Sequence record: NC_101835.1
From: a phage
DNA length: 64,000 bases
Strand: one strand, 5' to 3'
Shown here: one piece after another, positions 1-64,000 of the stretch
Layout of the letters: each line of letters starts with the position of its first letter
Numbering within the stretch: the stretch's first letter is position 1
Position numbers and translations under genes: made by a program
The notes under the pieces: generated by a model
The model's database searches: none
Seen by the model: the letters and a program-made list of their open reading frames with translations, nothing else
What the model was told of the DNA's origin: nothing

Positions 1-13
1 TTGGAGAGAAAAA

Positions 14-874
14 GTGAAAGTTGTAAAACGGGACGGTAGAGAAGAGGTCTATAACGGAATTAAGGTGATCAAGGCGGCAGAGTCCGCCTTACTTGAGTCT
101 GGACATACTGAAGAAGAAGCTTACCGGATCGCCTGCGCGGTTAATGAAGTTGTTGCTAACAATCTACCAACCGACCAGTGCACGATCTCTGTAAAAAATA
201 TCCATATCCTTGTTGAAGACGCTCTTATGGATATGGGTTTAAAATGTGCAGCCAGAGAATACATCCAGTATAGGCAGACAAGAGATAATAACAGAGAGGC
301 AGGTGGAAAACTGCTTGCAGATATTAGTGGCTTCTTGGATCGCACTTGTGATGAATTTACAAAAGAAAACGCAAATAAGCCTACCAATCATGTACACACT
401 CATCGTGACCTGCTTGCAGGCATCCTTAGCAAACACCTTGCATCAACACAGATCCTGCCAGACCGTGTCTCAGAAGAGCACAATAGAGGCTTCATCCATG
501 TGCATGATCTTGACTACTTGATCAGTCCGTTAACAAACTGTTGTTTGGTAAATTATCCAGATATGTTGGAAAACGGATTCAATATTGGTAACGCCCATGT
601 CAGTAAGCCGAAGTCAATAGGGGTTGCAACAACAATCCTTAGCCAAATCTCTAGTGCGGTAGCTAGTGCTCAATATGGTGGTCAGACTATGAGCCATATT
701 GATCATTATCTGGCACAGTATGCTGAAGCAACCTATGAGAAGAACCTTAAATTTTGCCAGGAACATTGGTTGCCAGATGCTGAGACTGTTGCAATGCAAA
801 TGACAGATAAGGACGTGTTTGACAGCATGCAGACGTTGCTTTATCAGATCAACACACTAACCTCGGTAAACGGT
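14..874 (+). CDS. nrdD: anaerobic ribonucleoside-triphosphate reductase NrdD, exon 1
   Basis: GTG start at 14 after GGAGAG; ATP-cone-like N-terminus and class III RNR core; reading frame hits a stop right after ...LTSVNG. Confidence 0.85.
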
Positions 875-1131
875 TAACAAACTGGCCGTTTTAAAACTCT
901 GCTAACCTCAGTATGAGGGGTCAGCTGATCGCTGGCTAACGGGGAACGCTAAGGCGAAAGCTATGCCAATCCCGTGACTAGCTTCACAAGGAGTGAGGCG
1001 GTTGTAACGACTAACCTTTTGGTGTAGGGATTATGGAAGATTCCGAAACGCAGAGGTCTGATTAATAATCACACGGTGTGATTTCAGGCAAGAGATAGTC
1101 TGGCCTTGTGGAAACATAAGGGTGGGGACCG
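875..1131 (+). mobile_element. group I intron in nrdD, no ORF
   Basis: Exon 1 ends on T(874), intron ends on G(1131); exon 2 resumes in frame (NG|QTPFITLSLGLDTS); P7-like agatagtctgg near 1093. Confidence 0.6.
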
Positions 1132-1431
1132 CAAACCCCTTTTATCACATTAAGTTTAGGTCTGGACACCTCAGTATTTGGTAGAATGATTACCAAAAAC
1201 TACTTGAAAGTCCACAAAATGGGTCTTGGTGAAGAACGTATCACACCTGTGTTCCCTAAAGTGCTGTTCTTCCTAGAAGATGGTGTCAACATGAACCCTG
1301 GAGATCCTAACTATGATTTGAAACGATTAGCTCTGGAATGCTCTGCAGAGCGGATTTATCCTGACTTTGTTTCTGTTCCACTAAATCGTAAAGTGACAGG
1401 CTCGACAGATGGTAAAGTAACGAGCATGGGT
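1132..1431 (+). CDS. nrdD: NrdD, exon 2
   Basis: Colinear with class III RNR (QTPF...GLGEERITPVFPK...NPGDPNYDLKRLALECS...VTSMG); frame closes 2 codons after MG. Confidence 0.8.
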
Positions 1432-2193
1432 AAACTATAACTGCTCATGTAAAATCTATCTAAACGGGGAAACTCCAGAACGGACAATCCCGTGCTAAAC
1501 GTAACAGAACTCCTGACCAAGAGGAGTCCTGAAATGAGAAAACAAATTCGTGATTTTGAAGGTTATGAAATTGACGAGATGGGCAATGTTTATTGCACCC
1601 GCTACGAAAATGAAAGAATTATTCATTCGTGGGAAGAGATAAACACAGGTTACCGTCTTGTTAGGATACGCAAGAACAAAAAGACTGTTTGCCTAAGGGT
1701 TCACAGACTTGTTGCTGAAGCGTTCTTACCAAATCCAGACAATTTACCCTATGTTAAGCACAAAGGGGACAACAGGAAAGATAACAGTGTATACAACCTT
1801 GAGTGGGGAGCTTGCCCAGACAATACGCAAGAAGGATACAACAACAACTGTTATGCTTTTTACACAAGATGCCACGGTGTGAAAGCCACCAACAAATTAA
1901 CTGGTGAGGTTTTCCACTTTAAAAGTCTGAGATGTTGTGCTGATGTTTTAGGAGTGGATAGAAAAAGAATATCTGCTATCCTGAAACGTGGTGCGCCTAA
2001 TAACTATGATTACGAGTTCTGTTACGAAATGCCTAACGACTAACCGTGATGAATGTAGCGGTGTAGGGTGTAAGCCGATGACACTCGAAATGGTAGACAC
2101 ACTAAGTGTGAAGATATAGTCTGATCTGCATGGGAACATGCAGCAGCACGTAAAGGTGCGGGGGTGGACTTGCGAACCACCCTGAACATAATG
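1432..2193 (+). mobile_element. group I intron in nrdD carrying an HNH homing endonuclease ORF
   Basis: 5' splice site after T(1431), last nt G(2193); exon 3 resumes MG|CRSFLSKY; aagatatagtc core motif at 2111-2121 downstream of the ORF. Confidence 0.6.
1492..2043 (+). CDS. intron-encoded HNH homing endonuclease
   Basis: HNH_3-type motif VHRLVAEAF...KHKGDNRKDNSVYNLEWG; lies wholly inside intron 2; true start may be the ATG near 1534. Confidence 0.75.
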   Translation: MLNVTELLTKRSPEMRKQIRDFEGYEIDEMGNVYCTRYENERIIHSWEEINTGYRLVRIRKNKKTVCLRVHRLVAEAFLPNPDNLPYVKHKGDNRKDNSVYNLEWGACPDNTQEGYNNNCYAFYTRCHGVKATNKLTGEVFHFKSLRCCADVLGVDRKRISAILKRGAPNNYDYEFCYEMPND

Positions 2194-3171
2194 TGTAGAA
2201 GTTTCTTATCGAAATATAGCGACCCTGTAACAGGCGAGGAGAAATACCTTGGCAGATTTAACTTAGGCGTTGTTAGCATTAACCTGCCAATGATTGCGGC
2301 AAAAGCTAAAACGGAAGGTGTTGATTTCTTTGCAGTTCTTGACGAATACCTGGATCTTGCATACGAGGCTCACCTTGTAAGGGTTAATCGTCTAAAAGGG
2401 GCAAAGGCAGGGCAGAACCCTATCATGTGGTGTGAAGGCGCTCTTGCTCGCCTGGATCCTGAAGAGAGTATTGATAAACTCTTCTATGACGGGTACGCTT
2501 CCATCAGTATTGGGTATATTGGTGTGTATGAAACCTGTCAGATTTTGGGCAGAGAGGGTGACAAGGCTTTAGCTCTTGGAATCCTTCAGCACATGAGAGA
2601 TGCTTGTGAGAGATACAAGAAGGAAAGTAGACTAGCGTTTAGCTTGTACGGCACCCCTTCTGAGAGTCTATGCTATAAAGCTGCAACCTGTCTGGATCGT
2701 GAATATCCTGAAGTGTTGAAGCACGAGCATGAATATCTCACCAACAGTTTCCATCAGCCAGTATGGATCAATAGCTCTCCTTTTGATAAGTGGAAGTATG
2801 AGGAAGGTTTTGCTATGATCTCCTCTGGTGGCAACATCGGATACGTAGAGACACCAAATCTGAAAAACAACTTAGATGCTTTGGAAGCTCTTGTTGATTT
2901 CGGATATAAACACATTATGTATTTTGGTATCAACCAGCCTGTGGATAAATGTCTTAAGTGTGGTTTCTCTGGTGAGTTCAGTGCAACAGCTAAAGGGTTC
3001 TGCTGCCCTGCGTGCGGATGCCACGATGAACAATATATCTCAGTGATCCGAAGAGTGTCTGGCTATCTCTCCAGCCCGAACAGTAGACCGTATAACACAG
3101 GTAAACAAGCAGAGGTTATCGAACGTGTTAAACATGTTGGGAATGTAGACTGGTGTCCGTTGAGTAAATAA
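2194..3171 (+). CDS. nrdD: NrdD, exon 3 (glycyl-radical domain)
   Basis: GRFNLGVVSINLP, C-terminal zinc ribbon CLKCG...CPACGC, glycyl radical motif RRVSGYL. Confidence 0.85.
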   Translation, partial: CRSFLSKYSDPVTGEEKYLGRFNLGVVSINLPMIAAKAKTEGVDFFAVLDEYLDLAYEAHLVRVNRLKGAKAGQNPIMWCEGALARLDPEESIDKLFYDGYASISIGYIGVYETCQILGREGDKALALGILQHMRDACERYKKESRLAFSLYGTPSESLCYKAATCLDREYPEVLKHEHEYLTNSFHQPVWINSSPFDKWKYEEGFAMISSGGNIGYVETPNLKNNLDALEALVDFGYKHIMYFGINQPVDKCLKCGFSGEFSATAKGFCCPACGCHDEQYISVIRRVSGYLSSPNSRPYNTGKQAEVIERVKHVGNVDWCPLSK

Positions 3172-3280
3172 GGAAAGAGATTGAGAGCAAGGATGCTCTC
3201 ATTTTTGTTTTTATTGACTTCTATTCCTCTTTTCTATAGTATGCAATATAAAGTGAATAGCGGAAGGGTCTGGTCTGGTA

Positions 3281-4213
3281 ATGAGGAGACTAACAACCGA
3301 AGAGTTTATAGAAAAAGCTCAGACTATACATGGTGACAAATATGATTACTTCAAAGTGGAGTATAAAAACAACAAGACACCTGTGTGTATAATTTGTCCT
3401 GAGCACGGTGAGTTCTGGCAAACCCCTGTGGCACATGCTTTCAAGAAGCATGGTTGTCCAAGGTGTGGTGGGTCAGCGAAAAAGAACACTGAAGAGTTCA
3501 TAAAAGAGGCTATGGTTGTTCATGGGGACAAGTACGATTACTCATTAGTCAAATATGCGAACATGAGAACGCCTGTAAAAATTGTTTGCCCTGAACACGG
3601 TGTGTTTGAACAATACCCTGAAAACCACTTATACCAAAGAAACGGCTGCCCAGAGTGCTATGACTTAAGACGTGGGCAAAGTCAAGCGTTAACCCATAAG
3701 GAGCATGCTGCAATTATCCACAAAGCCAACCCAGACATAGAAATATTAGAGAAAATTGCCAATGATAACACAAAAGTGCAATGTAGGTGCAAAATTTGTG
3801 GGTATAAGTGGTCTGCTAAACCTAATAACCTAAAAAGTGGTCGTGGCTGCTGTAAATGCGCACAAAATGGATTCTTATCTCATGAGTACGGTAAACTCTA
3901 CATTATGGTTGATGACTTAGAAGTGCCAACACTTATGAAAATCGGTGTATGCGTTAAAATGCACAGGAGGAAAAATGAGGTGCTTAACAGTGCTCGTAAA
4001 TCTGGCGCAGGTGTCCACACTCTTCACGTAGTAAAAACGTGGAGCGGATCAACTCAAAACATGGTAGACTTAGAAAAATCTGTGCATAAGGCCTTCAGCA
4101 AGTATAAAATAAACTTTCCTGTAAAATTTGACGGTAGCACTGAGTTTTTCTACTACAGGCCTGAAGTGTTTGACACGGTAGAAGAGGTATACAAGAAGAT
4201 TTGTGGTAAATGA
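3281..4213 (+). CDS. T5orf172 (GIY-YIG superfamily)-like endonuclease with three N-terminal zinc-ribbon repeats
   Basis: Three repeats HGDKYDY..V.Y.N..TPV.I.CP.HG.F.Q.P..H...GCP.C; C-terminal LYIMVDD..KIGV...GSTEFF resembles T5orf172. Confidence 0.5.
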   Translation: MRRLTTEEFIEKAQTIHGDKYDYFKVEYKNNKTPVCIICPEHGEFWQTPVAHAFKKHGCPRCGGSAKKNTEEFIKEAMVVHGDKYDYSLVKYANMRTPVKIVCPEHGVFEQYPENHLYQRNGCPECYDLRRGQSQALTHKEHAAIIHKANPDIEILEKIANDNTKVQCRCKICGYKWSAKPNNLKSGRGCCKCAQNGFLSHEYGKLYIMVDDLEVPTLMKIGVCVKMHRRKNEVLNSARKSGAGVHTLHVVKTWSGSTQNMVDLEKSVHKAFSKYKINFPVKFDGSTEFFYYRPEVFDTVEEVYKKICGK

Positions 4214-4265
4214 TCGTAGAAAGATACACATATCTTAAACATGCTATAAACTAAGGAGGTACAGT

Positions 4266-4382
4266 ATGTCTACAGGTATTTATAAAATTTGCAAGTGCGG
4301 CTGTAGTTGCAATCTTCGTTGGTGCAAGGCACTAGACGATTTTATCTGGCATTGCCCTAAATGTGATGCGGAGTATCTATGA
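4266..4382 (+). CDS. small Cys-rich zinc-ribbon protein (38 aa)
   Basis: AGGAGG RBS; CKCGCSC...HCPKC; stop overlaps the nrdG start (ATGA). Confidence 0.4.
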   Translation: MSTGIYKICKCGCSCNLRWCKALDDFIWHCPKCDAEYL

Positions 4383-4852
4383 ACATTGTCGGATACACAG
4401 AAATATCTTACACCGAAGGGCCAGGTATTAGAACTGCCTTGTGGGTATCTGGGTGCCCACACGCTTGCCCTGGTTGCTTTAATCAGGCATTTTGGTCAAA
4501 AGATAAGGGGAGGGAGTTCACTGAAGAAGACTTGCAAAAAATCTTGTCAGATTTAGATAACCCGTCTGTGTGCGGTATCTCTCTGCTGGGTGGAGAACCC
4601 TTAGCATACTATAATGAGCCAGATATTATTAGCCTGATGGAGAAAATTAAGGAAAAATTTGGTGACAAGAAAACTATTCTTGTATATACTGGGTTCACAT
4701 TTGACCATATCTCTAGTAATGTTCTTAAACTGGCTGATATCATCATTGACGGTAAGTATGTAAAAGATTTACCAACCAAGAAACCGTTCCGAGGTAGCGA
4801 TAACCAAAGAATGTTTAAAAAAGTAGCAGGCGGTTGGGTCCAGGTAGACTAG
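4379..4852 (+). CDS. nrdG: anaerobic RNR activating protein NrdG (radical SAM)
   Basis: GPGIRTALWVSGCPHACPGCFN and GISLLGGEP motifs typical of NrdG. Confidence 0.9.
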   Translation: MNIVGYTEISYTEGPGIRTALWVSGCPHACPGCFNQAFWSKDKGREFTEEDLQKILSDLDNPSVCGISLLGGEPLAYYNEPDIISLMEKIKEKFGDKKTILVYTGFTFDHISSNVLKLADIIIDGKYVKDLPTKKPFRGSDNQRMFKKVAGGWVQVD

Positions 4853-4855
4853 TTG

Positions 4856-4885
4856 TTGACAAAGCTTTGTTTAGATAGGTATAAT
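4856..4885 (+). promoter_or_regulatory. sigma70-like promoter (TTGACA-18-TATAAT)
   Basis: TTGACA at 4856-4861, TATAAT at 4880-4885. Confidence 0.6.
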
Positions 4886-4916
4886 TATCGTAAAATGAAA
4901 GCAGAGGAGGTGCCAA

Positions 4917-5030
4917 ATGGCTAAAAAAGCCTTGAAGAAGGCGTACAAGAAAGAGATTGCGCTTGAGCTTAAGAAAAAACACAAGCGTGAAAAGAAACAT
5001 CATGAAGATGAAGAGGGGGTGCAACAGTGA
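4917..5030 (+). CDS. small basic protein (37 aa)
   Basis: GAGGAGG RBS; MAKKALKKAYKK...; stop overlaps the next GTG start. Confidence 0.4.
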   Translation: MAKKALKKAYKKEIALELKKKHKREKKHHEDEEGVQQ

Positions 5031-5377
5031 CACAAGAACGTATCGATTTGGCTAATAAGTTTGTAGATCTCATTTTGCCACGGTTAGTTACTCAACATGC
5101 AGATGCTATTTCTACTAATCTTGATGGCTTACGTCTAATGCTGAATCGCACAGATGACCCTCGTATTCGGGCTGATTTAGAAGCCTCTGCCAACAAACTG
5201 GAAAAGTTCTTGCAAGTAGGTACGCAAGAAGCCTTACACAAGATTATGGTGGAAGGTTTCTCTAAAGAATTTACCATTAAAGAGCTTAAGGAGCTGATCC
5301 ACCAAGAAGAGATGAATATCCGAGTTCAGGCTGTTGCAAGCAGCATGGAAGCGGCTATTGAAAAACTGTTGCAGTAA
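5027..5377 (+). CDS. hypothetical protein
   Basis: Track ORF, GTG start coupled to upstream ORF. Confidence 0.5.
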   Translation: MTQERIDLANKFVDLILPRLVTQHADAISTNLDGLRLMLNRTDDPRIRADLEASANKLEKFLQVGTQEALHKIMVEGFSKEFTIKELKELIHQEEMNIRVQAVASSMEAAIEKLLQ

Positions 5378-5415
5378 AAGTTCCAGACACATCTCAATCT
5401 GAAAGGAGTCCCAAC

Positions 5416-6210
5416 ATGGGTCGAGCTAAAGAAACAAAACGCATGCGTGATGAAGCTAAAGAGGCTCGCAAATCTGATCGCCTGCGTAAAGCTGCTGAGA
5501 AATTTGCTGAAGAACGAGAGCACACAGCTCCAGCTCTCCGACCGATGAATAAAAAACAAGAGTATTATCTCCACCTTCTTAAAACTAAACAGTTAGTGAT
5601 CGCAACAGGGCTGTTTGGCACAGGCAAGTCGTTTATGGCTGCAGCTTATGCTGCAGACCTGCTTCGTAAGAACGAGATTGATAGAATTATTGTTTGCCGC
5701 CCAAATGTTGAATGTGGAAGCCATGGCACGGGGTTCAAACCTGGAGGTGTATTACAGAAAAACGAACCTTTCTTAAAATCAATTTTAGAAACTCTCAAAA
5801 AACGACTCGGACCTGGTGCTTATAGTACGTTATTGGGAGACGGTCAGACTGGGCGCATCGAGGTGCAAGAGGTTGCAACAATCCGAGGTCGAGATTTCTC
5901 TGATCGTTGCATCATCCTAGTTGATGAGTTTCAGTTGACAACCTGTGCAGAGGCTTTGGCAATTGCCACACGGCTTGGTGAGCATGCACAAATGATTTGC
6001 ATGGGAGACTTACGACAGAACGATCTCAAAGGCACCTCAGGACTTCAGTGGCTGATCGACTTTGTAACGAGGCACGAAATCAACGGTGTTGGTATCGTAG
6101 ATTTTGACGAGCCAGAAGATGTGGTTCGCTCAGGTATTGGTAGACTGTTTGCACTAGGCCTTATGACTGACCGTAATAAAGGTGTGTGGACCCCTGAGGC
6201 AGGTTTATAA
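5416..6210 (+). CDS. phoH: PhoH-like ATPase
   Basis: P-loop ATGLFGTGKSF, Walker B ILVDEFQ; PhoH-like architecture. Confidence 0.8.
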   Translation: MGRAKETKRMRDEAKEARKSDRLRKAAEKFAEEREHTAPALRPMNKKQEYYLHLLKTKQLVIATGLFGTGKSFMAAAYAADLLRKNEIDRIIVCRPNVECGSHGTGFKPGGVLQKNEPFLKSILETLKKRLGPGAYSTLLGDGQTGRIEVQEVATIRGRDFSDRCIILVDEFQLTTCAEALAIATRLGEHAQMICMGDLRQNDLKGTSGLQWLIDFVTRHEINGVGIVDFDEPEDVVRSGIGRLFALGLMTDRNKGVWTPEAGL

Positions 6211-6251
6211 TATATAGGAGAGAGGGTGATATTATTCACCCTCTATTTAAG

Positions 6252-7181
6252 ATGCGTTTAGGAGAACAGTTATCACGAGAAGAAGTGTTTATCAAGAAAG
6301 CTACTGATAAGCATGGTGACAAGTATGATTACTCCAAAGTTGTATACAAAAACAACACAACACCTGTGAATATAGTGTGCAACAAGTGTGGTACAGTTTT
6401 TAGTAAAACTCCTAAGTCTCACCTTATAGGCGCAGGATGCCCAGATTGTAAGAACAGGGAGTTAAGTGAGAGATTCCGAATGTCTAAGGAGGAGTTTGTA
6501 AAAAGGGCAACAGAACTGCACAAGGGGAAGTATGACTACTCTCTTGTAAAAAGTTTTTCTAACAGGAACGACACTGTTACTATTATTTGCCCCATCCACG
6601 GAGAGTTCAAGCAGACAGTTGCAAATCATTTAGCTGGTGGGTGCTACAAGTGTGGAAAAAGAGCGACAGCTAAAAAGATGAGGAAGTCTAAAGATAGATT
6701 CATAGAGGATGCTACTCAACTACACGGAGACATATATGACTATTCAGAAGTGAAGTATGTGAATACCCACACTCCTGTAACCATTATCTGCAAGTCTTGC
6801 GGGTGTAAGTTTCTTCAACAGCCTGCAAACCACCTGTGCGGTAACGGTTGCCCAGAATGCTCTACTTCAGGATTCAGGCAGAGTACTAAAGAGAGCTGTC
6901 TGTACCTTCTTGTTGATGATCTTACCATTCCCACGGTTATAAAAGTTGGGGTGACTATCAATCTACAGAGCAGACTATACAACATAAGAAGGAACACAAA
7001 TTTTCCTGTTCACGTGCTTAAAGTATTTACTTTCGAGCAGGGGTGTGCTACCATGCAGCTTGAAAAATTGGTGCATAAAGTCTTTGCAGATCGCAACTGC
7101 CACTTCGAAGGTTTCGACGGGGCAACGGAGTGGTTCTGGTACTCTCATGATATTGTAGAGTTTCTAGAAGACAATTGTTGA
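6252..7181 (+). CDS. T5orf172-like endonuclease with three zinc-ribbon repeats (paralog of 3281-4213)
   Basis: Same triple HGDKYDYS...CP.HG...GCP.C repeat; C-terminal LYLLVDD..KVGV...GATEWFWY. Confidence 0.5.
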   Translation: MRLGEQLSREEVFIKKATDKHGDKYDYSKVVYKNNTTPVNIVCNKCGTVFSKTPKSHLIGAGCPDCKNRELSERFRMSKEEFVKRATELHKGKYDYSLVKSFSNRNDTVTIICPIHGEFKQTVANHLAGGCYKCGKRATAKKMRKSKDRFIEDATQLHGDIYDYSEVKYVNTHTPVTIICKSCGCKFLQQPANHLCGNGCPECSTSGFRQSTKESCLYLLVDDLTIPTVIKVGVTINLQSRLYNIRRNTNFPVHVLKVFTFEQGCATMQLEKLVHKVFADRNCHFEGFDGATEWFWYSHDIVEFLEDNC

Positions 7182-7206
7182 CAAACAGATAAGCTTTAGG
7201 TATTAT
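7178..7206 (+). promoter_or_regulatory. sigma70-like promoter (TTGACA-17-TATTAT)
   Basis: Resembles the 4856 promoter (GTTGACAAA ... AGGTAT.ATTATCG). Confidence 0.55.
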
Positions 7207-7236
7207 TATCGGACAAAACAAGGAGAAGGAGATAGT

Positions 7237-7548
7237 ATGGCTACAATACAAGAGAGACTGAATAAAATATACTGCCTGTTTGTCTATAACGGCGAGACAA
7301 TTTTGGCAAATAAAGGATCCAAGAATGTGTGGATCAAGGACAGTGGTGGTAATATAATCAACTTAGCGTTGCTACGTGAGCGCCGACACAGATTCTTTAT
7401 CGAGTCTCGGATTATTGAAAGCAGCACCTGCTACAGAACAGGCGATAAAGTAATTGTTGACAATGATACGTGGTATGTGGTAGACTGGCAATCATTGAGC
7501 TGTGATGCTTCTGACAATCGTAAGTATTCCCTAGTGATTGCTAAATAA
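7237..7548 (+). CDS. hypothetical protein
   Basis: Track ORF downstream of promoter with GGAGAAGGAG RBS. Confidence 0.55.
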   Translation: MATIQERLNKIYCLFVYNGETILANKGSKNVWIKDSGGNIINLALLRERRHRFFIESRIIESSTCYRTGDKVIVDNDTWYVVDWQSLSCDASDNRKYSLVIAK

Positions 7549-7608
7549 AGGTAAATGTGAATCAGTTTTAAATAAATAGCTTTCAACTTCCAATATTAAG
7601 GATTTCTC

Positions 7609-8658
7609 ATGAATTTAACACCTCGCAGCACCATGGTACACGGCATGAAAGAAAAACAGAACGGTTTCGAACCTATGAGTAATAAAATGTTTGGTATGCC
7701 GGGTGGTATTATGGAAACATACAGCTACCCAACACCTGTTGTTGACCACGTTCTTTATATCGACGATTTGGAAGACTTACAAGATCATATGTCTCGTCTG
7801 CAGACGATCCGTATGGCTCAGCCAGAAGAAAGTATCCGTGTAATCATTAACAGTCCTGGTGGTTGCGTTCACATTGCTATGGCGTATTTGCAGGCATTCC
7901 GCGAGTCTCAGGCAAGCGTTGTTGCACATGCTGAAGGGATGTGCTGCTCTGCTGGAACAATCTTATGGCTTGGTTGTAAAGAACGTACTGTGGCTCCGGA
8001 CACAGAGTTTATGTTCCACTACTATCAAGGTGGCACTTATGGTAACGGTGTGAACATGAATACTCAGGTCAGCTACTGGAAAAAACGTTTTGAACGCCTG
8101 ATCGAAAAATACTACGGTGGGGTGCTGACAGAAGATGAGATCGCATCCATCACAGCTGGTGGCGAAGTGTGGTTGGACGGAGAAGAGCTGGCAGCACGCA
8201 CTGGAGCTATTATTCTGGATGAAGGCAACATACAACGCATCCAGAACGGACAAAAACCGAAAAAGCTTCTGGCAAAAGGTGATGAAGAAGGCGTGTTAGG
8301 TGAAGCAGGTCTTCCGGAGATTCACCAGTGCACATCTTTAGATGAGTTAGTTCATGCTGTTGAATCTGCAAAAGCGGGTGGTTCGAAAGGTGATGTTCAC
8401 ACTGTGTTCCTGAATCTGCAGATGGAAAGTGGCGAGACCGTCAGAATTGCCCTGAGTGAGATTACTTCAGAAGATCTGCAGAGATTCTCTGTCGTTGAAC
8501 TTCAGGATATTCTGTCTCAATTGAAGACTACTCTGAACGGCGGTGAAGAGGTTAAGGTGAAAGATAAGACTCGCAAGCGTCTGGTGGACAATATTATTAA
8601 AACAGCAAAAGAGCTCAATGAAAAAATCCTGGGTGCAGGAATTGTCGAAGAAGCTTAA
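7609..8658 (+). CDS. ClpP-like serine protease with long C-terminal extension
   Basis: INSPGGCVHIAMAY...AEGMCCSAGT resembles the ClpP/S14 core. Confidence 0.55.
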   Translation: MNLTPRSTMVHGMKEKQNGFEPMSNKMFGMPGGIMETYSYPTPVVDHVLYIDDLEDLQDHMSRLQTIRMAQPEESIRVIINSPGGCVHIAMAYLQAFRESQASVVAHAEGMCCSAGTILWLGCKERTVAPDTEFMFHYYQGGTYGNGVNMNTQVSYWKKRFERLIEKYYGGVLTEDEIASITAGGEVWLDGEELAARTGAIILDEGNIQRIQNGQKPKKLLAKGDEEGVLGEAGLPEIHQCTSLDELVHAVESAKAGGSKGDVHTVFLNLQMESGETVRIALSEITSEDLQRFSVVELQDILSQLKTTLNGGEEVKVKDKTRKRLVDNIIKTAKELNEKILGAGIVEEA

Positions 8659-8670
8659 ACATTAATTCTA

Positions 8671-8695
8671 AAGCCCTCTTCGGAGGGCTTTTATG
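8671..8695 (+). terminator. rho-independent terminator
   Basis: AGCCCTC-ttcg-GAGGGCT hairpin followed by TTTTAT. Confidence 0.65.
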
Positions 8696-8709
8696 ATCTG
8701 GAGATTTGC

Positions 8710-9243
8710 ATGACTTGTGCTAGAAAACCTGATGAACAACGTAACGCCTACGATGAGTATGTGACACCGGAGTGGTGTGCAGAAGGGCTGTATGACCTTA
8801 TTCCGTTCCCAGAAGACTGGACCTACTTAGAGCCTTGCAGGAATAGTGCCTCAGGTGTGTTCTACTCCCGTATGCCGTTAGGATCTGCATGGGGAGAAAT
8901 ACAAGAAGGTGTTGACTATCTGAATACAGAATACAACCATGTTGACTGTATTATCACCAACCCACCATACAGCCTGGCTCGTGAGTTTGTAGACAAGGCG
9001 TTGAAAGATGCTGACGTAGTTATTATGCTTTTGCGTCTTAATTTTCTGGAAAGCAAAGCCAGATTTGAATGGTGGCTTGATAATGCACCTACTACTGTGA
9101 TCACAATATCTAAGCGTCCATCATTTCAATCAAACGGCAGAACTGACGGGCAAGCATATGCGTATTTTGTGTGGGATAAGAAAAACCGTTTAGACTTGCC
9201 GCCGTTTATGTGGTTGGCACCCCCAGAGGTAGACCTGAAATGA
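8710..9243 (+). CDS. DNA N6-adenine methyltransferase (small phage Dam-like)
   Basis: Catalytic IITNPPYS motif; about 177 aa. Confidence 0.6.
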   Translation: MTCARKPDEQRNAYDEYVTPEWCAEGLYDLIPFPEDWTYLEPCRNSASGVFYSRMPLGSAWGEIQEGVDYLNTEYNHVDCIITNPPYSLAREFVDKALKDADVVIMLLRLNFLESKARFEWWLDNAPTTVITISKRPSFQSNGRTDGQAYAYFVWDKKNRLDLPPFMWLAPPEVDLK

Positions 9244-9524
9244 AAATGAGTGCTAAGGACAAATTACACCAGCTAGCGCTAAAACGCCCTGTAACGCTCC
9301 CTGACGAGCTTAACTCCATTTATGATGCGATTGTAGGGGAGATACAAAATAAAGCGTTAGCAGGCTTTCTGGGGTGCGGATTTTCGATAAATCTACCCTC
9401 GCATCTCTCAGATTACTTCCCGCACATTGTTGGAGATTTAAGGGCAGGAGGTCTGCAGGTAGATGTTGTTGGCATCTCCCCAGAGAAAAATAATACGGTT
9501 GCCTACTTGACAGTAACCTGGTAG
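9240..9524 (+). CDS. hypothetical protein
   Basis: In-frame ATG at 9240 overlaps upstream stop (ATGA); track ORF starts 9210. Confidence 0.5.
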   Translation: MKMSAKDKLHQLALKRPVTLPDELNSIYDAIVGEIQNKALAGFLGCGFSINLPSHLSDYFPHIVGDLRAGGLQVDVVGISPEKNNTVAYLTVTW

Positions 9525-9800
9525 TTGTGTATTGTTGTTTTCAACAAGAGGGGGTCATTTATGTACAAGTCATTTTCAATCTACTCAAGACAGGCGAAAC
9601 ACTACACAGAGATCCTGATCACTCAGAAAAAATCTGTGGAAGGTGAGTGGGAATATCACCATAAAATGTTGCGTCCAGACTGGGTTTTTGATAGACTTAT
9701 TGCTATGATCCCTCTCGGAGAAGTATACCCTCTGACAGCCCATCGCGATGCTTGGGATTTAATTGATTACATAGATTCATTTAAGGAGCCTAGATTATGA
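9525..9800 (+). CDS. hypothetical protein
   Basis: Track ORF; real start may be the internal ATG near 9561. Confidence 0.45.
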   Translation: MCIVVFNKRGSFMYKSFSIYSRQAKHYTEILITQKKSVEGEWEYHHKMLRPDWVFDRLIAMIPLGEVYPLTAHRDAWDLIDYIDSFKEPRL

Positions 9801-10195
9801 AGATTGAGATTACTAAAGAAGGTAAGAAAGTGTCCGGCAACTATGCAACAGTAATTCGGGATTTAATGTTTGAAGCCACCAAGATCGGTACATCTAAAGT
9901 TGGTCAAACTGTTAGTGTGAAAAGTAATATCTCCACAGGAGAGAAGGTATTCATTGTGGTCAAAGGGCAGGATCCCGTGGAAGGAACAGTGGGCCGAGGT
10001 GGCTACCTGTGCATTTCTGAAGAGCCGCGTATGTTAGTGGCTGACGCTACTATGGGTGGGAAACGTGTGTGCGAGGCGGATGAGGTAATGATTATCCAAC
10101 CTGTTGATCCAGATGACCCAGCAACTTGGGTGGTAGGAAATGAAATCTTCTCTTTAGAAGAGTTATCCTTCCCAGCACCGCGCTCTGTTCAGTAA
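9797..10195 (+). CDS. hypothetical protein
   Basis: Track ORF, start overlaps upstream stop. Confidence 0.5.
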   Translation: MKIEITKEGKKVSGNYATVIRDLMFEATKIGTSKVGQTVSVKSNISTGEKVFIVVKGQDPVEGTVGRGGYLCISEEPRMLVADATMGGKRVCEADEVMIIQPVDPDDPATWVVGNEIFSLEELSFPAPRSVQ

Positions 10196-10232
10196 TAATT
10201 TATCTTACCAGGGACGGTAGGTAGGAGGTAGC

Positions 10233-10466
10233 ATGAAAGTTAAATTTCTTACAGATTTAGGGTACCCTTCCTTGGTTGACTGTGTTGGTAAAATTGTGGA
10301 AGCAAAACGGCTATCTGCAAACGAGAATGTTGTCCTGGTTAAAGGGAAGGATTTACTAGCTGCAGGTGCAGAGTCTGGCAGGATCTCTCCTGATTATATG
10401 TATTACCTATCTTTAAGTAATCTGCCAGAGCGAGGCGGTAAAGGCCTTGAAGTTGTGGAGGAGTGA
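10233..10466 (+). CDS. small acidic protein, MKVK...VEVVEE family
   Basis: MKVKFL N-terminus, VKGKDLLAAGA core, C-terminal LEVVEE; paralog of 13792 and 14009. Confidence 0.55.
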   Translation: MKVKFLTDLGYPSLVDCVGKIVEAKRLSANENVVLVKGKDLLAAGAESGRISPDYMYYLSLSNLPERGGKGLEVVEE

Positions 10467-10996
10467 CAGGTATGCTTCTGATTAACTGGGAAGACCTCTA
10501 TGGGGACAAAGACCCTGTTGCGTTTGTTGATCGTAGGTGGAGATACACTGAAGAACAACTGGCGGCAAAAAATTTAACTGCAAAACGCAGAAAGATCATC
10601 CAGTGCAAGTACAAATACGCACAGTTTGCTGCAAAAGTGTCTCCACAAATCGAGAGCTTTGTGCTTAAATTGTATGACGAGTACCTCAAATTCAAATTGG
10701 ATTTTGTGCAGGTGTACCGTGCACAGGTACGACCAGATACCAACATATGTAGATGGAAGGTTGTTTGTGAAGGTAAAGATTTGCCGCTCAGCTTGACAAT
10801 TGAGTGGCGTTATGGGTATCATGAGTGTGGTCTGTATGATATTTGGGATGTCATTGTAGATCCTGCTAAGCATCTGAACACAGAGGAGCTGGAATATATC
10901 AATAAGGTTATTCTCGATATGTTTTTCAGCTACACACATGAAAACTCTGAGAAAGAACGGGATAATTTTCTTGACACCCTCAGCGACCATTTGTAG
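10463..10996 (+). CDS. hypothetical protein
   Basis: Track ORF, overlaps upstream stop. Confidence 0.5.
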   Translation: MTGMLLINWEDLYGDKDPVAFVDRRWRYTEEQLAAKNLTAKRRKIIQCKYKYAQFAAKVSPQIESFVLKLYDEYLKFKLDFVQVYRAQVRPDTNICRWKVVCEGKDLPLSLTIEWRYGYHECGLYDIWDVIVDPAKHLNTEELEYINKVILDMFFSYTHENSEKERDNFLDTLSDHL

Positions 10997-10999
10997 TAT
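10971..10999 (+). promoter_or_regulatory. sigma70-like promoter (TTGACA-17-TAGTAT)
   Basis: Consensus -35 with a reasonable -10, upstream of the 11027 gene. Confidence 0.45.
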
Positions 11000-11026
11000 A
11001 CAATTTAACCTACAAAGGGAGGACCA

Positions 11027-11254
11027 ATGAGTATAAATGTTGTGCTAATAGGTTACCTGGTAATGTCCGTTATAACAGCGGTATTCTTGACAGGTGTATG
11101 CATCGTGTCCAGACGAAGGGTGAAGTTTGATGATTTTATCACCATCATCACTGCTGCACCTTTTTGGCCTGTTGTTATCTTCATCGTAATAATGTGCCTA
11201 GTTGATTACTACAAGAATATCAGGAAGGAGAGTAGGGATGGAGACCGCACCTAA
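11027..11254 (+). CDS. small membrane protein (2 TM)
   Basis: GGGAGG RBS; two hydrophobic helices. Confidence 0.55.
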   Translation: MSINVVLIGYLVMSVITAVFLTGVCIVSRRRVKFDDFITIITAAPFWPVVIFIVIMCLVDYYKNIRKESRDGDRT

Positions 11255-11390
11255 AACTATCTATACTGTTCTTAAAGAGATTGCGTTCTACGCAGATCTT
11301 AGCCAGGCACCTTTATGGGAAAAGAGCATGTATTTAAAATGGTGCGTTAATTTAGGGAGACCTTCCAGTGTTTCAAGCCATGTTTATTGA
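11238..11390 (+). CDS. hypothetical protein
   Basis: ATG at 11238 with GGAAGGAG RBS; track ORF 11202-11390. Confidence 0.4.
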   Translation: METAPKTIYTVLKEIAFYADLSQAPLWEKSMYLKWCVNLGRPSSVSSHVY

Positions 11391-11487
11391 GATGCTATCT
11401 GGGATATTGTTACTGGTAGCCATCTTAGGTGGTGCAGTTCTGATGTATAACTATCTTGAAAAAGGAGACAGCAATGGTAAAAAATAA
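11380..11487 (+). CDS. small hydrophobic peptide (35 aa)
   Basis: MFIEMLSGILLLVAILGGAVLMYNYLEKGDSNGKK; below track cut-off. Confidence 0.3.
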   Translation: MFIEMLSGILLLVAILGGAVLMYNYLEKGDSNGKK

Positions 11488-11659
11488 ATCTTTAGAGCAG
11501 GCTGAAAACCTTCTCCACGAGCTGGTAAAGGAGTGGAAAGTTGAATACTCAGATTTTAATGCACGAGAGGGTGAAGATTATTGGCCTACGGAGCGCTCAG
11601 AGGGCGAATGGTATCAAGATTTTATAGAGTGGTTATATCAGACGTGCGATGAGGGGTGA
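11474..11659 (+). CDS. hypothetical acidic protein
   Basis: ATG at 11474 after AAGGAG; track ORF 11456-11659. Confidence 0.5.
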   Translation: MVKNKSLEQAENLLHELVKEWKVEYSDFNAREGEDYWPTERSEGEWYQDFIEWLYQTCDEG

Positions 11660-12126
11660 CGATGTTTGTTAAATATGTAAAAACGTGCCTCAACAGTCTT
11701 GGCAGAGAGCATTGGTACACCTTGCTTGAAAAAGGGGAAATTTTAACAAAATCTGGAAAGATAACTTTGATACCTCTTGATAGTAAAGGTAAAGACCCGT
11801 CACGACTTGTTATAGATGATTACGTTACAGGTGTGACGTTCGAGGTCTCTGTGGAGAGGTTAATACGCAGAGCTGGCGGCCCTTATGACCGAAGAGAGTA
11901 TGTTTTCGATTCCGTTACAGAGATGGGGGAGCATCCGTCTTTAATGTTCAGGATGGTAATCAGAGATATGAGGTCATCTATAGATAGGATCGTAAAGGAC
12001 ATTAAGGAACCTTTTAGAGTAAAAGTTAAGAAGTTTTTCGATTCTAAGATTAACATACTCGCCGTTGCACTAGGTGTAGTTCAACTTCTGTTAATTTTGC
12101 ACTATTTTGAACTGCTATTTAAGTAG
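11656..12126 (+). CDS. hypothetical protein with C-terminal TM helix
   Basis: Track ORF; hydrophobic C-terminus. Confidence 0.5.
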   Translation: MTMFVKYVKTCLNSLGREHWYTLLEKGEILTKSGKITLIPLDSKGKDPSRLVIDDYVTGVTFEVSVERLIRRAGGPYDRREYVFDSVTEMGEHPSLMFRMVIRDMRSSIDRIVKDIKEPFRVKVKKFFDSKINILAVALGVVQLLLILHYFELLFK

Positions 12127-12188
12127 TAGTTGAGATATGGCACAAAGGATGTGCCATAGTGAAATAAACTAAGAAAGAGGTAGAGAGA

Positions 12189-12536
12189 ATGCCAAAGATT
12201 AAAACGTTATTACTGTGGGTAGCTGTTTTAGCTTTTATAGGGTACTGGACTTGGGAAACTGAATTAAAAGATATCGGATATACCAGTCTTGAGAGCAAGG
12301 CGTGCATTGGCATAACCGATGCGTTCAGGCAAAATGCTATGGATCACGAATGTGTTGATGCAGATATAGATGAGAAACTGTCTAAGGACAAAGATTTTTA
12401 CCATGGGCATGCTTTACTTGATAGTGGTGACACTGTAGAGTTCTGGTCGTGGTTTCGTGAAGATGGAACAATAAAAACAGCAGTAAAGATCTCTAACAAA
12501 GAGTTAATGCTGTTGCAGCAAAAGGAGGCTCAATGA
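12189..12536 (+). CDS. membrane-anchored protein
   Basis: N-terminal signal-anchor (LLLWVAVLAFIGYW); RBS AAGAAAGAGG. Confidence 0.55.
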   Translation: MPKIKTLLLWVAVLAFIGYWTWETELKDIGYTSLESKACIGITDAFRQNAMDHECVDADIDEKLSKDKDFYHGHALLDSGDTVEFWSWFREDGTIKTAVKISNKELMLLQQKEAQ

Positions 12537-12820
12537 TCTGGATATCCTATGCTGATGGCACCATGCTGTATACTGCAGGTACCAGATATGAAGTTCAGGA
12601 GAACGATAAAAAATTTATCGTAAAAACATTTGACAAGGACGACAACCTTTTGCTAGAATTGACTTACAAAGTTGGAGAGGTATCCAATATCCAGTTGGAT
12701 TGTGGTCATAAAGATAATCCACTCAAAAAACCTGGAGTAGGTAAGGCTTCAGAAGAACGTCTGTCTCGTATTGCAGAAAGCGTTTCTCCCCAAAAATCTA
12801 AGAAGAGGACTAGAAAATGA
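12533..12820 (+). CDS. hypothetical protein
   Basis: Track ORF, coupled to neighbours. Confidence 0.5.
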   Translation: MIWISYADGTMLYTAGTRYEVQENDKKFIVKTFDKDDNLLLELTYKVGEVSNIQLDCGHKDNPLKKPGVGKASEERLSRIAESVSPQKSKKRTRK

Positions 12821-13011
12821 AAAACTTACGTTTTAACACTTATTACTACAACACATTGAATGATTTGTATTATATTGTTCGAAGTAAAAGTCCTGAAACA
12901 GTCCTATTCTGCCGCGAACCTTTCAAAGGGGAGGAAGTAGAGTCTGAGATGAATGTTAGCCAGATCACCTCTTTGTTGCTCTCAGGCGCAATGGAAGAAG
13001 CAATATTCTAA
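12817..13011 (+). CDS. hypothetical protein
   Basis: Track ORF, coupled to neighbours. Confidence 0.45.
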   Translation: MKNLRFNTYYYNTLNDLYYIVRSKSPETVLFCREPFKGEEVESEMNVSQITSLLLSGAMEEAIF

Positions 13012-13029
13012 ACCAGGCAGGAGGGTTTT

Positions 13030-13218
13030 ATGAAGCACTATTGCCTGTCTGGTAGAATGGGTGCAGATTGTGATTGGGTTTTCTTAAAACTTGTCAGCAT
13101 TCGAGAGTTCATCCCAGAGGAAGAGCAAGAAAGCGAGCTGATGTCATGGATCAACCATTACGGTAACACTTTTCGGCATGTTAAGGTAGAAGAGTTGCCA
13201 AGCGAGGCTGAATTATGA
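13030..13218 (+). CDS. hypothetical protein
   Basis: Track ORF. Confidence 0.45.
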   Translation: MKHYCLSGRMGADCDWVFLKLVSIREFIPEEEQESELMSWINHYGNTFRHVKVEELPSEAEL

Positions 13219-13511
13219 AACTTTTTGAGTGGTTTAAAAAGTTTAAATATAAAGCTGTAGCCATCGTGCCGTGGTCCATTCAGTGGGTTGATGAAGGTGG
13301 TCTACCGATACCTGGTGACAAAGATACTGGGTACTGGATTATGATGGAGAACGGGTTTGGAAAGCGAAAGTATACGTGCACAAACTCTACTCGATCTGCA
13401 CTTAATAGAGTGCCTGGTTACAAACTTATGGTTGTGTGGAAAATGTCAGGCGTGCCTCCAGCCAATGCTCAATTTCTTACTGACAATCCGACCACGGTAG
13501 AGGGAGATTGA
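13215..13511 (+). CDS. hypothetical protein
   Basis: Track ORF, ATGA overlap with upstream gene. Confidence 0.5.
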   Translation: MKLFEWFKKFKYKAVAIVPWSIQWVDEGGLPIPGDKDTGYWIMMENGFGKRKYTCTNSTRSALNRVPGYKLMVVWKMSGVPPANAQFLTDNPTTVEGD

Positions 13512-13795
13512 TAATGAAAAAGATTAACAGTAGTGAAGTAGAGTTTAAACTTGTCGGAAAAGGCACTTACTGGGAAGTTCGTCAAAAGGTATATTTGTTC
13601 GGTCTTATTCCCTACTGGTCTAAATTCTACTGGGGAGCTAACGAGTTGGGAAGATACGCCACCAAATCAATGGCACTTATTGGTATAGCAGAGTACATTG
13701 CAGCCCGAGACAGGGTTGGAACCACTTATTACTACACTGCTGACGATATTCGTAACAGTGTTTACGTCCCACAACCACCTGATGGAGACCGTTGA
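13508..13795 (+). CDS. hypothetical protein
   Basis: Track ORF, overlaps neighbours. Confidence 0.5.
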   Translation: MIMKKINSSEVEFKLVGKGTYWEVRQKVYLFGLIPYWSKFYWGANELGRYATKSMALIGIAEYIAARDRVGTTYYYTADDIRNSVYVPQPPDGDR

Positions 13796-14019
13796 TGAAA
13801 GTTAAAGTTTTAGATTCAAGCTTCTATATTGGTCAGGAGCCTTTAGTAGGAAAAGTGTTTACTGCTGTCCCTAACGAAGATTACCCTGACCTTTTAAAAA
13901 TAAAAGGAGCAGATCTTATTGCCGCTGGTGCATCTCAAGAATGCTTTGACAGTCAGTGGACCTATAACTTTGCCCTAGGTGAGGATGTAGAGGTAGTGGA
14001 GGACGATCATGAAGGTTAA
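13792..14019 (+). CDS. small acidic protein, MKVK...VEVVE family
   Basis: MMKVKVLDS...IKGADLIAAGA...GEDVEVVED. Confidence 0.55.
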   Translation: MMKVKVLDSSFYIGQEPLVGKVFTAVPNEDYPDLLKIKGADLIAAGASQECFDSQWTYNFALGEDVEVVEDDHEG

Positions 14020-14263
14020 AATTCTTGATTCTAACGTCTACTTGGGACAATCCTTCCTGAATGGAAAGGTCGTTCCTGCGGTATACTTTGAAGGGTTGCC
14101 GTGGGATGATCCTGTGCGGCAACATCACAGTTATGTAGGCCACAACGTGGTGTTTATCTTGGGATCAGACCTGATCACCGCTGGTGCACCTGAATATTAT
14201 TTCGGGGAAGAGTCCTACTATGCCTTTGGGGTAGGGTCAGATGCAGATATTGTAGAGCTGTGA
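14009..14263 (+). CDS. small acidic protein, MKVK family
   Basis: MKVKILDS...GSDLITAGA...SDADIVEL. Confidence 0.55.
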   Translation: MKVKILDSNVYLGQSFLNGKVVPAVYFEGLPWDDPVRQHHSYVGHNVVFILGSDLITAGAPEYYFGEESYYAFGVGSDADIVEL

Positions 14264-14275
14264 TGGGTAACCGTT

Positions 14276-14674
14276 GTGAAAAATAAACTGTTTAAAGTTA
14301 CAATGAAAATTCGCGGGGCTTGGAGCGTAAAGCAAGGGCGTATTCCAGAATTTGAGAAAGACTTCTACGTAGTCTCCACCTCGGAGGAGGCTGCATGCTG
14401 GCAGGCTGGCTATGCCTATGCAAGAACCTGGTACGAAGGATACCAGACTGGGGGCTATGACGGAGAAATTATCAGCAAGGGTGTAGAAGAAATTAATGTG
14501 TTGACAAGTGAAAAAGTTTTTGTTATAGTGCATCCAGATTCCAGAGTGAAGCATTACTGGAATGCCAGAACAAAAACTTGGACACCGTTTGCAGATTCTG
14601 CTACGCCACTTTTAAACCAGAAAGCTCTTGACTCTGCCCCAAGTTATGGGGTTGTTGAAGAAAAGCTAAACTGA
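14276..14674 (+). CDS. hypothetical protein (paralog of 16486-16881)
   Basis: Shared motif V.HP.S...YW.....WTP with the 16486 ORF. Confidence 0.55.
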   Translation: MKNKLFKVTMKIRGAWSVKQGRIPEFEKDFYVVSTSEEAACWQAGYAYARTWYEGYQTGGYDGEIISKGVEEINVLTSEKVFVIVHPDSRVKHYWNARTKTWTPFADSATPLLNQKALDSAPSYGVVEEKLN

Positions 14675-14691
14675 AACAGTGAGGTGTCACC

Positions 14692-14982
14692 ATGATGGAT
14701 TTAATTCTAAATATTGATAACGCAGGAGAGTTTAAAGACGATGGTGTAACAAGCATGGACAAACCCTGCTCTGCTAAGGTTGACTCAAAATGGACCTACA
14801 AGTTTGACGGAGAGATCTTCGCAAATGATGAGAAGGTTGTAGATGCTGCAGCCATTTTAAACGCTCTAGGGTACGACCCTGTGAATTCTTTGATCAAGGA
14901 TCCTGTTGAGTTTGCAGAGTATGTTCGAAAAATGGCAGATCTTGCTGTGGATATTTTAAAAACTATCGACAACAAGCTGTAA
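14692..14982 (+). CDS. hypothetical acidic protein
   Basis: Track ORF. Confidence 0.5.
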   Translation: MMDLILNIDNAGEFKDDGVTSMDKPCSAKVDSKWTYKFDGEIFANDEKVVDAAAILNALGYDPVNSLIKDPVEFAEYVRKMADLAVDILKTIDNKL

Positions 14983-14988
14983 AAACTG

Positions 14989-15017
14989 TTGACACAACGC
15001 TTCAGATTTAGTATCAT
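14989..15017 (+). promoter_or_regulatory. sigma70-like promoter (TTGACA-17-TATCAT)
   Basis: Upstream of the HPF gene. Confidence 0.5.
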
Positions 15018-15066
15018 TGTTTTCAAAGAGAGATAGTTATTCCCTCTTCCTTAAAAGGAACACGTT

Positions 15067-15387
15067 ATGCAAATTGAAATCACTGGCAACAATGTAGAAA
15101 TCACAGAAGGTATGGTATCTTTTATTTCCCGCAAAATGTCCAAGCTGGAGCGTTTACATCCCTCTGTTAACTATGCACGTGTGAGTGTAAAAGTTGAAAA
15201 TGATCACCAGGAAGTTATGGCGTTCATTTTTGACAATTCTGGAAAAGAAGTTATTGCCAAGGCTAAAGGCAGTGATGCTTACGAGGCAACTGACCGTATG
15301 GTAGATGTTGCAGCACGTCAGCTGGCTAAATGCGGTGGAAAGAAAGGTAAGGGGAAAGGCAAAGTAAAGATTGACTTTGGAGAATGA
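15067..15387 (+). CDS. hpf: ribosome hibernation promoting factor (HPF/RaiA family)
   Basis: MQIEITGNNVEITEGM...KLER...V.VKVE closely parallels E. coli HPF N-terminus as I recall it; Lys/Gly-rich tail. Confidence 0.8.
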   Translation: MQIEITGNNVEITEGMVSFISRKMSKLERLHPSVNYARVSVKVENDHQEVMAFIFDNSGKEVIAKAKGSDAYEATDRMVDVAARQLAKCGGKKGKGKGKVKIDFGE

Positions 15388-15396
15388 GGTGCTACA

Positions 15397-15498
15397 ATGG
15401 GTGTGATTAAGAAATTAGTCCCAAATGTAGAGATTGCATGCTTTGAAATTATGTTTGCAATCGCAGTTGTAGTTAATGTGTTAGGTTACGGCTATTAA
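15397..15498 (+). CDS. small hydrophobic peptide (33 aa)
   Basis: MGVIKKLVPNVEIACFEIMFAIAVVVNVLGYGY; below track cut-off. Confidence 0.3.
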   Translation: MGVIKKLVPNVEIACFEIMFAIAVVVNVLGYGY

Positions 15499-15524
15499 TA
15501 TCAAATAATTGAGGAGACCTCTAA

Positions 15525-15794
15525 ATGAAAATTAAATTATTCCAAACTGAGCTGGCAGACAAAAATTGTGGACTGGTTGAAGGCATGATTGTTGAAGCAC
15601 AACCAGTGGACTATATGAAGGTGGTTCGTGATGCCCTAGGTGAAGGTTTTGATCTGATGGAGCCAGCTCTGCGAGAAGATGTTATCGAGATGGCTAAAAA
15701 GCACACACCTGAAGGTTTGGTGGTGTTTGTTGCACCGGGTAACGGAGAAGAGTTGATTGTAACTCCTGATGTGTATGAGATTGTAGAGGAATAA
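15525..15794 (+). CDS. small acidic protein, MKIK...YEIVEE family
   Basis: MKIKLF N-terminus, C-terminal VYEIVEE. Confidence 0.55.
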   Translation: MKIKLFQTELADKNCGLVEGMIVEAQPVDYMKVVRDALGEGFDLMEPALREDVIEMAKKHTPEGLVVFVAPGNGEELIVTPDVYEIVEE

Positions 15795-15885
15795 TCCTGC
15801 TTGGATTAGCATACTTCCTCGCTAAGGAAGATTTGTAATTATTTGTGGGAAAGGAGTCCCAATCTCTTACCAGAGGTGATACTAT

Positions 15886-16149
15886 ATGATTGTTTATTTT
15901 AAAACTTCAGGTGGATACCCTGATTCTCAAAGCTTGATCGGAAAAACGTGCACAGCATACTCACCTCTTGATGAGGAGGTAAGCGATATTTTACGAAATA
16001 TGTATCGGATTGACCCCCAAGAAGCCTTTGATCAAAACCTTGTATTTGTCAAGGGCTCAGATATGAAGTCTTTGGGAGCATTCCCTGAAGCAGATGATGA
16101 TGCCGTTTATTCGTTCATGACTCCTTTTGAAGCTATGGTTGTTGGGTGA
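15886..16149 (+). CDS. small acidic protein (counterpart of 13792 in duplicated module)
   Basis: LIGKTCTAY..VFVKGSDMKSLGA parallels LVGKVFTAV..LKIKGADLIAAGA. Confidence 0.5.
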   Translation: MIVYFKTSGGYPDSQSLIGKTCTAYSPLDEEVSDILRNMYRIDPQEAFDQNLVFVKGSDMKSLGAFPEADDDAVYSFMTPFEAMVVG

Positions 16150-16153
16150 TAAT

Positions 16154-16486
16154 ATGAAAGTACGCTTTATTGGTGAAACAATTCCTGTGCATCTCCGGTC
16201 GCCTGAGGATTCTGCAGATCTTGCATCTCAAAAGGCGAGAGGTTATGATAAGAAAGTAACCTCAACCGATGTAGTGCTTGAGGCTACTAGTCTACCTGAC
16301 CCTGCTGCATTCTTTAATCATTATGGGTACTATTTCAGCAATCTGATGAATATCGGTGAGCTTGTGTTTATTAGTGGTGGAGAAATTGTTAGCAAGCTTG
16401 GCGGCGATCCGGATATCTTTCATGAAACCTGTCCTTTTGCATTTGTGGTAGGTTCAGATGTGGAAGTTATTGAGGAGGTGCGGTAA
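16154..16486 (+). CDS. small acidic protein, MKV...VEVIEE family (counterpart of 14009)
   Basis: In-frame ATG at 16154 (track 16127); C-terminal FVVGSDVEVIEE. Confidence 0.5.
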   Translation: MKVRFIGETIPVHLRSPEDSADLASQKARGYDKKVTSTDVVLEATSLPDPAAFFNHYGYYFSNLMNIGELVFISGGEIVSKLGGDPDIFHETCPFAFVVGSDVEVIEEVR

Positions 16487-16881
16487 TGGTAAGCCTATAC
16501 CGTGTTGAGTATAGCTCAGATACTGTATACAACGTAAGAAGCAAAGATCGCAGCGACAGAGTGCAAGAAATGTATGTTCTTGCCGACAGTCCGTTATCTG
16601 CAGCGTTCAAGGCAGGGGCTCTTGCATCTCGTTGGAAATTTGAAGGTGGATCTTTCTATGAAGAAACCCTTGAAGATTCTGTTGTTATTTCTTCTGTAGA
16701 GGTTTCAGATGACTACGAAGGGAAAAAGTTCGTAATGCGGCACCCACACAGCAACATTGCGTACTACTGGGATGTTCTGAACAACGAGTGGACCCCAGAT
16801 CTTCAGAAGGCTACTGTGCTAACACCGTTTTTGGCAGATAAGTTCCCACCAGAAGGTAATTTATCCGCACTGTTTCAGTAA
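16486..16881 (+). CDS. hypothetical protein (paralog of 14276-14674)
   Basis: FVMRHPHSNIAYYWDVLNNEWTP vs VIVHPDSRVKHYWNARTKTWTP. Confidence 0.55.
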   Translation: MVSLYRVEYSSDTVYNVRSKDRSDRVQEMYVLADSPLSAAFKAGALASRWKFEGGSFYEETLEDSVVISSVEVSDDYEGKKFVMRHPHSNIAYYWDVLNNEWTPDLQKATVLTPFLADKFPPEGNLSALFQ

Positions 16882-16957
16882 TTTTCTTGCACACAGGTGT
16901 TGACAACGCCAACCCTGTGTGAAATAATACCTTCATCTTAATAAGACAGGGGACCGA

Positions 16958-17218
16958 TTGATGAAGATTAAATTGAAAAACCTTGAAACGGCAGAGATTC
17001 AGGACGGTGTTGATTTCCGTTCTAAAGATGGTGACATCTTAGAGGTAAATATTCCAACCTACGAGCTGATTAAAGGTTTTGGCAACGTTCCGGAAGAGGA
17101 TATTACAGAAATTCTTATGATGTTGATTCTTGACGGAACTGTGTTTGTAGGTGAAGGTGAGAACGCTATTGCAATCCCAGGCCATTTTTATGAAGTAGTT
17201 GACGAAGAGGTGCTGTAA
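16958..17218 (+). CDS. small acidic protein, MKIK...YEVVDEE family
   Basis: MMKIKLKN...FYEVVDEEVL. Confidence 0.55.
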   Translation: MMKIKLKNLETAEIQDGVDFRSKDGDILEVNIPTYELIKGFGNVPEEDITEILMMLILDGTVFVGEGENAIAIPGHFYEVVDEEVL

Positions 17219-17569
17219 ATGAAAGTAGAAATTACCGGTTTTGATGTGAATGTGGTTCCGGAAGATATTTTAGCTAAACTTCCAGAAGGTTTTGGTAACG
17301 GCGTTGTGGTGGATGCTGTTCCTCCTACCAAAGACATTCTGCTGCAGTATGGTGTAGCAGAGGAAGATGTCGATAAAGTTCTTACAATGATGGCAATCGA
17401 TCGTGTTGTCGTTGTTAAAGGTCTCGATAATTTTGAGAGTGATCCCTTGATTATTCGTGGAGATGACTACAAAATCATCGATAATGAAGGCCAAGAGTTC
17501 TATGAACCTTGTGCAGAAGATATTCTTAACTTATTACTGGAAGCAGGTACCGAAGAGGAGGACGAATAA
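17219..17569 (+). CDS. small acidic protein
   Basis: MKVEITG N-terminus; very acidic C-terminus. Confidence 0.5.
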   Translation: MKVEITGFDVNVVPEDILAKLPEGFGNGVVVDAVPPTKDILLQYGVAEEDVDKVLTMMAIDRVVVVKGLDNFESDPLIIRGDDYKIIDNEGQEFYEPCAEDILNLLLEAGTEEEDE

Positions 17570-17898
17570 TGAAGATTGACCCGTTACTGAAGGCTCGTGC
17601 AGAAAAAGCGTACACCATTAAGCTGACCAACCTGGTTCCTACTTGTCATCCAGATGTAGGTTGGCCTGAAGGTCTGGTAGAGGGGACTGTAACAGCTGCA
17701 TACCTCCCTAACATCAAATACCTCATGGAAATCTTGGAGCTGGATGAGGAAACGGCAGAAGAGTTCCAGTTGGACATGAAACAAAGTGGGACTCTGGTTA
17801 TTCACGGGTGGTACAATACTAGAGATGCAGAAGACCCTCTGGTAACTTCTAATCTGGCATATGAAATCTTAGGGCCTTTGAACCTGGAGGAAGACTAA
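17569..17898 (+). CDS. hypothetical acidic protein
   Basis: Track ORF, ATGA coupling. Confidence 0.5.
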   Translation: MKIDPLLKARAEKAYTIKLTNLVPTCHPDVGWPEGLVEGTVTAAYLPNIKYLMEILELDEETAEEFQLDMKQSGTLVIHGWYNTRDAEDPLVTSNLAYEILGPLNLEED

Positions 17899-18185
17899 TG
17901 AAAGATCTGGTTAAGATTAAGATTAAAGATACCAATGGAGAACTCAGTCATTTTGGAATTAATGATGGTGACGAGCTGATCGCACACCTGCCTACCAAGG
18001 AGGTTGTAAGCAAAGCAGTTGCCGGAGAAGAAGCTGCAATGCAGGCTGCAGGTGTGGATGAAAACTATGTAGCTATGTGCATGTGCCGAGATCAGGTTGT
18101 TCTGTATAAAGCGTATCGACCAAACGGAGCCACGGAGTGGCTTGTATTCCGACCCGAAGGATATGAAATCTTAGAGGCACTATGA
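17898..18185 (+). CDS. hypothetical protein
   Basis: Track ORF, ATGA coupling. Confidence 0.5.
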   Translation: MKDLVKIKIKDTNGELSHFGINDGDELIAHLPTKEVVSKAVAGEEAAMQAAGVDENYVAMCMCRDQVVLYKAYRPNGATEWLVFRPEGYEILEAL

Positions 18186-18265
18186 TAAATCTTGCCAAGG
18201 TTGCAACGGCACTGTTAGTTATTTGCTGGTCTGTAACCTTAACACTGTGTCTTGTATTTCAGTGA
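18182..18265 (+). CDS. small hydrophobic peptide (27 aa)
   Basis: MINLAKVATALLVICWSVTLTLCLVFQ; ATGA overlap with upstream stop. Confidence 0.3.
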   Translation: MINLAKVATALLVICWSVTLTLCLVFQ

Positions 18266-18274
18266 GGTGCTTGT

Positions 18275-18538
18275 ATGAACATCCTGATGTGGGTTATAGC
18301 AGTGGCGTTTGTTGCATGTTTTTGCTGCTGGGTTGCGGTGAGGATTTCTGTAGCTACCCTTCGGAAGTTGGGGTTCTCAGAATGGGATATTAATATCCTT
18401 TCTTTTCGCAATGAAACAATCTCAGCCGCCCTGCTTTGTAAGAAATTTAAGTGGGAACCTTGTGAGGTCATGAGCTATCTAAGAACAGGCGATATCCCTG
18501 AAAGATTTAAAAAAGTTCTTGACGGCAAGGATAAATGA
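18275..18538 (+). CDS. small membrane protein
   Basis: N-terminal TM (ILMWVIAVAFVACFCCWVAV). Confidence 0.5.
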   Translation: MNILMWVIAVAFVACFCCWVAVRISVATLRKLGFSEWDINILSFRNETISAALLCKKFKWEPCEVMSYLRTGDIPERFKKVLDGKDK

Positions 18539-18566
18539 CAGTATAGTGACTAACAAGAGGTGAGGA

Positions 18567-18707
18567 ATGACTGATTTTACTGAAGCTTTAATGATGGCCT
18601 TGTCTGTTTTAGCGCTATCGGTGTGTTTTGGGGCGTTATTCACATCTCTGGTTAAAGTTTTACATACAGTATTATTACCCAAGGAGCGCAGTAATGACGA
18701 AGATTGA
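18567..18707 (+). CDS. small membrane peptide (46 aa)
   Basis: TGAGGA RBS; hydrophobic core; below track cut-off. Confidence 0.35.
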   Translation: MTDFTEALMMALSVLALSVCFGALFTSLVKVLHTVLLPKERSNDED

Positions 18708-18945
18708 CTTAAATGCTGGAGACCATGTTGTTGTCAAATGCATCGGAGATTATCTTGGATTCACAATCGGCAATACTTACGAGGCGGTAGTGGCGAAGGT
18801 TTACCATGATAAAGTCCTCAGTCTTGTATTTGACTGCGATGATGATGGGGATGACCGATACGTCTGTGAGGTGCTGGCACGAGACGATAGTGAAGACCAG
18901 AAATTCCTGGTTATTGAACTGAACGGTATTTTTGTAGAACGTTAA
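18694..18945 (+). CDS. hypothetical acidic protein
   Basis: ATG at 18694 after AAGGAG (track ORF 18628-18945). Confidence 0.5.
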   Translation: MTKIDLNAGDHVVVKCIGDYLGFTIGNTYEAVVAKVYHDKVLSLVFDCDDDGDDRYVCEVLARDDSEDQKFLVIELNGIFVER

Positions 18946-18973
18946 TTTAAAACAACATAAGGAGACTCTTACT

Positions 18974-19279
18974 ATGGCTAAATCTAAAGTTGAACTGTTC
19001 ACCTCTCTTCCTTCTGACACTGCAGAGCGTGATCGCCTTCGCAAAACAATCGAAGAACTGGTAGAACTCCAACTTCAGATTAAAGATCTGAAAGATGCCA
19101 TTAAGGATATCATTCTCGTTGAGAAGCAGGATCACCTGTATTCTCCTAAATTCATCAAATCTCTGGTGGCTACCGAGTTCGATATTCGCTATGAGGCTGA
19201 AAAACGTCGCGCTAAAATCGAAGAAGAGGTTGAGCACATGTCTGAGGCAGACATTCTGTTCAAACGCTCTGTAGAATAA
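18974..19279 (+). CDS. hypothetical protein, coiled-coil-like
   Basis: AAGGAGA RBS; charged heptad-like sequence. Confidence 0.55.
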   Translation: MAKSKVELFTSLPSDTAERDRLRKTIEELVELQLQIKDLKDAIKDIILVEKQDHLYSPKFIKSLVATEFDIRYEAEKRRAKIEEEVEHMSEADILFKRSVE

Positions 19280-19285
19280 TGACAA

Positions 19286-19312
19286 AGAGGGGGGCTTGGG
19301 CCCCTCTTTTTA
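19286..19312 (+). terminator. rho-independent terminator
   Basis: AGAGGGG...CCCCTCT hairpin followed by TTTTT. Confidence 0.7.
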
Positions 19313-19334
19313 CTATCTATGAAGGAGATTTGAG

Positions 19335-19661
19335 ATGGGTATACCGATTACTGTAAAAGAGCTAAATGAACGTGATGCAGGTGGTCTATGGCCTGCACGA
19401 AAAATCCGCTGCGTCTATATGAAAGAGAATCTTGAACATCTTGATCAACAGATAAAGGTCGGCGATATTTTCGAGGTCTTCTATTCCAATCGGCGCAACT
19501 GGGAAACCATTCAGCCTTCTGGTTTTGTTCTTGCCAAACTTGACACTGGAGAAGTGATTATCCCTGGGTTGGATATTGTCTTCGAAATTATCCAAGAGTG
19601 GGATCCGGATAAGATTAGATACGAAGAATTATTCGGTAAAGGTATTATCAAACCTGTGTGA
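19335..19661 (+). CDS. hypothetical protein
   Basis: GAAGGAG RBS. Confidence 0.55.
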   Translation: MGIPITVKELNERDAGGLWPARKIRCVYMKENLEHLDQQIKVGDIFEVFYSNRRNWETIQPSGFVLAKLDTGEVIIPGLDIVFEIIQEWDPDKIRYEELFGKGIIKPV

Positions 19662-19669
19662 GGTGGATT

Positions 19670-19969
19670 ATGTCTACAAAGGCGGCTAAATACTCCTATA
19701 TGCCATCAACCTCTGCAGAGGTAGACTTTAGTTTCGATGTGTTTCCACTGTTTGAGGTGGTTCTGGCATACCCAACAATACTAACTACTCCTGAATCACT
19801 TGTGCCTGTTAAGTTGCAGAACGCTATGCATTCTATGCACTACAACAATAAATGTAGGCACAGATGGTGTCAGGACGAGGAAAAAGATTTGGATAGTTTG
19901 AGAGATTTTGACAGTCACCTTTTGACACCTTTTAGCTACTCCAACCTTGATAAGCCCTCATGGGTATAG
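19670..19969 (+). CDS. hypothetical protein
   Basis: In-frame ATG at 19670 after GAGGTGG (track 19658-19969). Confidence 0.45.
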   Translation: MSTKAAKYSYMPSTSAEVDFSFDVFPLFEVVLAYPTILTTPESLVPVKLQNAMHSMHYNNKCRHRWCQDEEKDLDSLRDFDSHLLTPFSYSNLDKPSWV

Positions 19970-19993
19970 CAAAATATCAAATTTAAGACACCT

Positions 19994-20022
19994 AGGACGC
20001 TCTGTGGCGTCCTTTTCTTTGT
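19994..20022 (+). terminator. rho-independent terminator
   Basis: AGGACGC-tctgtg-GCGTCCT followed by TTTTCTTTG. Confidence 0.65.
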
Positions 20023-20183
20023 CTGGTGCACGATTGCATACCTTGGACAGATAATCTCGTTACAGAGCGTTTAAGAGCTTCCTACAAACAACTCCATATT
20101 TCGAGCGTAGCGAGAACGCACGTCCGTTTTGACCCAAATCACCATACGCTCGGATTTTAACCAAACCCTCGCGGCGTTTCTAT

Positions 20184-20212
20184 TGACACATTACAGCTCC
20201 AGTGATAATATC
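20184..20212 (+). promoter_or_regulatory. sigma70-like promoter (TTGACA-17-TAATAT)
   Basis: Consensus -35/-10 about 20 nt upstream of the 20232 ORF. Confidence 0.5.
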
Positions 20213-20231
20213 CACACATCATTTGGAGAAT

Positions 20232-20333
20232 ATGGAATACACTATGAGAACATTGTCCGAAGTTTTAGTGGTGATCCTGATGATCATTACGTCCATAGCG
20301 GCTGTTGCCGGAATACTCACAGGTGGAACATGA
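20232..20333 (+). CDS. small hydrophobic peptide (33 aa)
   Basis: GGAGAA RBS; MEYTMRTLSEVLVVILMIITSIAAVAGILTGGT; ATGA coupling to next ORF. Confidence 0.35.
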   Translation: MEYTMRTLSEVLVVILMIITSIAAVAGILTGGT

Positions 20334-20542
20334 TCAACACACATGCATCTGAAGAGACATCCGAAGGAGTGACCATATGTCCCTTGGATGAGCCAGTTAA
20401 AGAGGAAAACTTAGATTCTGAGGACTCTTCATCTTCGTCCCAGACAGATCCTGAGGCTGATGACCTGACGTGGGAGGACATCGTAGATATCTGGTTCTCT
20501 ATTATGCCTGAGCACGAAGAGTTCAGAGGTGGTAGACTATGA
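20330..20542 (+). CDS. small acidic protein
   Basis: In-frame internal start of track ORF 20129-20542, whose 5' part overlaps the promoter. Confidence 0.4.
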   Translation: MINTHASEETSEGVTICPLDEPVKEENLDSEDSSSSSQTDPEADDLTWEDIVDIWFSIMPEHEEFRGGRL

Positions 20543-20661
20543 AGCACCGAGCCCACACAGGTTCCTCATGCTAAAGCATGGCCTGAAGAGGCAAACGTGC
20601 ATAATTCCTGCGCATTTGGACGTATAATCCTGTTCACACTCTCATTTCCAGAGGAGATTTT

Positions 20662-20877
20662 ATGAAGATAGAGATATTTGGTGGAGCTGACAACACTCGT
20701 GGCCTGATTTACCTTGAATTCGATGAATCATACCTGCCAGAGGTGTTAAATATAGACTCTGTTGCTGAGGCTTTGGGAGTAAACCCTAAAGAACTCCACT
20801 CTTGTGCTGAGATCGATGGTTGGGAAGAGACCATGAACATTGATTTCAGTGAAGTAGAGGATGAACCGCTGGACTGA
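20662..20877 (+). CDS. small acidic protein
   Basis: GAGGAG RBS; MKIEIFGG...SEVEDEPLD. Confidence 0.55.
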   Translation: MKIEIFGGADNTRGLIYLEFDESYLPEVLNIDSVAEALGVNPKELHSCAEIDGWEETMNIDFSEVEDEPLD

Positions 20878-21079
20878 CACACAATTAGCTGCCCGGCTAA
20901 AGTGCTGGAAGCACCTATAACACATCTTTCAACTAAATTTCCTACCACCACAATCACTTACCTCCCACACATGACTGTTTGCTTGTTTAGTGAGCAGTCA
21001 TGCCTTGACATTCTTGCCTATCCTGATAAAATTAAGTTCTTCTCTTTTCTTTTACCGAGTAATTCGGGTTTTCTGTTCT

Positions 21080-21300
21080 CTTCGGTTTGAAGGGGTATGG
21101 AGATACACCTGAGTGAACAGGGTGAACAACCGAACCTTTGGCTATGGCATTAGCATGGCGAAGCGGACGGGTGACGAAAGAGGGGCCGGAGGACACCAGT
21201 CACTGCCATATGATATATGGGTGATAACCTGAAGAGTCTGAATAAGTGTTTAAGTACCAGTCAGAGGAAAAGGTGAATGGTAGCCGAAGGGGGGAGGGGG
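21080..21300. other. GC-rich structured island in ORF-free region (possible ncRNA)
   Basis: Several short hairpins with GAAA/GCGAAG-type loops, ends in GGGGGGAGGGGGGG; no ORF. Confidence 0.3.
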
Positions 21301-22439
21301 GTTTCTTGTATCTTTAATTTGTATATTATGTATACACTTGTAAACCAATCTAATCTGAATCTGTTTACCACACAAAGCGGATAGAGACAAATATTGCCTA
21401 TTAAACTTGAATTATTTATAGAAAATACCACAACACTACTTAAGTCTTTGATTTTACACACAAATCCTGCAGATATTCACCCTCCATATTTAACATACTT
21501 GTAACATATTCCATACTCTACCTGCCCGATCAATTCACCCAACTACATCCCCATATTTTCCCTGTCTGTACTACCCCTGCCCCGCCGGGAGTCCCATCAT
21601 ATCTGGCTTTCCAGCAAATATCACACCCACAAATATCATTGCCTGAAGAGGGTTTCATCCCATAATACCTGCCTTACCTGAAGAGCGCTTCATACACCAC
21701 GTAAATTTTTTAATTGACCTCCCCCTGCCCCGCCGGAGAGGTTGGCTTTTCCCACACAGACCTGAAGAGTCAGCCAGAAATATCTGAATAGGCCCAATTC
21801 TACCACGATTTTGACCTGACCTACAGGGAGGCCCGAAGGGTCTAGCTTTCAGCTAGAGTCCTTGCAGGACCTACAGGAGCGCTGCCAGGCGGACGGAATG
21901 GGAATACTTCTCATTCTTATAACAATTCTCAAATATCGAGGCAGTGAGAGAAATTAATAGGCCAGGCCGTTCACACAGTGGCACAACATTTGCAACCTAT
22001 TTTGTGTGGATGAATGAGAATACCTATCATTATGAGAATAGTTATCATTACTGGCAATTTAACATAATACCCATTATGCGCACCACTGGCGATCCATACA
22101 GGGATTGATAACATGAGTTACTGTTTACGCATATAACAATTATATTTATTACTATTTGTGTTGGGTATAGTTAGCAGCCGATAGATTAGATATTGACCTG
22201 CAGACTTCCAACTGTCTAGACGTCTAAACGCCCACACAGCAAGGATTATACATACACAACTGAATGTAAACAGGGCCGCAAAAATGCTACCATACCAGAT
22301 TGTAAATTTTTCATGCAGCACTTGACAAAGAGGAGGAAAACTTGTCTGACATACTGTGACATAATATGACATAATAGTGACACACTGGGCATACTCAACA
22401 CTGGATACAATAACAATTGTTACTATTGCATGCCTCACT

Positions 22440-22750
22440 GTTCACGCATAGATGATAAGCCATGCCATTCGTTTGCATGACAATAATTAACTTGTTTACA
22501 ATCTTTCACTGGCTATGCCAGGTGACCTTTGGTCACCCCTTCGGGTGTTTCTATGACATAATATAAAAGCAGGGCAACTATTAGAAGATCTATAGTTGCC
22601 TTGCTTGTTATGTCATGATTAACTAAATACAAGGCAACTATGATCTGATTAATAGATTGCAGACAAACTATCACGGGGGTGATGGTTACTGCTTTTATAT
22701 TATGTCGCGACTCCGTCGCGCCATGCCATTCGTTTGCATAGTTGCCTTAT
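22440..22750. repeat. nested palindrome and direct-repeat complex
   Basis: GCCATGCCATTCGTTTGCAT twice (22459, 22720); GGCAACTAT/ATAGTTGCC arms four times; GACATAATATAAAAGC inverted at 22555 and 22691. Confidence 0.6.
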
Positions 22751-23351
22751 TGTTACAGGTAAAATAATTACATTATTAATTATTTCTTATCTTTCTCTTA
22801 GTCATCTAATGATTCCAGTCAGTATAGTAATGTACAGTAAACATTAGACGACTAAATATTTCTCTGTTTATGATAACTCACCGTGACAATTTCGGACTGT
22901 TTACGAAAAATGTTGACACCTAAGCTGATTTATGTTATGCAGTTTACACGAATAATTATTTTATGCAGGTATTGACTATTCCGTTATTCTGTGGTTGGAA
23001 TAAATACTTTGCAGGCTATAGAATGGCGTGCGTACATGAATTCTGAGATCTGGCGGCTATAGTTATACTCGATTTTTCACGTAGAACACGCTTTTTAGTT
23101 TGTGTAAGTGTATGACTTATAAGAATTTTTACTTGTTGACAAGATATTGAAGATCTGCATCAGGTTAAAATTTGTGCAATAGCTGCATTACGTGCAATTT
23201 TGGAAGGGAAAACGGGTAAAAATAGCCCTGCTACCACACAATGAAAAGTTATGCAATAGTTATTTTACATGTATATTTGTACAGTGTGTGGGGTTGATGG
23301 CTCGTCAATTATTCCACTTGCCAGGTAGGGCCGTTTATGGTAGGAGAAGAG

Positions 23352-23381
23352 CAGACAAAAAGAAAGGGGCCTAAGCCCCTT
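23352..23381 (-). terminator. rho-independent terminator closing the leftward array
   Basis: On minus strand AGGGGC-tta-GGCCCCT followed by TTCTTTTTGTC, just after the stop of 23400-23819. Confidence 0.6.
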
Positions 23382-23399
23382 GATAATTCAGTTAAAAAA

Positions 23400-23819
23400 T
23401 TATAATGATTCGTATATTTCAAAAATCCGATTTGCCAGGTCGTTACGGTAGCGGAATTTTTCCTCACGTTTGATCATAAGATCTTTATAGCCGTACTCTT
23501 TAAGCACTTCATTAACTTTATGGCGGCATACTTTCATATTATCCTGCGCGTCACCAATAAATCTGTTGCTATGGTGCATGGCTTTAATTTCTTCTTCCAG
23601 GACCAGGGCAACTATGCGGACCGGATCAAGCTGATAGGCGGTAACATCCATGCGGCATTGTAAACGGCTTTTTACGTCTGCCACCGGATATACTGCAACC
23701 TCTTCCCCGTCAACATTGACAATAATTAGTTTACCATCGATTTCGAATCCTTTCGCCGCCGGACCGTGACAAAAAGCGTTATCAAAGCTATATGCCGGAT
23801 TATTAGATTTAATGTTCAT
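23400..23819 (-). CDS. hypothetical protein
   Basis: Own promoter (TTGACA-17-TATATT on minus strand near 23890-23862); RBS AAGAGG. Confidence 0.55.
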   Translation of the reverse strand: MNIKSNNPAYSFDNAFCHGPAAKGFEIDGKLIIVNVDGEEVAVYPVADVKSRLQCRMDVTAYQLDPVRIVALVLEEEIKAMHHSNRFIGDAQDNMKVCRHKVNEVLKEYGYKDLMIKREEKFRYRNDLANRIFEIYESL

Positions 23820-23963
23820 GGTGTTTTTACCTCTTAGTTAATTTTCTTACAACTTCCCTTCAAAAAAGAATATAGCAAAACTGCCGATCCCTGTCAACCA
23901 GGGATAGCATAATTTTTATGTGATCAAGGGGCTTTATTGCCCCTGACCATGTAACTTGTTGTA

Positions 23964-24227
23964 TTATTTGTTGCTCATCCAGTTTTCCCAAGCTGCCTGA
24001 TAATCTGCCTCACTACGGCGGATCTCTTCTTGCTCTTCAAGGCGGATCTCTTCTTCCAGGTACCCCAAGATGTCAGCCTTTTTAGTCTGGCGCAGCATCC
24101 AGTCATCTTTTTTGCGAGTGAAGATCTTATAAGCTTTCTCGCAAACCTCTTTTTTGCTACCTTTCTGGACTTCAAGAACACGATAAGCCATATATTGAAC
24201 TAATTTGAGCTGATCAAGACGTTTCAT
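23964..24227 (-). CDS. hypothetical protein
   Basis: Leader hairpin GGGCC-aaaa-GGCCC (24260-24273) then cacaaagaggtaaacatc-ATG. Confidence 0.55.
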   Translation of the reverse strand: MKRLDQLKLVQYMAYRVLEVQKGSKKEVCEKAYKIFTRKKDDWMLRQTKKADILGYLEEEIRLEEQEEIRRSEADYQAAWENWMSNK

Positions 24228-24287
24228 GATGTTTACCTCTTTGTGCGGTTCTGATTAGTGGGCCTTTTGGCCCGTGTCATTATCTTA

Positions 24288-24560
24288 TTACTTATGGCGG
24301 CAGAATTCAAGCGTTTTTAATTGATAATCTTCCTCAGCTTGGAGTACGACCGCCTCGATCATTTCGTTGGCATTGTTAAAGCCATAACCTTTAGCGAACT
24401 CATCCGCGCCACCTTCGTGATCATGTTCTGCGTTCATCGCTTCCACAAAATGGAATTCCAAATTGTTGAGGTAGGGGCTTGATGTTCCGTCCTCTTTTTC
24501 GATGAGATCCCAAATAGCATTAAAACGTGATTCGACTTCTTGATTAATCCAGCTTGACAT
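24288..24560 (-). CDS. hypothetical acidic protein
   Basis: Leader hairpin GGGCA-aaag-TGCCC then RBS. Confidence 0.55.
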   Translation of the reverse strand: MSSWINQEVESRFNAIWDLIEKEDGTSSPYLNNLEFHFVEAMNAEHDHEGGADEFAKGYGFNNANEMIEAVVLQAEEDYQLKTLEFCRHK

Positions 24561-24668
24561 AGTGTTTTCCTCTCTCCTGGTTGTTGTGTGGGCACTTTTG
24601 CCCCTTCAAGATAAATGTTACCCCACCCCATGGCAGATGTCAACGGTTTTTATAGTTCTTATATGACA

Positions 24669-24711
24669 GGCAGGCCCGGTGATTGTCTCCCCCCGTCGCC
24701 AGGTGCCTGCC
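24669..24711 (-). other. conserved 43-nt stem-loop element, copy 1
   Basis: GGCAGGC...GCCTGCC imperfect hairpin just after a TTGCAA-16-TATACT promoter; related copies at 33658 and 33809. Confidence 0.5.
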
Positions 24712-24771
24712 GTGAAACAAGTATAACAAAAAACAGGACCATTGCAAGCCCTGTTTTGTAGTTTATAAATA

Positions 24772-24963
24772 TTATATTTTTTCGCCTATGTAGTCCGGTC
24801 GGTTTTTCTCTGTCATGCGCTTTAGCAATTCTTGCATGTTGCTTATGGCTTGTAGTGTATCCCCTTCCAGGCTTGAATCGACATAATCAGGATCGTCTAT
24901 GACCTTTCTATGATTATGATAACGCAGTACCGCCAATACCTTTCTGACTTGTTCGATATTCAT
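24772..24963 (-). CDS. hypothetical protein
   Basis: Track ORF. Confidence 0.5.
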   Translation of the reverse strand: MNIEQVRKVLAVLRYHNHRKVIDDPDYVDSSLEGDTLQAISNMQELLKRMTEKNRPDYIGEKI

Positions 24964-24975
24964 TTTTACCGCTCT

Positions 24976-25110
24976 TTAAAACAAGGTGCCAACCGTTTCC
25001 AATAGATCACTGACTGCCAGGACAATACCGATCAGCACATATCTAACCATAAGGGGAAAGAGCGCCAATATTGCCACCACAATCCCCAAGGTGATAATTA
25101 TCTTTCTCAT
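24976..25110 (-). CDS. small membrane peptide (about 44 aa)
   Basis: MRKIIITLGIVVAILALFPL...; below track cut-off. Confidence 0.3.
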   Translation of the reverse strand: MRKIIITLGIVVAILALFPLMVRYVLIGIVLAVSDLLETVGTLF

Positions 25111-25112
25111 GG

Positions 25113-25406
25113 TTAACGGTTCACGTAAGTTTTCCCGTTCACGGTTATGGGCAGATCCTCCAGGTCTGGATCTTCCTTAAGGTCGCGAGCAAGCTCACCG
25201 CACCGGATACCCTCGAATCCGTAGTACTCTGTTGTGCCGTCCTTAAAAGTTTTAGCGGCAAGGCATAAGCGATAAGTAACCCCGATTTGATTGACGGCAT
25301 GAATATCCGTTAGATTAACCTCTTTTGCCAGCTCTTTAGCCATTACAGGCGCATTAAGTCCAACAACCAGGGCAACCACTGCGATCATCTTTTTCATTGT
25401 GTCCAT
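25113..25406 (-). CDS. secreted protein (signal peptide)
   Basis: MKKMIAVVALVVGLNAPVMA signal-peptide-like N-terminus. Confidence 0.55.
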   Translation of the reverse strand: MDTMKKMIAVVALVVGLNAPVMAKELAKEVNLTDIHAVNQIGVTYRLCLAAKTFKDGTTEYYGFEGIRCGELARDLKEDPDLEDLPITVNGKTYVNR

Positions 25407-25488
25407 CCTCTTTCTGCTACGTTTAAGGCGGCGGTAACCGCCTGTTTATGCTTTGTTGGTTAATTTTCGGGTATAGGTATAAATTAAA

Positions 25489-25704
25489 CTATGCTGTACG
25501 CTCAACTATAACAACGGCTTGAGGGATCTCACCTTCAACCACTATCAAGGCTTTTTTCTGCGTGATAGATATCTTTACCCGCTTCAGCGTGGCGGTAAAA
25601 TCTTTCATTTCGTCACGTGGTGTTTTAGTGCAATACCAGATCTCAGGCTTGCCGATCTGTAAGTTGCGTAAAAATTCTGTTTTGCCTGTTTTGTTAGTGA
25701 TCAT
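25489..25704 (-). CDS. hypothetical protein
   Basis: Track ORF. Confidence 0.45.
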   Translation of the reverse strand: MITNKTGKTEFLRNLQIGKPEIWYCTKTPRDEMKDFTATLKRVKISITQKKALIVVEGEIPQAVVIVERTA

Positions 25705-25713
25705 TTGGCAACC

Positions 25714-25818
25714 TCACCCGATACCGTTGGAAGACAAGATCGCATTAGCCATGGTTGCAATCAGGCCAATACCCAGGGCAATAACCAAGATCACTGCATC
25801 GATTAATTTCTGTTTCAT
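25714..25818 (-). CDS. small membrane peptide (34 aa)
   Basis: MKQKLIDAVILVIALGIGLIATMANAILSSNGIG; leader hairpin 25854-25873. Confidence 0.3.
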   Translation of the reverse strand: MKQKLIDAVILVIALGIGLIATMANAILSSNGIG

Positions 25819-25895
25819 GGTGTTTATTCTCTTCTGTTAGTAACCTTATTCATGGGGCCGCTACCACAGCCCCAAGGTAAGGCAGCTATGTGCTT

Positions 25896-26141
25896 TTAGT
25901 GTTTCATTCCAACCATCGCGGCACGGATCGCCGTAGTGCTGTACTTGAAGCCGTCCGGGGTCTTATCTTGTCCGGTTAGCTCCAGAAAAAGCATCATATC
26001 CCGCGCCGCATCATTACGATTAGCATTGGCGTTAATAAAGCCTTGGGCCAACCGGTACAATGACTCATCGTTATTAATCCAAAGGCTTACATTCCAATGA
26101 GTTTTGTTTTTGTAACCGTTATAACCTTTATTGCTTTTCAT
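25896..26141 (-). CDS. hypothetical protein
   Basis: Leader hairpin GGTGG...CCACC then AAGAGG RBS. Confidence 0.55.
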   Translation of the reverse strand: MKSNKGYNGYKNKTHWNVSLWINNDESLYRLAQGFINANANRNDAARDMMLFLELTGQDKTPDGFKYSTTAIRAAMVGMKH

Positions 26142-26232
26142 GGTGTTTACCTCTTCTTTGTTCCAGGTGGCGGATCATTCTACCACCTTATGTATTATGC
26201 TTTGTTAGATGGTTGTTTGTTGTCAAACTATT

Positions 26233-26412
26233 TTACCGATAATCATCATATGCTTTATTTACCTGGCGAATATAACATTCAAAAGCCAAATCAATAGATT
26301 TATATTCACGGATATACTCACCATAGGAAACCACATACATTTCTATAGCTTCCTCATATGCGAGGAGAATAGAATCTAAGCCTACGATCTCAGTCTTTGC
26401 AATAATAGCCAT
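26233..26412 (-). CDS. hypothetical protein (59 aa)
   Basis: MAIIAKTEIVGLDSILLAYEEAIEMYV...; just below track cut-off. Confidence 0.35.
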   Translation of the reverse strand: MAIIAKTEIVGLDSILLAYEEAIEMYVVSYGEYIREYKSIDLAFECYIRQVNKAYDDYR

Positions 26413-26487
26413 GATTTTTTATCCTCTTTGTGGTTGGTGGGGTTCGTTGCCCCTTTGATTTATATATTACAGTCTTATATGGTCATG

Positions 26488-26721
26488 TCAACTATTTTCA
26501 AAAAATTTTTCTGCTGTGATATTCTTCCCGGTAGGGTTCGCTACTTTCAAAATTTTATCATGCACTGGACGCCCAAAAGAATAAGCGCCGTACACAGTAA
26601 ACCAATAATCGCCGTCAGGTTGTACTATTACTGCCGCATATGGTACGCCTTTTTCGTTTTTGCTGACAAAATAGATCACGTTGCCATTAATAGCCTCGGC
26701 GCGTTTAATTTGTTCCATCAT
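26488..26721 (-). CDS. hypothetical protein
   Basis: Track ORF. Confidence 0.5.
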   Translation of the reverse strand: MMEQIKRAEAINGNVIYFVSKNEKGVPYAAVIVQPDGDYWFTVYGAYSFGRPVHDKILKVANPTGKNITAEKFFENS

Positions 26722-26777
26722 GATGATTTGCCTCTCTTTATTTTCATAATTGGGGGGCCTTTTCGGCCCCGCCAGGT

Positions 26778-27062
26778 TTATTTATTGATAGCGTGCAGCG
26801 GGAAAGGTACGCCAGGTTGATAGATAACCTTTACAACCTCATCAGGACAAAAGAAGTTGCAGAACTCACCGCAATAGGCCTCATCCTCTTTCAACTCTTC
26901 ATCAACATACTCAAAAAAGTAGTCGATGCTTGGATAATCTTGACCAGGGTTATAATCAACCATAGTGAGGACCAGTTCAAGATCATTGCGGATGATATGC
27001 ATACCAGCTTTTAAATACTTCGCTTCCATTTTTACTACATCGCCAGCGGTAACAATAGCCAT
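26778..27062 (-). CDS. hypothetical protein
   Basis: Internal ATG (MAIVTAGD) with GGAG RBS; track ORF extends to 27128. Confidence 0.5.
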   Translation of the reverse strand: MAIVTAGDVVKMEAKYLKAGMHIIRNDLELVLTMVDYNPGQDYPSIDYFFEYVDEELKEDEAYCGEFCNFFCPDEVVKVIYQPGVPFPLHAINK

Positions 27063-27293
27063 GGTTTTAACTCCTGTTTCTGTTAATGATTGGAGGCATA
27101 ACCCCCCTCGACAACTCTTATTATCCATATTGTAGGGCTTGATGCAAGTACTTCTTTAAAAAAAAAAATTTTTTAAGTGCCTTGGAGGCCGCTGTAACGC
27201 CAAAATAATAAAGGCCATGCAACCGCATAGCCTTTATGTGATTATATCGCTGCAGGCCCTGCTAGGGGCCTTATTTTGCATCATTTGCCGGAA

Positions 27294-27602
27294 CTATACA
27301 GAGAAAACATCGTTCACAATAGCGATCACAATGCCGCCCACCTTGTCACGGTCAACAATGCACAAATCACCATAGATCATGTGGTAGTCTGGATGATCTT
27401 TCACGGAATAGTCAATGAGCGTTTTCTTGTCGTCCAGCTTTGTAACTTCCATTCTCATAACGATATGAGAATCATCAAAGGCATTATTCCGAAAAGTCAT
27501 AGCCTGACCACCAGGGCACCCAGTGATCTCCACTTCCACACCGTCTACGATCTGACCATCAAAGAAATAAAGATTATTAGCCAGGATAAACATGTTTATC
27601 AC
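27294..27602 (-). CDS. hypothetical protein
   Basis: Directly downstream of conserved 45-bp element copy 1; RBS AAGGAG. Confidence 0.55.
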   Translation of the reverse strand: MINMFILANNLYFFDGQIVDGVEVEITGCPGGQAMTFRNNAFDDSHIVMRMEVTKLDDKKTLIDYSVKDHPDYHMIYGDLCIVDRDKVGGIVIAIVNDVFSV

Positions 27603-27639
27603 TCCTTGTTAACTGCGTGTTATTTTACCACGATTAAAA

Positions 27640-27685
27640 TTTACTTTACTGATGGCCCTGGCGTCAAGGCCATCTAAAAATAAAT
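27640..27685 (-). promoter_or_regulatory. conserved 45-bp promoter/hairpin element, copy 1
   Basis: Minus strand TTTATTTTTAGATGGCC-TTGACGCCAG-GGCCATC...TAAATT: 7-bp stem flanking a -35-like TTGACG, then a -10-like hexamer. Confidence 0.45.
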
Positions 27686-27886
27686 TTACAGGCCTACAAT
27701 CTCTTTGATTCGTTTAACTGCTGCCTCAGCGCCTTGGGGGTAGAAATTATGGTAACCGATCACGCGAGTGATACTAATCGCAGTTTGATGATCTTCATAA
27801 TAGCCCTTGAAGATTTCTTGACCGTCAATCAGCACGGCAATTTTTTCTTCTTTTTTGAAGTTAATAACGCGGATATTGTTGCTCAT
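27686..27886 (-). CDS. hypothetical protein
   Basis: Leader hairpin GGGGA...TCCCC then AAGGAG RBS. Confidence 0.55.
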   Translation of the reverse strand: MSNNIRVINFKKEEKIAVLIDGQEIFKGYYEDHQTAISITRVIGYHNFYPQGAEAAVKRIKEIVGL

Positions 27887-28027
27887 TTTGTTTCTCCTTT
27901 CTGGTTTTTGTGTTGGTGGGGATTAGCTCCCCGTTGATTATTATTATCCATATTTCGGACCGGATTGCAACACCCCGGAAGAAAAATTTTTTGAAAAAGT
28001 TAGGCCCCCAGGGATCGGGGGCCGTTA

Positions 28028-28147
28028 TCAGTTACTTACAGCGATAAAATACATCCCTACGCCTAACAATATTTCAAGGGCGATGATCTCAAGCCATACC
28101 ATAACCCGGCGCACCTTATCGGTGCGGGGCTTATCCTTGGTTGTCAT
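28028..28147 (-). CDS. small membrane peptide (39 aa)
   Basis: MTTKDKPRTDKVRRVMVWLEIIALEILLGVGMYFIAVSN; below track cut-off. Confidence 0.3.
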   Translation of the reverse strand: MTTKDKPRTDKVRRVMVWLEIIALEILLGVGMYFIAVSN

Positions 28148-28407
28148 CGTCTCCCCCTTTCATCCTGGTAGTAGTGACGTGGTTTACAATGGCCCCCAGG
28201 AGTACCATCACCACGCACATCACAAGAAAAATTATCTCTGTCGTTGTTCGATCCATTGTTATAAAATTCCTTAAGATCAGGCCTGAAAATAAAGCGTTCG
28301 TTATTGAATCCATCACGCCAGGCGGCTGGCTTCAAATCTTCATCAAAGGGATTAATTAACGTGGTATTATTTAAACGGCTGGCCCACATATTTTCTATTC
28401 CTCTCAA
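28144..28407 (-). CDS. hypothetical protein (start uncertain)
   Basis: Track ORF; overlaps neighbouring ORF in another frame. Confidence 0.3.
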   Translation of the reverse strand: MRGIENMWASRLNNTTLINPFDEDLKPAAWRDGFNNERFIFRPDLKEFYNNGSNNDRDNFSCDVRGDGTPGGHCKPRHYYQDERGRR

Positions 28408-28738
28408 ATAGGCGATCCGCCTCAGTTAAACAAATCTCATGGGCGTGATCTCTGGTTTTAGCTTCATCGAAAACCTGTTGTGCAAGGCTGCAGCGTAGGG
28501 AGACTGGAAGATCACTATAATAGGCGTTGACAAATGTTTGCGCGTCATACAGGTCGGAAAATACTTTACCCTTTCTATTATCGCCTTTGTCAACAATTGC
28601 AAGGATAACAAGTACAATAGTTGCAACCACCCCCAGGAAAATAGATATAATAAACCATAAAAAGGCGGATCTACCCATCTTGCCAGCGATCCAGGCGTTA
28701 AACAAGGCAACTAATACGGCCAAAATAATAAATTCCAT
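28367..28738 (-). CDS. membrane protein (2 TM)
   Basis: Internal start MEFIILAVLVALF...; two hydrophobic helices. Confidence 0.5.
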   Translation of the reverse strand: MEFIILAVLVALFNAWIAGKMGRSAFLWFIISIFLGVVATIVLVILAIVDKGDNRKGKVFSDLYDAQTFVNAYYSDLPVSLRCSLAQQVFDEAKTRDHAHEICLTEADRLFERNRKYVGQPFK

Positions 28739-28802
28739 TCTATGTACCTCTTTTGCAGTTCTGTTTAACAATAAGGCGGCAAATATGCCGCCTGTTACCT
28801 GA

Positions 28803-29183
28803 TTAAAAATTATCGCCGTAAATCTTTCCGCTTTCTGCCCACACCACCACGCGGGGCATACTATCCCACACGTCTTGTTTTAGATTGAGCGCGTGCAATT
28901 CTTCGGTGGTGCCCATACCAGGCACGGGCTGATTGTATACTGCAAAACGACCACCCGCATAGTCATAGGCCAGAGTTAAATCACACTGGATCATCTTTTT
29001 GATCATGGCATTAAGCATGGCGTTAGCCGCATACTGATCACGTTTTAAAGGCAACTCTTTGATTAGTTTGCGATAGTTTTCAATGTGATCGCACACTGTT
29101 TCACGTGGAAGATCTTTCATATCCTCGCGAAAGGTAACCAGGTTAAACATGACGGTGTCAATAGCTTTAGTAGTGTTTTTCAT
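28803..29183 (-). CDS. hypothetical protein
   Basis: Internal ATG at 29183 preceded by AAGAGG and leader hairpin. Confidence 0.55.
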   Translation of the reverse strand: MKNTTKAIDTVMFNLVTFREDMKDLPRETVCDHIENYRKLIKELPLKRDQYAANAMLNAMIKKMIQCDLTLAYDYAGGRFAVYNQPVPGMGTTEELHALNLKQDVWDSMPRVVVWAESGKIYGDNF

Positions 29184-29207
29184 GATGTTTTCCTCTTTGT
29201 TTTGTGT

Positions 29208-29228
29208 GGGGGGCAAACGTCTTGCCCC
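29208..29228 (-). promoter_or_regulatory. 5' leader stem-loop (example of a recurring class)
   Basis: GGGGCAA-gacg-TTGCCCC about 8 nt after a TTGCAA-16-TATATT promoter and 25 nt before the ATG. Confidence 0.5.
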
Positions 29229-29273
29229 TTGAGTTTTAATATAGCAGGTTTTTAGATTATTGCAACACTTTAT

Positions 29274-29897
29274 TTATGAAAAACTCATCTCTCCATATTC
29301 ATCCACATCAAACCGCCAATCATTGGCCTCGATAAGGCCGATCAGGTTTTCGGTAGTAAATTGTTCAAGATAAGCTTGCTCCAGGTCTACGTAAACCTTG
29401 CGGGATAGTTCCCGTACGTTCTCGGTGATCAACTCTTCCAGCTCTTCAACCTTACTTTCTTGCTTGGCTGTCAGGTCTAGCCATGTAGTATCGATGTACC
29501 CGCTTACAGTGTTTTCGTGACTATAGCGGCTATATGGATCACGCTCAACACTTGCGGATAGCTCGCCATCGTGCATTGTGCCGAACAAGTGACGAATTGA
29601 GCGGAATTTAGTCAGAGACTTGACTTTACGCAAGAATTTTTCTAAATCCACGTTTTCCGCACTGATTGACGCGCCGTCGCCCTGGCACCAAAAGCCGGAC
29701 CAATGTACCTTGGTATCTTCAAGGCCATACTCTGGAAAGATATGTTCTTTATAGTCTTCAATTACACTTTCTGCAAAAAAGTTATCCCCGCTGTGTTCTT
29801 CTCTTTCGCGGACCATTTCAATAGCTTTTTCTTTTTGTTCATCGGTCAGCACGTCGAAAGATAAATTGTAACCTGTGGTAATGTTAACGGTGGTCAT
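29274..29897 (-). CDS. hypothetical protein (207 aa)
   Basis: Leader hairpin GGCGGGAA...TTCCCGCC at about 29925-29945. Confidence 0.55.
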   Translation of the reverse strand: MTTVNITTGYNLSFDVLTDEQKEKAIEMVREREEHSGDNFFAESVIEDYKEHIFPEYGLEDTKVHWSGFWCQGDGASISAENVDLEKFLRKVKSLTKFRSIRHLFGTMHDGELSASVERDPYSRYSHENTVSGYIDTTWLDLTAKQESKVEELEELITENVRELSRKVYVDLEQAYLEQFTTENLIGLIEANDWRFDVDEYGEMSFS

Positions 29898-29971
29898 GAT
29901 ATTTTCTCCTATTTTCTTTGTTAGTGGCGGGAAGTTTTCCCGCCTGTGTGTTTAAGTATACTTATCGAGAT

Positions 29972-30232
29972 TTACTTGTCAACACTATTTTTTAAATTAT
30001 TGTGGCGCAAAATGCTTAAAATCTCTTCAACGTCATCAACACGGCGGCAATTTTTAAACGCTACCAATTGCCCCATGATTTTAATCACTGGACGGCCTTG
30101 CCAGTGCCCCTGGAGAAAGCGCGCCTTGACTTTATCGGTGGAACTATCACGCCACCAAATGGCCTTGTTATTGCAGTAGTAAAAATTATTCAGGACAACA
30201 TCAACTTTATCAAAATTTTTTAATTTACGCAT
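29972..30232 (-). CDS. hypothetical protein
   Basis: Track ORF. Confidence 0.5.
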   Translation of the reverse strand: MRKLKNFDKVDVVLNNFYYCNNKAIWWRDSSTDKVKARFLQGHWQGRPVIKIMGQLVAFKNCRRVDDVEEILSILRHNNLKNSVDK

Positions 30233-30478
30233 GGCGTTTACTCCTTCCTTCTTGCTTTGATGTGGTTAGTATATCCGGACTATTCCAAGGTGTCAAGCTT
30301 TAAATAAAATCACTGTCAATGATATTTTTTAACACCATAAAACGGCCCTGGGTGATGTTTTCAGGTTAATAAAGGGGATTGCATAGGTAGGGGCTTTTGT
30401 GGCGTTTGTGGGGCCAACCAGGGGCGCTATTCGTAGGATAGAAATAAAAAACCCCGCACAATGGCGGGGCGTTGGTTG

Positions 30479-30676
30479 CTATTTGTCTTTGTGGCGGTAT
30501 CGTTCCGCTTGTCGTTCACGTTCCAAAAGCAGGCTGGGTAATTTGCGATCATAGTGATTTCGCCAGATCTTCCCAAATCTTTTCGGCTTATTCAGTTTAT
30601 TGTTACGCTGGCGTCGTTCCGGCAGCTCTTCGGAATCATGAGATCGCTTTACAATCTTCTCAAAATTAATCTTCAT
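30479..30676 (-). CDS. small basic protein
   Basis: Internal start MKINFEK; Arg/Lys-rich. Confidence 0.45.
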   Translation of the reverse strand: MKINFEKIVKRSHDSEELPERRQRNNKLNKPKRFGKIWRNHYDRKLPSLLLERERQAERYRHKDK

Positions 30677-31019
30677 ATATTCCCCCCTTGCTAACTTCAA
30701 TATTGGCCTGAATAGCCCGGATACGGCGCTTTATAACCTCCTGATCCTTGCAATCATATCCCCAAAAGTCTACGATTTTTGCGCCTCCAGCCTTTAGGCG
30801 GTATAGTGTTTCTTGCATCTTGTAAGCCGGGATCGGTCGCGGTGTTACCTGGTCGCCCTTCTCATTCTTGTACTTGATAATGTAGTCTTCATTGTCGTTG
30901 AATACCCAAAATGGGTATTCTGTGAGCGCGTTGCTCTCTTTTTCGTTTTTAGATTGGATCTTGTTTACAATTAAAGCCGTAGCAATAGCGCCAATAATAA
31001 AACTTGCCCCGCTGATCAT
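30666..31019 (-). CDS. membrane-anchored protein
   Basis: Internal start MISGASFIIGAIATALIV (TM). Confidence 0.5.
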   Translation of the reverse strand: MISGASFIIGAIATALIVNKIQSKNEKESNALTEYPFWVFNDNEDYIIKYKNEKGDQVTPRPIPAYKMQETLYRLKAGGAKIVDFWGYDCKDQEVIKRRIRAIQANIEVSKGGIYED

Positions 31020-31094
31020 GTACTTTCTCCTTTCATTGTGTTGATAAACTATCTTTATAGATGGCCCTGCTACCAGGACCACCGAAAAAACAGC

Positions 31095-31340
31095 TTATTT
31101 GACGATACCGACAAAACAGATCCCGCCTTCCCCTATATAGGCAATATCGGTAATTTTATAATTTGTCAAGATCCGCGTGTTCAGATCATTAATAAAATCG
31201 GTCATCGCGTTGGTGTGGTTGTCTTCCGTGTCTAAGGCATAATCCCAGGTGTAAACCTTTTTACGTCCGAAGCCTTTTACCATGATACGGGCGCTTTTGG
31301 TGTTGGTAGGGGCATAATATTTGGTGATTAGTGCTGCCAT
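31095..31340 (-). CDS. hypothetical protein
   Basis: Downstream of conserved 45-bp element copy 2; RBS GAGGAG. Confidence 0.55.
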   Translation of the reverse strand: MAALITKYYAPTNTKSARIMVKGFGRKKVYTWDYALDTEDNHTNAMTDFINDLNTRILTNYKITDIAYIGEGGICFVGIVK

Positions 31341-31382
31341 GGTTTTAACTCCTCTGAATTAGTTCAGTGTTAACAGTATAAA

Positions 31383-31427
31383 GTTTACTTTATTGATGGC
31401 CCTGAAGTCAAGGCCATCTAAAAATAA
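31383..31427 (-). promoter_or_regulatory. conserved 45-bp promoter/hairpin element, copy 2
   Basis: GTTTACTTTATTGATGGCCCTGAAGTCAAGGCCATCTAAAAATAA, near-identical to copy 3. Confidence 0.45.
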
Positions 31428-31429
31428 TC

Positions 31430-31771
31430 TTACTCGTTTTCTTCCAGCTCCGCAAGCTCTTCTTTTGCTTCTTCTAACTCTGTCTGTAGTTCCTGGTATT
31501 CTTCATCGTCCTCAATATCCAGGCTGTCGATGTAGTCGCTAAATCCGCAGCGGTAAGCGATAGGATCTAGCTCCTTGAGGATACGCGACGGAAGAAAAGA
31601 AATGTTTCCGATCATAATTTCGCCGTAGATCTCGTCTAACCATTCATCATAGTTTTCGTCGTACTTGTCCTCGTCGATTTCAAAGTTATCGATCTTGTTC
31701 TCAAGGTCTGCGATCTGTTTTTTCAGCGCGGCGATCTGCATAGCTTTTTCTGCGGCGGTCATAGTAGTCAT
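31430..31771 (-). CDS. hypothetical acidic coiled-coil protein
   Basis: Leader hairpin GGGAA-gtt-TTCCC then RBS. Confidence 0.55.
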   Translation of the reverse strand: MTTMTAAEKAMQIAALKKQIADLENKIDNFEIDEDKYDENYDEWLDEIYGEIMIGNISFLPSRILKELDPIAYRCGFSDYIDSLDIEDDEEYQELQTELEEAKEELAELEENE

Positions 31772-31850
31772 GGTGTTTTCTCCTTTTGTGTGCTCTGGGA
31801 AGTTTTCCCGTTTACGTGTTTAAGTATATCGATCTAAGTTAGTTTGTCAA

Positions 31851-31970
31851 TTAAAAATTTAAGAAAAATTTTGCAAAACTGTTAGCGCTACTCATTAACA
31901 TTTGCGCCAGGATGTAACCGACAACGCAAACGATAATAGTTACCTTTGTGTATTGGCGTGTAGTGCTCAT
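31851..31970 (-). CDS. small membrane peptide (39 aa)
   Basis: MSTTRQYTKVTIIVCVVGYILAQMLM...; follows element copy 3. Confidence 0.35.
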   Translation of the reverse strand: MSTTRQYTKVTIIVCVVGYILAQMLMSSANSFAKFFLNF

Positions 31971-32004
31971 CTTAAAGCCCCCTTTTTTCGCTTAGTTGAG
32001 ATTA

Positions 32005-32049
32005 GTTTACTTTATTGATGGCCCTGAAGTCAAGGCCATCTAAAAATAA
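32005..32049 (-). promoter_or_regulatory. conserved 45-bp promoter/hairpin element, copy 3
   Basis: Same sequence as copy 2; directly after the stop of 32052-32546. Confidence 0.45.
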
Positions 32050-32051
32050 AC

Positions 32052-32447
32052 TTAGTAAGTTTTCAGTACTTTACCGTCCAACCTGTCAAGCTGGATCTCG
32101 ATAGCTGCAGAAAACCTATTGTAAACCACATCGCCCATAGAATCCAACCAGTCTATGACATTATACACCTGCTCTTTATTCTTGCAAGTCCGGATCCGTT
32201 TCATTACGTAAGACGGATCAATATTAGTGCTCCCGTTGTTGTGGTCATGCGCCTGGCCTGCTGCACTGGTTATAGATTTTACAACCACCTGAAAGGGCTT
32301 TAAGGTGCCTTTTGCGTTCATCTCACGCGCTTTTGCGGCGCGGTTGTTATATGTTACACAACGGCGGCAAATGTTGACTAAATGCATGTCAATAATTTTT
32401 TCATCGTTTGCCAGTTCGTTCATGATGCGGCGTACGTTCTTATTCAT
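32052..32447 (-). CDS. hypothetical protein
   Basis: Internal start MNKNVRRIMNE after leader hairpin GGCGGGAA-aca-TTCCCGCC. Confidence 0.5.
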   Translation of the reverse strand: MNKNVRRIMNELANDEKIIDMHLVNICRRCVTYNNRAAKAREMNAKGTLKPFQVVVKSITSAAGQAHDHNNGSTNIDPSYVMKRIRTCKNKEQVYNVIDWLDSMGDVVYNRFSAAIEIQLDRLDGKVLKTY

Positions 32448-32530
32448 GATCTTTTTTCCTTTGTGCTGGCGGGAAACATTCCCGCCTTTTGTGTCTAGTT
32501 TACTTAAATTTTGCAGCGTGTCAATGATTT

Positions 32531-32929
32531 TTATTCGTGGGCGCATGTCACAATGTGCTTTTTATAGCCCAGGTGGTCAGCAAGTGCCGACAAAAACTCT
32601 TCTTCGTAGATCCAGCCGTCGGCAGTGATCCCCATAGCATTTAATGCGCTCTCAAGTGCTGCGTTAGCTTTATCGTAACCGTGACCGCTAGCCTTGCCGC
32701 CAGTATAACCGTACTTATTGTTCTTGTTGTCGTGAATCCAAAACACGCAGTAGTGAGTGTTACCACTGGCGGCGGCATAATACCGGATCTCAGCTACTTC
32801 GTGCAAATTATTGTCATCGTCCAGGCCCACCAGATTATAAGCCTTGTAAAATCCACGATCACGGCGGCAGTTCTTGACATCAGAAAAAGAAAAGTCGGCA
32901 TTATCAAAATTAAAGGTTGTGGTTTTCAT
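32531..32929 (-). CDS. hypothetical protein
   Basis: Track ORF; RBS AAGAGG. Confidence 0.55.
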   Translation of the reverse strand: MKTTTFNFDNADFSFSDVKNCRRDRGFYKAYNLVGLDDDNNLHEVAEIRYYAAASGNTHYCVFWIHDNKNNKYGYTGGKASGHGYDKANAALESALNAMGITADGWIYEEEFLSALADHLGYKKHIVTCAHE

Positions 32930-32993
32930 GATTTTATCCTCTTAGTGTCTTTTGTGATTTCAGTATATTTTGTGTCAGACTACATGTCAATAT

Positions 32994-33191
32994 TTATTTT
33001 TTATTAAACCAGTGGTTGATCTGACCTTTTGTCAGGGCGCAACGATTAAGCTGTTGCAGGGTATAGCTATGACCGCGACGAAATTTATAAAGGCCTTGCC
33101 CGTTGTTGATGGTTACATCCACCCGGCAAATCACTTGATTGGTGACCACCTGGCGAGTGTTGCGACGTACTTTAATTCCGTAGGCGTTCAT
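32994..33191 (-). CDS. small basic protein
   Basis: Internal start MNAYGIKVRRNTRQ; RBS AGAGAGGA. Confidence 0.45.
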   Translation of the reverse strand: MNAYGIKVRRNTRQVVTNQVICRVDVTINNGQGLYKFRRGHSYTLQQLNRCALTKGQINHWFNKK

Positions 33192-33277
33192 GATTTTTTT
33201 ATCCTCTCTGTTAATTGGTGTGGTGTTGTTCACCTTGCGAGGATAAGAATAACAAGAACTGTCCGAGCTGTCAACCA

Positions 33278-33454
33278 TTAGTTAAAATTATTTTTTGGGT
33301 AGAATTCTCCAGCCGCCGCCCCTGCCAGGTTAACCATCATTTTTTCGTACTCTTCTTTATGTTCCAACGCTCCCGCCATAGCCTTTTCAACCAGGGCGAT
33401 AGCCTCAGCGTCATTAATAGCTACATTTTCCAGGGGGATCATATTACCTTCCAT
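33278..33454 (-). CDS. hypothetical protein (58 aa)
   Basis: MEGNMIPLENVAINDAEAIALVEKAMAGALEHKEEYEKMM...; RBS GAGGAGG. Confidence 0.35.
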   Translation of the reverse strand: MEGNMIPLENVAINDAEAIALVEKAMAGALEHKEEYEKMMVNLAGAAAGEFYPKNNFN

Positions 33455-33657
33455 TTTTGTACCTCCTCTTCAATTGTTACCTATCCTATAGCATAGGCCC
33501 ACCAGGTTTACAAGCCTTCATTCTCCCCTACCTGGTCAGTTAGGTCCTGCCAGGCTGGCCCCGCCAGGTTGCAGCGGTTAGCGCATCAGGTTAGAAAAAT
33601 TTTTTGAAAAGTGTTGACAGCGGCCCCGCCAGGTGGCACAATATACCTATCGAAAGG

Positions 33658-33693
33658 ACGGCAGGCACTGGTGACGGGGGAGACAACCACCGG
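33658..33693 (+). other. conserved stem-loop element, copy 2
   Basis: GGCAGGCACTGGTGACGGGGGAGACAACCACCGGGG, homologous to the reverse complement of 24669-24711. Confidence 0.45.
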
Positions 33694-33808
33694 GGATGGG
33701 CGCTGCATAAAATGAGAACGATTATCATTATCATTTAAAAATTTATGCAAAAAATCCTTGCTTTCTTTGTCCTGTGTGATACTATAATAACAAGCCGGGG
33801 CAACAGGG

Positions 33809-33832
33809 GCCGGGAGACAATCACCGGGCCTG
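33809..33832 (+). other. conserved stem-loop element, partial copy 3
   Basis: CGGGAGACAATCACCGGGCCTGCC matches the 3' half of the 24669 element. Confidence 0.45.
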
Positions 33833-33949
33833 CCCGTTATTCTGCAAACGAGAATGATTATCATTCAAAATTCTAAATGAGAACTCCTCGCATTTAATAA
33901 ATTTAATTAGCACGCTAATTACCTACCGTGACAATTATATATAAAATAA

Positions 33950-34440
33950 TACCTCCTAAAATATTTCCATATACAAATTTTAAAAATCCATTTCTGAAAA
34001 CGAAAAATCGATTTCGTCCCCAAAAATTTCAGGTCGAGATCCGGAACGATTTCCAGAAAATCCGATTTAGAAAACGAAAAACAGATCGAGTACTGAGAAA
34101 TTTATCGAGAAAAATTTTCAGAAAATCCAAGCCATGAAATGAAAAGTAGATCGAGTACTGGAAAAATTGTACCGCAACCCACTGATAGTGATGGGTTTTC
34201 CGTCATAAATCACTAAGAGTGAGTGGAGAAAGGTATGGTGGAGAGGTGTGTATGTGTGGGAAATCTGTAATGGTGGCCTGAAATATGGTGCAAACGGCTA
34301 GATAGATTGGCACAATTTTCCGCGCCTGTGTTGAAAAAATCCATTTTAGTTTTCGATCCATTTTCTGATTTTCTAAGGATTTTAAAATATCCTGGTAGGT
34401 AAAATATCAAAAGGAGGAAATCCATTTTAGAAATCCCCCT
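33950..34440. repeat. AT-rich iteron region
   Basis: GAAAATCC(A/G)(A/T)TT five times, AGATCGAGTACTG twice (34083, 34148), palindrome TAATTAGC-ac-GCTAATTA near 33903. Confidence 0.55.
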
Positions 34441-34470
34441 TATACTTGATATGCCAGGAATTTTCAAGTA

Positions 34471-34800
34471 TCAGTTGTCTTTGTTTTTAGGTTTGTACAT
34501 GCGCAGAGGTATGGTCTTTGTAACATTCCATTTCCTCAACCCTTCCCAGCTCCAGTTGTGGGCGTGGTATCCGGTTATGCATGCACTACTGGAGTGATCG
34601 TAAGCATAAGAGAACGCTAAGCGCACCAGGTGGGGCCAGTCCTTCCATGGTTGTGGACCGTAAGCTTTTCTCCAACACCGACACAAACTAAATGTCTCAA
34701 GGATAGGAAGGATAACAAACCCATACACTGTCACCAAAATAGTCAGTGCAATGATTGTCAGGAACACATACCCTGCAGTTGAAATGATGATCTCTGTCAT
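34471..34800 (-). CDS. membrane protein
   Basis: N-terminal TM; ATGA coupling. Confidence 0.5.
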   Translation of the reverse strand: MTEIIISTAGYVFLTIIALTILVTVYGFVILPILETFSLCRCWRKAYGPQPWKDWPHLVRLAFSYAYDHSSSACITGYHAHNWSWEGLRKWNVTKTIPLRMYKPKNKDN

Positions 34801-35000
34801 TTGTCGTCCCCTTTCTTACGGATATAAATGTGAGAACCTGCCTGTATATAAATTTCTCGACCATCTTCTGCGAAGATGTGGAATACACGGTCACCTTCGT
34901 ACTCAATACGAGATATCTTCATAGTGGTCTTCCCACCGGGGATACGGATCTCATCACCCACAGCAATGTTCCATGCGGATTTAAGCTTAAACATCAGCAC
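34797..35000 (-). CDS. hypothetical protein
   Basis: Track ORF. Confidence 0.5.
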   Translation of the reverse strand: MLMFKLKSAWNIAVGDEIRIPGGKTTMKISRIEYEGDRVFHIFAEDGREIYIQAGSHIYIRKKGDDK

Positions 35001-35232
35001 CCTCCTTTGGGAACTTAAACTCTGGCATAGCCATGTACGCTACAACAGGGTTGTGATCAAAGTAGAACTGACCGTTAATTATCCCGGTTTTGTCCACATA
35101 GTTACCAGATCCTGCAAGAACAACCTCGCAAGCTCCGAAATCCACATTGCCATCCTCATCAGCCATGGCTACGATATACTTTCCAAGAGGCATGTTTTTA
35201 ACGCCGTCTACAAATGTCCACTCTGTGTTCAT
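34987..35232 (-). CDS. hypothetical protein
   Basis: Track ORF. Confidence 0.5.
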   Translation of the reverse strand: MNTEWTFVDGVKNMPLGKYIVAMADEDGNVDFGACEVVLAGSGNYVDKTGIINGQFYFDHNPVVAYMAMPEFKFPKEGADV

Positions 35233-35241
35233 ACTTTACCC

Positions 35242-35574
35242 TTAAGGTAGCCAGTAAACAATCTCGCCTTTCAGCTTCATGTCGTTTCCAACATAAATTT
35301 CCCAGCCATCCATCTTAGCCACTGCAGGAGTGAAGTCCGTAGAACCACTAACCTCTTTCCAAGTCCCGTAGTCAGGTTGCCAGATATAGAATCCACCTTC
35401 CTTGTCCCATGCTCCATATACCACATCGAGCAGGTTGCCCATTGCAACAATAATAGGCCGTGGGAATAATACATCTACAGATGCGCCACAATTTCGGGTA
35501 TCTTTTAAGTTGCAATCCCAAAAGATGTCTGCCAGTGTGGCGGCGATAGCTTTACGTCTTTCCAATGTTACCAT
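35242..35574 (-). CDS. hypothetical protein
   Basis: Track ORF. Confidence 0.5.
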   Translation of the reverse strand: MVTLERRKAIAATLADIFWDCNLKDTRNCGASVDVLFPRPIIVAMGNLLDVVYGAWDKEGGFYIWQPDYGTWKEVSGSTDFTPAVAKMDGWEIYVGNDMKLKGEIVYWLP

Positions 35575-35581
35575 ATCATAC

Positions 35582-35773
35582 TCACTTGTTGTTAAGAAGT
35601 TCTAAAACTTTCTGTTTTACTTTATCAAGATCTGTTGATTCAAAAACTGTGCGATATCCCCAACTTTGCCCGTAGGAGTGACTGCAATCCCCGTAGCACC
35701 ATTGCTCAATTTGATAGTATTCAAGGAACGGGTGCTGTCTAACTATGATACCATCCCGGTTAAAAATTACCAT
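35582..35773 (-). CDS. hypothetical protein
   Basis: Track ORF. Confidence 0.45.
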   Translation of the reverse strand: MVIFNRDGIIVRQHPFLEYYQIEQWCYGDCSHSYGQSWGYRTVFESTDLDKVKQKVLELLNNK

Positions 35774-35836
35774 AATACATCACTCTCTGTTAGTTTATGC
35801 ATATATTATACACTGCAGTTTTCAGATGTCAATCTT

Positions 35837-36031
35837 TTACAGGTTACTCCAGTATAATCGGCATTTACATTTTGGGCAATGAGGTTCTTTTATGTAATAA
35901 CCATCAGTCTTTGGAACACTTTTTGGTGCAGTTTTAAGATTGTACCTGGTAAAACATCGGAAGCAGGTTACCTCTCCCACCTGTTGATCGTTGATCCACT
36001 CACCAGAGTAAAGCTCTTTCTTGTTTCTCAT
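35837..36031 (-). CDS. small zinc-ribbon protein
   Basis: Internal start MRNKKELY; CFRC...CPKCKC. Confidence 0.45.
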   Translation of the reverse strand: MRNKKELYSGEWINDQQVGEVTCFRCFTRYNLKTAPKSVPKTDGYYIKEPHCPKCKCRLYWSNL

Positions 36032-36282
36032 AATTCTCTCCCAAATCCTCTGCAATCTTATACCAAAATCTCCAGCCAGAAAGCACACGGGAACACTTTG
36101 AGGATTGAATCTTTACTTGGCTCGGAAGTTCTTTTTCCGTATGGTAGGTAGAAATACCCTCCTGCAGATTCGAATATAGCTCCTTCGGTTGTATCTACCA
36201 CAGCAAGAATTAAGATTTTAGTCTCCACAGTGCTCTCCTCTCTTAGTTGTTGTGGAGACTATATCACCTCAGAAGATGGTCG

Positions 36283-36681
36283 TCAACACTTTTTGTACTC
36301 TACTACAACCACATCAATATCTGTGGTTGCAAGATTAATTACATCTTCTACATGTTCCCACTTTAGACCGCCAATACCGCATCCGATTTTAGGAATGTAG
36401 AACGGCAATGACACACCTTTGAATACCTCGTTGACTCGCTCAAAACCTTTCATGATTGAGAAGTATTCAGCATTGGGCCCTGGGTAGAACTGGGTATACA
36501 GGTTGATTCCATATACGACCCTGTTCTTGGCAAAATGCTCCCAACAAGAAAACATACCCAGCTTGCCTAGATCACCATAAGCAGTCTCTTTGTCGGCTGC
36601 CAGTGCTTGAGGGAACTCACGGGCAATATCTTTCGCTATGCCTGCACCCATTGTGTGAAAGCAGTTACAACCGTGGATCAT
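36283..36681 (-). CDS. putative macro-domain-like (ADP-ribose binding/processing) protein
   Basis: N-terminal HGCNCFHTMGAGIAKDI pattern resembles macro-like domains; from memory only. Confidence 0.35.
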   Translation of the reverse strand: MIHGCNCFHTMGAGIAKDIAREFPQALAADKETAYGDLGKLGMFSCWEHFAKNRVVYGINLYTQFYPGPNAEYFSIMKGFERVNEVFKGVSLPFYIPKIGCGIGGLKWEHVEDVINLATTDIDVVVVEYKKC

Positions 36682-36731
36682 GTGGCCCGACCCTTTCTTG
36701 AAAAGAGAGATTAGATCTCCCCCCTATAGTA

Positions 36732-37157
36732 TCAATAATCACGGTATGCCAGCTCCTCTTCCGCAATTTCAAAAAACTCAGTCCAGCACTGTGGCATATT
36801 GGAGTTACCGAAGTGGCTTTCATAGTAAAGGTTCTCACCGCTCGGGAGGTAGAAATCTGTTACCTCGTAGAATCCACAATCGTCGCACTCACCTTCTTCA
36901 AACTTGGCCTCAACCTTAATACCGAGGAAGGTGAAAAGTTTATGGATATCTTCAGTTTCGAACTCCCAGCAAATATTGTTTTCCGCATCGGTATAGAACT
37001 GGATCAGCAGACCATTGTCCAGTTTACCAAAATACTCTGTGAAGTAACTTCCTTCCCAGAAATCTTTATGACAAATAATATCCATGCGTTTGCCCATAAT
37101 AATGGTGTGAGCGTTTTGGGCATCGTCACGAATCAGTTTTGGCATTTCATAGATCAT
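36732..37157 (-). CDS. hypothetical acidic protein
   Basis: Track ORF. Confidence 0.5.
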   Translation of the reverse strand: MIYEMPKLIRDDAQNAHTIIMGKRMDIICHKDFWEGSYFTEYFGKLDNGLLIQFYTDAENNICWEFETEDIHKLFTFLGIKVEAKFEEGECDDCGFYEVTDFYLPSGENLYYESHFGNSNMPQCWTEFFEIAEEELAYRDY

Positions 37158-37225
37158 CTTAGTTCTCCGGGTTCAACAGGTGGTGGTGCTACAGGAAGAT
37201 CATAAAACATGGCTATCACAGTCTC

Positions 37226-37423
37226 TTACACAGGAATTGCTTCAAATAGACCGTTATCTATACCGTCCTTCAGATAGAGATTATATTCTATGTCGGTATC
37301 TGTATAAAGGGCAGCATCCAGCATTCTATCTGTGAGTCCATCCATCGGGTGGAGAAACCACCACCCACGCCAGTCAAAGTAACAGCCTGGTGCATCTTCT
37401 CTTACACGGATTCGATAAATCAT
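37226..37423 (-). CDS. hypothetical protein
   Basis: Track ORF. Confidence 0.45.
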   Translation of the reverse strand: MIYRIRVREDAPGCYFDWRGWWFLHPMDGLTDRMLDAALYTDTDIEYNLYLKDGIDNGLFEAIPV

Positions 37424-37519
37424 GGGCAGTGGCCTCCTGTTAGTTATACATCCCAGTTTTCTTCGTTCATCACGTCCTCCCGTTTTATGAAGTTATAATT
37501 GCACACCTTTCAACCTGTG

Positions 37520-37936
37520 TCAACAGAAAACTTCAACAAATTCTTCCACAGTTTTAATGTCATGGGAAAAAGGTTTACGGCTATAACGGGCAATAGCACT
37601 ATCAACCACCGCCCGATACTCAAGATCTTCAGAATATTTCATGAAGCATTGCAGCGTCTCTGGGCAGATAGCTAAATAGCTCCACCACCCTTCTTCAGAT
37701 TGGTAGTCGAATCCCATACTCTCCAACCATGAAGCATATACTCCAGCACCCTCAAGCCAGTGAGTATTTTCATCCAGAAACTTGTTAACAGACATGTGAG
37801 CTTCTAAGCACTTGTCCAGCTCTTTTCCGTTAACCAGCCACGCACTAACTGTGGCGCATCCAAGGTCTACAGATTGAGTTGACAGGTTGTATTGGTCATA
37901 GTTCTCAGGTTTAACAATGATATCTTCTAATGTCAT
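37520..37936 (-). CDS. hypothetical protein
   Basis: Track ORF. Confidence 0.5.
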   Translation of the reverse strand: MTLEDIIVKPENYDQYNLSTQSVDLGCATVSAWLVNGKELDKCLEAHMSVNKFLDENTHWLEGAGVYASWLESMGFDYQSEEGWWSYLAICPETLQCFMKYSEDLEYRAVVDSAIARYSRKPFSHDIKTVEEFVEVFC

Positions 37937-37998
37937 TTTTCAGATCTCCTTATACAAAAATGCCCCACCCTTTCGGGCAGGGCTATGTCAGTTAGGTG

Positions 37999-38577
37999 CT
38001 AAAAGTATTCATAGAGGTATCCATCGGGAGCTGGAATTTTTTCATGAATGTAGTAACCAACATATATTCCGGTTTCTCTGCTGCAAGAGTTGTGGGATAC
38101 CCATTCTTTAAGAACGTTGCCATTCATGTCCAACCTCCTTACATTTTTGCACCGTCTACCGCTGGTGCTTCTATGTAACAGAATATCCTCTGTCTGCTTG
38201 TCTTTATTTTCTCCCCAAGTCGTTAAACGGATATTATCAAAAGAGTATCCTTTGAAATCGTCTATCCTGTCACAAGAAGGCTTTTTCCTTTTGTCGTATC
38301 CGCTGGCTACCCATTGGTCATACAACTCTTTGTAACCGTTTAGGTATAGCCACTCTTTAAACTCTTTTTTGGTGTAAGTCGGAGGAGGGTGACCTCTTTG
38401 CTTGCTGTTGCACTTTTGAGTCTTGTACAACACACGTATTACACCTTTTTCTGAAGAGTCTTTAGCAAATTGGTCAGCCTCCCTGCTGGCCTTCTTACAG
38501 CACTCTTTGCACGTTGATTTGTTGCTGGTGTAGAAGTCGGAGGCCTCCTTGTCCTCCCCACAACGTTTGCATTTCAT
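37999..38577 (-). CDS. zinc-ribbon plus HNH-like protein with substituted catalytic His
   Basis: N-terminal CKRCG...CKEC; CDRIDDFKGYSFDNIRLTTWGEN follows the HNH_3 pattern with H replaced by R. Confidence 0.35.
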   Translation of the reverse strand: MKCKRCGEDKEASDFYTSNKSTCKECCKKASREADQFAKDSSEKGVIRVLYKTQKCNSKQRGHPPPTYTKKEFKEWLYLNGYKELYDQWVASGYDKRKKPSCDRIDDFKGYSFDNIRLTTWGENKDKQTEDILLHRSTSGRRCKNVRRLDMNGNVLKEWVSHNSCSRETGIYVGYYIHEKIPAPDGYLYEYF

Positions 38578-38585
38578 AACTGACC

Positions 38586-39812
38586 TCAGAAAGGGATCGA
38601 GTCATCAAAGGCGTACTGTGCTGGATTCTGATCCATCGGGTCATCTTCCTCATCATTTACAGGAGGAGCGTCTACAGTGTTTTGCTGTGGAGCTGCTTCC
38701 TGTTTGGCAGCCTGAGGTTCTTGATGGTCAGTTGACCCAGCACCGTTCTTGATCCAATCGTACAACGGCTCAGCCAGATTAGTCAAGACATCTTTTGCTT
38801 CTGCAGTAATTGCCACTGCAAAATCATCAACTTTCGTTTTCTTGTCAATACGGCGACAAGCGTTCAACACCGCATTACCGACACTGGCACCTACTTCATC
38901 TTCAGTTCGGTTGGTGGCTTGAGCATACTCTTTCTTAAGCTCAATAGTGACTACGTGTAGTGTTTTAGCCACTCCTAATGGGTCGTCTACCTTAAACCCG
39001 CGATCCAGGATGATCTGCAACGCATTGATGCTATGCCCCGTTTCCACACCGATAGGGTCGTAAGAGGATTTACGCTTGCCACCGGAGCCTTGAGTGCCGT
39101 TCTCTGCCTTAGGAGGATAGGCCTTGAAACCACTGATAATGTTTCCAGTGTCTTTGTCAACAATGGCTGCAACACGACCACCTACCACCAGGTCTTTAAG
39201 CTGCTCATCAGTGACAACCATAGCACCTTCGCCAATCTTGTGGTCATTAACAGTAACCACGTTGCCAACAATCTGAGTCACATCACCATAGATGCGTAAA
39301 ACGTCCTGATTGGCATTCTGCTGAGGTTTCTGCTTCTGGCCTTGTGATTGTGCACCTTGTTGCTGTTTTTGCTGCTGAGTCGCTGCTGGAGCCTCTCCTG
39401 CACCCAGCTTGACCATCTTAGCCAGTGAGCCTTTGTAATAGGTCTTACCGTTATGCTCGTTTGCCTTCAAAGGGATATTTACGATCCATCCTGGCGTTAC
39501 GGTTTCCCACTTGTCATCAATTTTAACAGAGACAGAGTCTTGATGACCCGGTTTAAGCAACTTATCGCCCATACTGATCCAAACTTCTTCACCACCTTGA
39601 AGCAGGTTATCAGAGGAATCCAGTTCAGAAATCAGTAAAGAGATGGTGTGGCTGGATTCAATTTTCTTACCTTGCCACACAGTGGTTTTAATACCTGTTG
39701 TAGGATCAGCACCTTTGATAGGCTTGATGCTGACACGTTTAATCATGCCGTGAGCCAGTAAAACAGTTTCACGCGGATTCATCGGGTTAGCGAATTGTTG
39801 AATAACGCTCAT
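38586..39812 (-). CDS. putative ssDNA-binding protein with host-SSB-like C-terminal tip
   Basis: Gln-rich linker, acidic tail ending AFDDSIPF (cf. bacterial SSB DDDIPF); sits at the head of the replication module. Confidence 0.4.
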   Translation of the reverse strand: MSVIQQFANPMNPRETVLLAHGMIKRVSIKPIKGADPTTGIKTTVWQGKKIESSHTISLLISELDSSDNLLQGGEEVWISMGDKLLKPGHQDSVSVKIDDKWETVTPGWIVNIPLKANEHNGKTYYKGSLAKMVKLGAGEAPAATQQQKQQQGAQSQGQKQKPQQNANQDVLRIYGDVTQIVGNVVTVNDHKIGEGAMVVTDEQLKDLVVGGRVAAIVDKDTGNIISGFKAYPPKAENGTQGSGGKRKSSYDPIGVETGHSINALQIILDRGFKVDDPLGVAKTLHVVTIELKKEYAQATNRTEDEVGASVGNAVLNACRRIDKKTKVDDFAVAITAEAKDVLTNLAEPLYDWIKNGAGSTDHQEPQAAKQEAAPQQNTVDAPPVNDEEDDPMDQNPAQYAFDDSIPF

Positions 39813-40177
39813 TATTTGTCTCCTTGTTCTTCGTTAGTGTTTGCCGTGTGTGCAAACCCTGCTTGAATTAATTTGTCCTGAACTTGAGCCAACAGGCCCA
39901 TTGCAAAACTTGTAGTCCCAGAGAGGGCCATTAGCATATCTCGTTGTTGAGCTACCCAACCTAAGGCATAGTCCAAACGACGATATTTTTCTTCTTCACG
40001 CAGAGCCTGAAATAATTGTTCAGCCTCCGGTTGTTGTGTGAGCTCCTGAAGTCTTCCCATGAAAGAAGAAAGCACTAGCAGAAGAGACACTTGATCTTTA
40101 CTTAACCCTAAGAAAAATTCTTGAGGTTGTTCTTGCTCGTTCATCGCAACCGACGCTTGATCGTTCATTTGTTCCAT
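39812..40177 (-). CDS. hypothetical protein
   Basis: Track ORF. Confidence 0.5.
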   Translation of the reverse strand: MEQMNDQASVAMNEQEQPQEFFLGLSKDQVSLLLVLSSFMGRLQELTQQPEAEQLFQALREEEKYRRLDYALGWVAQQRDMLMALSGTTSFAMGLLAQVQDKLIQAGFAHTANTNEEQGDK

Positions 40178-40260
40178 TATGGAATCTCCGATTTTATTTG
40201 AACAACATAGAAGGAGACACTATTTTAGCATCCCCTTCTGTAAATTACAATAGGTATTTG

Positions 40261-40506
40261 TTAGCCAATCACTTCGAAAGTTCCCCAATTCCCGTCCAGC
40301 AGGCAGGTGATCGGATCTCCATCGTCGTCAAAGATTTCAAAGTTTTCAGCATCCAGGATGTGGCCCTCGAACACAATACTCTCGTCGCCACCACCAGAAA
40401 TAACAGCGTATTCCTTACCTTGAGTCAAGTTTTGACACCCTTTGCCACCAAAACCTACTTCCACACAACGTACTTTCTGTCCTGCGCGAGCAACTACTTC
40501 AGCCAT
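40261..40506 (-). CDS. hypothetical protein
   Basis: Track ORF. Confidence 0.5.
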   Translation of the reverse strand: MAEVVARAGQKVRCVEVGFGGKGCQNLTQGKEYAVISGGGDESIVFEGHILDAENFEIFDDDGDPITCLLDGNWGTFEVIG

Positions 40507-40523
40507 CTTAAGGTCTCCTGATA

Positions 40524-40844
40524 TTAATCGTCAAGTTCAAAATAGATTTTAACAGCTTCATCAAAGATTGGAATCCCGACGTTGTTGATAAGCTGCCAAA
40601 CTACCATATCTTTACCTGGATCTGGGAGAATGTCAACCTTTCTCCATGCGCTGTATATCCAGTTCGGACCACCTTCTGCACTAACTGGCAGATTTTCACC
40701 AGCTTCCTGTAGATACTTATACAGCAAAAGATATTCTGGATACTCTAGAACACTGTCCTCTGTAGTATATAGCAGTTCACGGTATACTTTTAAGAACCCT
40801 GCTGGGGTAATGTTTTCAGTCTTCATTTGCCGCTTCTCCTGCAT
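40524..40844 (-). CDS. hypothetical protein
   Basis: Track ORF. Confidence 0.5.
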   Translation of the reverse strand: MQEKRQMKTENITPAGFLKVYRELLYTTEDSVLEYPEYLLLYKYLQEAGENLPVSAEGGPNWIYSAWRKVDILPDPGKDMVVWQLINNVGIPIFDEAVKIYFELDD

Positions 40845-41205
40845 TCATCAGGTCTGCCATAGCGTCACCCACGAAGAGAACAACCACATCGTTGACAGCG
40901 TCAGCATCATCTTTGTTGACGTTGCTGAATTTAGGACACACAGCAATGATCATATAGACACCGTTACCAACCTGGACTGTCCGTGTGGTGCACATCATGG
41001 CGGTATTTGTGCCTTCTTTGAAGGCGAAGCCTTGAAGACGCTCCTCTAAAGTGTTACCGGTAGACTTCAGAAGCGCCAGCTCGTCCAAGGCATAGATGAT
41101 ATCTCCGGAAGTTAGTGTTGCCTTGCCATCAGACACCATAATCACTCCATCAGTACCGTCAAGCTTAGAGGCTTCAAAGATATCAATATCCCAAATATTT
41201 TTCAT
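40816..41205 (-). CDS. hypothetical acidic protein
   Basis: Track ORF. Confidence 0.5.
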   Translation of the reverse strand: MKNIWDIDIFEASKLDGTDGVIMVSDGKATLTSGDIIYALDELALLKSTGNTLEERLQGFAFKEGTNTAMMCTTRTVQVGNGVYMIIAVCPKFSNVNKDDADAVNDVVVLFVGDAMADLMNAGEAANED

Positions 41206-41537
41206 TACGCTTCCTCGTCGTCTAAGTAATCATCAAGAGAGGCGAAGATTTCACCGAAGTATTCTAAGATTTCTAGCTCACGTGTGGTGCAGCAAACATA
41301 ATCGCCTTGGTCGTCCTTAATAGTGGCCTCTTTACCCAGAATATCTACTTCAAGTTCATCGTTCAACAGGACGGCCCCTGTGTAAACTTTGTCAGCTGTG
41401 CAGTCCCGAAAAGCAGAGTCCTTCTCCAGATAGTCTGGCTTAACCTTGGCTTTAATTCGTTGGTATTGTTTGGTCATTGCTGTGGTCCCCTTTCGTTTTG
41501 ATAGGGCCATTATATTAGGCCCTATCACTGTTGTCAA
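41205..41537 (-). CDS. hypothetical protein (tandem paralog of 41541-41795)
   Basis: Shared KP(D/E)..A(F)(K/R)DCT...KDD(Q/E)GD..(C)T motifs. Confidence 0.5.
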   Translation of the reverse strand: MTTVIGPNIMALSKRKGTTAMTKQYQRIKAKVKPDYLEKDSAFRDCTADKVYTGAVLLNDELEVDILGKEATIKDDQGDYVCCTTRELEILEYFGEIFASLDDYLDDEEA

Positions 41538-41540
41538 GTA

Positions 41541-41795
41541 TTAATGTTCAGGTTTTACAAAAACGACTTCATTAACAGTGCACCAGACAGAGTCTCCTTC
41601 ATCATCTTTAAAGGTAAGGCACTGTGCTGAGTTTTCCAGCTCATCGATCTCTTCTTGTGATAAAGGGGCCCCTTCTTCCAGAAGGGCTTTTACCAGAGGG
41701 TTCTCACAAAACTCTGCTTCATAAATTGCACCGACTGTGCAATCTTTAAAAGCTCGGTCATTTGCAACGCATTCTGGCTTCAAAGTAATTTTCAT
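41541..41795 (-). CDS. hypothetical protein (tandem paralog)
   Basis: See 41205-41537. Confidence 0.5.
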   Translation of the reverse strand: MKITLKPECVANDRAFKDCTVGAIYEAEFCENPLVKALLEEGAPLSQEEIDELENSAQCLTFKDDEGDSVWCTVNEVVFVKPEH

Positions 41796-41871
41796 CTTGG
41801 CAGTCTCCTCAGTTATTTAAAAATCAACGCTCTGTTTGTGTGAAGCATCTTATATCTAATCTTACTTCTTG

Positions 41872-42270
41872 TCAATGGCTATTTTCAATCAGCCACACAG
41901 GGTCGAGGTAAATTTGTTGGCGTGTTGCCCAATGACAAACTTCATTGTACATCTGAATCTCTTTGTCTGTCAATTCACGAATAGGCTCATCTATACCCTC
42001 ATTTTTGTGGTAATCCCAGTCGGCATCGATTTCCCACAGCCATGACTTGTTGTCACCACGCTTACGCACACAGAAGTCACCAGGACGGCCTGCCAATGCA
42101 TTTAAGAACTCGTTCTCCGCTCGCTCTTGGAGAATACTAAGGAGCAAAACGTTAGAACATGACCGTAGAATATGCTTCAGCTCACAATCATCAATCTCAA
42201 CTTCAATACGTTGTTTGACTGTGTGGGTACCTTTTACTAACATCCTACCTCCTCTAAACGAACTCTGCAA
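41872..42270 (-). CDS. hypothetical protein
   Basis: Track ORF. Confidence 0.5.
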   Translation of the reverse strand: MQSSFRGGRMLVKGTHTVKQRIEVEIDDCELKHILRSCSNVLLLSILQERAENEFLNALAGRPGDFCVRKRGDNKSWLWEIDADWDYHKNEGIDEPIRELTDKEIQMYNEVCHWATRQQIYLDPVWLIENSH

Positions 42271-42448
42271 GGGTTGTGTTGTTCACTGCACCGCAGTAAA
42301 TGGAGTATCCCAGCCCATTAGAGTGCAGAAACCACGGCGTGCCGAAATTATCTTTCACGTAGACATCGCCGTTGCTTGTAAAGGGCCAATATTCTTCACC
42401 AAGGGTGAAATACCTACTCATACCCTCAGCCAGATACTTTACTTTCAT
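42254..42448 (-). CDS. small protein, G..W(F/Y)L family
   Basis: KDNFGTPWFLHSNGLGYSIYCGAV; related to the next two ORFs. Confidence 0.5.
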   Translation of the reverse strand: MKVKYLAEGMSRYFTLGEEYWPFTSNGDVYVKDNFGTPWFLHSNGLGYSIYCGAVNNTTLAEFV

Positions 42449-42672
42449 AGGCCCTCTTCAACAGCTACAAACTTGGCAAGCAGGGTGGTTCCGTAGATAT
42501 GATACTCACCGTTTGCCAGATGGGAGATAAACCAGGAAATCCCTTCCTCGTCTTTAATCATCTTGTTTGCACGATTTTTATCGTAATAAACCTCGTAGGT
42601 CTTTCCTTCTTTAAAGAATGACAGGTCTGTCATCTTTTCTTCTACAAAAGTAGCTTTAACCAAAGTTGTCAT
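42445..42672 (-). CDS. small protein, G..W(F/Y)L family
   Basis: KDEEGISWFISHLANGEYHIYG. Confidence 0.5.
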   Translation of the reverse strand: MTTLVKATFVEEKMTDLSFFKEGKTYEVYYDKNRANKMIKDEEGISWFISHLANGEYHIYGTTLLAKFVAVEEGL

Positions 42673-42986
42673 TGATCGGTCTCCTTCTTGTTAAGTCTGA
42701 ATACTGCAATAATAGCATTCCCAAGGTGCAGTGTCAAATCATTTCCAAGATACCACAACATTCCACGGTCATCTTTAATGAAAGGGTAACAATCTGGTGC
42801 CTTCCAGACATTGTACACTTTCCCAACCTGAAAGAAATCAGGCCCTGTTGGGATTTTGGTGCCAGGCCACACTTGGGATGCCTGAACACACTCCACCTGC
42901 ATAATAACAGGGATAGTCATAGATGTAAATGTTTTTGTTGGTTCTACTACCATAAAAGTCTCCTCTTTGCTCAACAACACTTCCAT
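42669..42986 (-). CDS. small protein, G..W(F/Y)L family
   Basis: KDDRGMLWYLGNDLTLHLGNAII; internal start MEVLLSKEE chosen to clear the polymerase exon. Confidence 0.45.
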   Translation of the reverse strand: MEVLLSKEETFMVVEPTKTFTSMTIPVIMQVECVQASQVWPGTKIPTGPDFFQVGKVYNVWKAPDCYPFIKDDRGMLWYLGNDLTLHLGNAIIAVFRLNKKETDQ

Positions 42987-43002
42987 GTGTTGATAGTTTA
43001 CA

Positions 43003-43356
43003 TTAGTGACAATCACCCCAATTACGACCACACAAGTATTCACCTGTGATCTGGAACGGGACTCCCATCATTTTAGAAGCTTGCCAGAAGCAATGTACCA
43101 CCATTTCGCCCACAGGACTCCAGATAAGTTCAAGCTTTCCGTCATCGTTCAAGATAGGATCGTACACCGTGTTTCCGTTTCTGTCAACCACTTCGTTTCC
43201 GTTTTCATCCTTGCGTGCCTTTTTGTACTTATGACCGTCGAACACATGAAGTTTGGCCTCCTGCTCTGCCTTAAATGCTTCCAATTCTTCAATTGTGTCG
43301 AAGGTGTACACAGTCTTATACTTAGGTGTGTCAGGGACCTGAAGTTGGTACTCATC
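43003..43356 (-). CDS. DNA polymerase A, exon 2 (motif C to C-terminus)
   Basis: Begins DEYQLQV (motif C acidic pair after splicing to ...YYH), ends GRNWGDCH as in T7/Pol I C-termini. Confidence 0.7.
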   Translation of the reverse strand, partial: DEYQLQVPDTPKYKTVYTFDTIEELEAFKAEQEAKLHVFDGHKYKKARKDENGNEVVDRNGNTVYDPILNDDGKLELIWSPVGEMVVHCFWQASKMMGVPFQITGEYLCGRNWGDCH

Positions 43357-43632
43357 CAATAGTTCAGGTAGGTCGTTAAGCTACCCCGCACCATTACGTG
43401 CATAGCCATACGTTTTCACGTAGGATCGGACCATCTCATATTCCTATGATAAGCAACCACAGGAATCCTCCCATTTCGACCGCACTTGCTGGTCTACTTC
43501 CTTTCGGAATGGCCTCTGAGCGTTCGCTCTTTTGAGCGCTTCGTTGCGGATTACCTTGCCATAAGGTTTAGGCTTCCCGCAGTTAAAGAGGTTATTCGAC
43601 ATAGATTACTCTATGAAGCCACAATGTTATTT
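43357..43632 (-). mobile_element. group I intron in DNA polymerase gene, no ORF
   Basis: Exon 1 ends on U after ...IIYYH, intron ends on G before DE; splicing rebuilds the YYH|DE motif; 276 nt. Confidence 0.6.
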
Positions 43633-46056
43633 ATGGTAATAAATAATACGACGAACACCTTCATCGTACCACCCACGCTTCACCATTTGGTGGTGCATAA
43701 GTATCCCAACCAAGTCACACAGCGATGCACCACCATTCTGTTGATATGCATTAAGTAAAGAGTGTTTAGATCGGGTCCAGATGGCATGACCATCAAAAGA
43801 GTAGATAAACTTCTTACCCGTTGCTTCCCAGAATTTCTCCAGATCCTCTTTACGGCCCTTAAGACCAGGGTTGGCATCCCAAAGCGCATCGATTACCCTT
43901 TGTCCCAACTCTGGAGAGATGTCCAGCATATCTGCAACTTTATCTTTTTGTGCCCCGTACATAACCCCATACGTGATAGGTTTACCGTCGTTACGGGACA
44001 CCTCTCTACCTGCTACTTTTGTATATGCCTCAGCATTGTTTTGGTGTGCGTCCCCGTTACTTACAACATCGTAATACAGGCCGTTGTCGAACTCAAAGGC
44101 ACCCCAAGCCCCGATAAGCTGCTCTAAGTTGGACCCGTCAATACCGATCTCAAAGTATCCCGGAGGAACACCCCACAGACTACGCATCTCTTTACCCATA
44201 ACCACTTTAGGAGATGGTTTAGGCATGTTTGCACAAATACTGTGTTTCTGTCTGGAAGTGTTTGTTAATCCAGAGCTTTTAGCAGGAAGCTTATGGTCAA
44301 TCTTCAAACGTGGGTGATTAAGAAGACCAGTGTCAACCTTATCCTCCTTGATTGGATCAAGTACCGATCTGCGGTTTCGCAATGATAACCATAAGACGAT
44401 ATCTTTAGCCATCTCTCCGTTCAATTTTTCAAGATTCGGACACAGGTGTCCAAACGTATCTTTCAGTTGCGGAGAAGTAATAAGTGCCCTAGCTTTTCTA
44501 CGTATTTTCCCGAATACTTCCTTTTTAATCCTTTCGGAGTTAGGAAAGCTTCGGAACTTGTGCACTGTTGTCTGAAACTTAGCATCAGTTTTGTTCCAGA
44601 AGTTGATAATTAGGTCACAATACTCTGACTCTAAAAGCTCGTCCATGTATGCATATACTCGTGCATCAACATCTGCATCAGGTAGAGCTTTCTTCTTGCT
44701 GTCTTTAGTTACATCCTTAGTTCTCCACATTGTCGGAAGCCAACCAGCACTGATCAGGTATCGCTTAATGTCGTCCTGATTGCTGATTTTCATAGGTATC
44801 TTGCAGTCAGGCATTCGCTTCTGCTGCAGATCGCTTATTGCCTGATCCATCAGCTCTTTAGGCAAAGGTTGTGGTGTGGAGGTGCCCTTAATATAACCTC
44901 TCAAGAAATCAGCCATCTTGTCGGGGTCTTTGCAGCCCATCTCTTCACACCATTTTATCCCCATCTTACTGACATCTCCTGTGGAGGTAAATGCTCTCTT
45001 AGGCGGGGCTTTGAACTCTAGAGCGCTCATGTCTACAGGATAGCCAAGCTTATCTTTTAACCATTTCCAACCATTATTAGAGATTGTCCCGTCTTGGTTA
45101 AACGGCTTTTCAGGGAACTTGGGCCGCTGAGACATTGACAGCTCTTTTAAAGGCAGTTGTGGTTCAACACGATCAGCGATTTCTTTCATCCACGCATCGC
45201 AACGGTCACGTAAAGCAATAGCTCCATCTATGTCGAAGTATACACCCTGACGGGCCTGCAGCTCCATCAGGAAGTGCTGCAGCATGCCTCGACGTAATGC
45301 GTTCTTCCAGGTGATCTTCTTGAACCCTTTCGGCTTCTCTTTGGCAGGATCGTACATAAAGTTCTGCATGTCAGATTTGCCGTAGAATACACCTTTTGAT
45401 TCCGCTACCAGTTCTTTCCAGAGCAGCTCCTGGATGATAACGTCCTCAAATACACGATCCACATACTTCCACAACGGAAGATCGCGCCAGTCATCAATTT
45501 GAACTTTCTGGTTACCAAGGGCATAGCCCCATGCCATAAGGCCGTGGGGACCAACAGGCTGCATTTTCTTAGTAACCGGGTTGAATACAGCGTCCGGACA
45601 ACCTTTTGGTAAAGGGCGATCAGGCCACAAGATTCGGCTCATCGCCAACGTATCAAACAGGTTAACCTGGTGGTCGTTGATAGTCCCCATGCATTTAGGA
45701 TCACGGAACATATCAAAATGAATACCGGATAATCTTTCCATCAGCATAAAGTCATAACTGTAGCAGTTATGGCAGTTCAAAGCTGTTGGTGACCAGTCGG
45801 AATTGCCTGTAAGCCAACCTTCCAACTCCGAAAAATCTGCTATGCGAACTTCAAAACCTTTATAAAGAGTTTTCTTTGCCAGAATGAAGTTCTTAGCCTT
45901 TTCTATATCCTCCTCGGAGTAGTGTGTGCGGTCATTTAGAGGAAGGAACAGCATAAAACGGTTCTTATTCAGCTCTTTAAACAGGCCGCAGTGATAATAA
46001 AGATCTGGATCTTCCAAAAGCCCTGAGGCCTCCAGATCGAAGCACCAATTACTCAT
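43633..46056 (-). CDS. DNA polymerase A, exon 1 (3'-5' exonuclease and polymerase motifs A/B)
   Basis: Exo I FDLEASGL; motif B RNDGKPITYGVMYGAQ; upstream of motif C colinear with T7 gp5. Confidence 0.8.
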
Positions 46057-46787
46057 ACTGTCTCCTCCTGTGTCTTCTCAGCATTCTTTCTTGCAGCTAT
46101 TGCATCGTCCCTGTTCTTGAAATACCCAAGGCATTTCCTTTTACCATCTACATAAATTCTGGCTACCCATCTTTCATGGGTTTTATCCCAATTCACCCCT
46201 GAGCAACCGCTGGTGTTATTATACTGCACGGCTCTTCCACTCTTGTGCGAAAAACCATTATCTTCGAAGAACTTTCTTGCCCACTCTGCCTCTTCAAAAG
46301 TTCTGTACTGGCCTAGCCAGACCCTTTCACCTACAGAGTCTGTGCCTTGAGCTACCCATGCCCCTCTTTCTTCAGAATAGTGCACCCCGACCCTGCCAGA
46401 TTTGTTGTTGCTACGAGGTATCTTGCAACTTTTCTTTTTGTTATCTGTAGGTTCGAGTAGTTGCAAATTTTGAATACTGTTGTCAGCCACACCACCTGTT
46501 TCCCTTATCTCCTTGATGTGGTCAACCTCATACCCTTCCGGTACAGGACCGTTAAACATTTCCCAGATTATAACGTGGGCACCTTTAGTGCAATGCTTTC
46601 CTAGACTAACCACAGGCCTGCCATCAGCATCTTGCCCCTTGTCAGCTCTGGAGCCTGCTGAAGTTTTAACATATCCTACACCGCTGCCTGCCAGAATGTC
46701 TATCTTCCAAAAAAGATTTTGACCGTCATACTCCAATATTTCTGACCACAAGTGATTAGCTACACAGTGATCTCTGAACTCGTTCAT
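46053..46787 (-). CDS. HNH-AP2 homing endonuclease (free-standing)
   Basis: HNH motif HVIIWEMF...EVDHIKEIRETGGVADNSIQNLQLL; two AP2-like repeats (GVHYSEERGAWVAQ, GVNWDKTHERWVARI). Confidence 0.75.
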   Translation of the reverse strand: MNEFRDHCVANHLWSEILEYDGQNLFWKIDILAGSGVGYVKTSAGSRADKGQDADGRPVVSLGKHCTKGAHVIIWEMFNGPVPEGYEVDHIKEIRETGGVADNSIQNLQLLEPTDNKKKSCKIPRSNNKSGRVGVHYSEERGAWVAQGTDSVGERVWLGQYRTFEEAEWARKFFEDNGFSHKSGRAVQYNNTSGCSGVNWDKTHERWVARIYVDGKRKCLGYFKNRDDAIAARKNAEKTQEETV

Positions 46788-46845
46788 AAAGTGTTCTCCT
46801 TAAAGGGGAGGCGGTTGTACTACCCCTCCCACTCTTTGTTAAACA

Positions 46846-48924
46846 TTAAAAAGGCGTTTCATCATCCTCAAAACCAGGGACCGGGTCAGAGGATGGATCA
46901 TCGTACTGGAGGTCTTCCTGCGTGTCAACAGGCTTAACAGTAGGAGTTACAACCTTATCAGCCACAACCTTGCCCATAGGTGTTTCTACAACTGCATGCT
47001 CCTGATCCTCAAACATAGCCTGAGGTCTCCAAACAACCTCCCCACCTTCTCCGTCTGTAAACATTTGCATTTCTTTGTCCCAGTACCAATTACTGGCATC
47101 ATGGAACTTACCTGTATGTGGGTCCATAACTAAAGTGTCAGCAATACCTAAAGTTTTTGCTGGACGGTTTTTAAGACCTACCAGACGGACACGCCCACGA
47201 GAACGATCCACCATTTCTTCGGCCTCGACACCTATGACTACCCAACTCAACTGTTCAAGCCCAGCCGATCCTCGCAAATTCTCTTTTCGCACAGGATACC
47301 AGAAAGGTAATGGGTTACCATCCTTGTCCTTAGGGGGCACAATCTCTGTACGTTTGAGGTGAGCGATCACCAAGATAAACACGTTAAACTGCTTACAAAA
47401 CGCAGCCAGCTGAGTCATAGCCATGTCCAGTTCTTTTCGCTCATCTTTAACATTAAGCCCTGAAATTACCATAGACAGGTGATCCAGCACAATATAGCGA
47501 CAATGGTACAGGCAGACCATTTGCTTAAGCTTGGTAATCAACTCGTCCACTGGAATAGACCCGAAATGTTTGAACACTTTGATTTTTCCAGCTTTTGCCC
47601 ATGATTGGTGAATCTCTGCATGTTCTTGATCAGTTAAAAACTGGCTAGGATCTTCAACAAACTCTTTAACATCAAACCCTAACTGGTTTGCATACAAGGA
47701 GTTAATTGCTTCCTCTGGGTCCTCCTCAAGATGAATCATGCATAGACGATCATCCTCTTCGTAGTCATCGGCCTTTGGACATGTCGGGTCCATTAGGTAT
47801 CTTGCAATACAGTGTTCCAGTTTTTTGGCTACAGTTGTTTTACCACCTCCTGATGGACCTGTAAGCATTACGAGTGTCCCTTTGTGCAAGCCTTTTAGCA
47901 TTTTTTGCAGTTTTGGAAACTCTGCGCTGATATCTACCCCGTTGGAAGTCTTTTTCCGCAAAGATTCGATAGAGAAGTCTTCTAAATCCGACACAGCATC
48001 AGGCACATACTTAACAGGATGCCGGAACATGTTTACAATATCTTCCAGCTTTTTAGCCTTCAGCATGTCACGGATATCTTTTACACCATCAGGGTCGTTT
48101 ACCTCGCCAGGATATTCCACGTGGTAAACGTTGTCAGCCATCAAAAATGCTGCAATATTATGTGTGGCTTCAACACCTTTGATAACGTGTTTTTGCTTCT
48201 CTACCTCGTTAGCCGCATCGTTGTCCATTGCAAGGACCACTGTTCCGTAGCTACGGATAAATTTCTCATTGTTTGCAAAAGTATCTACTGCGTTTGCACA
48301 TCCACAGTTAATTCCAACAAAAGGTAGGCAGGGTTTTCCTGCCAGATCACCCCCGTTGATAACTGCATCGATCCCGTCCTGGACCTCTTTAGCCCACTGT
48401 TTCACCTTTGCCGGGGCTTTAGCGTTGGTGAGAATCCCTTTTACTTGTATCTGATATGCAGCCTGCCATGCTGCAATAACATCACCTTCCCCCTCACAAA
48501 CGTTAATCTGCTTACGGTTGTTAGAAGATGCACACAGCTTTTGCCCAAACATTTGGGAGTTAGCCTTTACGATCCCAACCGTCGTAAAGTGCCCACGTTG
48601 CTCTTTGGGGATCGTCCAGTCACGCTTTTTGAAACCGGACAGATTCCCGTAGCGGTCGTAATATGGGAAATATGTTGCAGTAACTGTCACACCGTCTTCT
48701 TGGGACAATGCTGATCGCACACCAAAATATTGTGCAGCCATCAGACCGATATTTTGTTGTGGGACAGGGACGATTTTAGTATTTTCTAAAACAGTCTCTA
48801 CAGTTTCAACTTCTTTTTCATCACGATAGTCTCGTTTCACACTTCCCCCACTTTTATACTTAGTTGCTTTCGGGTTTGGCTCACCGAAACGGTTGTATGC
48901 AGATGCCATAAATTTACTTCCCAT
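46846..48924 (-). CDS. primase-helicase (TOPRIM primase fused to DnaB-like helicase)
   Basis: TOPRIM VCEGEGD; Walker A GPSGGGKT; acidic C-terminal tail ...FEDDETPF. Confidence 0.8.
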   Translation of the reverse strand: MGSKFMASAYNRFGEPNPKATKYKSGGSVKRDYRDEKEVETVETVLENTKIVPVPQQNIGLMAAQYFGVRSALSQEDGVTVTATYFPYYDRYGNLSGFKKRDWTIPKEQRGHFTTVGIVKANSQMFGQKLCASSNNRKQINVCEGEGDVIAAWQAAYQIQVKGILTNAKAPAKVKQWAKEVQDGIDAVINGGDLAGKPCLPFVGINCGCANAVDTFANNEKFIRSYGTVVLAMDNDAANEVEKQKHVIKGVEATHNIAAFLMADNVYHVEYPGEVNDPDGVKDIRDMLKAKKLEDIVNMFRHPVKYVPDAVSDLEDFSIESLRKKTSNGVDISAEFPKLQKMLKGLHKGTLVMLTGPSGGGKTTVAKKLEHCIARYLMDPTCPKADDYEEDDRLCMIHLEEDPEEAINSLYANQLGFDVKEFVEDPSQFLTDQEHAEIHQSWAKAGKIKVFKHFGSIPVDELITKLKQMVCLYHCRYIVLDHLSMVISGLNVKDERKELDMAMTQLAAFCKQFNVFILVIAHLKRTEIVPPKDKDGNPLPFWYPVRKENLRGSAGLEQLSWVVIGVEAEEMVDRSRGRVRLVGLKNRPAKTLGIADTLVMDPHTGKFHDASNWYWDKEMQMFTDGEGGEVVWRPQAMFEDQEHAVVETPMGKVVADKVVTPTVKPVDTQEDLQYDDPSSDPVPGFEDDETPF

Positions 48925-49708
48925 TAATTCTGCTCCTTACTACAGGCTCGTTTGCTAAGAATACGGCTTTTGCCCAGCCACGTGGTGTGAGGCTTCGGAT
49001 CATCTTCGTTCTTGCACTCTTTCCACCCAGCTTGGCGTGTTGCATGGAATACCCGCTAACCGCGTCAACTATTTGCGGGACAGGTTTTGTGGCCGGGATT
49101 ATAAATCCATTACCTATCCAGCCGCAAGTTATTTTTGGATAGGCATCACGTGGAGCTATAAATTCAGGAAACCAAGGGTTTACATCATCCTCCGGTAAAT
49201 ACCCTCCATAGTCAGAAGGATGAAAACGGTAATCAGGTTTGCGCCACAGTGTGGACATAACACCAACAGGATTCTCTACATGCCACGGGCAATCGTAAAT
49301 CTCTCCCAGCTCTTCCGCAACCCGAGCATCCTTTACAGCATTAATTTGGATCATGGGGTCCTTAGCCAGCTTTTTCTTAAAATGTGCAGCACCTGATACC
49401 GCTAAATGCGTGCACGGAGGAAATGCAAGAATAAAGTCTGGGGCTGGGTACATGCAAAAAGTTTCCTGAGGGAACCATGGGTCAATCCAATAATCCACAT
49501 AGTGGATGTTGGGATGATCGGTTATCACCTCTGCATAACTGCCGTGATCAGCACCTTCTGCATTGAAGCATAGGCACAGGTACCCAGCTTTTGCCCAGTC
49601 AATGACTGCACCACCAGACCCGTCAAATAGACTCCACACAACACCTTTGTGGTAGTGTTCTTTGTAGATAAATTTCAATTTGCTGTCTCCTAATGCAAAA
49701 AGCCCCAC
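48914..49708 (-). CDS. DNA cytosine-C5 methyltransferase-like protein
   Basis: Motif I LFDGSGG, motif IV-like AFPPCTHLAVSG, motif VI HVENPVG. Confidence 0.55.
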   Translation of the reverse strand: MGLFALGDSKLKFIYKEHYHKGVVWSLFDGSGGAVIDWAKAGYLCLCFNAEGADHGSYAEVITDHPNIHYVDYWIDPWFPQETFCMYPAPDFILAFPPCTHLAVSGAAHFKKKLAKDPMIQINAVKDARVAEELGEIYDCPWHVENPVGVMSTLWRKPDYRFHPSDYGGYLPEDDVNPWFPEFIAPRDAYPKITCGWIGNGFIIPATKPVPQIVDAVSGYSMQHAKLGGKSARTKMIRSLTPRGWAKAVFLANEPVVRSRINGK

Positions 49709-49729
49709 CCTTTCGGGCAGGGCCTAGTG

Positions 49730-50212
49730 TTAAACCCGGATACCTATTGTATACTCGGTGGATACCAATGTCAAATCTAAATTTAAAATTTCTTGCATCT
49801 CATAGTATGCGTCCAGGGTGAGATACATTTCCCCATCCTTTTCTACATACTTGTCCAAGTGCTTGAGGCATTTCGGATAACTATCGAGCGCAGCTTTCAG
49901 ACACTCAAACTCTGTGCTGTTGATGAGTCCTTCCATCTTGGCTACCCGTTCTGGGGTAACGATAGCACTGTAGTGAGATTTAGCTTCCTGAATGCAATGG
50001 GTCCAAGCATCAACTTTCTCTTCGAAAAGTCCGAAGAATTTCTTTTTGGTGAGCTTCAGATTCTTTAAGTGCTTAAGCACTCGGTTGCCGATCACAGCCA
50101 CATCACGAAACTTAAGGATCACTTTGTCGATATCTTCGCGACCTATTTTCACAAAACAGGCCTTACACATTTCAGGGGAGGAATAACCAACTTTCCACAT
50201 AAAATCTGACAT
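49730..50212 (-). CDS. hypothetical protein
   Basis: Track ORF. Confidence 0.5.
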   Translation of the reverse strand: MSDFMWKVGYSSPEMCKACFVKIGREDIDKVILKFRDVAVIGNRVLKHLKNLKLTKKKFFGLFEEKVDAWTHCIQEAKSHYSAIVTPERVAKMEGLINSTEFECLKAALDSYPKCLKHLDKYVEKDGEMYLTLDAYYEMQEILNLDLTLVSTEYTIGIRV

Positions 50213-50224
50213 ACCACCCTCTCC

Positions 50225-50620
50225 TTATTCCTGAAAAGCAACGATATCATATGAACTTGCAGACGATCCTAGTGAAGAATGACTCCAGTCCAGGTTATCA
50301 GAGTAGTCAGCGTACTGTGCACCACTACGTAGTTTATATTTTACCCACTTACCTGGTGCAGGGTTTTCACCACCTTCCCATACTTCCCAGTCTTCTGGCA
50401 GGCCGTCCTGAGGGTAGTCATCCACCTCACTAATAATCTTAGGGTTTGGCACCAAGACCCATGCAGGCTCTTCCTTCCGGGTAAGTGTCCACACAGCGTA
50501 GGTATCTGAGCAGGCGCATGATAGCAAAGTATATCCACTATTCAGAACTTCTGCAAGCTCTTTTTCAGCATCTCCCAATTTGGTTAAGTGGTATTGGATA
50601 ATCTTCACACCTGTAATCAT
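50225..50620 (-). CDS. hypothetical protein
   Basis: Track ORF. Confidence 0.5.
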   Translation of the reverse strand: MITGVKIIQYHLTKLGDAEKELAEVLNSGYTLLSCACSDTYAVWTLTRKEEPAWVLVPNPKIISEVDDYPQDGLPEDWEVWEGGENPAPGKWVKYKLRSGAQYADYSDNLDWSHSSLGSSASSYDIVAFQE

Positions 50621-50922
50621 CAGAAACCTCCCACTTCTTCAGCAAATGCAGCTGCTGTCGTCGCTGCATCCAGATAGGACTCTAGTTCACGGGCTGCACG
50701 TTTGTAAATTGAGTGGCGCATATCGTTTGGCAGTTGGTGGAAGTCCACCTCTTCACCGTTGTGGTAAACACGCACATCGGTAATTTGTCTAAATCCGTAA
50801 TAGTCAACATCAGAGTCACGGCACTCCGAGTCTGGCAGCTGGACAACTGCTTGAGCTTCCACAGTAAACATATCGTCAAGTTCGAAATCGATTTCAAAAG
50901 TGTATGGTTTATAACGTTTCAT
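50620..50922 (-). CDS. hypothetical protein
   Basis: Track ORF. Confidence 0.5.
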   Translation of the reverse strand: MKRYKPYTFEIDFELDDMFTVEAQAVVQLPDSECRDSDVDYYGFRQITDVRVYHNGEEVDFHQLPNDMRHSIYKRAARELESYLDAATTAAAFAEEVGGF

Positions 50923-50982
50923 CGTTTAGTGCTTCCTTAGTTTTTGTGGGGAGGAGTGCCTCCCCTTTAGACTAACATCTTA

Positions 50983-51324
50983 CTACTGAAGGTCTTCAGA
51001 GTCAAGCTCAAAAAGAATCAAACTGTGCATGCCTGCAGAGAGATCAACGCACCCTGCAATAATAAGGGTCTGATAGTAAGGTTCAGCACCATCAATGTCT
51101 TCGTTAAAATCTACAACAAGATAGTCACCTTTGTTAAAGGTGTATTTGTCCGATGTAAACGCAAAACCTACCCAGTCCCCTACTGCAGGATCTTTATCAG
51201 TCACCTTTGTTAGCAGTAGATCTTTTTCACGAGATCTTTTAGTAAAATCGTGAATCACAACATCCTTCTCTTCAGGAGTTGGATTGCCGCACACGTAGTT
51301 AACTATATTTCTCCACAAACTCAT
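50983..51324 (-). CDS. hypothetical protein
   Basis: Track ORF. Confidence 0.5.
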   Translation of the reverse strand: MSLWRNIVNYVCGNPTPEEKDVVIHDFTKRSREKDLLLTKVTDKDPAVGDWVGFAFTSDKYTFNKGDYLVVDFNEDIDGAEPYYQTLIIAGCVDLSAGMHSLILFELDSEDLQ

Positions 51325-52691
51325 ACGTCCCCCTCTTCGGCTCTGGTTTCAAAATCTTTCCTGACAATTTTGTCTAAGTCAGGGAATGTTGTATTGTAAA
51401 ACTCTACGACTCGCGGGTCAACAATAATGTCAACTTCTCTTAGTGGACGCAACAAGTTTATTCCTTGTATTGTCTTAACTCGACTCAAAGCAACATACGT
51501 CATCCCCGGAGAGAAAGCTCCGTTCTTTCCAAGGTCTAGGTTGTAACAATCTAGCGTAAGTCCTTGACTTTTATGAGATGTTACGGCGTACCCAGATTTC
51601 AGAGGAAGTTGCTTGTATGACCCAATCACTACCCTCTCTATAAACTTCTCCATCTTCCTTTCTGCAATATTGTATCTCTGAGAGGGCTTATACTCGTTAT
51701 TCTCCCACAACCTCTGCTCTATGTCAACCTGTGTTCCATCTTCAAGCTCTACCACCACCGCCTTGTTCTTAAATTTAACAATTGTGGCACGTGTTCCGTT
51801 AACATAATAAGGTACTTTGTGCGTCGGGTCAACATCGTTGGCGGTTATCATAACTTTCATGCCAATTTTCAACTTCATCTCCTGCTCAACTGGCAGGGTG
51901 GAGGGAAACTTACCCTTCATTTCACCAGTGTATACCTTCTCTGGGGCGTTGATGGCATCATAGAACCTTCTGTTTACTTCCTCTGCTTGTTTGTTGGTGG
52001 CGCAAATTGTGAGAGCATCTGTTGGTACACCACCTTTGTAACAGCGAGCATTAAGTTCTGCTACAACCTCTTTTATGCGACGACCCTCACGAACACAGTT
52101 GAGCATTGTGGCAAATCGAATAGACTCCTGTCGGAACTGATCTATTAGGGCTATGTTGTGGAGGTCAAGCTCTTTCCAAGATTCGGTATAGCAACACAGG
52201 TCCGTATGGTAGAAGTTGAAGTAGGCTTCCTTCTCCATAGAAGAGACAACAGGAGGTGCCTGGTAAAAATCGCCAAACAATATGACCTGTATGCCCCCGA
52301 AAGGTTTGTCATTTTTTCGAAGGAAGCGGAGTTTCCTATCCATCTCTATAAACTTATCAGCACGAATCATAGAGATTTCATCGATAATTAGGATGGTAAA
52401 TGCCTTGCTTTTCAAAGGCTTTGCTGTTTTTGCCCTTATTGCGGTCCAGTCCGACTCCATGCTCACACCTGCTGCAAGATCGAAGGTTCGGTGTGCTGTT
52501 GCTCCATTAACGTTTAAAGCGGCTACCCCTGTCGGGGCAACCGTTATGCAAGAGTCTCCATACATTGACTGGATCATGTTGATGAGGTACGTCTTCCCAC
52601 AACCTGCGGGTCCTGAAACGAAGACATTCTCACCGCTCATGATTGCAACGAGGGCAGCATCTGTGCCTACATCATACTGCCCTTTTTCCAT
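51321..52691 (-). CDS. SF1 DNA helicase (Dda/RecD/PIF1-like)
   Basis: Walker A GPAGCGKT, Walker B ILIIDEISM, C-terminal VTSHKSQG.T...ALSRV. Confidence 0.8.
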   Translation of the reverse strand: MEKGQYDVGTDAALVAIMSGENVFVSGPAGCGKTYLINMIQSMYGDSCITVAPTGVAALNVNGATAHRTFDLAAGVSMESDWTAIRAKTAKPLKSKAFTILIIDEISMIRADKFIEMDRKLRFLRKNDKPFGGIQVILFGDFYQAPPVVSSMEKEAYFNFYHTDLCCYTESWKELDLHNIALIDQFRQESIRFATMLNCVREGRRIKEVVAELNARCYKGGVPTDALTICATNKQAEEVNRRFYDAINAPEKVYTGEMKGKFPSTLPVEQEMKLKIGMKVMITANDVDPTHKVPYYVNGTRATIVKFKNKAVVVELEDGTQVDIEQRLWENNEYKPSQRYNIAERKMEKFIERVVIGSYKQLPLKSGYAVTSHKSQGLTLDCYNLDLGKNGAFSPGMTYVALSRVKTIQGINLLRPLREVDIIVDPRVVEFYNTTFPDLDKIVRKDFETRAEEGDV

Positions 52692-53896
52692 TACGCCTCC
52701 TCGTAAAGAATGTCGATAGTATTACCGTCACGATCAACTACATATTCAATAGGGTCTCCATCTTTGCGTGCTTCCGGAGCTACCACAATCTCATAGCGGC
52801 ATGCACGGCACTTAGCGCTATTGTGTTGGTATGGCACACTAACCACATCTGCAGGATCAACCATAACAGTCATTACAGTGCCGTAGCTCTTTGCATACTC
52901 TTTGCTGGCGCAGTGTAAGCCATAGGAGCACGCAGCTTCCGGATCATCCTCTACAAAGTTACGAGGCATGGATACAAAAGCACCCTGGTATTGTGGAACT
53001 TTACCACTGTGCCAATCCACCCACTTGCTGCCGTTAAACTGAACCCCTTTGTAGCAAATGATTCGACCATCTTCTGCAATCTGGATATCGTTGGCCTGCA
53101 TAAAATCGTAGAGCATGTTTACAGATTTTGCAGAAGGATTGCGTAGCAGGCGAACGAGGAATTTCACATAGCGGTCATCCAGCGTTCCGTCTGCATAATC
53201 TTTCTCAATTTTCTTTGCAATGGTGGATCGCATCTCTACACCGTAGTAGTAGAGCTTACCATCTTTCATGATCAGGTTGTCTGCAAGTGTGGTGAACTCA
53301 TTCTTGCGTTCCAGCCAGACAAGGATTTCACCAATTGCCTCATCATATTCCTGAACAGAGATATGGTCGAAGACTTTCTGGTAAACTTCCTCACTTTCGC
53401 TGCGGCGAATTTCAAAAATGCCTTCGTTGCAGGTGATCTGGAGGAGTTCACCACAAATAACTACCAAAGGCTCGATGCTTCGAGTCTGTTGCTGAGACAC
53501 ACTGCTCACCACCTCCAGCACCGGGTCTTTGACTTCTACTAAAGGTTCTTCTGACTTGATTGCCACCCCAGTGAACCCCACACCGTGAACAACACACAGT
53601 GGGTATACCACGCCCCAACGTTTAACGGAACCTTCGCCTAAGTCTAAGATCATGGCGTACTTACCATTATCTTCCAGCCCATATCGAAATAGACGGGCCT
53701 CTTCACGGGTTTCAAAATCCTCACGGGTGTAGCAGACGCTGTCACGGTCAGGATCGAACAATTCTGGGGCACCCACTGCCAGTGTCCAGGTTGTGTCACC
53801 TTTCTCAATGGCACATGTGAAACCCTTCTTCTCAAGTTCTGCACGGCGGTCGCGTGCTTCTTTACGAGTTTTGAAATGTTCGTAGATGAAAATCAT
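52691..53896 (-). CDS. hypothetical protein (possibly rIIB-like, speculative)
   Basis: Immediately downstream of and coupled to the GHKL protein; no motif recognised. Confidence 0.3.
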   Translation of the reverse strand: MIFIYEHFKTRKEARDRRAELEKKGFTCAIEKGDTTWTLAVGAPELFDPDRDSVCYTREDFETREEARLFRYGLEDNGKYAMILDLGEGSVKRWGVVYPLCVVHGVGFTGVAIKSEEPLVEVKDPVLEVVSSVSQQQTRSIEPLVVICGELLQITCNEGIFEIRRSESEEVYQKVFDHISVQEYDEAIGEILVWLERKNEFTTLADNLIMKDGKLYYYGVEMRSTIAKKIEKDYADGTLDDRYVKFLVRLLRNPSAKSVNMLYDFMQANDIQIAEDGRIICYKGVQFNGSKWVDWHSGKVPQYQGAFVSMPRNFVEDDPEAACSYGLHCASKEYAKSYGTVMTVMVDPADVVSVPYQHNSAKCRACRYEIVVAPEARKDGDPIEYVVDRDGNTIDILYEEA

Positions 53897-53906
53897 CTTG
53901 GTCTCC

Positions 53907-55889
53907 TTATTTGATGTTATTCTTTGTATCGATCAGTTCACGGTATTCAATCATAGCAGGAGTGTCCCAATATTTCAAGCCTACATGCTTCAAAAGTGGG
54001 TATTTCTTTTCCAATCTTGCAATATAGGCCTTCCCGCATTTAACTCGGTTGGCGATTAAGATTTTGGCACGATGATTTAGCTCACTGTGCTTCCACGTGG
54101 TGTTACCTTCCCACTTGTGGAAATGTGGCCGATAATTTCCAAAATCTTGCATGGGAATAATTTTCCCTAATTGTCTATACAGGCTGTCATAAGAAGTCTC
54201 ATTTGCTGCACGGGTCAGTAAGAATTTCCAAGCATCCTCTTTCAACAGGTGCTCCACATTCTTCTCTGTAACATACTGGCAATCAGGATCAGTCCAAAGC
54301 AGACGAGATTCAGATACCAGATACAGATCTTCACCTTCAGGAATCTGAAGTGCCGCACGTACACGGTCATAATCTTGCTGGTAGATGTTACTCATCTGCC
54401 CCAGCCAACAACTTCCACGTTGGATATCACCCTCATAAGGGATGCAGTGTTTAATCTTCCGGAACTCTGCCTTAGTAATACGCTCACGGCGGAAGTAACC
54501 ATCCTTCTCAAGTTTTTTAACCCAATAGCCTGGCTCATAACGAGTTTTTGTTTCACCTTTCTTGGCAGGTCGGCGAGGGAGCTCCGATAACAATTTGACC
54601 GTATCTGCAAAGAACGGGTGGTGTGCCGCTTCTTTAAACTCTTCCACCAGATCCGTGGTACGGCAATAGAAAACGTTGCGTCCGGTGATCTCGCTTAAGT
54701 AGTTACACTTATTTCGGTTATATTTGCCGTCTCCGTCGTTAAATACTAAATAGACTCCCCGTAAGAACTCTGACTTTCCATAACGAGCATAGCCTATGCG
54801 GCCTTTATTTAAGCCGCCAGCGAAAATTTCACAATCGCCTAAGTCTCCAAGTCCTGTTTCTTCCCAACGGTTCCACATAAAGTTTTTGCCGAAGATGTGT
54901 CCGAACACCCCACTATTCTTCATCATTTCACGTGCTTCTGAGGATGTTTTTGCTGTTTCCAATTCCGCAACAACTTCTGCCCCACGAAGACGGATACCTT
55001 CTTTGACAAAGGCCTCCAGGCGATCCTGGAATCCACCGTCGTCATGGCCCTCTATGGTCCATTCACGCCCAGGGTTAATATTGCAATCCCCAATAGGAAT
55101 TTCCACGCAGATTGCAGGGTAATCGGTCAATGTCTCCAGGAACTTGGAGCGGTAAGGTTGGTGACCCATCACAACACGGCTCTCATCAGAACTGGTATAA
55201 CCTTTCAGGATGGTCATTTTCCAGCCATCCTTCTCGTAATGATACTGTGCCTCAACCTTGTCACCTTCTAACATCTTACTGGTCATAGGATCGGTGACGA
55301 TGAACGGAAACTTCGCATAGCGTAAGCACGATGCAATAGCAGTGCGATATTTCAGGACATGCTCTTTCTTAACATGGAACTGAACTTTTACCCCGTTGTG
55401 CTCTTCAGTCTTCCGCTCACGGATCTTGGTAACGTTTGGGATACCCTGATCCAAGAACAATAGATATGTGCTTTCAACACCATTGTGCACACTGATAACA
55501 TCGAAAGTGTCCACCATACTGAACGGAGCCTTTGAACCAACACCTTTATTACCTACCAGAGCGTTGCTGTTGCGCTTGGTTGACTCCCCGAGATTCATGA
55601 AAGTGTTGCGGACCATCTCTTCTGACATGCCCAATCCAACGTCCTGCACAAAGAAGTATGGTTCAAGGTCTGTAGGGGAGTGAATGATGATCGGTACATC
55701 ACCCCGTCCAGACTCAACATGGGAGTCCACAGCATTGAAGATTGGTTCACGGCAGCTTGCCAGCACCTTATCTTCGTAAATCCCTTTAATGATTAGCCCA
55801 AAAGTCTCTTTGTTCAGAGAAATTGAGCCCCTGGTGACCTCCATATTTCCGGTTAGTACTGCTTTAGTTTCATTACTGTTTACAATCAT
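53907..55889 (-). CDS. GHKL-family ATPase (possibly rIIA-like)
   Basis: Bergerat-fold boxes: N-box REPIFNAVDS, G1 DVGLGM, G2 GNKGVGSKAPF. Confidence 0.5.
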   Translation of the reverse strand: MIVNSNETKAVLTGNMEVTRGSISLNKETFGLIIKGIYEDKVLASCREPIFNAVDSHVESGRGDVPIIIHSPTDLEPYFFVQDVGLGMSEEMVRNTFMNLGESTKRNSNALVGNKGVGSKAPFSMVDTFDVISVHNGVESTYLLFLDQGIPNVTKIRERKTEEHNGVKVQFHVKKEHVLKYRTAIASCLRYAKFPFIVTDPMTSKMLEGDKVEAQYHYEKDGWKMTILKGYTSSDESRVVMGHQPYRSKFLETLTDYPAICVEIPIGDCNINPGREWTIEGHDDGGFQDRLEAFVKEGIRLRGAEVVAELETAKTSSEAREMMKNSGVFGHIFGKNFMWNRWEETGLGDLGDCEIFAGGLNKGRIGYARYGKSEFLRGVYLVFNDGDGKYNRNKCNYLSEITGRNVFYCRTTDLVEEFKEAAHHPFFADTVKLLSELPRRPAKKGETKTRYEPGYWVKKLEKDGYFRRERITKAEFRKIKHCIPYEGDIQRGSCWLGQMSNIYQQDYDRVRAALQIPEGEDLYLVSESRLLWTDPDCQYVTEKNVEHLLKEDAWKFLLTRAANETSYDSLYRQLGKIIPMQDFGNYRPHFHKWEGNTTWKHSELNHRAKILIANRVKCGKAYIARLEKKYPLLKHVGLKYWDTPAMIEYRELIDTKNNIK

Positions 55890-56386
55890 TTATTGCGCTC
55901 CTTGTAGTAGATATGACTCCCGAATTGAGCTGTCCTCTGCATCTTTTTTGCCCATTTCGGTCGTACTTTGGTTGTATGGTAGTGTGTTGCTCCACCTGTT
56001 ATATCCATAGCCATGTATGCAACATGGTTGTTATTATAGACCTTTAGAAGCATCTTTGCAAGACTTTTAGCGTGATCCCATGAATCTTTTTCTGTCACCT
56101 TAAAAGTTTTGCCGTGGTTTGTCCACGAAAACTGGTTGGGTTGGTAGACAATCTTTCTTATAGTGTCTGGGTATTTAGGGTGAGATTTCCTGTTTAATGT
56201 GGCAAACCCAGATGCCAGCATACCCATCGTGCCATCCCCTCTAGCTTCCCTGTAGATATTACATGCCAAAATGTTTTCCTTAGTATCTGAGGGCTTGCAA
56301 GTATGATATACTTTTTGTTTTGGTGCTGCAACAACAGGCAGCGATAAAAATGCGCTCAAAATAATAGCAAAGATCTTAATTTTCAC
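55886..56386 (-). CDS. secreted SleB-like cell wall hydrolase
   Basis: Signal peptide MKIKIFAIILSAFLSLPVVAA; Hydrolase_2-like NIYREARGDG...LNR...YP. Confidence 0.6.
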   Translation of the reverse strand: MKIKIFAIILSAFLSLPVVAAPKQKVYHTCKPSDTKENILACNIYREARGDGTMGMLASGFATLNRKSHPKYPDTIRKIVYQPNQFSWTNHGKTFKVTEKDSWDHAKSLAKMLLKVYNNNHVAYMAMDITGGATHYHTTKVRPKWAKKMQRTAQFGSHIYYKERNK

Positions 56387-56434
56387 AATAACTCCAAATA
56401 GAAAATCCCCGCCGAAGCGGGGTGGTATTAGAAA

Positions 56435-56815
56435 TTAATCGTAGTGTGCCAAAATCTCTCCATCGTTGCAAGTTCCCTCTACAAAGTTATGAAGATTCAT
56501 GCACTCATCTTGATAGAAGAATTTACCGCTTTTCAGCCGTAAGCCAAACAACTCCGCATCTCCACGATGGCAAGCCTCTACAAGTTCATAGATTTCATAC
56601 GGCAACTCTCCGTCGTCATGGAAGAACCCAGCCTTATCGTTGACATAGATGAAGAAATAATCACTGCTATCGCAAGCGTCCAATATTTTAAACCAGATTT
56701 CATCTACATCTTTTTCTCGGATATCGATCACGCAAGTGGAGCTGCATTCGTACTCCTTCTCCGGCTCCTCGGTCAATACCACCAGGTAGTTTCCCCGCTT
56801 ACCTACTTTAGCCAT
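56435..56815 (-). CDS. hypothetical acidic protein
   Basis: Track ORF. Confidence 0.5.
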   Translation of the reverse strand: MAKVGKRGNYLVVLTEEPEKEYECSSTCVIDIREKDVDEIWFKILDACDSSDYFFIYVNDKAGFFHDDGELPYEIYELVEACHRGDAELFGLRLKSGKFFYQDECMNLHNFVEGTCNDGEILAHYD

Positions 56816-56824
56816 ACAACCTCC

Positions 56825-58009
56825 TTAAGCTTTAGCCAAAATGGCGCTAAACTCTTCACCAAACTCTTTTACAATCTTCATCAGGTTTGGGTATGCTTTG
56901 ATCAGCTGAGCAACAATCTTGTCACGACCTTTACCGATAAGCAAGGCATTTCCTAAGGCATTAGGTTTCATCATCGCCATAAAGACTGAGAATACAAAAT
57001 CTCGGTTCTCGTCCTTGAAGTTTTCCCAAAGGAAATCGAGGAAGTTTGCCACACAGCTAACAAGATCTTCGTCGGAGATACTTGCATTTTCCATCATATT
57101 ACGAATAGCGATACAACCTTCAGATCCAAGAATCCACAAGATGTCTGGCTGTTTAGGGCCTACGTATTCTTTGCAACCTCCTGCCATAATCCGACCTATT
57201 TCCGGTAAGTTGCGTTTCTTGGTGTGGTAAGTCCAGATCTCTACCGCTGCAGTGTGACCAATAGCACCTTGTAGAAGAACACGGGCCATAGCGTCAGAAA
57301 TAATACCGCTGTCAAAATCGTGCAAGATATCAGATGCAGCAACCCAAGATCGCGGTGTGGCAAAAGATGGACAATTAATCTCAGCCATGGCCTCATAATT
57401 ATCAATAGCTGATGGAACTCTTTTCAGATATCCAATTACAGAGGAGTGCACCCCATTAAGGAATGCGTAGTCCTCAATAAACACCTCTGCGTTGCTTGTA
57501 ACTTCTACAATGATAAAGCGGTTAGCCAGAGGGGCTTCGAGCGCCGAAAGAACAGCACCATCTGTAGAACGGTTACCTGCAGCTACAAAAACAGAGCCCT
57601 TAGGGAATGCATAGGTGCCACACTTGTGGTCGAGCATAATCTGCATTGCAACCTTTTGCAGGTAGTTATCTGCATGAGTGAGCTCATCCAGAAAGACAAT
57701 TCCGCTCCAGTCAGGATCCGCAGGCCAAAATTCTGGGATTGCAAACACTGTACGTGTAGTCCCATCCGCTTCTACAGGGATAGGTAGCCCAGATAAGTCG
57801 GCAGGATCTTTATCTGACAGCCGCACGTCAACCAGGTTGTCATCTCTCTCACCGAACATATTATCAGCGATCTGCTTCATCACCTGACTCTTTCCCACAC
57901 CCATTGGTCCTAAAATCAGGACAGATCGGTTATGACGCTGGGCAAACTGAATGATAGCTGGCAACTCACGGACAGTGATTTGACCACTTTCAAATACGTT
58001 TCTTGACAT
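56825..58009 (-). CDS. MoxR/CbbQ-type AAA+ ATPase
   Basis: Walker A LILGPMGVGKSQ, Walker B IVFLDELTHAD. Confidence 0.7.
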   Translation of the reverse strand: MSRNVFESGQITVRELPAIIQFAQRHNRSVLILGPMGVGKSQVMKQIADNMFGERDDNLVDVRLSDKDPADLSGLPIPVEADGTTRTVFAIPEFWPADPDWSGIVFLDELTHADNYLQKVAMQIMLDHKCGTYAFPKGSVFVAAGNRSTDGAVLSALEAPLANRFIIVEVTSNAEVFIEDYAFLNGVHSSVIGYLKRVPSAIDNYEAMAEINCPSFATPRSWVAASDILHDFDSGIISDAMARVLLQGAIGHTAAVEIWTYHTKKRNLPEIGRIMAGGCKEYVGPKQPDILWILGSEGCIAIRNMMENASISDEDLVSCVANFLDFLWENFKDENRDFVFSVFMAMMKPNALGNALLIGKGRDKIVAQLIKAYPNLMKIVKEFGEEFSAILAKA

Positions 58010-58311
58010 TAGTAAAAGTCCTCTACTTGTGTGTAAGTGTTTTCAAAGTTTTCCAAAACAGATATCACATCGGATCTGTCAATATCGTACACAACTTCCC
58101 AGTTGTATGCAACCCTTTCTGCTGTTGCCTCTTCTGGCGCTAGTCGTCTGCTGGCATAAAAGAGTGTTGGAGTACACTTTCTTGCTTGCCCTCTAACTTT
58201 CCCATAATAATATCTGTGAATATCTTTGTCAAAATTTAACTCTTTTTCTGCACGAAGTTCATATTGCTGGTATAACATGTTTATTACTCTTTTAAGTGGC
58301 ATCCTTGCCAC
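58009..58311 (-). CDS. hypothetical protein
   Basis: Track ORF. Confidence 0.5.
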   Translation of the reverse strand: MARMPLKRVINMLYQQYELRAEKELNFDKDIHRYYYGKVRGQARKCTPTLFYASRRLAPEEATAERVAYNWEVVYDIDRSDVISVLENFENTYTQVEDFY

Positions 58312-58317
58312 TACCTG

Positions 58318-58698
58318 CTAGAATACGGTCCGAATCCAGACAAGGTTCTTATCTGCCCAATCATAGAGGCAAGTCATTGCACTGTTGAATTGCTCACACG
58401 GAGGATAATCTTCTTCCATCTGGCGCATAGCAGAGCCTTGTGGGTAAAGCTCCTGTGCTGCAAACCACGCGTCGTAGTCATCAACGGTGTCGAAGTAGTA
58501 TACAACATCCTCCAACTCAGGATCGAACTTTGAACTATCAGGATCCAGTTGTTCAGGGAACTTGGAGCGTAACTTGCCAGCCACAATACTTGCCAACTCG
58601 CTAACATGCTTATTGTCCCACTCCACTAGCTTCCCGCCTTCAGTGATGCGTCCTAACCACTGATCATGAAGGTCAACTGTTGTCTTCCACTGGGCCAT
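58318..58698 (-). CDS. hypothetical protein
   Basis: Track ORF. Confidence 0.5.
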   Translation of the reverse strand: MAQWKTTVDLHDQWLGRITEGGKLVEWDNKHVSELASIVAGKLRSKFPEQLDPDSSKFDPELEDVVYYFDTVDDYDAWFAAQELYPQGSAMRQMEEDYPPCEQFNSAMTCLYDWADKNLVWIRTVF

Positions 58699-58700
58699 TA

Positions 58701-58958
58701 TCAGTCCACCTCTTCTTCTCGTTGTAGTTCAAGATACCCGTAGGTCTGGACATCTTCAAGGGTGTGGAACTCCTCATCTGCCGCTAATGCACGAACAACT
58801 TGGCACAAAACCTTATGAGGAACTTCATCCAGACCAAGATTCAGTGCAGGGAACACCTTATCTAAGTCAACAAAATAAATGAACTGTAGCTCACCAGCTT
58901 CAAAAGGTGTATCTTCAATAAACATCTTCTCGGCATTAGTCAAGATCTGCACTTTCAT
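58701..58958 (-). CDS. hypothetical protein
   Basis: Track ORF. Confidence 0.5.
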   Translation of the reverse strand: MKVQILTNAEKMFIEDTPFEAGELQFIYFVDLDKVFPALNLGLDEVPHKVLCQVVRALAADEEFHTLEDVQTYGYLELQREEEVD

Positions 58959-59335
58959 TATTCTACCTCCTCTTCTTTTTCTTCGGCATTAGTTTCATGG
59001 CTACCCCACTCTGGAGTTTCCACCTCGATAGTAAACTCACGCACTACACGGTAATTACCCATGAAGCGCTCCACTTCGTCAAGGCTTACGGAGAAGCCAT
59101 TGGCAACCAGGTCTGCAGCACCCTCTTCTACCAGGTAGTCCAGATTGGCTTCCAGAGCTTCAGGCTCAAACCCTGTCAATGCAATCAGATAACCTTCCCC
59201 TTCATCAGGTAGGACAATACAGCCCAACTGATTTTCTTTAAAAAGGCAGTGACCATCATTATTGATCGGGTGTTCATTGCAGTAAATAGCTGCACGATAA
59301 GTAACTTTAGACATAGGTAAGGTCTCCTTAGGCAA
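58958..59335 (-). CDS. hypothetical acidic protein
   Basis: Track ORF. Confidence 0.5.
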   Translation of the reverse strand: MPKETLPMSKVTYRAAIYCNEHPINNDGHCLFKENQLGCIVLPDEGEGYLIALTGFEPEALEANLDYLVEEGAADLVANGFSVSLDEVERFMGNYRVVREFTIEVETPEWGSHETNAEEKEEEVE

Positions 59336-59606
59336 TTGTCATTTTACATTCTTGAAATTTTAACACAAGACGGTGATTGTGCCTAGTGTCTAAAAAGATT
59401 TTCTCAACCATCAGGCACACGGTATAACCGTCCATCTTGTTGATAACAAAATCTCCAGGGTGAGGGAGGATGTCTCCCGGATTGGGGAAACATAGTCCAC
59501 TCAGAAAGGCATCGTCAGTGGTGGACTTAATAGATTTCCACACACTGTCTGCCTGAACATGTTCACCGACGTAATATACATTACCACATGCCTTCATCAT
59601 AGTCAA
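59328..59606 (-). CDS. hypothetical protein
   Basis: Track ORF. Confidence 0.5.
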   Translation of the reverse strand: MTMMKACGNVYYVGEHVQADSVWKSIKSTTDDAFLSGLCFPNPGDILPHPGDFVINKMDGYTVCLMVEKIFLDTRHNHRLVLKFQECKMTIA

Positions 59607-60502
59607 ACCCTCGCATAAATTAAACTTGTATCAGTATACTTCTTTAATGGGTAAATATCCTGTCCATAGATGCAATCATTAAACACCTCATCTACCCAAA
59701 GGCTACACTTATATCCCATCATTTCTAAAACACCCATCTCTTCTTCGGTAAACTTATCACCGCTCTTGCAAGATGTCAATACCTCATTCTGAACTCTTGC
59801 TACCTCGAAGCGGTTATTGGCAATATCGCTATTGGCGATCAAATACTCACCTAGAGGGTGTGCGGCATTAAAGATGCACAGTGGACGGCTGACGTAATAG
59901 TCTCCGGGTGTATAAAAATTGTTGAGGTCTTTCACTAGAACATTCTTATCAGTCACTTCATTTATAACATCATGCATATCGCACATCTTTATATGTTTGA
60001 GGATTCCATCCCCCATCACAAAATAAAAACTTGCTGAGACACTTTCGGCATAGATCTTACTAGATCCGTTGTAGTTGTATTTTACTCGGATGCTAACGGG
60101 GGTTTTTCCTGTCGCGTTAGCCATCATCCAAAGAAATGGCAGCTCATACTTCTCCTCTGAGGAAACAAAAGGTGAGGTAGCCAGAGATCGAAAACCTCCA
60201 GAGAAGTTGAAAGTTACAGAACCGCTCCGGCGGTATGATACCGCGTATTCTACTTTTATATCGACATACCCATTGGAATAGGTGTGTCCTTCATTATCTA
60301 AATATGTCCACTTATCAGACCCAGATACCAATCTACGCTCAATAACCTTCATCACTATAGGAATTAATGGGTTGGTACAAACCGCTTTTGAAGTAGCTTT
60401 ATCATCTAAAGCCTCGTAAATTGCAGAAAGGATGTCTCCAGCTGAAAGATTGGTTGTTATATCCTGTTGCCACCGCGTACTAAAACTGTTAAGATTTGCC
60501 AT
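59603..60502 (-). CDS. hypothetical protein (299 aa)
   Basis: First gene of the leftward operon that ends with the MoxR ATPase. Confidence 0.55.
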   Translation of the reverse strand: MANLNSFSTRWQQDITTNLSAGDILSAIYEALDDKATSKAVCTNPLIPIVMKVIERRLVSGSDKWTYLDNEGHTYSNGYVDIKVEYAVSYRRSGSVTFNFSGGFRSLATSPFVSSEEKYELPFLWMMANATGKTPVSIRVKYNYNGSSKIYAESVSASFYFVMGDGILKHIKMCDMHDVINEVTDKNVLVKDLNNFYTPGDYYVSRPLCIFNAAHPLGEYLIANSDIANNRFEVARVQNEVLTSCKSGDKFTEEEMGVLEMMGYKCSLWVDEVFNDCIYGQDIYPLKKYTDTSLIYARV

Positions 60503-60584
60503 GAGTGAGTGCTCCTATGTTAGTTTTCTTTCGAATGGGTGCACTATATCGGAGATTTAGAGTAAAGTCAACACGTTTTTGATG

Positions 60585-60625
60585 TTGACATCTGTTGAGA
60601 CAATTGATAAGATTTCTTCACTTAC
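60585..60625 (+). promoter_or_regulatory. promoter with palindromic operator-like site
   Basis: TCAACA-N9-TGTTGA inverted repeat overlapping TTGACA-17-TAAGAT. Confidence 0.4.
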
Positions 60626-60644
60626 AGAGCACGAGAGACAACTC

Positions 60645-61622
60645 ATGAATCTTGAAAAATATTATACACCAGAAGAGTTAGAGCGCCTGCTCAAAAAATA
60701 TAGACGCAAACAGAATAATGCACGGAAACGAGATATAGAGTTCGACCTGTCGTGGGAAGAATACCTACTATTTGGTAAAAAACTTTTAGGGGAAGGGGTA
60801 TGCGACTACACCCTTATACCTTTCGACATGCACACAGATGAAAACGGACTGGGAAATCCTTTCTATCCATCTCTGGAGCGGATAGATGATGAAGGTCCTT
60901 ACGCAATTGATAATTGTTGTGTGGTAGGGTTGAGGTGCAACGCTCTGAAGGACTGTCTGGTAGATAAAAAGACTGCAATATTGATAAAAGACAAAACTGA
61001 TCGAAAAATTGTCCAGCAGATGATGCTCCACCTGAGCGAAGAGCGTATGGAGAAATTGAAAGGTGATTATACTTTCGAAGATTTCATCTTGCAATACGGG
61101 ACAGAAGAAGATAAACTAGCACTTTTTGACGAAGAGGAAGAAGATATGTCACCAATGCAGGACTTTAAAAATTTCATGGCTGATCGTGCAGCCAACAAAC
61201 ACATTTCAGATATCGTAAACGAAACTGTGACAGAAGAAATTGAAGAACAGAACTCTGAAGAGGAAAAAGAGCCTCAGGAGGTCGAAGAGGAGATTGCAGA
61301 AGAGGTTCCTGCACTGCCTGATGATGTTGAGGTTGCTAAGGCTTACACTTTCTATTGTCAAACGTTCTACGATGCAGGTATGAAAGTTGATCTGTCGTTC
61401 AGCCAATTTAAGAGTTCATATATTCGCAAATGCTGTGCTTTAACTGGTGAACGTCTCGGAGCTGGACTTAAACCGCTGTTGGTGACCGACTGGAATAAAG
61501 GTTTCACTAAAGGAAACTTTATGGTAGTATCTCCAATTATGGAAAAAGCCATGACAGATCTTATGAAGACCACTCGCATGACAATGACTGAGTTGGCAGG
61601 TATTTTCAAACACGTTAAATAA
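60645..61622 (+). CDS. endonuclease VII/HNH-like His-Me finger domain protein, acidic C-terminal half
   Basis: SLERIDDEGPYAIDNCCVVGLRCNALK resembles the endo VII core with His positions substituted; start placed downstream of the promoter. Confidence 0.4.
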   Translation: MNLEKYYTPEELERLLKKYRRKQNNARKRDIEFDLSWEEYLLFGKKLLGEGVCDYTLIPFDMHTDENGLGNPFYPSLERIDDEGPYAIDNCCVVGLRCNALKDCLVDKKTAILIKDKTDRKIVQQMMLHLSEERMEKLKGDYTFEDFILQYGTEEDKLALFDEEEEDMSPMQDFKNFMADRAANKHISDIVNETVTEEIEEQNSEEEKEPQEVEEEIAEEVPALPDDVEVAKAYTFYCQTFYDAGMKVDLSFSQFKSSYIRKCCALTGERLGAGLKPLLVTDWNKGFTKGNFMVVSPIMEKAMTDLMKTTRMTMTELAGIFKHVK

Positions 61623-61634
61623 TGACAGGGGCCA

Positions 61635-63116
61635 ATGGCCCCTTCTGGAGTTTTAATGGATAGCAGAAGTTCAGAAATCGTTGCCTCACAGAAAGATGAT
61701 GCCCTGAGAATGTTGCAGGCTGCACGTATGTATCTCCTTGAAAAGCTGCCGTTTTATGGCACACTGCTGTCAGGGTTGCAGTTCGTAGAAAACCACACAT
61801 GGTGCTCCACCATGGCAACCGACCATAAACGCATCTATTACAGCCCTGAGTTCATTATGGGATTGGCTGATGAACGCAAGGCTATTCTTAAGGCCTCTCT
61901 AACTGACAAGCAGTTTGAGATGGCTGAGGTTTTCTATTCCCCCAAATCTGTGAAAGAGGTGGCCTTTCTTCTGTCGCATGAGGTGGGGCATATTATCTGT
62001 GATCACCTGGTCCGTGGTAAAAGCTTTGAGCCGGAACTGTTCAATATTGCTTGTGATCACGTTATCAACACAGGCCTTGTGGTTGACTTTAGCAAACCTC
62101 CTTGTGTTTTCTTCTCGAAGGGGAAAAGCACTACGTTCGTGAAAGGTAAGCCTTTTGGCTTCTTAGCCAGCTGCTACTGCGACATGAAGTTTCATGGATG
62201 GATTGCTGAGAACGTTTATGCAGTTCTTGATAAGCAAAGAGATCAGAATAACGGTAAAAGTAAGAGCGGTAAAGGTGAGAACTCTCAAGAAGATAAGCGA
62301 CAAACCGATGATCACATGAGTGGTAACGGTGGCACCAGTGATGATCTTGGAAAGGCTATGGGGTATGATCAGCCACAACCTGTAATCAGTCAATCTGATA
62401 AAGATCAGGCCATGCAGGACTCTGGTGACATGCTGGAGGCAGCAATGCAAGCTTCCGGAGGTCGTTGCCCTGAGGCGGTTCGTGAGTTTGTCAAGAATAG
62501 AGGTAAGCCTGTAATTAATTATATAGACATCATCAAGCAACGCATGTTGTCTAAACGAAAGGCTGAACTGACCTACAGAAAACCTGGTCGCCGATCTGGG
62601 TCTTTGACCAGCACAATGCGAAAAGTTGGGGCTATAAACAAGAACCAGCACGTTATTGTTCCTGGTCGTAATCCGGAAAACACCATAGATATTGTGGTAG
62701 CTTTAGACGTTTCTGGCTCGATCTCTCAAAGAACTTTAAAGAAAATGTTCAATGAAATCACCGGATTGTGCAATCTGTATAAAGAGTTTAAGGTTACAAT
62801 GTTCTGTTGGTCAACTGAAGTCGGAGAGGTTAAAGTATACACTCGCGGCAACATAGACGAGATGATCAACTATGAGGTACACTCAACATGGGGCACAACA
62901 GCTGCTTGCGTGTTCGAGTATCTGGATGCCAACATACCGAATGCAAAAGATGTCATCGTCCTGACCGACCTATACTTTGAGCATAACTTTGAACAAAAGG
63001 CTGTTGACAACAAGTGGAAAAAGTACGATACTTTATGGGTTCTCACCGAAGGGTATAATAAAAATTATATCCCTAGCTTTGGGAAAACTGTGGAATTAAT
63101 CGAGTACGCTAAGTAA
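61635..63116 (+). CDS. VWA-domain protein with N-terminal HExxH metallopeptidase-like domain
   Basis: HEVGH zinc motif; MIDAS motif DVSGSIS; typical partner of MoxR ATPases. Confidence 0.65.
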   Translation: MAPSGVLMDSRSSEIVASQKDDALRMLQAARMYLLEKLPFYGTLLSGLQFVENHTWCSTMATDHKRIYYSPEFIMGLADERKAILKASLTDKQFEMAEVFYSPKSVKEVAFLLSHEVGHIICDHLVRGKSFEPELFNIACDHVINTGLVVDFSKPPCVFFSKGKSTTFVKGKPFGFLASCYCDMKFHGWIAENVYAVLDKQRDQNNGKSKSGKGENSQEDKRQTDDHMSGNGGTSDDLGKAMGYDQPQPVISQSDKDQAMQDSGDMLEAAMQASGGRCPEAVREFVKNRGKPVINYIDIIKQRMLSKRKAELTYRKPGRRSGSLTSTMRKVGAINKNQHVIVPGRNPENTIDIVVALDVSGSISQRTLKKMFNEITGLCNLYKEFKVTMFCWSTEVGEVKVYTRGNIDEMINYEVHSTWGTTAACVFEYLDANIPNAKDVIVLTDLYFEHNFEQKAVDNKWKKYDTLWVLTEGYNKNYIPSFGKTVELIEYAK

Positions 63117-63122
63117 GAGAGG

Positions 63123-63389
63123 ATGTTATTTATGGCAACAGAGGTAGTAATTAAAGCTGAACGCCCAGTTAAAAAAGCTATCAACACGTTCCCTGTGGGA
63201 ACCATTGTGAGCATGATCACAGAGTCAGGTCGTGTATCTACGCTGCTGATTGTGAAATCTGCATGTTCTTCTTGTGTGTGGGCTTACGATCTGGACAAGA
63301 AAGAACTAAAATATTTTGTTGGGGAGCTGAAAGCAACCGAGCTCGATGCTCGTATCGAAGTATTTGGTGAAACTATGGAGGAAGAGTAA
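63123..63389 (+). CDS. hypothetical protein
   Basis: Track ORF. Confidence 0.5.
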   Translation: MLFMATEVVIKAERPVKKAINTFPVGTIVSMITESGRVSTLLIVKSACSSCVWAYDLDKKELKYFVGELKATELDARIEVFGETMEEE

Positions 63390-63652
63390 TGACCACGAAA
63401 ATCACTATTGCAGAACCGAAAGCTAACACGCAACCTATCGAAAAATTTAAATGTGGTGAGGTGGTAACATTTACACCAGATAATGAAGATGCTAAGATTT
63501 TCGCCATGGTCACAGCTGAGTGGATGTGCGACAATACCACACAGGTTCTGCGTTTTGACACCTATCTTACCGATGAAATCAGGAACGACAAGATCGTGAC
63601 TGGTGTTGATACTGAAATTATTTTCTACAAGAGCTTTTTAGAGGGTTTCTGA
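63389..63652 (+). CDS. hypothetical protein
   Basis: Track ORF, ATGA coupling. Confidence 0.5.
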   Translation: MTTKITIAEPKANTQPIEKFKCGEVVTFTPDNEDAKIFAMVTAEWMCDNTTQVLRFDTYLTDEIRNDKIVTGVDTEIIFYKSFLEGF

Positions 63653-63653
63653 T

Positions 63654-63887
63654 ATGGAAAAAATTCGTAAATTATCCAGCAATCAGGTTGTGAAAGACTT
63701 TGAATCTGGAGAGATTCTGTATGTTCGTGATGCAGATGACGAAGGTGAAGATCTTGTTATGTTGGTGGGGCACGCTGAGGACGGATGCATCCAAGCTGTT
63801 TTTCTTGAAACAGCTATGGTGCACTGGATAGAGCTGGACTTGAAAGCACGAAAACCTAAAGCAGAAATCCTGATTTACGAAGATTAA
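63654..63887 (+). CDS. hypothetical acidic protein
   Basis: Track ORF. Confidence 0.5.
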   Translation: MEKIRKLSSNQVVKDFESGEILYVRDADDEGEDLVMLVGHAEDGCIQAVFLETAMVHWIELDLKARKPKAEILIYED

Positions 63888-64000
63888 CAAAAAGGAGATA
63901 GCCGTGTTGAGCAAGCGTGAATGCGACAGCATTAGCCTGAATTCTTATAAGAAACAATGGTTTGGGGTAGAAGTTTGCCGACTGCGGCTAGGCTCCTACC

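What the first reader, a model, noticed from the sequence alone, without database searches (positions are those of the whole stretch)
15067..15387. Phage-encoded ribosome hibernation factor (HPF/RaiA) homolog
The 106-aa protein begins MQIEITGNNVEITEGM..., closely tracking bacterial HPF (MQLNITGNNVEITEAL... as I recall it) through the first beta-alpha-beta unit, then carries a Lys/Gly-rich tail. It has its own promoter (14989-15017). A phage copy implies direct manipulation of host ribosome hibernation during infection.
Basis: partly seen in the sequence, partly recalled or inferred. Interest (0 to 1): 0.6.

Follow-up and report, generated by a model that had tools for sequence, protein, structure and literature searches.

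The report
Known HPF homolog of rV5-like coliphages
The gene is a real, strongly conserved phage copy of the bacterial ribosome hibernation factor HPF, but it was annotated in phage rV5 years ago and published in 2019, and what it does during infection is still unknown.

Summary
Window 15067-15387 (+) encodes a 106-aa protein that passes the curated cut-offs of Pfam PF02482 (56.7 bits, cut-off 23.7) and TIGR00741 (56.8, cut-off 40.9). Its AlphaFold model has the HPF/YfiA b-a-b-b-b-a fold, with 43% identity and 1.2-1.6 A rmsd to E. coli HPF. A disordered Lys/Gly tail follows (residues 91-106). The promoter at 14989-15017 is TTGACA-17-TATCAT.

The window is an rV5-like Vequintavirus coliphage. 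The same gene sits in about 118 deposited phage genomes, labelled 'sigma 54 modulation factor', 'RaiA' or 'ribosome hibernation factor'. The rV5 RefSeq record also annotates the promoter (P144). Mizuno et al. (Nat Commun 2019) described this phage HPF and expressed it in E. coli. They found it in crude extract but not in high-salt-purified 70S/100S ribosomes, and 100S levels did not change. So the finding is already known.

- Purifying selection is strong (dN/dS 0.04-0.08).
- A 63%-identical sister lineage keeps the gene and its promoter at the same locus.
- No close cellular donor exists among 1.84 billion representative proteins.
- Two of five conserved helix-2 rRNA-contact lysines, plus Thr53 and His55, are replaced.

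The role in infection is unresolved.

The parts
14989..15017 (+). Sigma-70-type promoter, TTGACA-17 nt-TATCAT. It corresponds to P144 of phage rV5.
   Evidence: It matches 11 of 12 consensus positions. Promoters of this class are enriched about 24-fold over shuffles and all match the strand of the local genes. The -35 element is conserved in the diverged lineage L002-L005. The rV5 RefSeq record annotates it.
15055..15059 (+). Shine-Dalgarno sequence AAGGA, 7 nt upstream of the ATG
   Evidence: Read directly from the sequence. The Murica record annotates a ribosome-binding site at the equivalent place.
15067..15387 (+). Coding sequence of the phage HPF homolog (106 aa plus stop)
   Evidence: PF02482 scores 56.7 bits and TIGR00741 56.8 bits, both above cut-off. 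dN/dS is 0.04-0.08.
15067..15336 (+). S30AE/HPF core domain, residues 1-90, with b-a-b-b-b-a topology
   Evidence: The AF2 model has pLDDT of about 83-95 over residues 1-90. The top 36 Foldseek PDB matches are all HPF/YfiA/pY proteins. E. coli HPF matches at 43% identity and 1.2-1.6 A rmsd.
15337..15384 (+). Disordered Lys/Gly-rich C-terminal tail (GKKGKGKGKVKIDFGE), about 10 residues longer than the E. coli HPF C-terminus
   Evidence: pLDDT is below 50 and net charge is +4. The sequence varies but stays basic in the sister lineage (YSKSKGIDKRTAKWDY). Two records carry frameshifted tails. The peptide VKIDFGE was detected by mass spectrometry in E. coli expressing the rV5 protein (PMC6375957).
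15397..15498 (+). Downstream 33-aa hydrophobic ORF (phrog_15151), probably on the same transcript
   Evidence: Annotated in the MaxBurger, rV5 and Murica records. PHROG match. Co-transcription is inferred from the spacing only.
15525..15794 (+). Downstream 89-aa ORF of unknown function (phrog_11868), possibly the last gene of the unit
   Evidence: It is 60% identical in the sister lineage with dN/dS 0.13.
15814..15830 (+). Weak terminator-like hairpin that may end the unit
   Evidence: A consensus scan match only. Terminator-like sites are not enriched over shuffles in this region.

Best explanation
The gene encodes a single-domain member of the HPF/YfiA (S30AE) family. It is the HPF homolog of rV5-like Vequintavirus coliphages, and its core is closest to the short HPF of gammaproteobacteria. 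Host sigma-70 RNA polymerase transcribes it from its own near-consensus promoter, inside the long block of small non-structural genes. That much is shown. The mechanism is inferred as follows. The protein docks, like cellular HPF/YfiA, in the channel between head and body of the 30S subunit of vacant host ribosomes. It would use the retained contact residues (K23, K26, R29, R84, K88 and K92, where R84 is the equivalent of E. coli R83, which touches m4C1402) together with the extra Lys-rich tail. Because it has lost the equivalents of K80 and K89 and of T53/H55, binding is probably weaker, more salt-sensitive or differently tuned than for host HPF. The tail lies in the register where the YfiA tail runs toward the RMF site. 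My preferred reading is therefore a reversible, YfiA-like placeholder. It would keep idle ribosomes intact and undimerised, or easily reactivated, while the phage takes over. I do not favour a promoter of 100S hibernation.
For: Family membership: PF02482 scores 56.7 bits against a cut-off of 23.7. TIGR00741 scores 56.8 against 40.9, and the HPF equivalog model (65.2 bits) far outscores the RaiA model (22.8). The best solved relatives are E. coli and Vibrio short HPF at E about 1e-15. The AF2 fold and Foldseek matches agree. Function is retained: dN/dS is 0.04-0.08 among close relatives. Synonymous sites are saturated against the 63%-identical sister lineage, which keeps both gene and promoter at the same locus. 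Expression signals. Contact residues come from cryo-EM work on Gram-negative HPF/YfiA (bioRxiv 10.1101/2025.10.07.680626) and were mapped onto the alignments. The same preprint says the YfiA tail heads toward the RMF site, and that tail residues of the longer HPF and of YfiA contact 16S rRNA and uS7. Expressing rV5 HPF did not raise 100S levels (PMC6375957), which argues against a pro-dimerisation role.
Against: The only published experiment found no rV5 HPF peptides in purified 70S or 100S ribosomes, although the protein was present in crude extract. The authors list genuine loss of ribosome binding as one possible reason. Seven of the 20 columns that are at least 70% conserved in 94 cellular relatives are changed in the phage protein. 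These include two of the five helix-2 basic contacts, and the m2G966 and uS9 contact positions T53 and H55. The protein reaches neither the HPF nor the RaiA equivalog cut-off. The tail has no sequence similarity to the YfiA tail, and two deposited genomes carry it frameshifted. No neighbouring gene has a known translation function. No infection-time data exist.
Confidence: 0.55

Rival explanations
1. Pro-hibernation factor. The phage protein acts like host short HPF. Together with host RMF it converts ribosomes to inactive 100S dimers, shutting down translation or preserving ribosomes in starved hosts.
For: The core is much closer to HPF than to RaiA (NF007780 65.2 bits against NF007654 22.8; best PDB matches are short HPFs). 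R83, K87 and K91 equivalents are retained.
Against: Expression in E. coli had no discernible effect on 100S particles, and the protein was absent from the 100S fraction. A global block of the A/P site would also hit phage mRNAs. The tail is about 10 residues longer than in short HPF and lies where the YfiA tail approaches the RMF site.
Confidence: 0.15
2. Anti-hibernation decoy (the hypothesis of Mizuno et al.). The protein competes with cellular HPF, prevents or undoes ribosome dimers, and so releases translation inhibition so that phage transcripts are translated in slow-growing hosts. This overlaps with the placeholder reading in the best explanation; the difference is that here the result is active release of translation.
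For: Proposed in PMC6375957. It fits the weakened contact set (K80 and K89 lost) and the YfiA-like tail position. It also fits the gut ecology of rV5-like phages, whose hosts are often non-growing (five infant-gut rV5 isolates carry the gene).
Against: Any occupant of the HPF site itself blocks tRNA and mRNA binding, so competition alone does not free a ribosome. No ribosome association has been detected. There are no data on stationary-phase infection.
Confidence: 0.15
3. Exapted RNA-binding protein. The S30AE fold and its basic tail have been recruited to bind something other than the ribosomal decoding centre, such as phage mRNA, tRNA or another protein, so the protein is no longer a hibernation factor.
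For: Ribosome association was negative. Several ribosome-contact positions are replaced in both phage lineages. pI rises from about 6 in E. coli HPF to 9.0-9.4. The phage clade is isolated in sequence space, at 200 bits within the clade against 62 bits to the best cellular protein.
Against: The key arginine (R83 equivalent), K23, K26 and K87 are retained and the overall surface-forming fold is conserved. High-salt washing is a sufficient explanation for the negative result. I recall from the Wada laboratory's work that hibernation factors are stripped from ribosomes by high salt; I did not check this here.
Confidence: 0.12
4. A functionless passenger gene or decaying recent capture from the host.
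For: Two deposited genomes (Murica, APCEc02) have frameshifts in the tail.
Against: dN/dS is 0.04-0.08. The gene and its promoter are kept in about 118 genomes and in a sister lineage with saturated synonymous divergence. The closest cellular protein is only about 43% identical, so the capture is not recent. The frameshifts lie in a G/A homopolymer-rich stretch and leave the core intact, so they may be sequencing errors.
Confidence: 0.03

Closest known systems
HPF of Escherichia phage rV5 (ORF144/gp139, YP_002003641, ABI79209) and its orthologs in Vequintavirus phages, as described by Mizuno et al., Nat Commun 2019
   Same: It is the same gene. The proteins are 97-100% identical, sit at the same genomic position and have the same promoter.
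   Different: The window's allele has 106 aa with G-N-N-V at residues 7-10, as in E. coli HPF. rV5 itself has 105 aa (G-N-V). The alleles also differ at R22/H22 and V34/A34.
Short HPF (YhbH) of gammaproteobacteria, e.g. E. coli HPF (PDB 2rql, 6h4n, 6h58) and Vibrio cholerae HPF (4hei)
   Same: Both are single S30AE domains with b-a-b-b-b-a topology. Identity is 43% and rmsd 1.2-1.6 A. The N-terminal 16 residues are nearly identical, and K23, K26, R83, K87 and K91 equivalents are retained.
   Different: The protein does not reach the HPF equivalog cut-off (65 bits against 125). K80, K89, T53 and H55 equivalents are replaced. It has one extra residue in the b3-b4 loop, a tail about 10 residues longer and rich in Lys/Gly, and a pI of 9 against about 6. 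Expression from a constitutive-type sigma-70 phage promoter is shown here; that host hpf instead sits in the rpoN operon and is induced in stationary phase is from my own knowledge, not checked here.
YfiA/RaiA (protein Y) of E. coli
   Same: It has the same fold and the same presumed binding site. It also has a C-terminal extension beyond helix 2 of comparable reach. Ordered YfiA tail residues R95/R96 contact 16S rRNA and uS7, and the tail points toward the RMF site. RefSeq names the phage protein RaiA.
   Different: Sequence similarity is weak (NF007654 22.8 bits against a cut-off of 158; PDB E 0.02). The tails are unrelated in sequence: that the YfiA tail ends in an acidic stretch is from my own recollection of the sequence, not checked here, whereas the phage tail is Lys/Gly-rich.
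Other phage HPF homologs (Cronobacter phage GAP32, phrog_8990)
   Same: They belong to the same Pfam family and are also carried by large myoviruses.
   Different: They are only distantly related (phrog_8990 E 1e-7 against phrog_12469 E 1e-69). They were not found by tblastn at E below 1e-3, which points to independent acquisition.

Membership tests
HPF/YfiA (S30AE) superfamily: Pfam PF02482, TIGR00741 | Sequence match to the family profile above the curated cut-off | tested here: met
   PF02482 scores 56.7 bits (cut-off 23.7) over residues 3-89. TIGR00741 scores 56.8 bits (cut-off 40.9).
HPF/YfiA (S30AE) superfamily: Pfam PF02482, TIGR00741 | b-a-b-b-b-a fold superimposable on solved hibernation factors | tested here: met
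   AF2 model: E2-8, H14-30, E34-43, E48-56, E61-68, H71-90, mean pLDDT 84. The top 36 Foldseek PDB hits are all HPF/YfiA/pY, with TM 0.8-0.9. This is a predicted model, not a solved structure.
HPF/YfiA (S30AE) superfamily: Pfam PF02482, TIGR00741 | Conserved 16S rRNA-contacting basic residues of helix 2 (E. coli K80, R83, K87, K89, K91) and the beta-sheet contacts (T53, H55/E60) | tested here: inconclusive
   R83, K87, K91 and E60 equivalents are kept. K80 becomes V (T in the sister lineage), K89 becomes G (S), T53 becomes F (R) and H55 becomes F (alignments; contact list).
HPF/YfiA (S30AE) superfamily: Pfam PF02482, TIGR00741 | Binding to the 30S decoding-centre channel of vacant ribosomes | not testable with these tools
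   The published test was negative after high-salt isolation: peptides appeared only in crude extract (PMC6375957). The authors consider it inconclusive.
Short HPF equivalog (NCBIfam NF007780; RMF-dependent 100S stabiliser) | Score above the equivalog cut-off | tested here: not met
   65.2 bits against a cut-off of 125. It is still the best-scoring specific model.
Short HPF equivalog (NCBIfam NF007780; RMF-dependent 100S stabiliser) | Promotes or stabilises 100S dimers together with RMF | not testable with these tools
   Published ribosome profiles showed no discernible effect on 100S when the rV5 protein was expressed.
RaiA/YfiA equivalog (NCBIfam NF007654) | Score above the equivalog cut-off | tested here: not met
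   22.8 bits against a cut-off of 158. The RefSeq product name 'RaiA' is therefore only a family-level label.
RaiA/YfiA equivalog (NCBIfam NF007654) | C-terminal extension that occludes the RMF site | tested here: inconclusive
   A 16-residue disordered basic tail is present, but it is not homologous to the YfiA tail. Its path on the ribosome could not be modelled here.
Long HPF (N-terminal S30AE domain plus C-terminal dimerisation domain) | C-terminal dimerisation domain | tested here: not met
   The protein is 106 aa. Only PF02482 was found, with no second domain, and the tail is disordered.

The most novel reading that the evidence does not exclude
The phage HPF is a retuned hibernation factor. 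It keeps the Arg83-type anchor, has lost two helix-2 lysines and the T53/H55 contacts, and has gained a Lys-rich tail that occupies the path toward the RMF site. As a result it binds vacant ribosomes reversibly, excludes RMF and host HPF, and so blocks or reverses 100S hibernation. It might also shield ribosomes from starvation- or defence-triggered nucleases in slow-growing gut E. coli. That would be a viral anti-hibernation factor built from a hibernation factor.
Probability: 0.2. Interest if true: 0.55.

Novelty: already known. Interest (0 to 1): 0.2.

Why it matters
Phage interference with the host translation machinery is an active topic, and HPF-type factors decide whether idle ribosomes survive and can be reawakened. 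A phage-borne copy under strong purifying selection must pay its way, and knowing how would say something about infection of non-growing gut bacteria. However, the existence of this gene, its family assignment, its promoter and the obvious hypothesis are all already in the databases and in a 2019 paper. What remains open is the biochemical function, which cannot be settled from sequence.

Tried and rejected
1. I looked for later functional work on the phage protein with nine full-text searches. Only Mizuno 2019 and Mathieu 2020 deal with it. The rV5 genome paper (PMC3606486) does not discuss the gene in its main text.

2. I tried to read Polikanov et al. 2012 for the contact residues, but it is not held. 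I used a 2025 cryo-EM preprint instead.

3. I looked for a functional link in the neighbours. All ten flanking ORFs match only PHROGs of unknown function and no Pfam family. The window has no tRNA genes.

4. I looked for a recent cellular donor. The word-indexed search returned only phage-clade proteins. The exhaustive HMMER search found nothing between the phage clade (200 bits) and enterobacterial HPF (62 bits). I therefore rejected a recent transfer, which differs from the 2019 paper's suggestion.

5. I considered a pseudogene or passenger gene and rejected it on dN/dS and synteny.

6. I considered a long HPF and rejected it because there is no C-terminal domain.

7. I did not pursue the historical 'sigma-54 modulation' function. 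That name comes from the gene's position next to rpoN in Klebsiella (rV5 note), and the family is now understood as ribosome-binding.

8. My first call for the small downstream ORF used coordinates one base off. I corrected this.

Full report
**What is in the sequence**

Window 15067-15387 on the + strand is an intact ORF of 106 codons plus a stop. An AAGGA Shine-Dalgarno sequence at 15055-15059 lies 7 nt upstream. A TTGACA-17 nt-TATCAT promoter lies at 14989-15017, matching 11 of 12 consensus positions.

The scan's loose promoter class (at least 9 of 12 positions) is not enriched in this region (17 found, 15 expected), so I tested the strict class separately. Sites with an exact TTGACA and at least 5 of 6 positions in the -10 hexamer occur 19 times in the window, against 0.8 in shuffled sequence. 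All eight + strand sites lie in the + strand gene block, and all eleven - strand sites lie in the - strand block.

The -35 element and its left flank (AAACTGTTGACACA) are also present upstream of the orthologous gene in a lineage whose protein is only 63% identical. The promoter is therefore very probably real. The one correction is that similarity to HPF spans the whole domain, not just the first beta-alpha-beta unit.

**Family assignment**

- Profiles: the protein passes the curated cut-offs of Pfam PF02482 (Ribosomal_S30AE, 56.7 bits against 23.7) and TIGR00741 (HPF/YfiA family, 56.8 against 40.9).
- Specific NCBIfam models: the short-HPF equivalog scores best (65.2 bits) and the RaiA model is far lower (22.8). 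Neither reaches its equivalog cut-off (125 and 158).
- Solved structures: the best sequence matches are E. coli and Vibrio short HPFs at E about 1e-15, aligned over residues 1-90.
- Predicted fold: an AlphaFold2 model (mean pLDDT 84) has the b-a-b-b-b-a topology, with residues 91-106 disordered. The first 36 Foldseek matches in the PDB are all HPF, YfiA or plastid pY. E. coli HPF matches at 43% identity and 1.2-1.6 A rmsd.

Membership in the superfamily is therefore established. Membership in the HPF or RaiA equivalog groups is not.

**Where the window comes from, and prior knowledge**

The region is 99.9% identical to Escherichia phages SophiaRose, MaxBurger and Murica, and 98% identical to rV5. 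The window is therefore an rV5-like Vequintavirus.

tblastn finds the protein in 117 phage records at 93-100% identity. They carry labels such as 'sigma 54 modulation factor', 'ribosome-associated translation inhibitor RaiA', 'hpf' or 'ribosome hibernation factor'. The rV5 RefSeq record annotates both the gene (ORF144, 'similar to Klebsiella oxytoca probable sigma(54) modulation protein') and the promoter (P144).

Mizuno et al. (Nat Commun 2019, PMC6375957) list HPF in rV5 and five relatives, and in Cronobacter phage GAP32. They synthesised the rV5 gene and expressed it from pBAD24 in E. coli. They found no peptides in 70S or 100S ribosomes isolated under high salt, and no effect on 100S abundance. 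They did find four peptides in crude extract, including the C-terminal VKIDFGE.

They offer three possible reasons: wrong growth phase, true loss of binding, or stripping by salt. They speculate that viral HPF competes with cellular HPF to prevent dimers. Mathieu et al. 2020 note the hpf gene in five infant-gut rV5 phages 'as already described'. I found no later functional study. The finding is therefore already known, and its function is still open.

1. *Selection.* Against four close relatives, dN/dS is 0.04-0.08.

2. *A sister lineage.* It is represented by P0004 (103 aa, 63% identical). It occurs on 125-137 kb contigs from metagenomes and on one contig of an E. coli assembly. It is absent from the 50,697-record phage collection. 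It keeps the gene at the same position behind the same type of promoter. Synonymous sites are saturated between the two lineages (pS 0.83) while pN is 0.24. The gene is therefore old in this phage group and under strong constraint.

3. *No recent donor.* An exhaustive HMMER search of 1.84 billion representative proteins shows the phage clade is isolated. Scores are 200.7 bits within the clade, and the next best is 62.5 bits, for an enterobacterial short-HPF-like protein. This agrees with the gammaproteobacterial affinity reported in 2019. It does not agree with that paper's suggestion of a recent transfer.

4. *Contact residues.* A 2025 cryo-EM preprint names the rRNA and protein contacts of Gram-negative HPF/YfiA:
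   - the helix-2 basic residues K80, R83 (to m4C1402), K87, K89 and K91;
   - T53 and residue 62 (to m2G966);
   - H55/E60 (to the uS9 C-terminus);
   - K26/Q29.

   Mapped through the alignments, the phage protein keeps K26, R29, E61, R84, K88 and K92. It replaces K80 (V, or T in the sister lineage), K89 (G, or S), T53 (F, or R) and H55 (F). Of the 20 columns that are at least 70% conserved in 94 cellular relatives, 13 are kept and 7 changed.

5. *The tail.* It runs about 10 residues beyond the E. coli HPF C-terminus. It is basic in both lineages (net charge +4 and +3) and helps raise the pI to 9.0-9.4, from about 6 for E. coli HPF. Both lineages end in a K-[IW]-D-[FY] motif. The sequence varies otherwise. 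It is frameshifted in two deposited genomes (Murica, APCEc02) within a G/A-rich run, which may be a sequencing error.

**Mechanism**

Shown: the protein is an HPF-family protein, conserved under selection and equipped with host-type expression signals.

Inferred: it binds the decoding-centre channel of vacant host ribosomes as its relatives do. The partial loss of canonical contacts, together with the gain of a flexible polybasic tail, suggests binding that depends more on electrostatics. Such binding would be salt-sensitive, which would reconcile the family assignment with the negative high-salt experiment.

The YfiA tail runs toward the RMF site, and tail residues of YfiA and of the longer Pseudomonas HPF contact 16S rRNA and uS7. 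Expression of the rV5 protein did not raise 100S levels. For these reasons I favour a YfiA-like 70S placeholder that does not promote dimerisation, over a 100S-promoting role. This preference is weak.

The rivals are a true pro-hibernation factor, an active anti-hibernation decoy, exaptation to another RNA target, and a functionless passenger. Only the last is effectively excluded.

**Context**

The gene lies in the long + strand block of small ORFs that the rV5 paper describes as 88 mainly small ORFs served by sigma-70-type promoters. All ten neighbours match only PHROGs of unknown function and no Pfam family. Two paralogous families flank the gene: phrog_5009 at 13792 and 14009, and phrog_7379 at 14276 and 16486. 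Nothing nearby points to translation.

**Verdict**

Interest is low as a discovery. A moderate open question remains about what the protein does during infection.

Noticed in passing
window 14000-17000; records MG065635, MG065653-MG065684: Eighteen unannotated GenBank records named 'Campylobacter phage' (host Campylobacter jejuni) are 98-99.9% identical to this E. coli rV5-like phage over the 3-kb region. They look like mislabelled or contaminating coliphage genomes rather than true Campylobacter phages.
   Followed up: no
L007 (KR698074 APCEc02) 401-706 and 857-1064; OR062528, MT884009, MT884011: There are annotation errors in public records. In APCEc02 the HPF gene is called 'hypothetical protein', and the next-but-one gene carries the label 'sigma 54 modulation factor'. 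Three other records label the HPF gene 'ATP-dependent protease La type I'.
   Followed up: partly
window 15337-15384; L006 (Murica), L007 (APCEc02), L008 (YN3): The purine-rich tail-coding stretch (AAGAAAGGTAAGGGGAAAGGCAAAG) is an indel hotspot. Murica has a 1-nt deletion (protein ends at 99 aa), APCEc02 has a 1-nt insertion (different tail, 101 aa), and YN3 has an in-frame 6-nt deletion. These are either sequencing errors or natural tail variation.
   Followed up: partly
window 15088-15093 (codons 8-9): The window's allele has Asn-Asn at residues 8-9, as in E. coli HPF, whereas rV5 and most relatives have a single Asn (105 aa). This 3-nt indel lies in the b1-a1 loop, which contacts 16S rRNA near m2G966 in some HPFs.
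   Followed up: partly
window 13792-14263, 14276-14674, 15886-16486, 16486-16881: Paralogous small genes flank the HPF gene. ORFs at 13792 and 14009 are 40% identical (phrog_5009), with weaker relatives at 15886 and 16127. ORFs at 14276 and 16486 are 28% identical (phrog_7379). All are of unknown function.
   Followed up: partly
L002-L005 (Logan ERR6997038, ENA ERZ16268152, NCBI GCA_012894635.1 contig AATLQU010000010.1): A distinct Vequintavirus-like lineage on contigs of about 125-137 kb has only 10-13% of a 12-kb region alignable at 81-88% to known phages. It is absent from the phage genome collection but present in metagenomes and as a full-length contig inside an E. coli isolate assembly.
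   Followed up: partly
window 15371-15398 (+): A second promoter-like site (TTGACT-16-TACAAT with a TG extension, 10 of 12 positions) overlaps the end of the HPF gene and the start codon of the 33-aa ORF. If active, it would serve the 89-aa ORF at 15525 rather than the 33-aa ORF.
   Followed up: no
window 1-64000: All strict sigma-70-like promoters switch strand between 21005 (the last on +) and 23897 (the first on -), matching the change in gene orientation. ARAGORN found no tRNA genes in this 64-kb window.
   Followed up: no

Follow-up and report, generated by a model that had tools for sequence, protein, structure and literature searches.

Which function is served by 2.5 kb of DNA without a convincing open reading frame (ORF), at the point where two gene arrays of a phage converge? 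The window, i.e., the whole 64-kb stretch of DNA that was analysed, comes from a Vequintavirus, an rV5-like E. coli myophage. For the gap at 20878-23399, a first-pass annotation had proposed a replication origin, a packaging site or genome terminus, or one or more non-coding RNAs. The gap itself is confirmed, as are the ends of the flanking genes (20877 and 23400) and the terminator-like hairpin (Table 1). It is matched at 88-96% by 121 phage records, all of them Vequintavirus-like. The two longest runs of the window without an ORF of at least 60 aa both lie in it (753 and 656 bp); the third-longest measures 308 bp. Figure 2 of the rV5 paper (2013) marks the region as a "non-coding" box, between genes 163 and 164.

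Table 1 Features of the gap and its borders, from left to right in the window. A slash marks a boundary of the terminal repeat.
Feature	Position	Strand	Basis or remarks
Last rightward gene	20662-20877	+	71 aa, phrog_12108
Hairpin CATGACTG-17 nt-CAGTCATG	20970-21002	+	After last rightward gene, directly upstream of promoter-like site
Sigma-70-like promoter TTGACA, 16 nt, TAAAAT	21005-21032	+	Promoter scan, 11/12 matches
Vequintavirus-specific island, ~270 bp	21040-21310	+	Ultra-conserved; candidate non-coding transcript or protein-recognition site
AT-rich spacer, 32% GC, TTTACCACACAAA-type repeats	21311-21560	.	Composition; repeat family D4
Decayed direct repeat, ~148 bp	21561-21800	+	Repeat search
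Unit of ~50 bp between direct repeats GACCTACAGG (21818, 21868)	21818-21877	+	Just left of repeat boundary
Direct terminal repeat, Gotham type, 459 bp	21888-22346	.	Left boundary ...GCTGCCAG/GCGGACGGAATGGG, right boundary CTTGACAAAGAGGAGGAAAACTTGTC/
Three quasi-palindromic operator-like sites ATGRGAAT-n-TnTCAT (21898, 22014, 22032)	21898-22048	.	Motif scan
Core ATTTAACATAATACnCnTTATGCGCAC, 27 nt, inside terminal repeat	22057-22083	.	HMM search and alignment
Four TGACAYAMT repeats (22347, 22357, 22367, 22378), 10-11-bp spacing	22347-22408	+	Motif scan
Hypervariable segment	22409-22544	+	ACTGTTYAC repeats, left copy of 20-bp direct repeat, hairpins
Nested inverted repeat, could form cruciform	22555-22706	.	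Repeat search, folding, covariation
AT-rich non-coding tract	22740-23363	+	Promoter-like sites; invariant blocks 22927-22945 and 22947-22981
Terminator-like hairpin AAGGGGCTTAGGCCCCTT, then TCTTTTTGTC	23381-23364	-	Terminator scan; closes leftward gene array
First leftward gene	end at 23400	-	139 aa, phrog_12277

The gap might be decayed coding sequence (pseudogenes) or neutral spacer, with its repeats as relics. Short hypothetical ORFs have been annotated in it by some depositors, and indels and hypervariable patches occur at 21780-21880 and 22350-22550. In an alignment of 14 phages, however, codon periodicity is absent from every gap ORF, against a strong third-codon-position excess in the flanking genes (7:4:32, 7:6:56, and 11:6:48); most of the gap ORFs are interrupted in relatives (none of 13 keeps the 106-aa ORF at 22118-22438 intact), and a PHROG search assigned them to no family. 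Third-position excess, a retained ORF and a protein family, taken as marks of coding sequence or a recent pseudogene, are all found in the flanking genes and none of them in the gap ORFs. Most of the gap is conserved at least as well as the genes, and its architecture is kept across genera, with compensatory changes. A pseudogenised ORF as source of the repeats, an option considered at first pass, is excluded by the substitution pattern together with conservation equal to or above that of the neighbouring genes; decay or neutral drift is thus already contradicted as an explanation and is extremely improbable. A Pfam search of the small proteins flanking the gap gave no domains; this phage and KPP-1 each have an 87-aa gene next to the gap, without homology between the two.

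A direct terminal repeat of 459 bp has been annotated at both ends of the record of the relative Gotham (PMC7471380). It aligns gap-free to 21888-22346 with 93.7% identity; the left boundary sequence is identical, and the boundary sequences of the repeat are conserved in 14 phages. The corresponding end positions are common to independent records: besides Gotham, the records of EdH4, ECP2309, and Aya end at the equivalent of 22346, and those of bov10K2 and bov22_2 start at that of 21888. CM1 carries a 523-bp tandem duplication with 0 mismatches, from GGCGGACGG to ...CTGGATAC, equal to 21888-22408 of the window; a tandem copy from the same left boundary is the signature of an end-to-end join. 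The right boundary differs by source (22346 in Gotham; 22408 in CM1, 62 bp further right), and the terminal repeat may extend to 22408 in this lineage. In the Mydovirus KPP-1, a Klebsiella phage, a 514-bp repeat lies in the equivalent gap between convergent gene arrays (PMC9862379); the records of the Mydovirus phages DP (also of Klebsiella; repeat of 514 bp) and KP12 likewise have their ends in such a gap, and the boundary motifs of all three are similar to those of the window. Two-fold read coverage over the repeat without circular permutation was reported for Gotham and KPP-1 (PMC7471380, PMC9862379).

Because of the homology to the Gotham repeat, the record ends at both of its boundaries, the exact tandem copy in CM1 and the layout common to relatives, the gap is likely to be the genome terminus, or concatemer-junction region, of Vequintavirus, with cis-acting signals and with ends that are placed by homology. 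The packaging site or genome terminus among the earlier proposals is in this way supported by the published repeat of a 94%-identical relative. The region is non-coding, conserved and homologous to mapped terminal repeats; the role of each of its sub-elements we infer. Contrary reports on packaging exist: circular permutation of these genomes is assumed in the rV5 paper; PVP-SE1 and phiTE were described as terminally redundant and circularly permuted, as was CB7 (BAL-31 digestion); PhageTerm verdicts are "circular permutated" for Vequintavirus bov10K2 and headful for BpE1AUH.

The layout reaches beyond the genus. Convergent arrays, the gap and, where mapped, the repeat are found in six other sampled Vequintavirinae lineages. 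Matching non-coding gaps occur in PVP-SE1, 4MG, GAP31, EC152, SNUABM01, Av-05, Kashira, and CR3, with flanking genes that are convergent where annotated, except in SNUABM01 and Kashira. An HMM of the Vequintavirus repeat matches the gaps of six other lineages (E 1e-5 to 5e-4), and the core ATTTAACATAATACnCnTTATGCGCAC is invariant in a 9-lineage alignment. This core is also present, unannotated, in Certrevirus CR3, CR8, CR9, and DU_PP_I. Since the Certrevirus phages, which are reported to be headful, carry the same core and an inverted repeat, the two are not specific to fixed-end packaging. The phiTE pseudo-ToxI non-coding RNA was considered as occupant of the equivalent gap and was rejected; it lies in the tRNA and terminase region.

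Several smaller elements lie in and beside the terminal repeat. The ~50-bp unit at its left is present in some relatives and absent in others in the alignment; an analogous duplication, CACCATCTG..GGTG, immediately precedes the boundary in KPP-1. The three ATGRGAAT-n-TnTCAT sites are the only matches in 64 kb; ATGAGAAT repeats recur in KPP-1, 4MG, GAP31, and CR3, the last of which also has GATAATGATAATCATT. Outside its array, TGACAYAMT occurs in the window only at 22554, at the inverted-repeat arm. In 22347-22544 just 20% of columns are invariant. In the hypervariable segment, ACTGTTYAC repeats with ~15-16-bp spacing number one here and up to eight in rV5; the segment also contains two hairpins (22521-22537 and 22534-22547) and, at 22459, the left member of the 20-bp direct repeat pair GCCATGCCATTCGTTTGCAT. 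Promoter-like sites are predicted on the + strand of the AT-rich tract further right (TTGACA, 22913; TTGACT, 22972; TTGGAA-18-TAGAAT, 22995-23024).

The palindrome complex that had been noticed at first pass is real and far beyond chance. Its two outer arms of 18 nt, GACATAATATAAAAGCAG and CTGCTTTTATATTATGTC, are 100% complementary and separated by 116 nt; between them lie a long GGCAACTAT hairpin and another of 9 bp. Beyond the inverted repeat, at 22720-22739, comes the right copy of the 20-bp direct repeat. The folding energy of 22545-22716 as single-stranded DNA is -41.5 kcal/mol, and shuffles give -12.3 (z = -11.4 on the + strand; -10.1 on the - strand); z-scores are -10 to -12 in two genera on both strands, and in a scan of the whole gap, both strands, this complex alone stands out. 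Equivalent inverted repeats of 17-21 nt are found in KPP-1, AV124, PVP-SE1, 4MG, GAP31, EC152, SNUABM01, Av-05, Kashira, and CR3, which brings the phages with such arms to 11, in eight lineages. The arm sequences differ between lineages and yet pair perfectly, save one mismatch in EC152. Compensatory pairs, with changes on both sides, number 13 of 48, against 5.2 +/- 1.6, a value reached by 0 of 500 shuffles; paired cells amount to 93.9%, against 87.3% in shuffles and 25-50% with the partners slid. Both compensatory pairing and stability above shuffles, as expected of a conserved secondary structure, are thus found in 22555-22706; what folds may be DNA or RNA, or the symmetry may mirror sites for proteins. 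The centre of the inverted repeat is AT-rich and variable, and PVP-SE1 and AV124 have extra direct copies of the arm motif.

If the gap is the genome terminus, the following sequence of events is the most likely one. By analogy with T7-type phages, replicating genomes would be joined head to tail with a single repeat copy per junction; the junction would hold one copy at 21888-22346 (possibly to 22408), with ~1 kb of non-coding cis-acting DNA on either side. Terminase might recognise the 27-nt core, the TGACAYAMT and ACTGTTYAC arrays and the repeated arm motifs, and fixed cuts would be made at ...GCTGCCAG/GCGGACGG on the left and at ...AACTTGTC/ or ...CTGGATAC/ on the right; all of these binding and cleavage sites are candidates. 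Duplication of the repeat would then provide every packaged genome with a copy at both ends. A part in this processing may fall to the nested inverted repeat, which lies 150-300 bp inward from the left end: it could be extruded as a hairpin or cruciform, or serve as a pair of sites for protein binding.

A different kind of element is found at the left of the gap. Searched with a 321-bp query (20980-21300), 117 phage records show an identity of at least 97.8%, and 89 of them reach at least 99%; 94.5% of the island columns are invariant, against 72-89% in the neighbouring genes. The island had been described as GC-rich: its GC content is only 48%, and what stands is the contrast with the 32% GC tract to its right. 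The many short hairpins reported for it are no more stable than shuffled sequence (MFE z = -0.6 and -0.5), so that the island is remarkable for its conservation and not for its folding. Its G tract, given before as 6+1+7, is GGGGGGAGGGGGG, 6+1+6 (G6-A-G6, 21289-21301), at the 3' end of the island and followed by a T-rich tract. The candidate cut-site octamer GCGGACGG, present only twice in the window, has its second copy in the island at 21163. Upstream, the block 20975-21006 is invariant in 14 phages, and a 120-nt segment, 20900-21019(+), has a folding z of -3.6. Homologs of the island were found neither in E. coli genomes nor in other genera (nhmmer), and a metagenome scan gave only four contigs, all Vequintavirus-like; complementarity of the island to the rest of the window was searched for, with nothing meaningful found.

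The proposal of non-coding RNAs is possible for this island only: it could be the gene for a ~270-nt phage non-coding RNA, transcribed by host RNA polymerase from the promoter at 21005-21032, which would be compatible with a genome terminus. With 11 of 12 matching positions and a TG ahead of its -10 hexamer (extended -10), the promoter-like site retains its hexamers in the majority of the 14 relatives; in CM1, a single change turns TTGACA into TTAACA. Invariance sets in very close to the point where transcription is predicted to begin. The most divergent relative has changes in the promoter spacer but none in the 270 bp downstream. Conservation above that of the neighbouring genes, the lack of an ORF signal or PHROG match, and a fold slightly favoured on the + strand (z = -3.0 for 21050-21169) point the same way. 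Against this, the overall fold is no better than shuffles, the island is nearly without sequence variation and hence offers no covariation to assess, its 3' end lacks a clear intrinsic terminator and its homologs are confined to the genus. An Rfam 15 scan of the window matched only a group I intron (43407-43642); at E up to 10, the best matches in 20800-23450 reached 17-18 bits against thresholds of 60-85, and the covariance-model check that the first-pass annotation had suggested for 21000-21350 yields no family even so. ARAGORN found no tRNA or tmRNA genes, and a literature search for Vequintavirus transcriptomes or small RNAs returned nothing relevant. We regard a non-coding RNA gene as possible but less likely than not; more generally, the island is a separate, strongly constrained element, probably a short transcript or a recognition site.

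The direct repeats seen at first pass were recovered. CCCTGCCCCGCCGG occurs at 21575 and 21723, within an 18-nt repeat (21571-21588 and 21719-21736), and four copies of CCTGAAGAG lie at 21228, 21642, 21677, and 21761, all on the + strand; a fifth + strand copy lies at 20582, and the window holds 7 against 0.58 expected. Each unit of the ~148-bp repeat holds a C-tract (CYMCCCCTGCCCCGCCGG at 21571 and 21719), AAATATCA and CCTGAAGAG (21642, 21677, and 21761). Related motifs (GACCTGAAG.GTCAGCC, C-tracts, and AAATATCA) are found at the same position in KPP-1, GAP31, PVP-SE1, and CR3. CCTGAAGAG was inspected by eye as a lambda boxB-like hairpin loop or a -35-proximal promoter element, and both were rejected: the stems are inconsistent between copies.

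A replication origin in part of the gap, which would likewise be compatible with a terminus, could take two forms. A transcript from 21005-21032 could run through G6-A-G6 into the 32% GC tract and prime DNA synthesis from an R-loop; the order of promoter-like site, invariant 270 bp, G-tract and AT-rich tract suits this version, as does the G6-A-G6-TTT tract, which we take to resemble the mitochondrial CSB II primer-formation site. Alternatively, the nested inverted repeat with its AT-rich, variable centre could be a palindromic origin bound by an initiator; the adjoining repeat arrays fit this version, and the extra arm-motif copies in PVP-SE1 and AV124 suggest protein-binding sites. The ACTGTTYAC and TGACAYAMT arrays do adjoin AT-rich tracts, but such arrays are equally typical of packaging sites. 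Origins are usually located where gene arrays diverge; here the genes on both sides point into the gap, so that replication forks starting in it would collide with oncoming transcription. Neither DnaA (TTWTNCACA, one against 0.39 expected) nor IHF (one against 0.16) consensus sites are enriched in the gap, and Chi sites are not enriched either. No initiator gene was recognised beside the gap, the flanking proteins being without Pfam match, and the island is missing from other genera that share the rest of the architecture. GC skew does change sign in the gap, which would suit an origin, but it does so where transcription changes direction, an observation already made by the rV5 authors. The origin suggested at first pass is thus not supported by the tests run, and we consider it unlikely.

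The gap could also be mainly a DNA-entry or early-regulation region, in which clustered sites (operator-like ATGAGAAT palindromes, Fur-like boxes, and promoters) control injection, end protection or early transcription. The operator-like palindromes are confined to the terminal repeat; their likeness to Fur boxes, at 13-14 of the 19 consensus positions, is weak and counts against this view. Promoter-like sites over 19500-25000 number 26, against 14.4 +/- 3.8 in shuffles, but those on the + strand of 22740-23363 point against the adjacent leftward genes. The model for such a region is the left terminal repeat of T5, with its untranslated repeat regions and injection stop signal; there too, conserved non-coding nested direct and inverted repeats straddle the terminal-repeat boundary (10.1101/866236). 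The paired DnaA boxes of the T5 type are absent here, and a two-step transfer would have nothing to express, as the stretch from the end to the repeat complex is devoid of genes. Such a main role is, in our judgement, distinctly unlikely, and the genome terminus is retained as the preferred reading.

The non-coding gap and the terminal repeat are already published for close relatives. The literature search found no description of the nested inverted repeat at 22555-22706 or of the island at 21040-21310, no link of the rV5 "non-coding" box to the terminal repeat, and no account of the internal elements of that box. It is possible, though doubtful, that the terminus region contains two undescribed functional elements, the promoter-driven ~270-nt island and the core and inverted-repeat module of the subfamily. 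If so, the island, limited to Vequintavirus, could encode a phage non-coding RNA of a new kind, such as one for packaging, anti-defence or priming, with its end at G6-A-G6; the 27-nt core and the 150-220-bp co-varying inverted repeat, conserved across the sampled Vequintavirinae lineages, could be a recognition and processing signal common to members reported as fixed-end and members reported as headful, in which case a single DNA signal would serve both packaging modes. Phages like rV5 find wide use in cocktails for therapy and biocontrol, as well as in the BASEL collection, and their ends and packaging mode have been reported inconsistently. Placing the rV5 box at the terminal repeat would provide a rational start coordinate for genome annotation, explain assembly artefacts such as the CM1 duplication and yield candidates that can be tested (cut sites, recognition sequences, and processing hairpin). 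No other non-coding sequence in this part of the genome is as constrained as the co-varying inverted repeat and the island, which are direct targets for mechanistic work and for engineering, e.g., packaging signals for transducing particles.

Closest to this gap are the repeats of Gotham (459 bp), KPP-1, and DP (514 bp each) and the rV5 box, which represent the homologous locus, ORF-free and between convergent arrays; the ends of the present phage are placed by homology to these, with a right boundary perhaps 62 bp further right as in CM1. Terminal-repeat junctions with cis signals are, as a general kind, well known from T7 and T5. At the T7/T3 junction, short-repeat arrays flank a terminal repeat of 160 bp, promoters are found close to the ends, and repeat duplication passes through a hairpin intermediate, features reportedly described by Dunn and Studier in 1983 and by Chung, Nardone and Hinkle in 1990. 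Like it, the present gap has a short exact terminal repeat flanked by short-repeat arrays, promoter-like sites without genes beside the ends and, a few hundred bp from the repeat, an inverted repeat that could form a hairpin. Unlike T7/T3, it belongs to a myovirus of ~137 kb with host RNA polymerase promoters, and there is no sequence similarity; the inverted repeat is nested and much larger (150-220 bp), its hairpin is predicted, and its place, as the window is oriented, is on the left-end side of the junction. Two-step DNA transfer is, to our knowledge, not known for rV5-like phages. The palindromic origins oriS and oriL of HSV have inverted initiator sites around an AT-rich centre; the inverted repeat of the gap likewise has an AT-rich, variable centre between arms that co-vary from lineage to lineage, but no initiator protein was identified, and the gene orientation argues against an origin. 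Compared with T5, which has a ~10-kb repeat with pre-early genes, the repeat of 459-521 bp is gene-less, and the hallmark paired DnaA boxes were not found in the gap; common to both are a conserved non-coding tract of at least ~1 kb, better conserved than many neighbouring ORFs, and nested direct and inverted repeats and palindromes at the terminal-repeat boundary (10.1101/866236).

The gap between the convergent gene arrays belongs to the genome of an rV5-like E. coli phage. As a query it is matched by 121 phage records at about 88–96% identity, all of them rV5-like E. coli myophages of the genus Vequintavirus, including some that are labelled 'Campylobacter phage' and marked unverified. The host labels of 19 UNVERIFIED MG0656xx 'Campylobacter phage' records (D1, D#, C2, A147, and others; 88–95% identical to Vequintavirus) look wrong. 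The absence of convincing ORFs noted in the first-pass annotation was confirmed by ORF scan of the window, by codon-position pattern, and by PHROG search. The two longest stretches without an ORF of at least 60 aa in the whole window (753 and 656 bp) both lie in the gap, the next being 308 bp. For the codon-position test, the window was aligned with 13 relatives and gap ORFs of at least 30 aa were scored; a third-position excess is seen in the flanking genes (7:4:32, 7:6:56, 11:6:48, 6:2:43) and in none of the gap ORFs, most of which are interrupted among the 13 relatives. No gap ORF matches a PHROG family; both flanking genes do. The stretch is left empty in the carefully annotated BASEL phage RudolfGeigy, and in rV5 a gray 'non-coding' box without ORFs is drawn between genes 163 and 164, with no function offered (PMC3606486).

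Coordinates of the features in and around the gap, and of one intron elsewhere in the window
Feature	Position	Strand	Remarks
Last rightward gene	20662-20877	+	71 aa; PHROG family member
ORF-free gap	20878-23399		between convergent gene arrays
Conserved island	21040-21310		94.5% of columns invariant
Predicted terminal repeat (Gotham type)	21888-22346		
Invariant core	22057-22083		
Nested inverted repeat	22555-22706		
Outer arms of inverted repeat	22555-22572 / 22689-22706		18 nt, perfect
Terminator-like hairpin	23381-23364	-	adjoins end of leftward array
First leftward gene	ends 23400	-	PHROG family member
Group I catalytic intron	43407-43642	-	Rfam RF00028, 64.7 bits (gathering score 50), E = 4e-14, full-length model match

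On the left flank, only 4 of the 13 relatives keep an intact copy of a 137-aa ORF (20129-20542), which shows no codon periodicity (51:36:47); several tiny ORFs are placed at 19970-20660 by other annotations; invariant blocks of non-coding appearance occupy 19996-20016 (terminator-like), 20099-20122, and 20158-20178. Apart from the genuine 71-aa gene, poor coding may set in about 900 bp before the left edge of the gap. On the right flank, a 139-aa gene (23400-23819) is absent from pangalan, Alma, and one IMG/VR contig, in which an 87-aa gene directly follows the terminator.

Several phage records open or close inside the gap query. A 459-bp repeat annotated at both ends of the Gotham record aligns gap-free with the terminal-repeat segment of the window at 93.7% identity; EdH4, ECP2309, and EcoIv14a_Aya have records that stop at the position matching 22346, and the first base of the bov10K2 and bov22_2 records corresponds to 21888. 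Shigella phage CM1, among the closest relatives, carries a 523-bp tandem duplication, exact over its whole length (0 mismatches), that starts at the same GGCGGACGG boundary as the terminal repeat and ends after ...CTGGATAC. This duplication looks like the two ends of a terminally repeated genome joined to each other and is probably an assembly artefact of joined genome ends, not real extra DNA; it suggests that the repeat may reach 22408 in the lineage of CM1 and the window. Within the duplication (MK962749.1, 4030-5075), a 'hypothetical protein' is annotated. The Gotham alignment, the record ends, and the CM1 duplication together indicate that the gap holds a terminal repeat, and by sequence homology the gap would consist of this repeat flanked by non-coding DNA, about 1 kb to the left and to the right. 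Of the functions first proposed for the gap, a packaging site or genome terminus is favored by homology to the mapped repeats of relatives, an origin is unsupported, and a non-coding RNA is possible for one sub-element.

The same architecture recurs across the subfamily. In KPP-1 (Klebsiella, Mydovirus), a 514-bp terminal repeat (116316-116829; PMC9862379) sits where two gene arrays converge, in a gap of about 1.8 kb, and the DP and KP12 records start at its boundary. Boundary motifs are common to Vequintavirus and Mydovirus (left, ...|G(G/A)CGGAC(G/A)G; right, CTTGACAA(A/G)GAG...TTGT|), as are the upstream motifs GACCTGAAG.GTCAGCC, C-tracts, and AAATATCA. An equivalent gap is present in PVP-SE1, 4MG, GAP31, and EC152 (Seunavirus), pEp_SNUABM_01 (Henunavirus), Av-05 (Avunavirus), and Kashira and CR3 (Certrevirus). 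The other lineages are matched by an HMM of the Vequintavirus repeat (E 1e-5 to 5e-4), the piece in common being the core ATTTAACATAATACnCnTTATGCGCAC, invariant in nine lineages and also found, unannotated, in Certrevirus genomes. Published accounts of packaging in the subfamily disagree: fixed repeats are reported for KPP-1 (PMC9862379), likewise for Gotham and DP, whereas rV5 (PMC3606486), PVP-SE1, phiTE, CB7, bov10K2, and BpE1AUH are given as circularly permuted or headful. Since Certrevirus genomes have the same core and inverted repeat, neither element is specific to fixed-end packaging.

Within the terminal repeat, overlapping matches at 22016-22052 agree at 13-14 of 19 positions with the E. 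coli Fur-box consensus. In CR3, a near-perfect GATAATGATAATCAT (2534-2548) stands directly after the invariant core. This hints that the genome end may be under iron or Fur control, or that a phage protein recognizes a similar sequence.

The short motifs listed in the first-pass annotation are present and enriched: CCTGAAGAG, seven in the window vs 0.58 expected, with five + strand copies between 20582 and 21769; GGCAACTAT, six vs 0.46 expected, with four copies clustered in 22573-22746; CTGTTYAC, 11 vs 4.8 expected, seven inside or beside the gap. Conservation of the gap mostly equals that of the neighboring genes. The exceptions are two hypervariable patches and, in the other direction, the island and the nested inverted repeat, both more constrained than the genes. 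In the first patch (21780-21880), immediately to the left of the terminal-repeat boundary, some phages have and others lack a unit of about 50 bp framed by GACCTACAGG direct repeats; the second (22347-22544) has four copies of TGACAYAMT spaced 10-11 bp apart, followed by an ACTGTTYAC array with one copy in the window and up to eight in rV5. About 110 bp of extra ACTGTTYAC repeats follow 22451 in most relatives.

Between the outer arms of the nested inverted repeat lie two hairpins, a long GGCAACTAT one and a short one. Folded as ssDNA, 22545-22716 reaches -41.5 kcal/mol on the + strand (z = -11.4) and -39.4 on the - strand (z = -10.1); z is -11.3 and -12.4 for the equivalent in KPP-1. In the ten phages examined besides this one, KPP-1 among them and representing seven further lineages, the arms measure 17-21 nt and are separated by 72-188 nt; they are perfectly complementary except in EC152 (one mismatch) and differ in sequence between lineages. 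The consensus of an eight-sequence alignment is a four-way junction with compensatory changes in 13 of 48 pairs; paired cells amount to 93.9%, vs 87.3% after shuffling and 25-50% after sliding the partners, and the 13 double-changed pairs (vs 5.2 +/- 1.6) are equalled by none of 500 shuffles. Indels are tolerated in loops and arrays, not in arms; a 33-bp insertion, TTAACATCCTCGAGACGAAGGCTATGCCTGAGT, lies inside the element at 22607/22608 in rV5, phita32, and A147. The window arm opens with TGACATAAT, as do the boundary repeats. The outer arms contain Watson-Crick pairs only; the element has a few G-T/U pairs, on the + strand only, one of them kept in six phages; additional direct copies of the arm motif occur in PVP-SE1 and AV124. 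The data are compatible with three readings: a DNA hairpin or cruciform that is extruded, a pair of sites bound by a protein that co-evolves with them, or an RNA.

The segment 20980-21300 is at least 97.8% identical in 117 records and at least 99% in 89 of these. Invariance of the island starts just 3' of a sigma-70-like promoter (TTGACA-16-TAAAAT with TG), and the most divergent relative has a changed promoter spacer but unaltered sequence in the 270 bp downstream. The region had been described as a GC-rich island with hairpins; it has 48% GC and a folding energy not beyond that of shuffled sequence. The proposed covariance-model scan gave no Rfam match in the island, the codon-position test and PHROG search gave no coding signal, and no counterpart was found outside Vequintavirus. 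The sole other window copy of the putative cut-site octamer GCGGACGG lies in the island (21163). These data would fit either a short transcript made by host polymerase or a site recognized by a protein. The G tract noted earlier is present, in the form G6-A-G6 (21289-21301), vs G5-A-G6 in 13 of 13 relatives; the extra G may have arisen from misreading of the homopolymer during sequencing, or it may be true variation in an otherwise invariant element.

An origin in the gap is possible, but nothing supports it: DnaA and IHF sites show no enrichment, the genes on both sides run toward the gap, and the GC-skew switch follows transcription. In rV5, the GC-skew change at the non-coding box likewise coincides with the change in transcription direction (PMC3606486).

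Homology to mapped repeats, non-coding status, and constraint are observed for the region. The region is best read as a T7-type concatemer junction, and we infer the role of each element in it, partly by analogy with T7. A single repeat copy would be present at each concatemer junction; terminase would recognize sequences within the region and cut at fixed sites on both boundaries; the repeat would be duplicated; the short-repeat arrays, invariant core, and inverted repeat would act as cis signals. For close relatives, the non-coding locus (2013) and the terminal repeat (2020) are already published; no description of the internal anatomy (subfamily-invariant core, co-varying nested inverted repeat, ultra-conserved island) was found in the literature consulted. 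Although the gap lacks the paired DnaA boxes that mark them, the untranslated repeat regions of the T5 left terminal repeat are the nearest published tract of this sort (10.1101/866236).

Follow-up and report, generated by a model that had tools for sequence, protein, structure and literature searches.

The two conserved non-coding regions of this phage genome share an 18-bp box whose occurrences are real and non-random, and which matches the Fur consensus as closely as authentic E. coli operators do. We tentatively propose, with somewhat less than even confidence, that the boxes are functional and are bound by a dimer of Fur-type specificity, host Fur being the likeliest candidate, which would have an architectural or roadblock role. 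Classical repression through an operator-overlapped promoter is unsupported by the anatomy.

Boxes in the terminal repeat and in a distant module

The window, a stretch of 64,000 nucleotides from record NC_101835.1, belongs to a Vequintavirus, an rV5-like coliphage. The boxes are confined to two conserved non-coding regions, the 459-bp direct terminal repeat (DTR) and a module 11.8 kb from the left end (region 2):

21888..22346, no strand: direct terminal repeat, ~459 bp, non-coding, with the 3' ends of converging gene clusters on either side
21899..21931, minus strand: degenerate GAGAAT-type hexamers at the left terminus (GAGAAT TGTTAT AAGAAT GAGAAG)
22015-22032, plus strand: box 1, TGAGAATACCTATCATTA (TGAGAAT-ACC-TATCATTA), 128 bp from the physical left end
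22033-22050, plus strand: box 2, TGAGAATAGTTATCATTA (TGAGAAT-AGT-TATCATTA), in exact tandem with box 1
33713-33730 (feature 33713..33732), plus strand: box 3, TGAGAACGATTATCATTA (TGAGAAC-GAT-TATCATTATC)
33849-33866, plus strand: box 4, CGAGAATGATTATCATTC (CGAGAAT-GAT-TATCATTC)
33877-33894, plus strand: box 5, weak, ATGAGAACTCCTCGCATT (ATGAGAAC-TCC-TCGCATT), 3 mismatches to the 18-mer

The four GAGAAY-type sites described in a sequence-only reading of this DNA are all present, all on the plus strand. That reading had overlooked that its first region is the direct terminal repeat of the genome. Window position 21888 is position 1 of records that start at the physical end (bov11CS3, Gotham), the Gotham record annotates a repeat_region at 1-459, and terminal repeats 458-459 bp long have been published (PMC7471380, PMC6563267). 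The mean identity of the DTR to 10 relatives is 0.93-0.95, against 0.57-0.84 in its immediate flanks. Boxes 1 and 2 follow each other head to tail as an exact 18-bp pair, which lies 128-163 bp in from the physical end of the genome, and their motif recurs ~11.7 kb away with its orientation unchanged; between the flanks of boxes 1-2 and those of boxes 3-4, similarity ends at the box itself.

The architecture is one of 7-1-7 inverted heptads (TGAGAAT/TGATAAT-n-ATTMTCA) with additional hexamers in a 6-bp register, and box 4 includes the perfect palindrome GAATGAT-T-ATCATTC. Boxes 3 and 4 sit in a diverged ~132-bp tandem duplication, and box 5 is the positional orthologue of the second boxes in ESCO13, BIS47 and CR3. 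The hexamers at 21899..21931 have 3 mismatches to the 18-mer, with one exact ATGAGAA at 21908, and are almost unchanged among relatives; against the Fur consensus they score below 13/19.

Counting GAGAAYNNNTATCATT with at most one mismatch gave 4 matches against 0.26 expected (0/100 shuffles reach 4), and a complete 137-kb close relative holds no good copies beyond these. Positions scoring at least 14/19 against the Fur 19-mer number 12, compared with 2.28 in 200 dinucleotide shuffles of the window (maximum 6), and pairs of them exactly 6 bp apart number 4, compared with 0.055. Under local shuffles the figures are 3 versus 0.042 in the DTR and 5 versus 0.049 in region 2, the observed count being reached in 0/2000 in either case. 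Since both global and local shuffles fall short of the observed counts, AT-richness, which the earlier reading had raised against its own motif, is insufficient to explain the sites.

Resemblance to footprinted Fur operators

The third site had been credited with 16 of 19 positions of the Fur box, a slight underestimate: the minus-strand sequence of box 3 at 33714-33732, GATAATGATAATCGTTCTC, matches at 17/19, with 14/19 neighbours at -6 and +6 bp. Box 4 reaches 15/19 on the minus strand, and boxes 1-2 hold three overlapping 14/19 matches on that strand; the ATC triplet of the classical register is absent from them, and 14/19 is their maximum. Neighbouring matches are offset by exactly 6 bp, the spacing reported for clusters of Fur sites (PMC2189734). 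With identical scoring, the footprinted fepA-fes, fepD-entS, fepB and entC operators reach 13-16/19, as compared to 14-17/19 for the phage boxes, and in 46 kb of E. coli K-12 all 6 positions at or above 15/19 are either a footprinted Fur operator or the DLP12 cos-proximal cluster.

The preferred half-site of the boxes is TGAGAAT. The GAGAAT hexamer, which lies off the textbook consensus, is also present in the footprinted aerobactin (iucA) operator TTTCTCATTGATAATGAGAATCATTATT, itself built from the phage half-site, and the fepB operator includes AATGAGAAGCATTATT. The primary operator of pColV-K30 aerobactin (iucA) and the fepB operator have in common with the boxes the heptads and hexamers AATGAGAAT, ATTCTCATT and GATAAT, the 7-1-7 inverted layout and overlapping sites 6 bp apart. 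Unlike E. coli Fur operators, the phage boxes lie in a terminal repeat and downstream of outward-facing promoters, with neither an overlapping conserved promoter nor a nearby iron-related gene. A further difference is that the symmetric positions in ~20 box instances carry (G,A), (G,C) or (T,C), whereas the Fur-optimal textbook pair (T,A) is used in none. Because of this absence, and because both halves are TGAGAAT in two genera, the actual binder may favour G where the Fur consensus has T.

Conservation of the boxes

Both non-coding islands are conserved throughout and, as they are conserved as wholes, conservation within the genus fails to single out the boxes. The core of box 1 is unchanged in 14/15 relatives, with a variable central NNN; core positions are fixed among 13-15 relatives, while the central NNN and a flanking patch vary, and the central GAT of box 3 becomes GGT in 5 relatives. 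Both DTR boxes of a divergent IMG/VR relative, L127, have the sequence TGATAAT-NNN-TCTCATT, in which the bases at mirror positions 4 and 12 are swapped. This symmetric double change (G4 to T, A12 to C) retains one strong and one weaker half-site, and such a compensatory change would be expected of a symmetric-dimer site under stabilising selection. When the module is compared across Vequintavirus, Phapecoctavirus, Mydovirus, Certrevirus and Seunavirus, no invariant block is longer than box 4, whose counterpart in CR3 and GEC_vB_MG is the perfect palindrome AATGAGAAT-G-ATTCTCATT.

Promoters and other elements of the module

Additional features in and next to region 2 are the following:

33586-33864, minus strand: 92-aa ORF (rV5 'ORF 198'), overlapping boxes 3 and 4
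33614..33642, plus strand: promoter P_A, TTGACA-17-CACAAT with a TG extension, predicted start near 33649
33678..33694, plus strand: GC-rich element A, GGGAGACAACCACCGGG, paralogue of the element B loop region
33758..33785, plus strand: promoter P_B, TGn-extended TTGCTT-16-TACTAT, start predicted near 33792
33798..33835, plus strand: GC-rich hairpin-like element B, conserved loop GAGACAAWCAC
33965..34168, no strand: AT-rich iteron-like array of three ~65-bp units, GATCGAGTAC cores at 34084 and 34149

Both regions had been called ORF-free, which is mechanically true of the DTR but not of region 2, where the 92-aa ORF overlaps boxes 3-4; this ORF lacks both a Shine-Dalgarno sequence and a Pfam match, and it is probably not a gene. 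None of the five ORFs flanking or overlapping the two regions has a Pfam match, and no gene beside the regions was recognised as a candidate for a DNA-binding protein.

P_A scores 10/12 plus TG in the promoter scan and is conserved in 13 relatives. P_B scores under the threshold of this simple scan; in five genera its -35 TTG and the T, A and final T of its -10 are invariant, and the spacer sequence is free to vary. Both are of the sigma70 type and lie 58-65 bp upstream of boxes 3-4 (box 3 at about +65 relative to P_A, box 4 at about +58 relative to P_B). These promoters, which are the ones backed by comparison, face away from genes and serve no ORF. The target region of their transcripts is the iteron-like array (direct repeat family D1), which holds both exact GATCGAGWAC matches in the window and has counterparts, with cores GATCGAGAAC or GATCGAGACC, in four other genera.

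Element A and the loop region of element B make up direct repeat family D5; they are 94% identical and spaced 134 bp apart. Element A is unchanged in relatives save for a single substitution in phage CarlMeissner, and does not fold significantly better than shuffled sequence (z = -1.3). The single-sequence fold of element B has z = -2.2, and its alignment fold, with a weak consensus energy of -4.5 kcal/mol, has 10 pairs, of which 2 show compensatory changes; this would give the predicted hairpin modest support.

Similar boxes in T5, lambda and lambdoid prophages

The injection stop signal (iss) region of T5 contains an array of similar boxes at 9555-9720, which in the right terminal repeat of T5 comes to lie ~500 bp from the right end, and similar boxes also occur in SP01. 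The iss array has five to six AATGAGAAT/ATTCTCATT boxes, some near-identical over 30 nt to boxes of the myovirus module (ESCO13), with GAAAAATTTTT palindromes and further repeats close by. Like our module, the iss array is non-coding and conserved above the genes next to it; its position corresponds to 7.9% of the genome, as compared to 8.6% for the rV5-like module. The T5 array differs in lying within a 10-kb terminal repeat with paired DnaA boxes, and T5 needs A1 and A2, whereas the window has neither DnaA-box pairs nor A1 or A2 homologues. In an rV5-like genome, none of the T5 pre-early proteins, DNA-binding A2 among them, had a detectable homologue.

In lambda, TGATAATCATTATCA lies 37-51 bp from the right end, beside cosQ. 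This site (48452-48466), the DLP12 nohD/nohB cluster and Qin nohA all present a Fur-type box in non-coding DNA, tens of bp from the packaging cut and without a known regulatory target. An oligonucleotide with the homologous cos-type site, which lies upstream of nohA in the Qin prophage, was shifted by Fur in vitro, and a nohB Fur site has been predicted at 25.3 bits (PMC2189734). Lambda differs in having a single textbook TGATAAT-C-ATTATCA box, with no second cluster elsewhere in its genome, and in being a cos phage and not a DTR phage. That similar boxes are present where the DNA of lambda and T5 ends or enters the cell suggests a common host factor.

Site I1 of lambda cosB binds IHF, a host factor at the packaging region. 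By analogy, a DNA-binding protein that is abundant in the host could have an architectural function at our boxes, close to a DNA end. The recognition sequence of I1 is unlike the boxes, which by eye show no fit to WATCAANNNNTTR, and the packaging role is here presumptive.

Alternative explanations

The binder could instead be phage-encoded, or a non-Fur host protein, with AATGAGAAT as its optimal half-site, to which the Fur-box resemblance would be partial and incidental; we consider this unlikely, though it deserves to be taken seriously. Such a protein would be conserved in both Vequintavirinae and Stephanstirmvirinae; under its control would be the DTR and, through early transcription or the firing of an origin, the module. 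The preferred heptad and the perfect palindrome of CR3 and GEC_vB_MG would fit it, as would the presence of at least one G-type half in every instance, the swapped IMG2 variant included, and the absence of (T,A); the DTR terminus has degenerate copies of the GAGAAT type that are unlike the Fur consensus, and the module and boxes co-occur with a common gene set in both subfamilies. However, TGAGAAT in the footprinted iucA and fepB operators makes this half-site compatible with Fur, and no candidate gene was recognised beside either region. The likelihood of a phage-encoded factor is lowered further by the presence of the same boxes in lambda and in unrelated T5-like siphoviruses, whose pre-early proteins have no detectable rV5-like counterpart. 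The possibility that boxes 1-2 are a packaging signal, for TerS or an accessory factor, and boxes 3-5 unrelated look-alikes in an origin or transcription module appears improbable. Small terminases usually recognise repeated sites near the cut (lambda cosB, SPP1 pac), and an exact tandem pair so close to a physical end, the boxes beside cosQ in lambda and DLP12 and the T5 array near the right end are all in its favour. Against it, the motif recurs 11.7 kb off as the most conserved element of a module unrelated to the terminus, the lack of further copies in the complete relative implies that one recognition sequence ties both regions, and the known terminase sites of lambda (R sites) differ in sequence from the Fur-type box.

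We regard it as slightly more improbable still that the boxes are classical Fur operators, by which phage expression would be repressed at high iron and derepressed at low iron. Beyond a consensus match as close as that of real operators, this would be favoured by a 10/12 minus-strand promoter, TTGCCA-17-CATAAT, that overlaps boxes 1-2 in the window and by a TTGCAT-18-GATAAT, read directly from the sequence, that overlaps box 3. These overlapping promoters are nevertheless not kept among relatives: the former is TTGCCC-17-CACAAT in most of them, the -10 of the latter becomes GATAAC in five, and the -10 of candidate minus-strand promoters is weakened or lost in many. The DTR promoter would, moreover, direct transcription past the end of the genome or into DNA without genes, and neither PhagePromoter nor the rV5 authors predicted a promoter in region 2. 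Overlap with a strong promoter is reported for about 83% of the Fur clusters in E. coli (PMC2189734), whereas the promoter scan and the relatives revealed no conserved promoter overlapping any box, and iron-dependent repression is for this reason unsupported. The earlier Fur-site interpretation thus holds for the calibrated resemblance of the boxes and not for the use of host iron status by the phage, to which supported promoters lying upstream of the boxes and pointing away from genes lend nothing. Finally, it is very improbable that the motif arose by chance in AT-rich non-coding DNA or is a duplicated segment without binding function. The two tandem duplications, of boxes 1-2 and around boxes 3-4, do reduce the number of independent occurrences; however, the shuffles exclude composition, the flanks of the two pairs are dissimilar, and the reading is contradicted by the conservation of the box across five genera and T5-like phages amid otherwise unalignable sequence.

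A possible role for host Fur

If host Fur is the binder, holo-Fur, abundant and pre-existing in the cell, could load onto the box arrays during DNA entry or replication. In the module it would sit ~60 bp downstream of the two outward-facing promoters, as a roadblock or architectural element for the non-coding P_A/P_B transcripts, which would run into the AT-rich iterons of a candidate replication origin. In the DTR, Fur might mark or bend the DNA near the end handled by the terminase or ejection machinery. We infer these roadblock, architectural and origin roles from the layout of the two regions. In phages Alma and magaca, the tandem of boxes 1-2 has been annotated by other groups merely as an 18-bp tandem repeat.

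Setting of the two non-coding regions

The window comes from an rV5-like myovirus (Vequintavirus), with ~96% identity to RudolfGeigy, D1 and rV5 (megablast). Its genes run rightward until ~20.5 kb and leftward from ~60.5 kb to 23.4 kb, so that region 1 separates two converging gene clusters. Within the leftward cluster of small genes, a gap of 760 bp at ~33.5-34.2 kb forms region 2. We place the direct terminal repeat (DTR) of region 1 at window 21888-22346, because several GenBank records start at window 21888 or finish at ~22346 (the bov11CS3 record has window 21888 as its first base and 21887 as its last), because a 459-bp repeat is annotated at 1-459 of the Gotham record, and because terminal repeats of 458-459 bp have been published for Gotham, EdH4 and HdK5 (PMC7471380, PMC6563267). 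The packaging start of Gotham was determined experimentally, and the rV5 paper labels the area "non-coding".

A sequence-only reading had proposed four Fur-box-like motifs in these two regions. All four are present where it placed them, on the + strand, and each can be extended to an 18-mer; a fifth, weaker box is listed with them.

Boxes in the window (position, strand, feature)
22015-22032, +, box 1, TGAGAATACCTATCATTA
22033-22050, +, box 2, TGAGAATAGTTATCATTA, in exact tandem with box 1
33713-33730, +, box 3, TGAGAACGATTATCATTA
33849-33866, +, box 4, CGAGAATGATTATCATTC
33877-33894, box 5, weaker

Boxes 1 and 2 lie 128-163 bp from the physical left end (~128-163 of the Gotham record), and both ends of each virion DNA carry them; other annotators label them only as an 18-bp tandem repeat. 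At the very terminus, GAGAAT-type hexamers occupy 21899-21931 on the - strand, in 6-bp register and below the Fur threshold.

Enrichment and comparison with footprinted Fur operators

With at most one mismatch, GAGAAYNNNTATCATT has 4 matches against 0.26 expected, a count reached in none of 100 shuffles. D1, a close relative whose complete 137-kb genome was put together from three fetches, has good matches at the four orthologous sites only, so genome-wide the motif is restricted to these two regions. Scored against the 19-bp Fur consensus, the minus strand of site 3 reads GATAATGATAATCGTTCTC (17/19) and that of site 4 TTGAATGATAATCATTCTC (15/19), while sites 1-2 hold three overlapping 14/19 matches. 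These Fur-type matches lie at 33708/33714/33720, at 33844/33850, and at 22028/22034 plus 22016 (12 bp from 22028), and the strong ones are each flanked by 14/19 neighbours at an offset of exactly 6 bp. The window has 12 positions of at least 14/19, compared with 2.28 in 200 dinucleotide shuffles, and 4 pairs of such positions 6 bp apart, compared with 0.055. When the DTR or region 2 alone was shuffled, the expected number was 0.04-0.05, compared with actual counts of 3 and 5, which were equalled in none of 2000 shuffles. Local AT-richness is thus no explanation, and the enrichment over shuffled sequence, which had been suggested as a check on the motifs, holds both globally and locally.

Scoring used consensus-match counts calibrated on footprinted operators, in place of a full Fur weight matrix, with operator coordinates taken from Table 3 of PMC2189734 and K-12 580-626 kb scored identically. 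The footprinted operators reach 13/19 (fepA-fes), 16/19 (fepD-entS), 15/19 (fepB) and 15/19 (entC), and all six positions of at least 15/19 in these 46 kb belong either to one of these operators or to the DLP12 cos-proximal cluster. The phage sites match the Fur consensus as closely as authentic operators do. Their 6-bp clustering is also a reported property of Fur sites, which cluster as overlapping sites spaced 3 or 6 bp (PMC2189734), and the fepB operator contains AATGAGAAGCATTATT, similar in sequence to the AATGAGAACGATTATC of site 3.

The phage boxes consistently read GAGAAT where the textbook Fur consensus reads GATAAT. The same hexamer is present in the aerobactin operator (as the heptad TGAGAAT in the footprinted iucA operator), and so it is no argument against Fur. 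The aerobactin sequence GATAATGAGAATCATTATTGACATAATTGTTATTATTTTAC occurs at 100% identity in 791 plasmids; in the one plasmid inspected it sits 21-61 bp 5' of iucA, and with its upstream flank it reads TTTCTCATTGATAATGAGAATCATTATT. This operator region served as a footprinted Fur site (PMC2189734). An inverted pair of the box half-site in an iucA-like arrangement, ATTCTCAT-AACGAT-ATGAGAAT, was also seen at window 27449-27475, inside coding DNA and below 13/19.

Conservation within the genus

Between 13 and 15 relatives were aligned per region, using GenBank records since the IMG/VR flanking-protein route yielded 3 and 2 loci. Among them the box cores, TGAGAAY and TATCATT, are invariant save for one rV5 substitution, and the central NNN varies (ACC, ACA, AGT, TGT, CAT, GAT, GGT). 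Conservation is 0.93-0.95 in the DTR and 0.96-0.98 in region 2 (33600-33900), equal to the best coding stretches and above the immediate flanks; as both non-coding islands are conserved whole, conservation within the genus does not single out the boxes. In the most divergent relative, IMG/VR contig L127, the sequence around boxes 1-2 is strongly changed and the tandem pair is kept, as TGATAAT-TAC-TCTCATTG followed by TGATAAT-AGT-TCTCATTA. Both copies carry G4 to T and A12 to C, positions that mirror each other when the box is read as 7-1-7, so that one half-site is strengthened and the other weakened. In this one contig, the swap is the outcome that stabilising selection on binding by a symmetric dimer would produce. 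Boxes swapped in this way had no match among GenBank phages.

Two short stretches contrast with the conserved DTR interior: a 15-bp hypervariable patch immediately 5' of box 1 (window 22000-22014), and variable-length GACATAAT-type repeats just past the right DTR boundary (window 22346-22400).

A box-containing module across genera

A sensitive search with 33560-34130 as query, from which four matching loci were fetched and aligned, showed that ~33749-33906 matches non-coding DNA at 71-88% in Phapecoctavirus (another subfamily), Mydovirus, Seunavirus, Certrevirus and relatives, whose hosts include Klebsiella, Proteus, Salmonella, Cronobacter, Pectobacterium, Serratia and Enterobacter. The shared order, on the window + strand, is a promoter, a GC-rich hairpin-like element, a box, 1-3 more boxes and an AT-rich array. 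In the alignment with the four fetched loci, TTG and TAnnnT of the promoter are invariant and the spacer sequence is variable. The longest invariant block is the box itself, GAGAATGATT[A/C]TCATT, which in CR3 and GEC_vB_MG is the perfect palindrome AATGAGAAT-G-ATTCTCATT. The hairpin-like element has a conserved loop, GAGACAAWCAC, with modest covariation support: single-sequence folds of the GC-rich elements have z of -0.9 to -2.2, which is not significant, and the alignment fold has 2 compensatory pairs. Rfam gave no relevant match in window 20000-35000, in the homologous loci or in the T5 injection stop signal (iss). The AT-rich array consists of repeats of ~65-80 bp with GATCGAG(A/T)AC cores.

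Features of region 2 (position, strand, feature)
P_A, +, predicted promoter TTGACA-17-CACAAT with TG (promoter scan)
P_B, +, predicted promoter, TTGCTT 33758-63, 16-bp spacer, TACTAT 33780-85, TGn extension (cross-genus alignment)
33965-34168, three AT-rich units of ~65 bp, GATCGAGTAC cores at 34084 and 34149, GAAAAATTTT palindromes
33586-33864, -, rV5 "ORF 198" (elsewhere a hypothetical protein), overlapping boxes 3-4, both GC-rich elements, P_A and P_B

The window holds two copies of this unit (repeat families D2 and D5): one runs from P_A through GC-rich element A to box 3, the other from P_B through element B to box 4. Box 3 sits at ~+65 from the start predicted near 33649, and box 4 at ~+58 from that predicted near 33792. 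Both promoters are directed away from the coding direction, serve no ORF and run into the iteron-like array. In four other genera the boxes are likewise followed by arrays of this kind, with GATCGAGAAC or GATCGAGACC cores. The array at 33965-34168 is a candidate replication origin fed by P_A and P_B; the rV5 paper states that the origin could not be located. ORF 198 has neither a ribosome-binding site nor a Pfam match and is probably an annotation artefact; four flanking ORFs also have no Pfam domain.

Two further features were seen in the four other genera. A promoter lying 5' of the box module is followed by a near-invariant GC-rich segment of ~85 nt (containing GCCACCCCACGGCGWAAAGGCGGGGCTAAC and GGTCGGAAGGTGGATCGCCGGTAG), which lacks both an Rfam match and a counterpart in the window and is a candidate non-coding RNA. 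A direct repeat GTAAA-N5-GTAAA, which the rV5-like window lacks, directly precedes the conserved promoter's -35; we take it to resemble a CpxR or response-regulator box.

Features of the four other genera (locus, positions)
~85-nt GC-rich segment with promoter: L151 360-470, L152 320-410, L153 325-415, L154 335-425
GTAAA-N5-GTAAA: L151 ~483-500, L152 ~424-441, L153 ~427-444, L154 ~438-455

Similar boxes in unrelated phages

Weak BLAST matches of the site 3 segment led to T5-like phages. SP01 has a seven-unit array (L144 497-700; e.g., AATGAGAATGATAATAATTCTCATTTAAAAAGCGG, AATGATAATCATTATCATTTAAAAA) with three 16/19 Fur matches, and T5 and its T5-like homologues carry 5-7 AATGAGAAT/ATTCTCATT boxes, each followed by TTTAAAAA, several of them at 15-16/19. 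The T5 array adjoins a major nick and surrounds the classical shear site at ~9618, and 5 of the 6 ATGAGAA heptamers in the first 10.6 kb of T5 fall within it. The ESCO13 box TTAAATGCGAATCATTATCATTTGCATTTC is almost identical to a T5 box. In lambda, a perfect Fur-type 7-1-7 box lies beside cosQ.

Boxes outside the rV5-like group (record and position, feature)
T5, NC_005859 9555-9720 (L148), array inside the annotated injection stop signal 9140-10149
Lambda, NC_001416 48452-48466 (L146), TGATAATCATTATCA, adjoining cosQ, 37-51 bp from the right end
K-12, NC_000913.3 580589-580613 (L145), homologous DLP12 cluster, 5' of nohD

The nohB cluster of DLP12 was predicted at 25.3 bits, and Fur shifts the nohA site of Qin (PMC2189734). 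Davison's comparative study describes the T5 iss repeats as conserved, gives their function as unknown and makes no mention of Fur, and our literature search turned up no paper that connects Fur with these phage regions. A scan of IMG/VR with the 18-mer gave mostly single matches in unrelated contigs, roughly as many as chance would produce with 14-15 bases specified. The single exact motif of Certrevirus F4M1E, which overlaps an ORF start, was set aside as chance (~9 expected in 2.3 Gb).

Discussion

In textbooks the Fur box is the operator of bacterial iron genes; what is new here is the occurrence of Fur-type boxes in an unexpected, conserved, cis-acting phage context that is common to several phage families. 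From the sequence evidence, which supports it well, the boxes are very probably functional protein-binding sites. Host Fur is the best single candidate for the binder, and we consider this identification quite possible, just short of probable. It is favoured by the operator-like scores, the 6-bp clustering and the resemblance to iucA, by the presence of boxes in unrelated phages with shared hosts, and by the Fur binding demonstrated at a lambdoid cos-type site. The sequence-only reading had left the choice between host iron status and a phage factor. The T5 pre-early proteins, including A1 and the DNA-binding A2, have no detectable homologue in the rV5-like genome (tblastn E > 0.1), and a host factor would therefore be the simplest common explanation for similar boxes in these phages. 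To our knowledge, none of the ArgR, PurR, CRP, IHF, DnaA, Zur, MetJ, SlmA and CpxR consensus sequences fits the box, comparisons that we treat as leads only. The Fur reading is weakened by the systematic preference for TGAGAAT over TGATAAT (across ~20 box instances at least one G-type half is always retained, and the textbook pair occurs in none) and by the lack of promoter overlap. A hairpin of the box, in RNA or as a cruciform, was rejected, given that mirror positions 4/12 are mismatched in most phages (G.A, U.C) and pair in CR3 and GEC_vB_MG only.

The promoter evidence bears on iron control. Promoter-like hexamers over the boxes are found on the minus strand only and are weak: TTGCCA-17-CATAAT over boxes 1-2, which would transcribe off the genome end, reads TTGCCC-17-CACAAT in most relatives, and at box 3 the -10 of TTGCAT-18-GATAAT is GATAAC in five relatives. 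Inspection by eye and a promoter scan both covered these candidates, which were rejected because they are not conserved. The conserved P_A and P_B sit 58-65 bp 5' of the boxes, with no box overlapping their sigma70 -35/-10 regions, and in region 2 no promoter was called by the rV5 authors or, for Gotham, by PhagePromoter. The boxes therefore do not look like classical operators. Of the Fur-box interpretation, the similarity stands (17, 15 and 14/19, with operators at 13-16/19), and iron control of expression, with no conserved promoter overlap, is not supported. A bound protein might instead act as a roadblock or an architectural element, a role that seems more likely than iron-dependent repression from the positions of the boxes, which lie 3' of outward promoters, in the terminal repeat, at the T5 stop site and at lambda cos. 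A terminase recognition site would be expected beside the packaging cut only; the distance from the left DTR boundary is 128-163 bp for boxes 1-2 but 11.8 kb for boxes 3-5.

A more speculative and rather improbable extension is that unrelated enterobacterial phages share AATGAGAAT-type Fur boxes as a cis element of the regions where their DNA ends or enters the cell: at lambda cos, in the T5 injection stop signal, and in both the terminal repeat of the rV5-like phages and the conserved module 8.6% from the genome end. Host Fur would then act in ejection, packaging or origin firing, as an architectural or a stopper factor, and iron-regulated transcription would not be its task there. A low-probability corollary is that DNA entry in rV5-like myoviruses might be staged as in T5, stopping at region 2, and that the ~35 small genes from the left end to region 2 might be pre-early genes. 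Region 2 resembles the T5 iss in its conserved non-coding repeats with AATGAGAAT-type boxes, common to T5 9555-9720, and in its position at 11.8 kb, 8.6% of the genome against 7.9% for the T5 stop signal, counted from the physical left end. Unlike the T5 iss, which has paired DnaA boxes, the window module has only scattered 1-mismatch matches, and without such pairs and without A1/A2, membership in the T5-type iss fails on two defining features.

The presence of near-consensus boxes in the terminal repeat and the best-conserved non-coding module points to a previously unnoticed dependency on a host factor, a lead strengthened by the like boxes in the long-unexplained stop region of T5 and beside lambda cosQ. 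Tests of the Fur hypothesis would also bear on a 50-year-old question, the binding partner of the conserved T5 iss repeats, and on the roles of the rV5-like non-coding regions. The rV5-like group comprises widespread therapeutic-candidate coliphages; if Fur binds, the iron status of the host in the gut could affect how well these phages perform, a point relevant to phage therapy. The hypothesis is concrete and cheaply testable by simple, decisive experiments.

Additional observations

The octamer GGCGGGGC has 7 copies against 0.61 expected (window 21579, 21727, 26766, 30463, 33558, 33623 and 45002), two of them just beyond the DTR within longer repeats (CCCTGCCCCGCCGG and GGCTTTTCC) and two in region 2, one of these in the P_A spacer. 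Finally, ~20 "Campylobacter phage" records (MG065635-MG065690, loci L131-L138; UNVERIFIED, unannotated) are near-identical Vequintavirus genomes, and their taxonomy lines read Vequintavirus.
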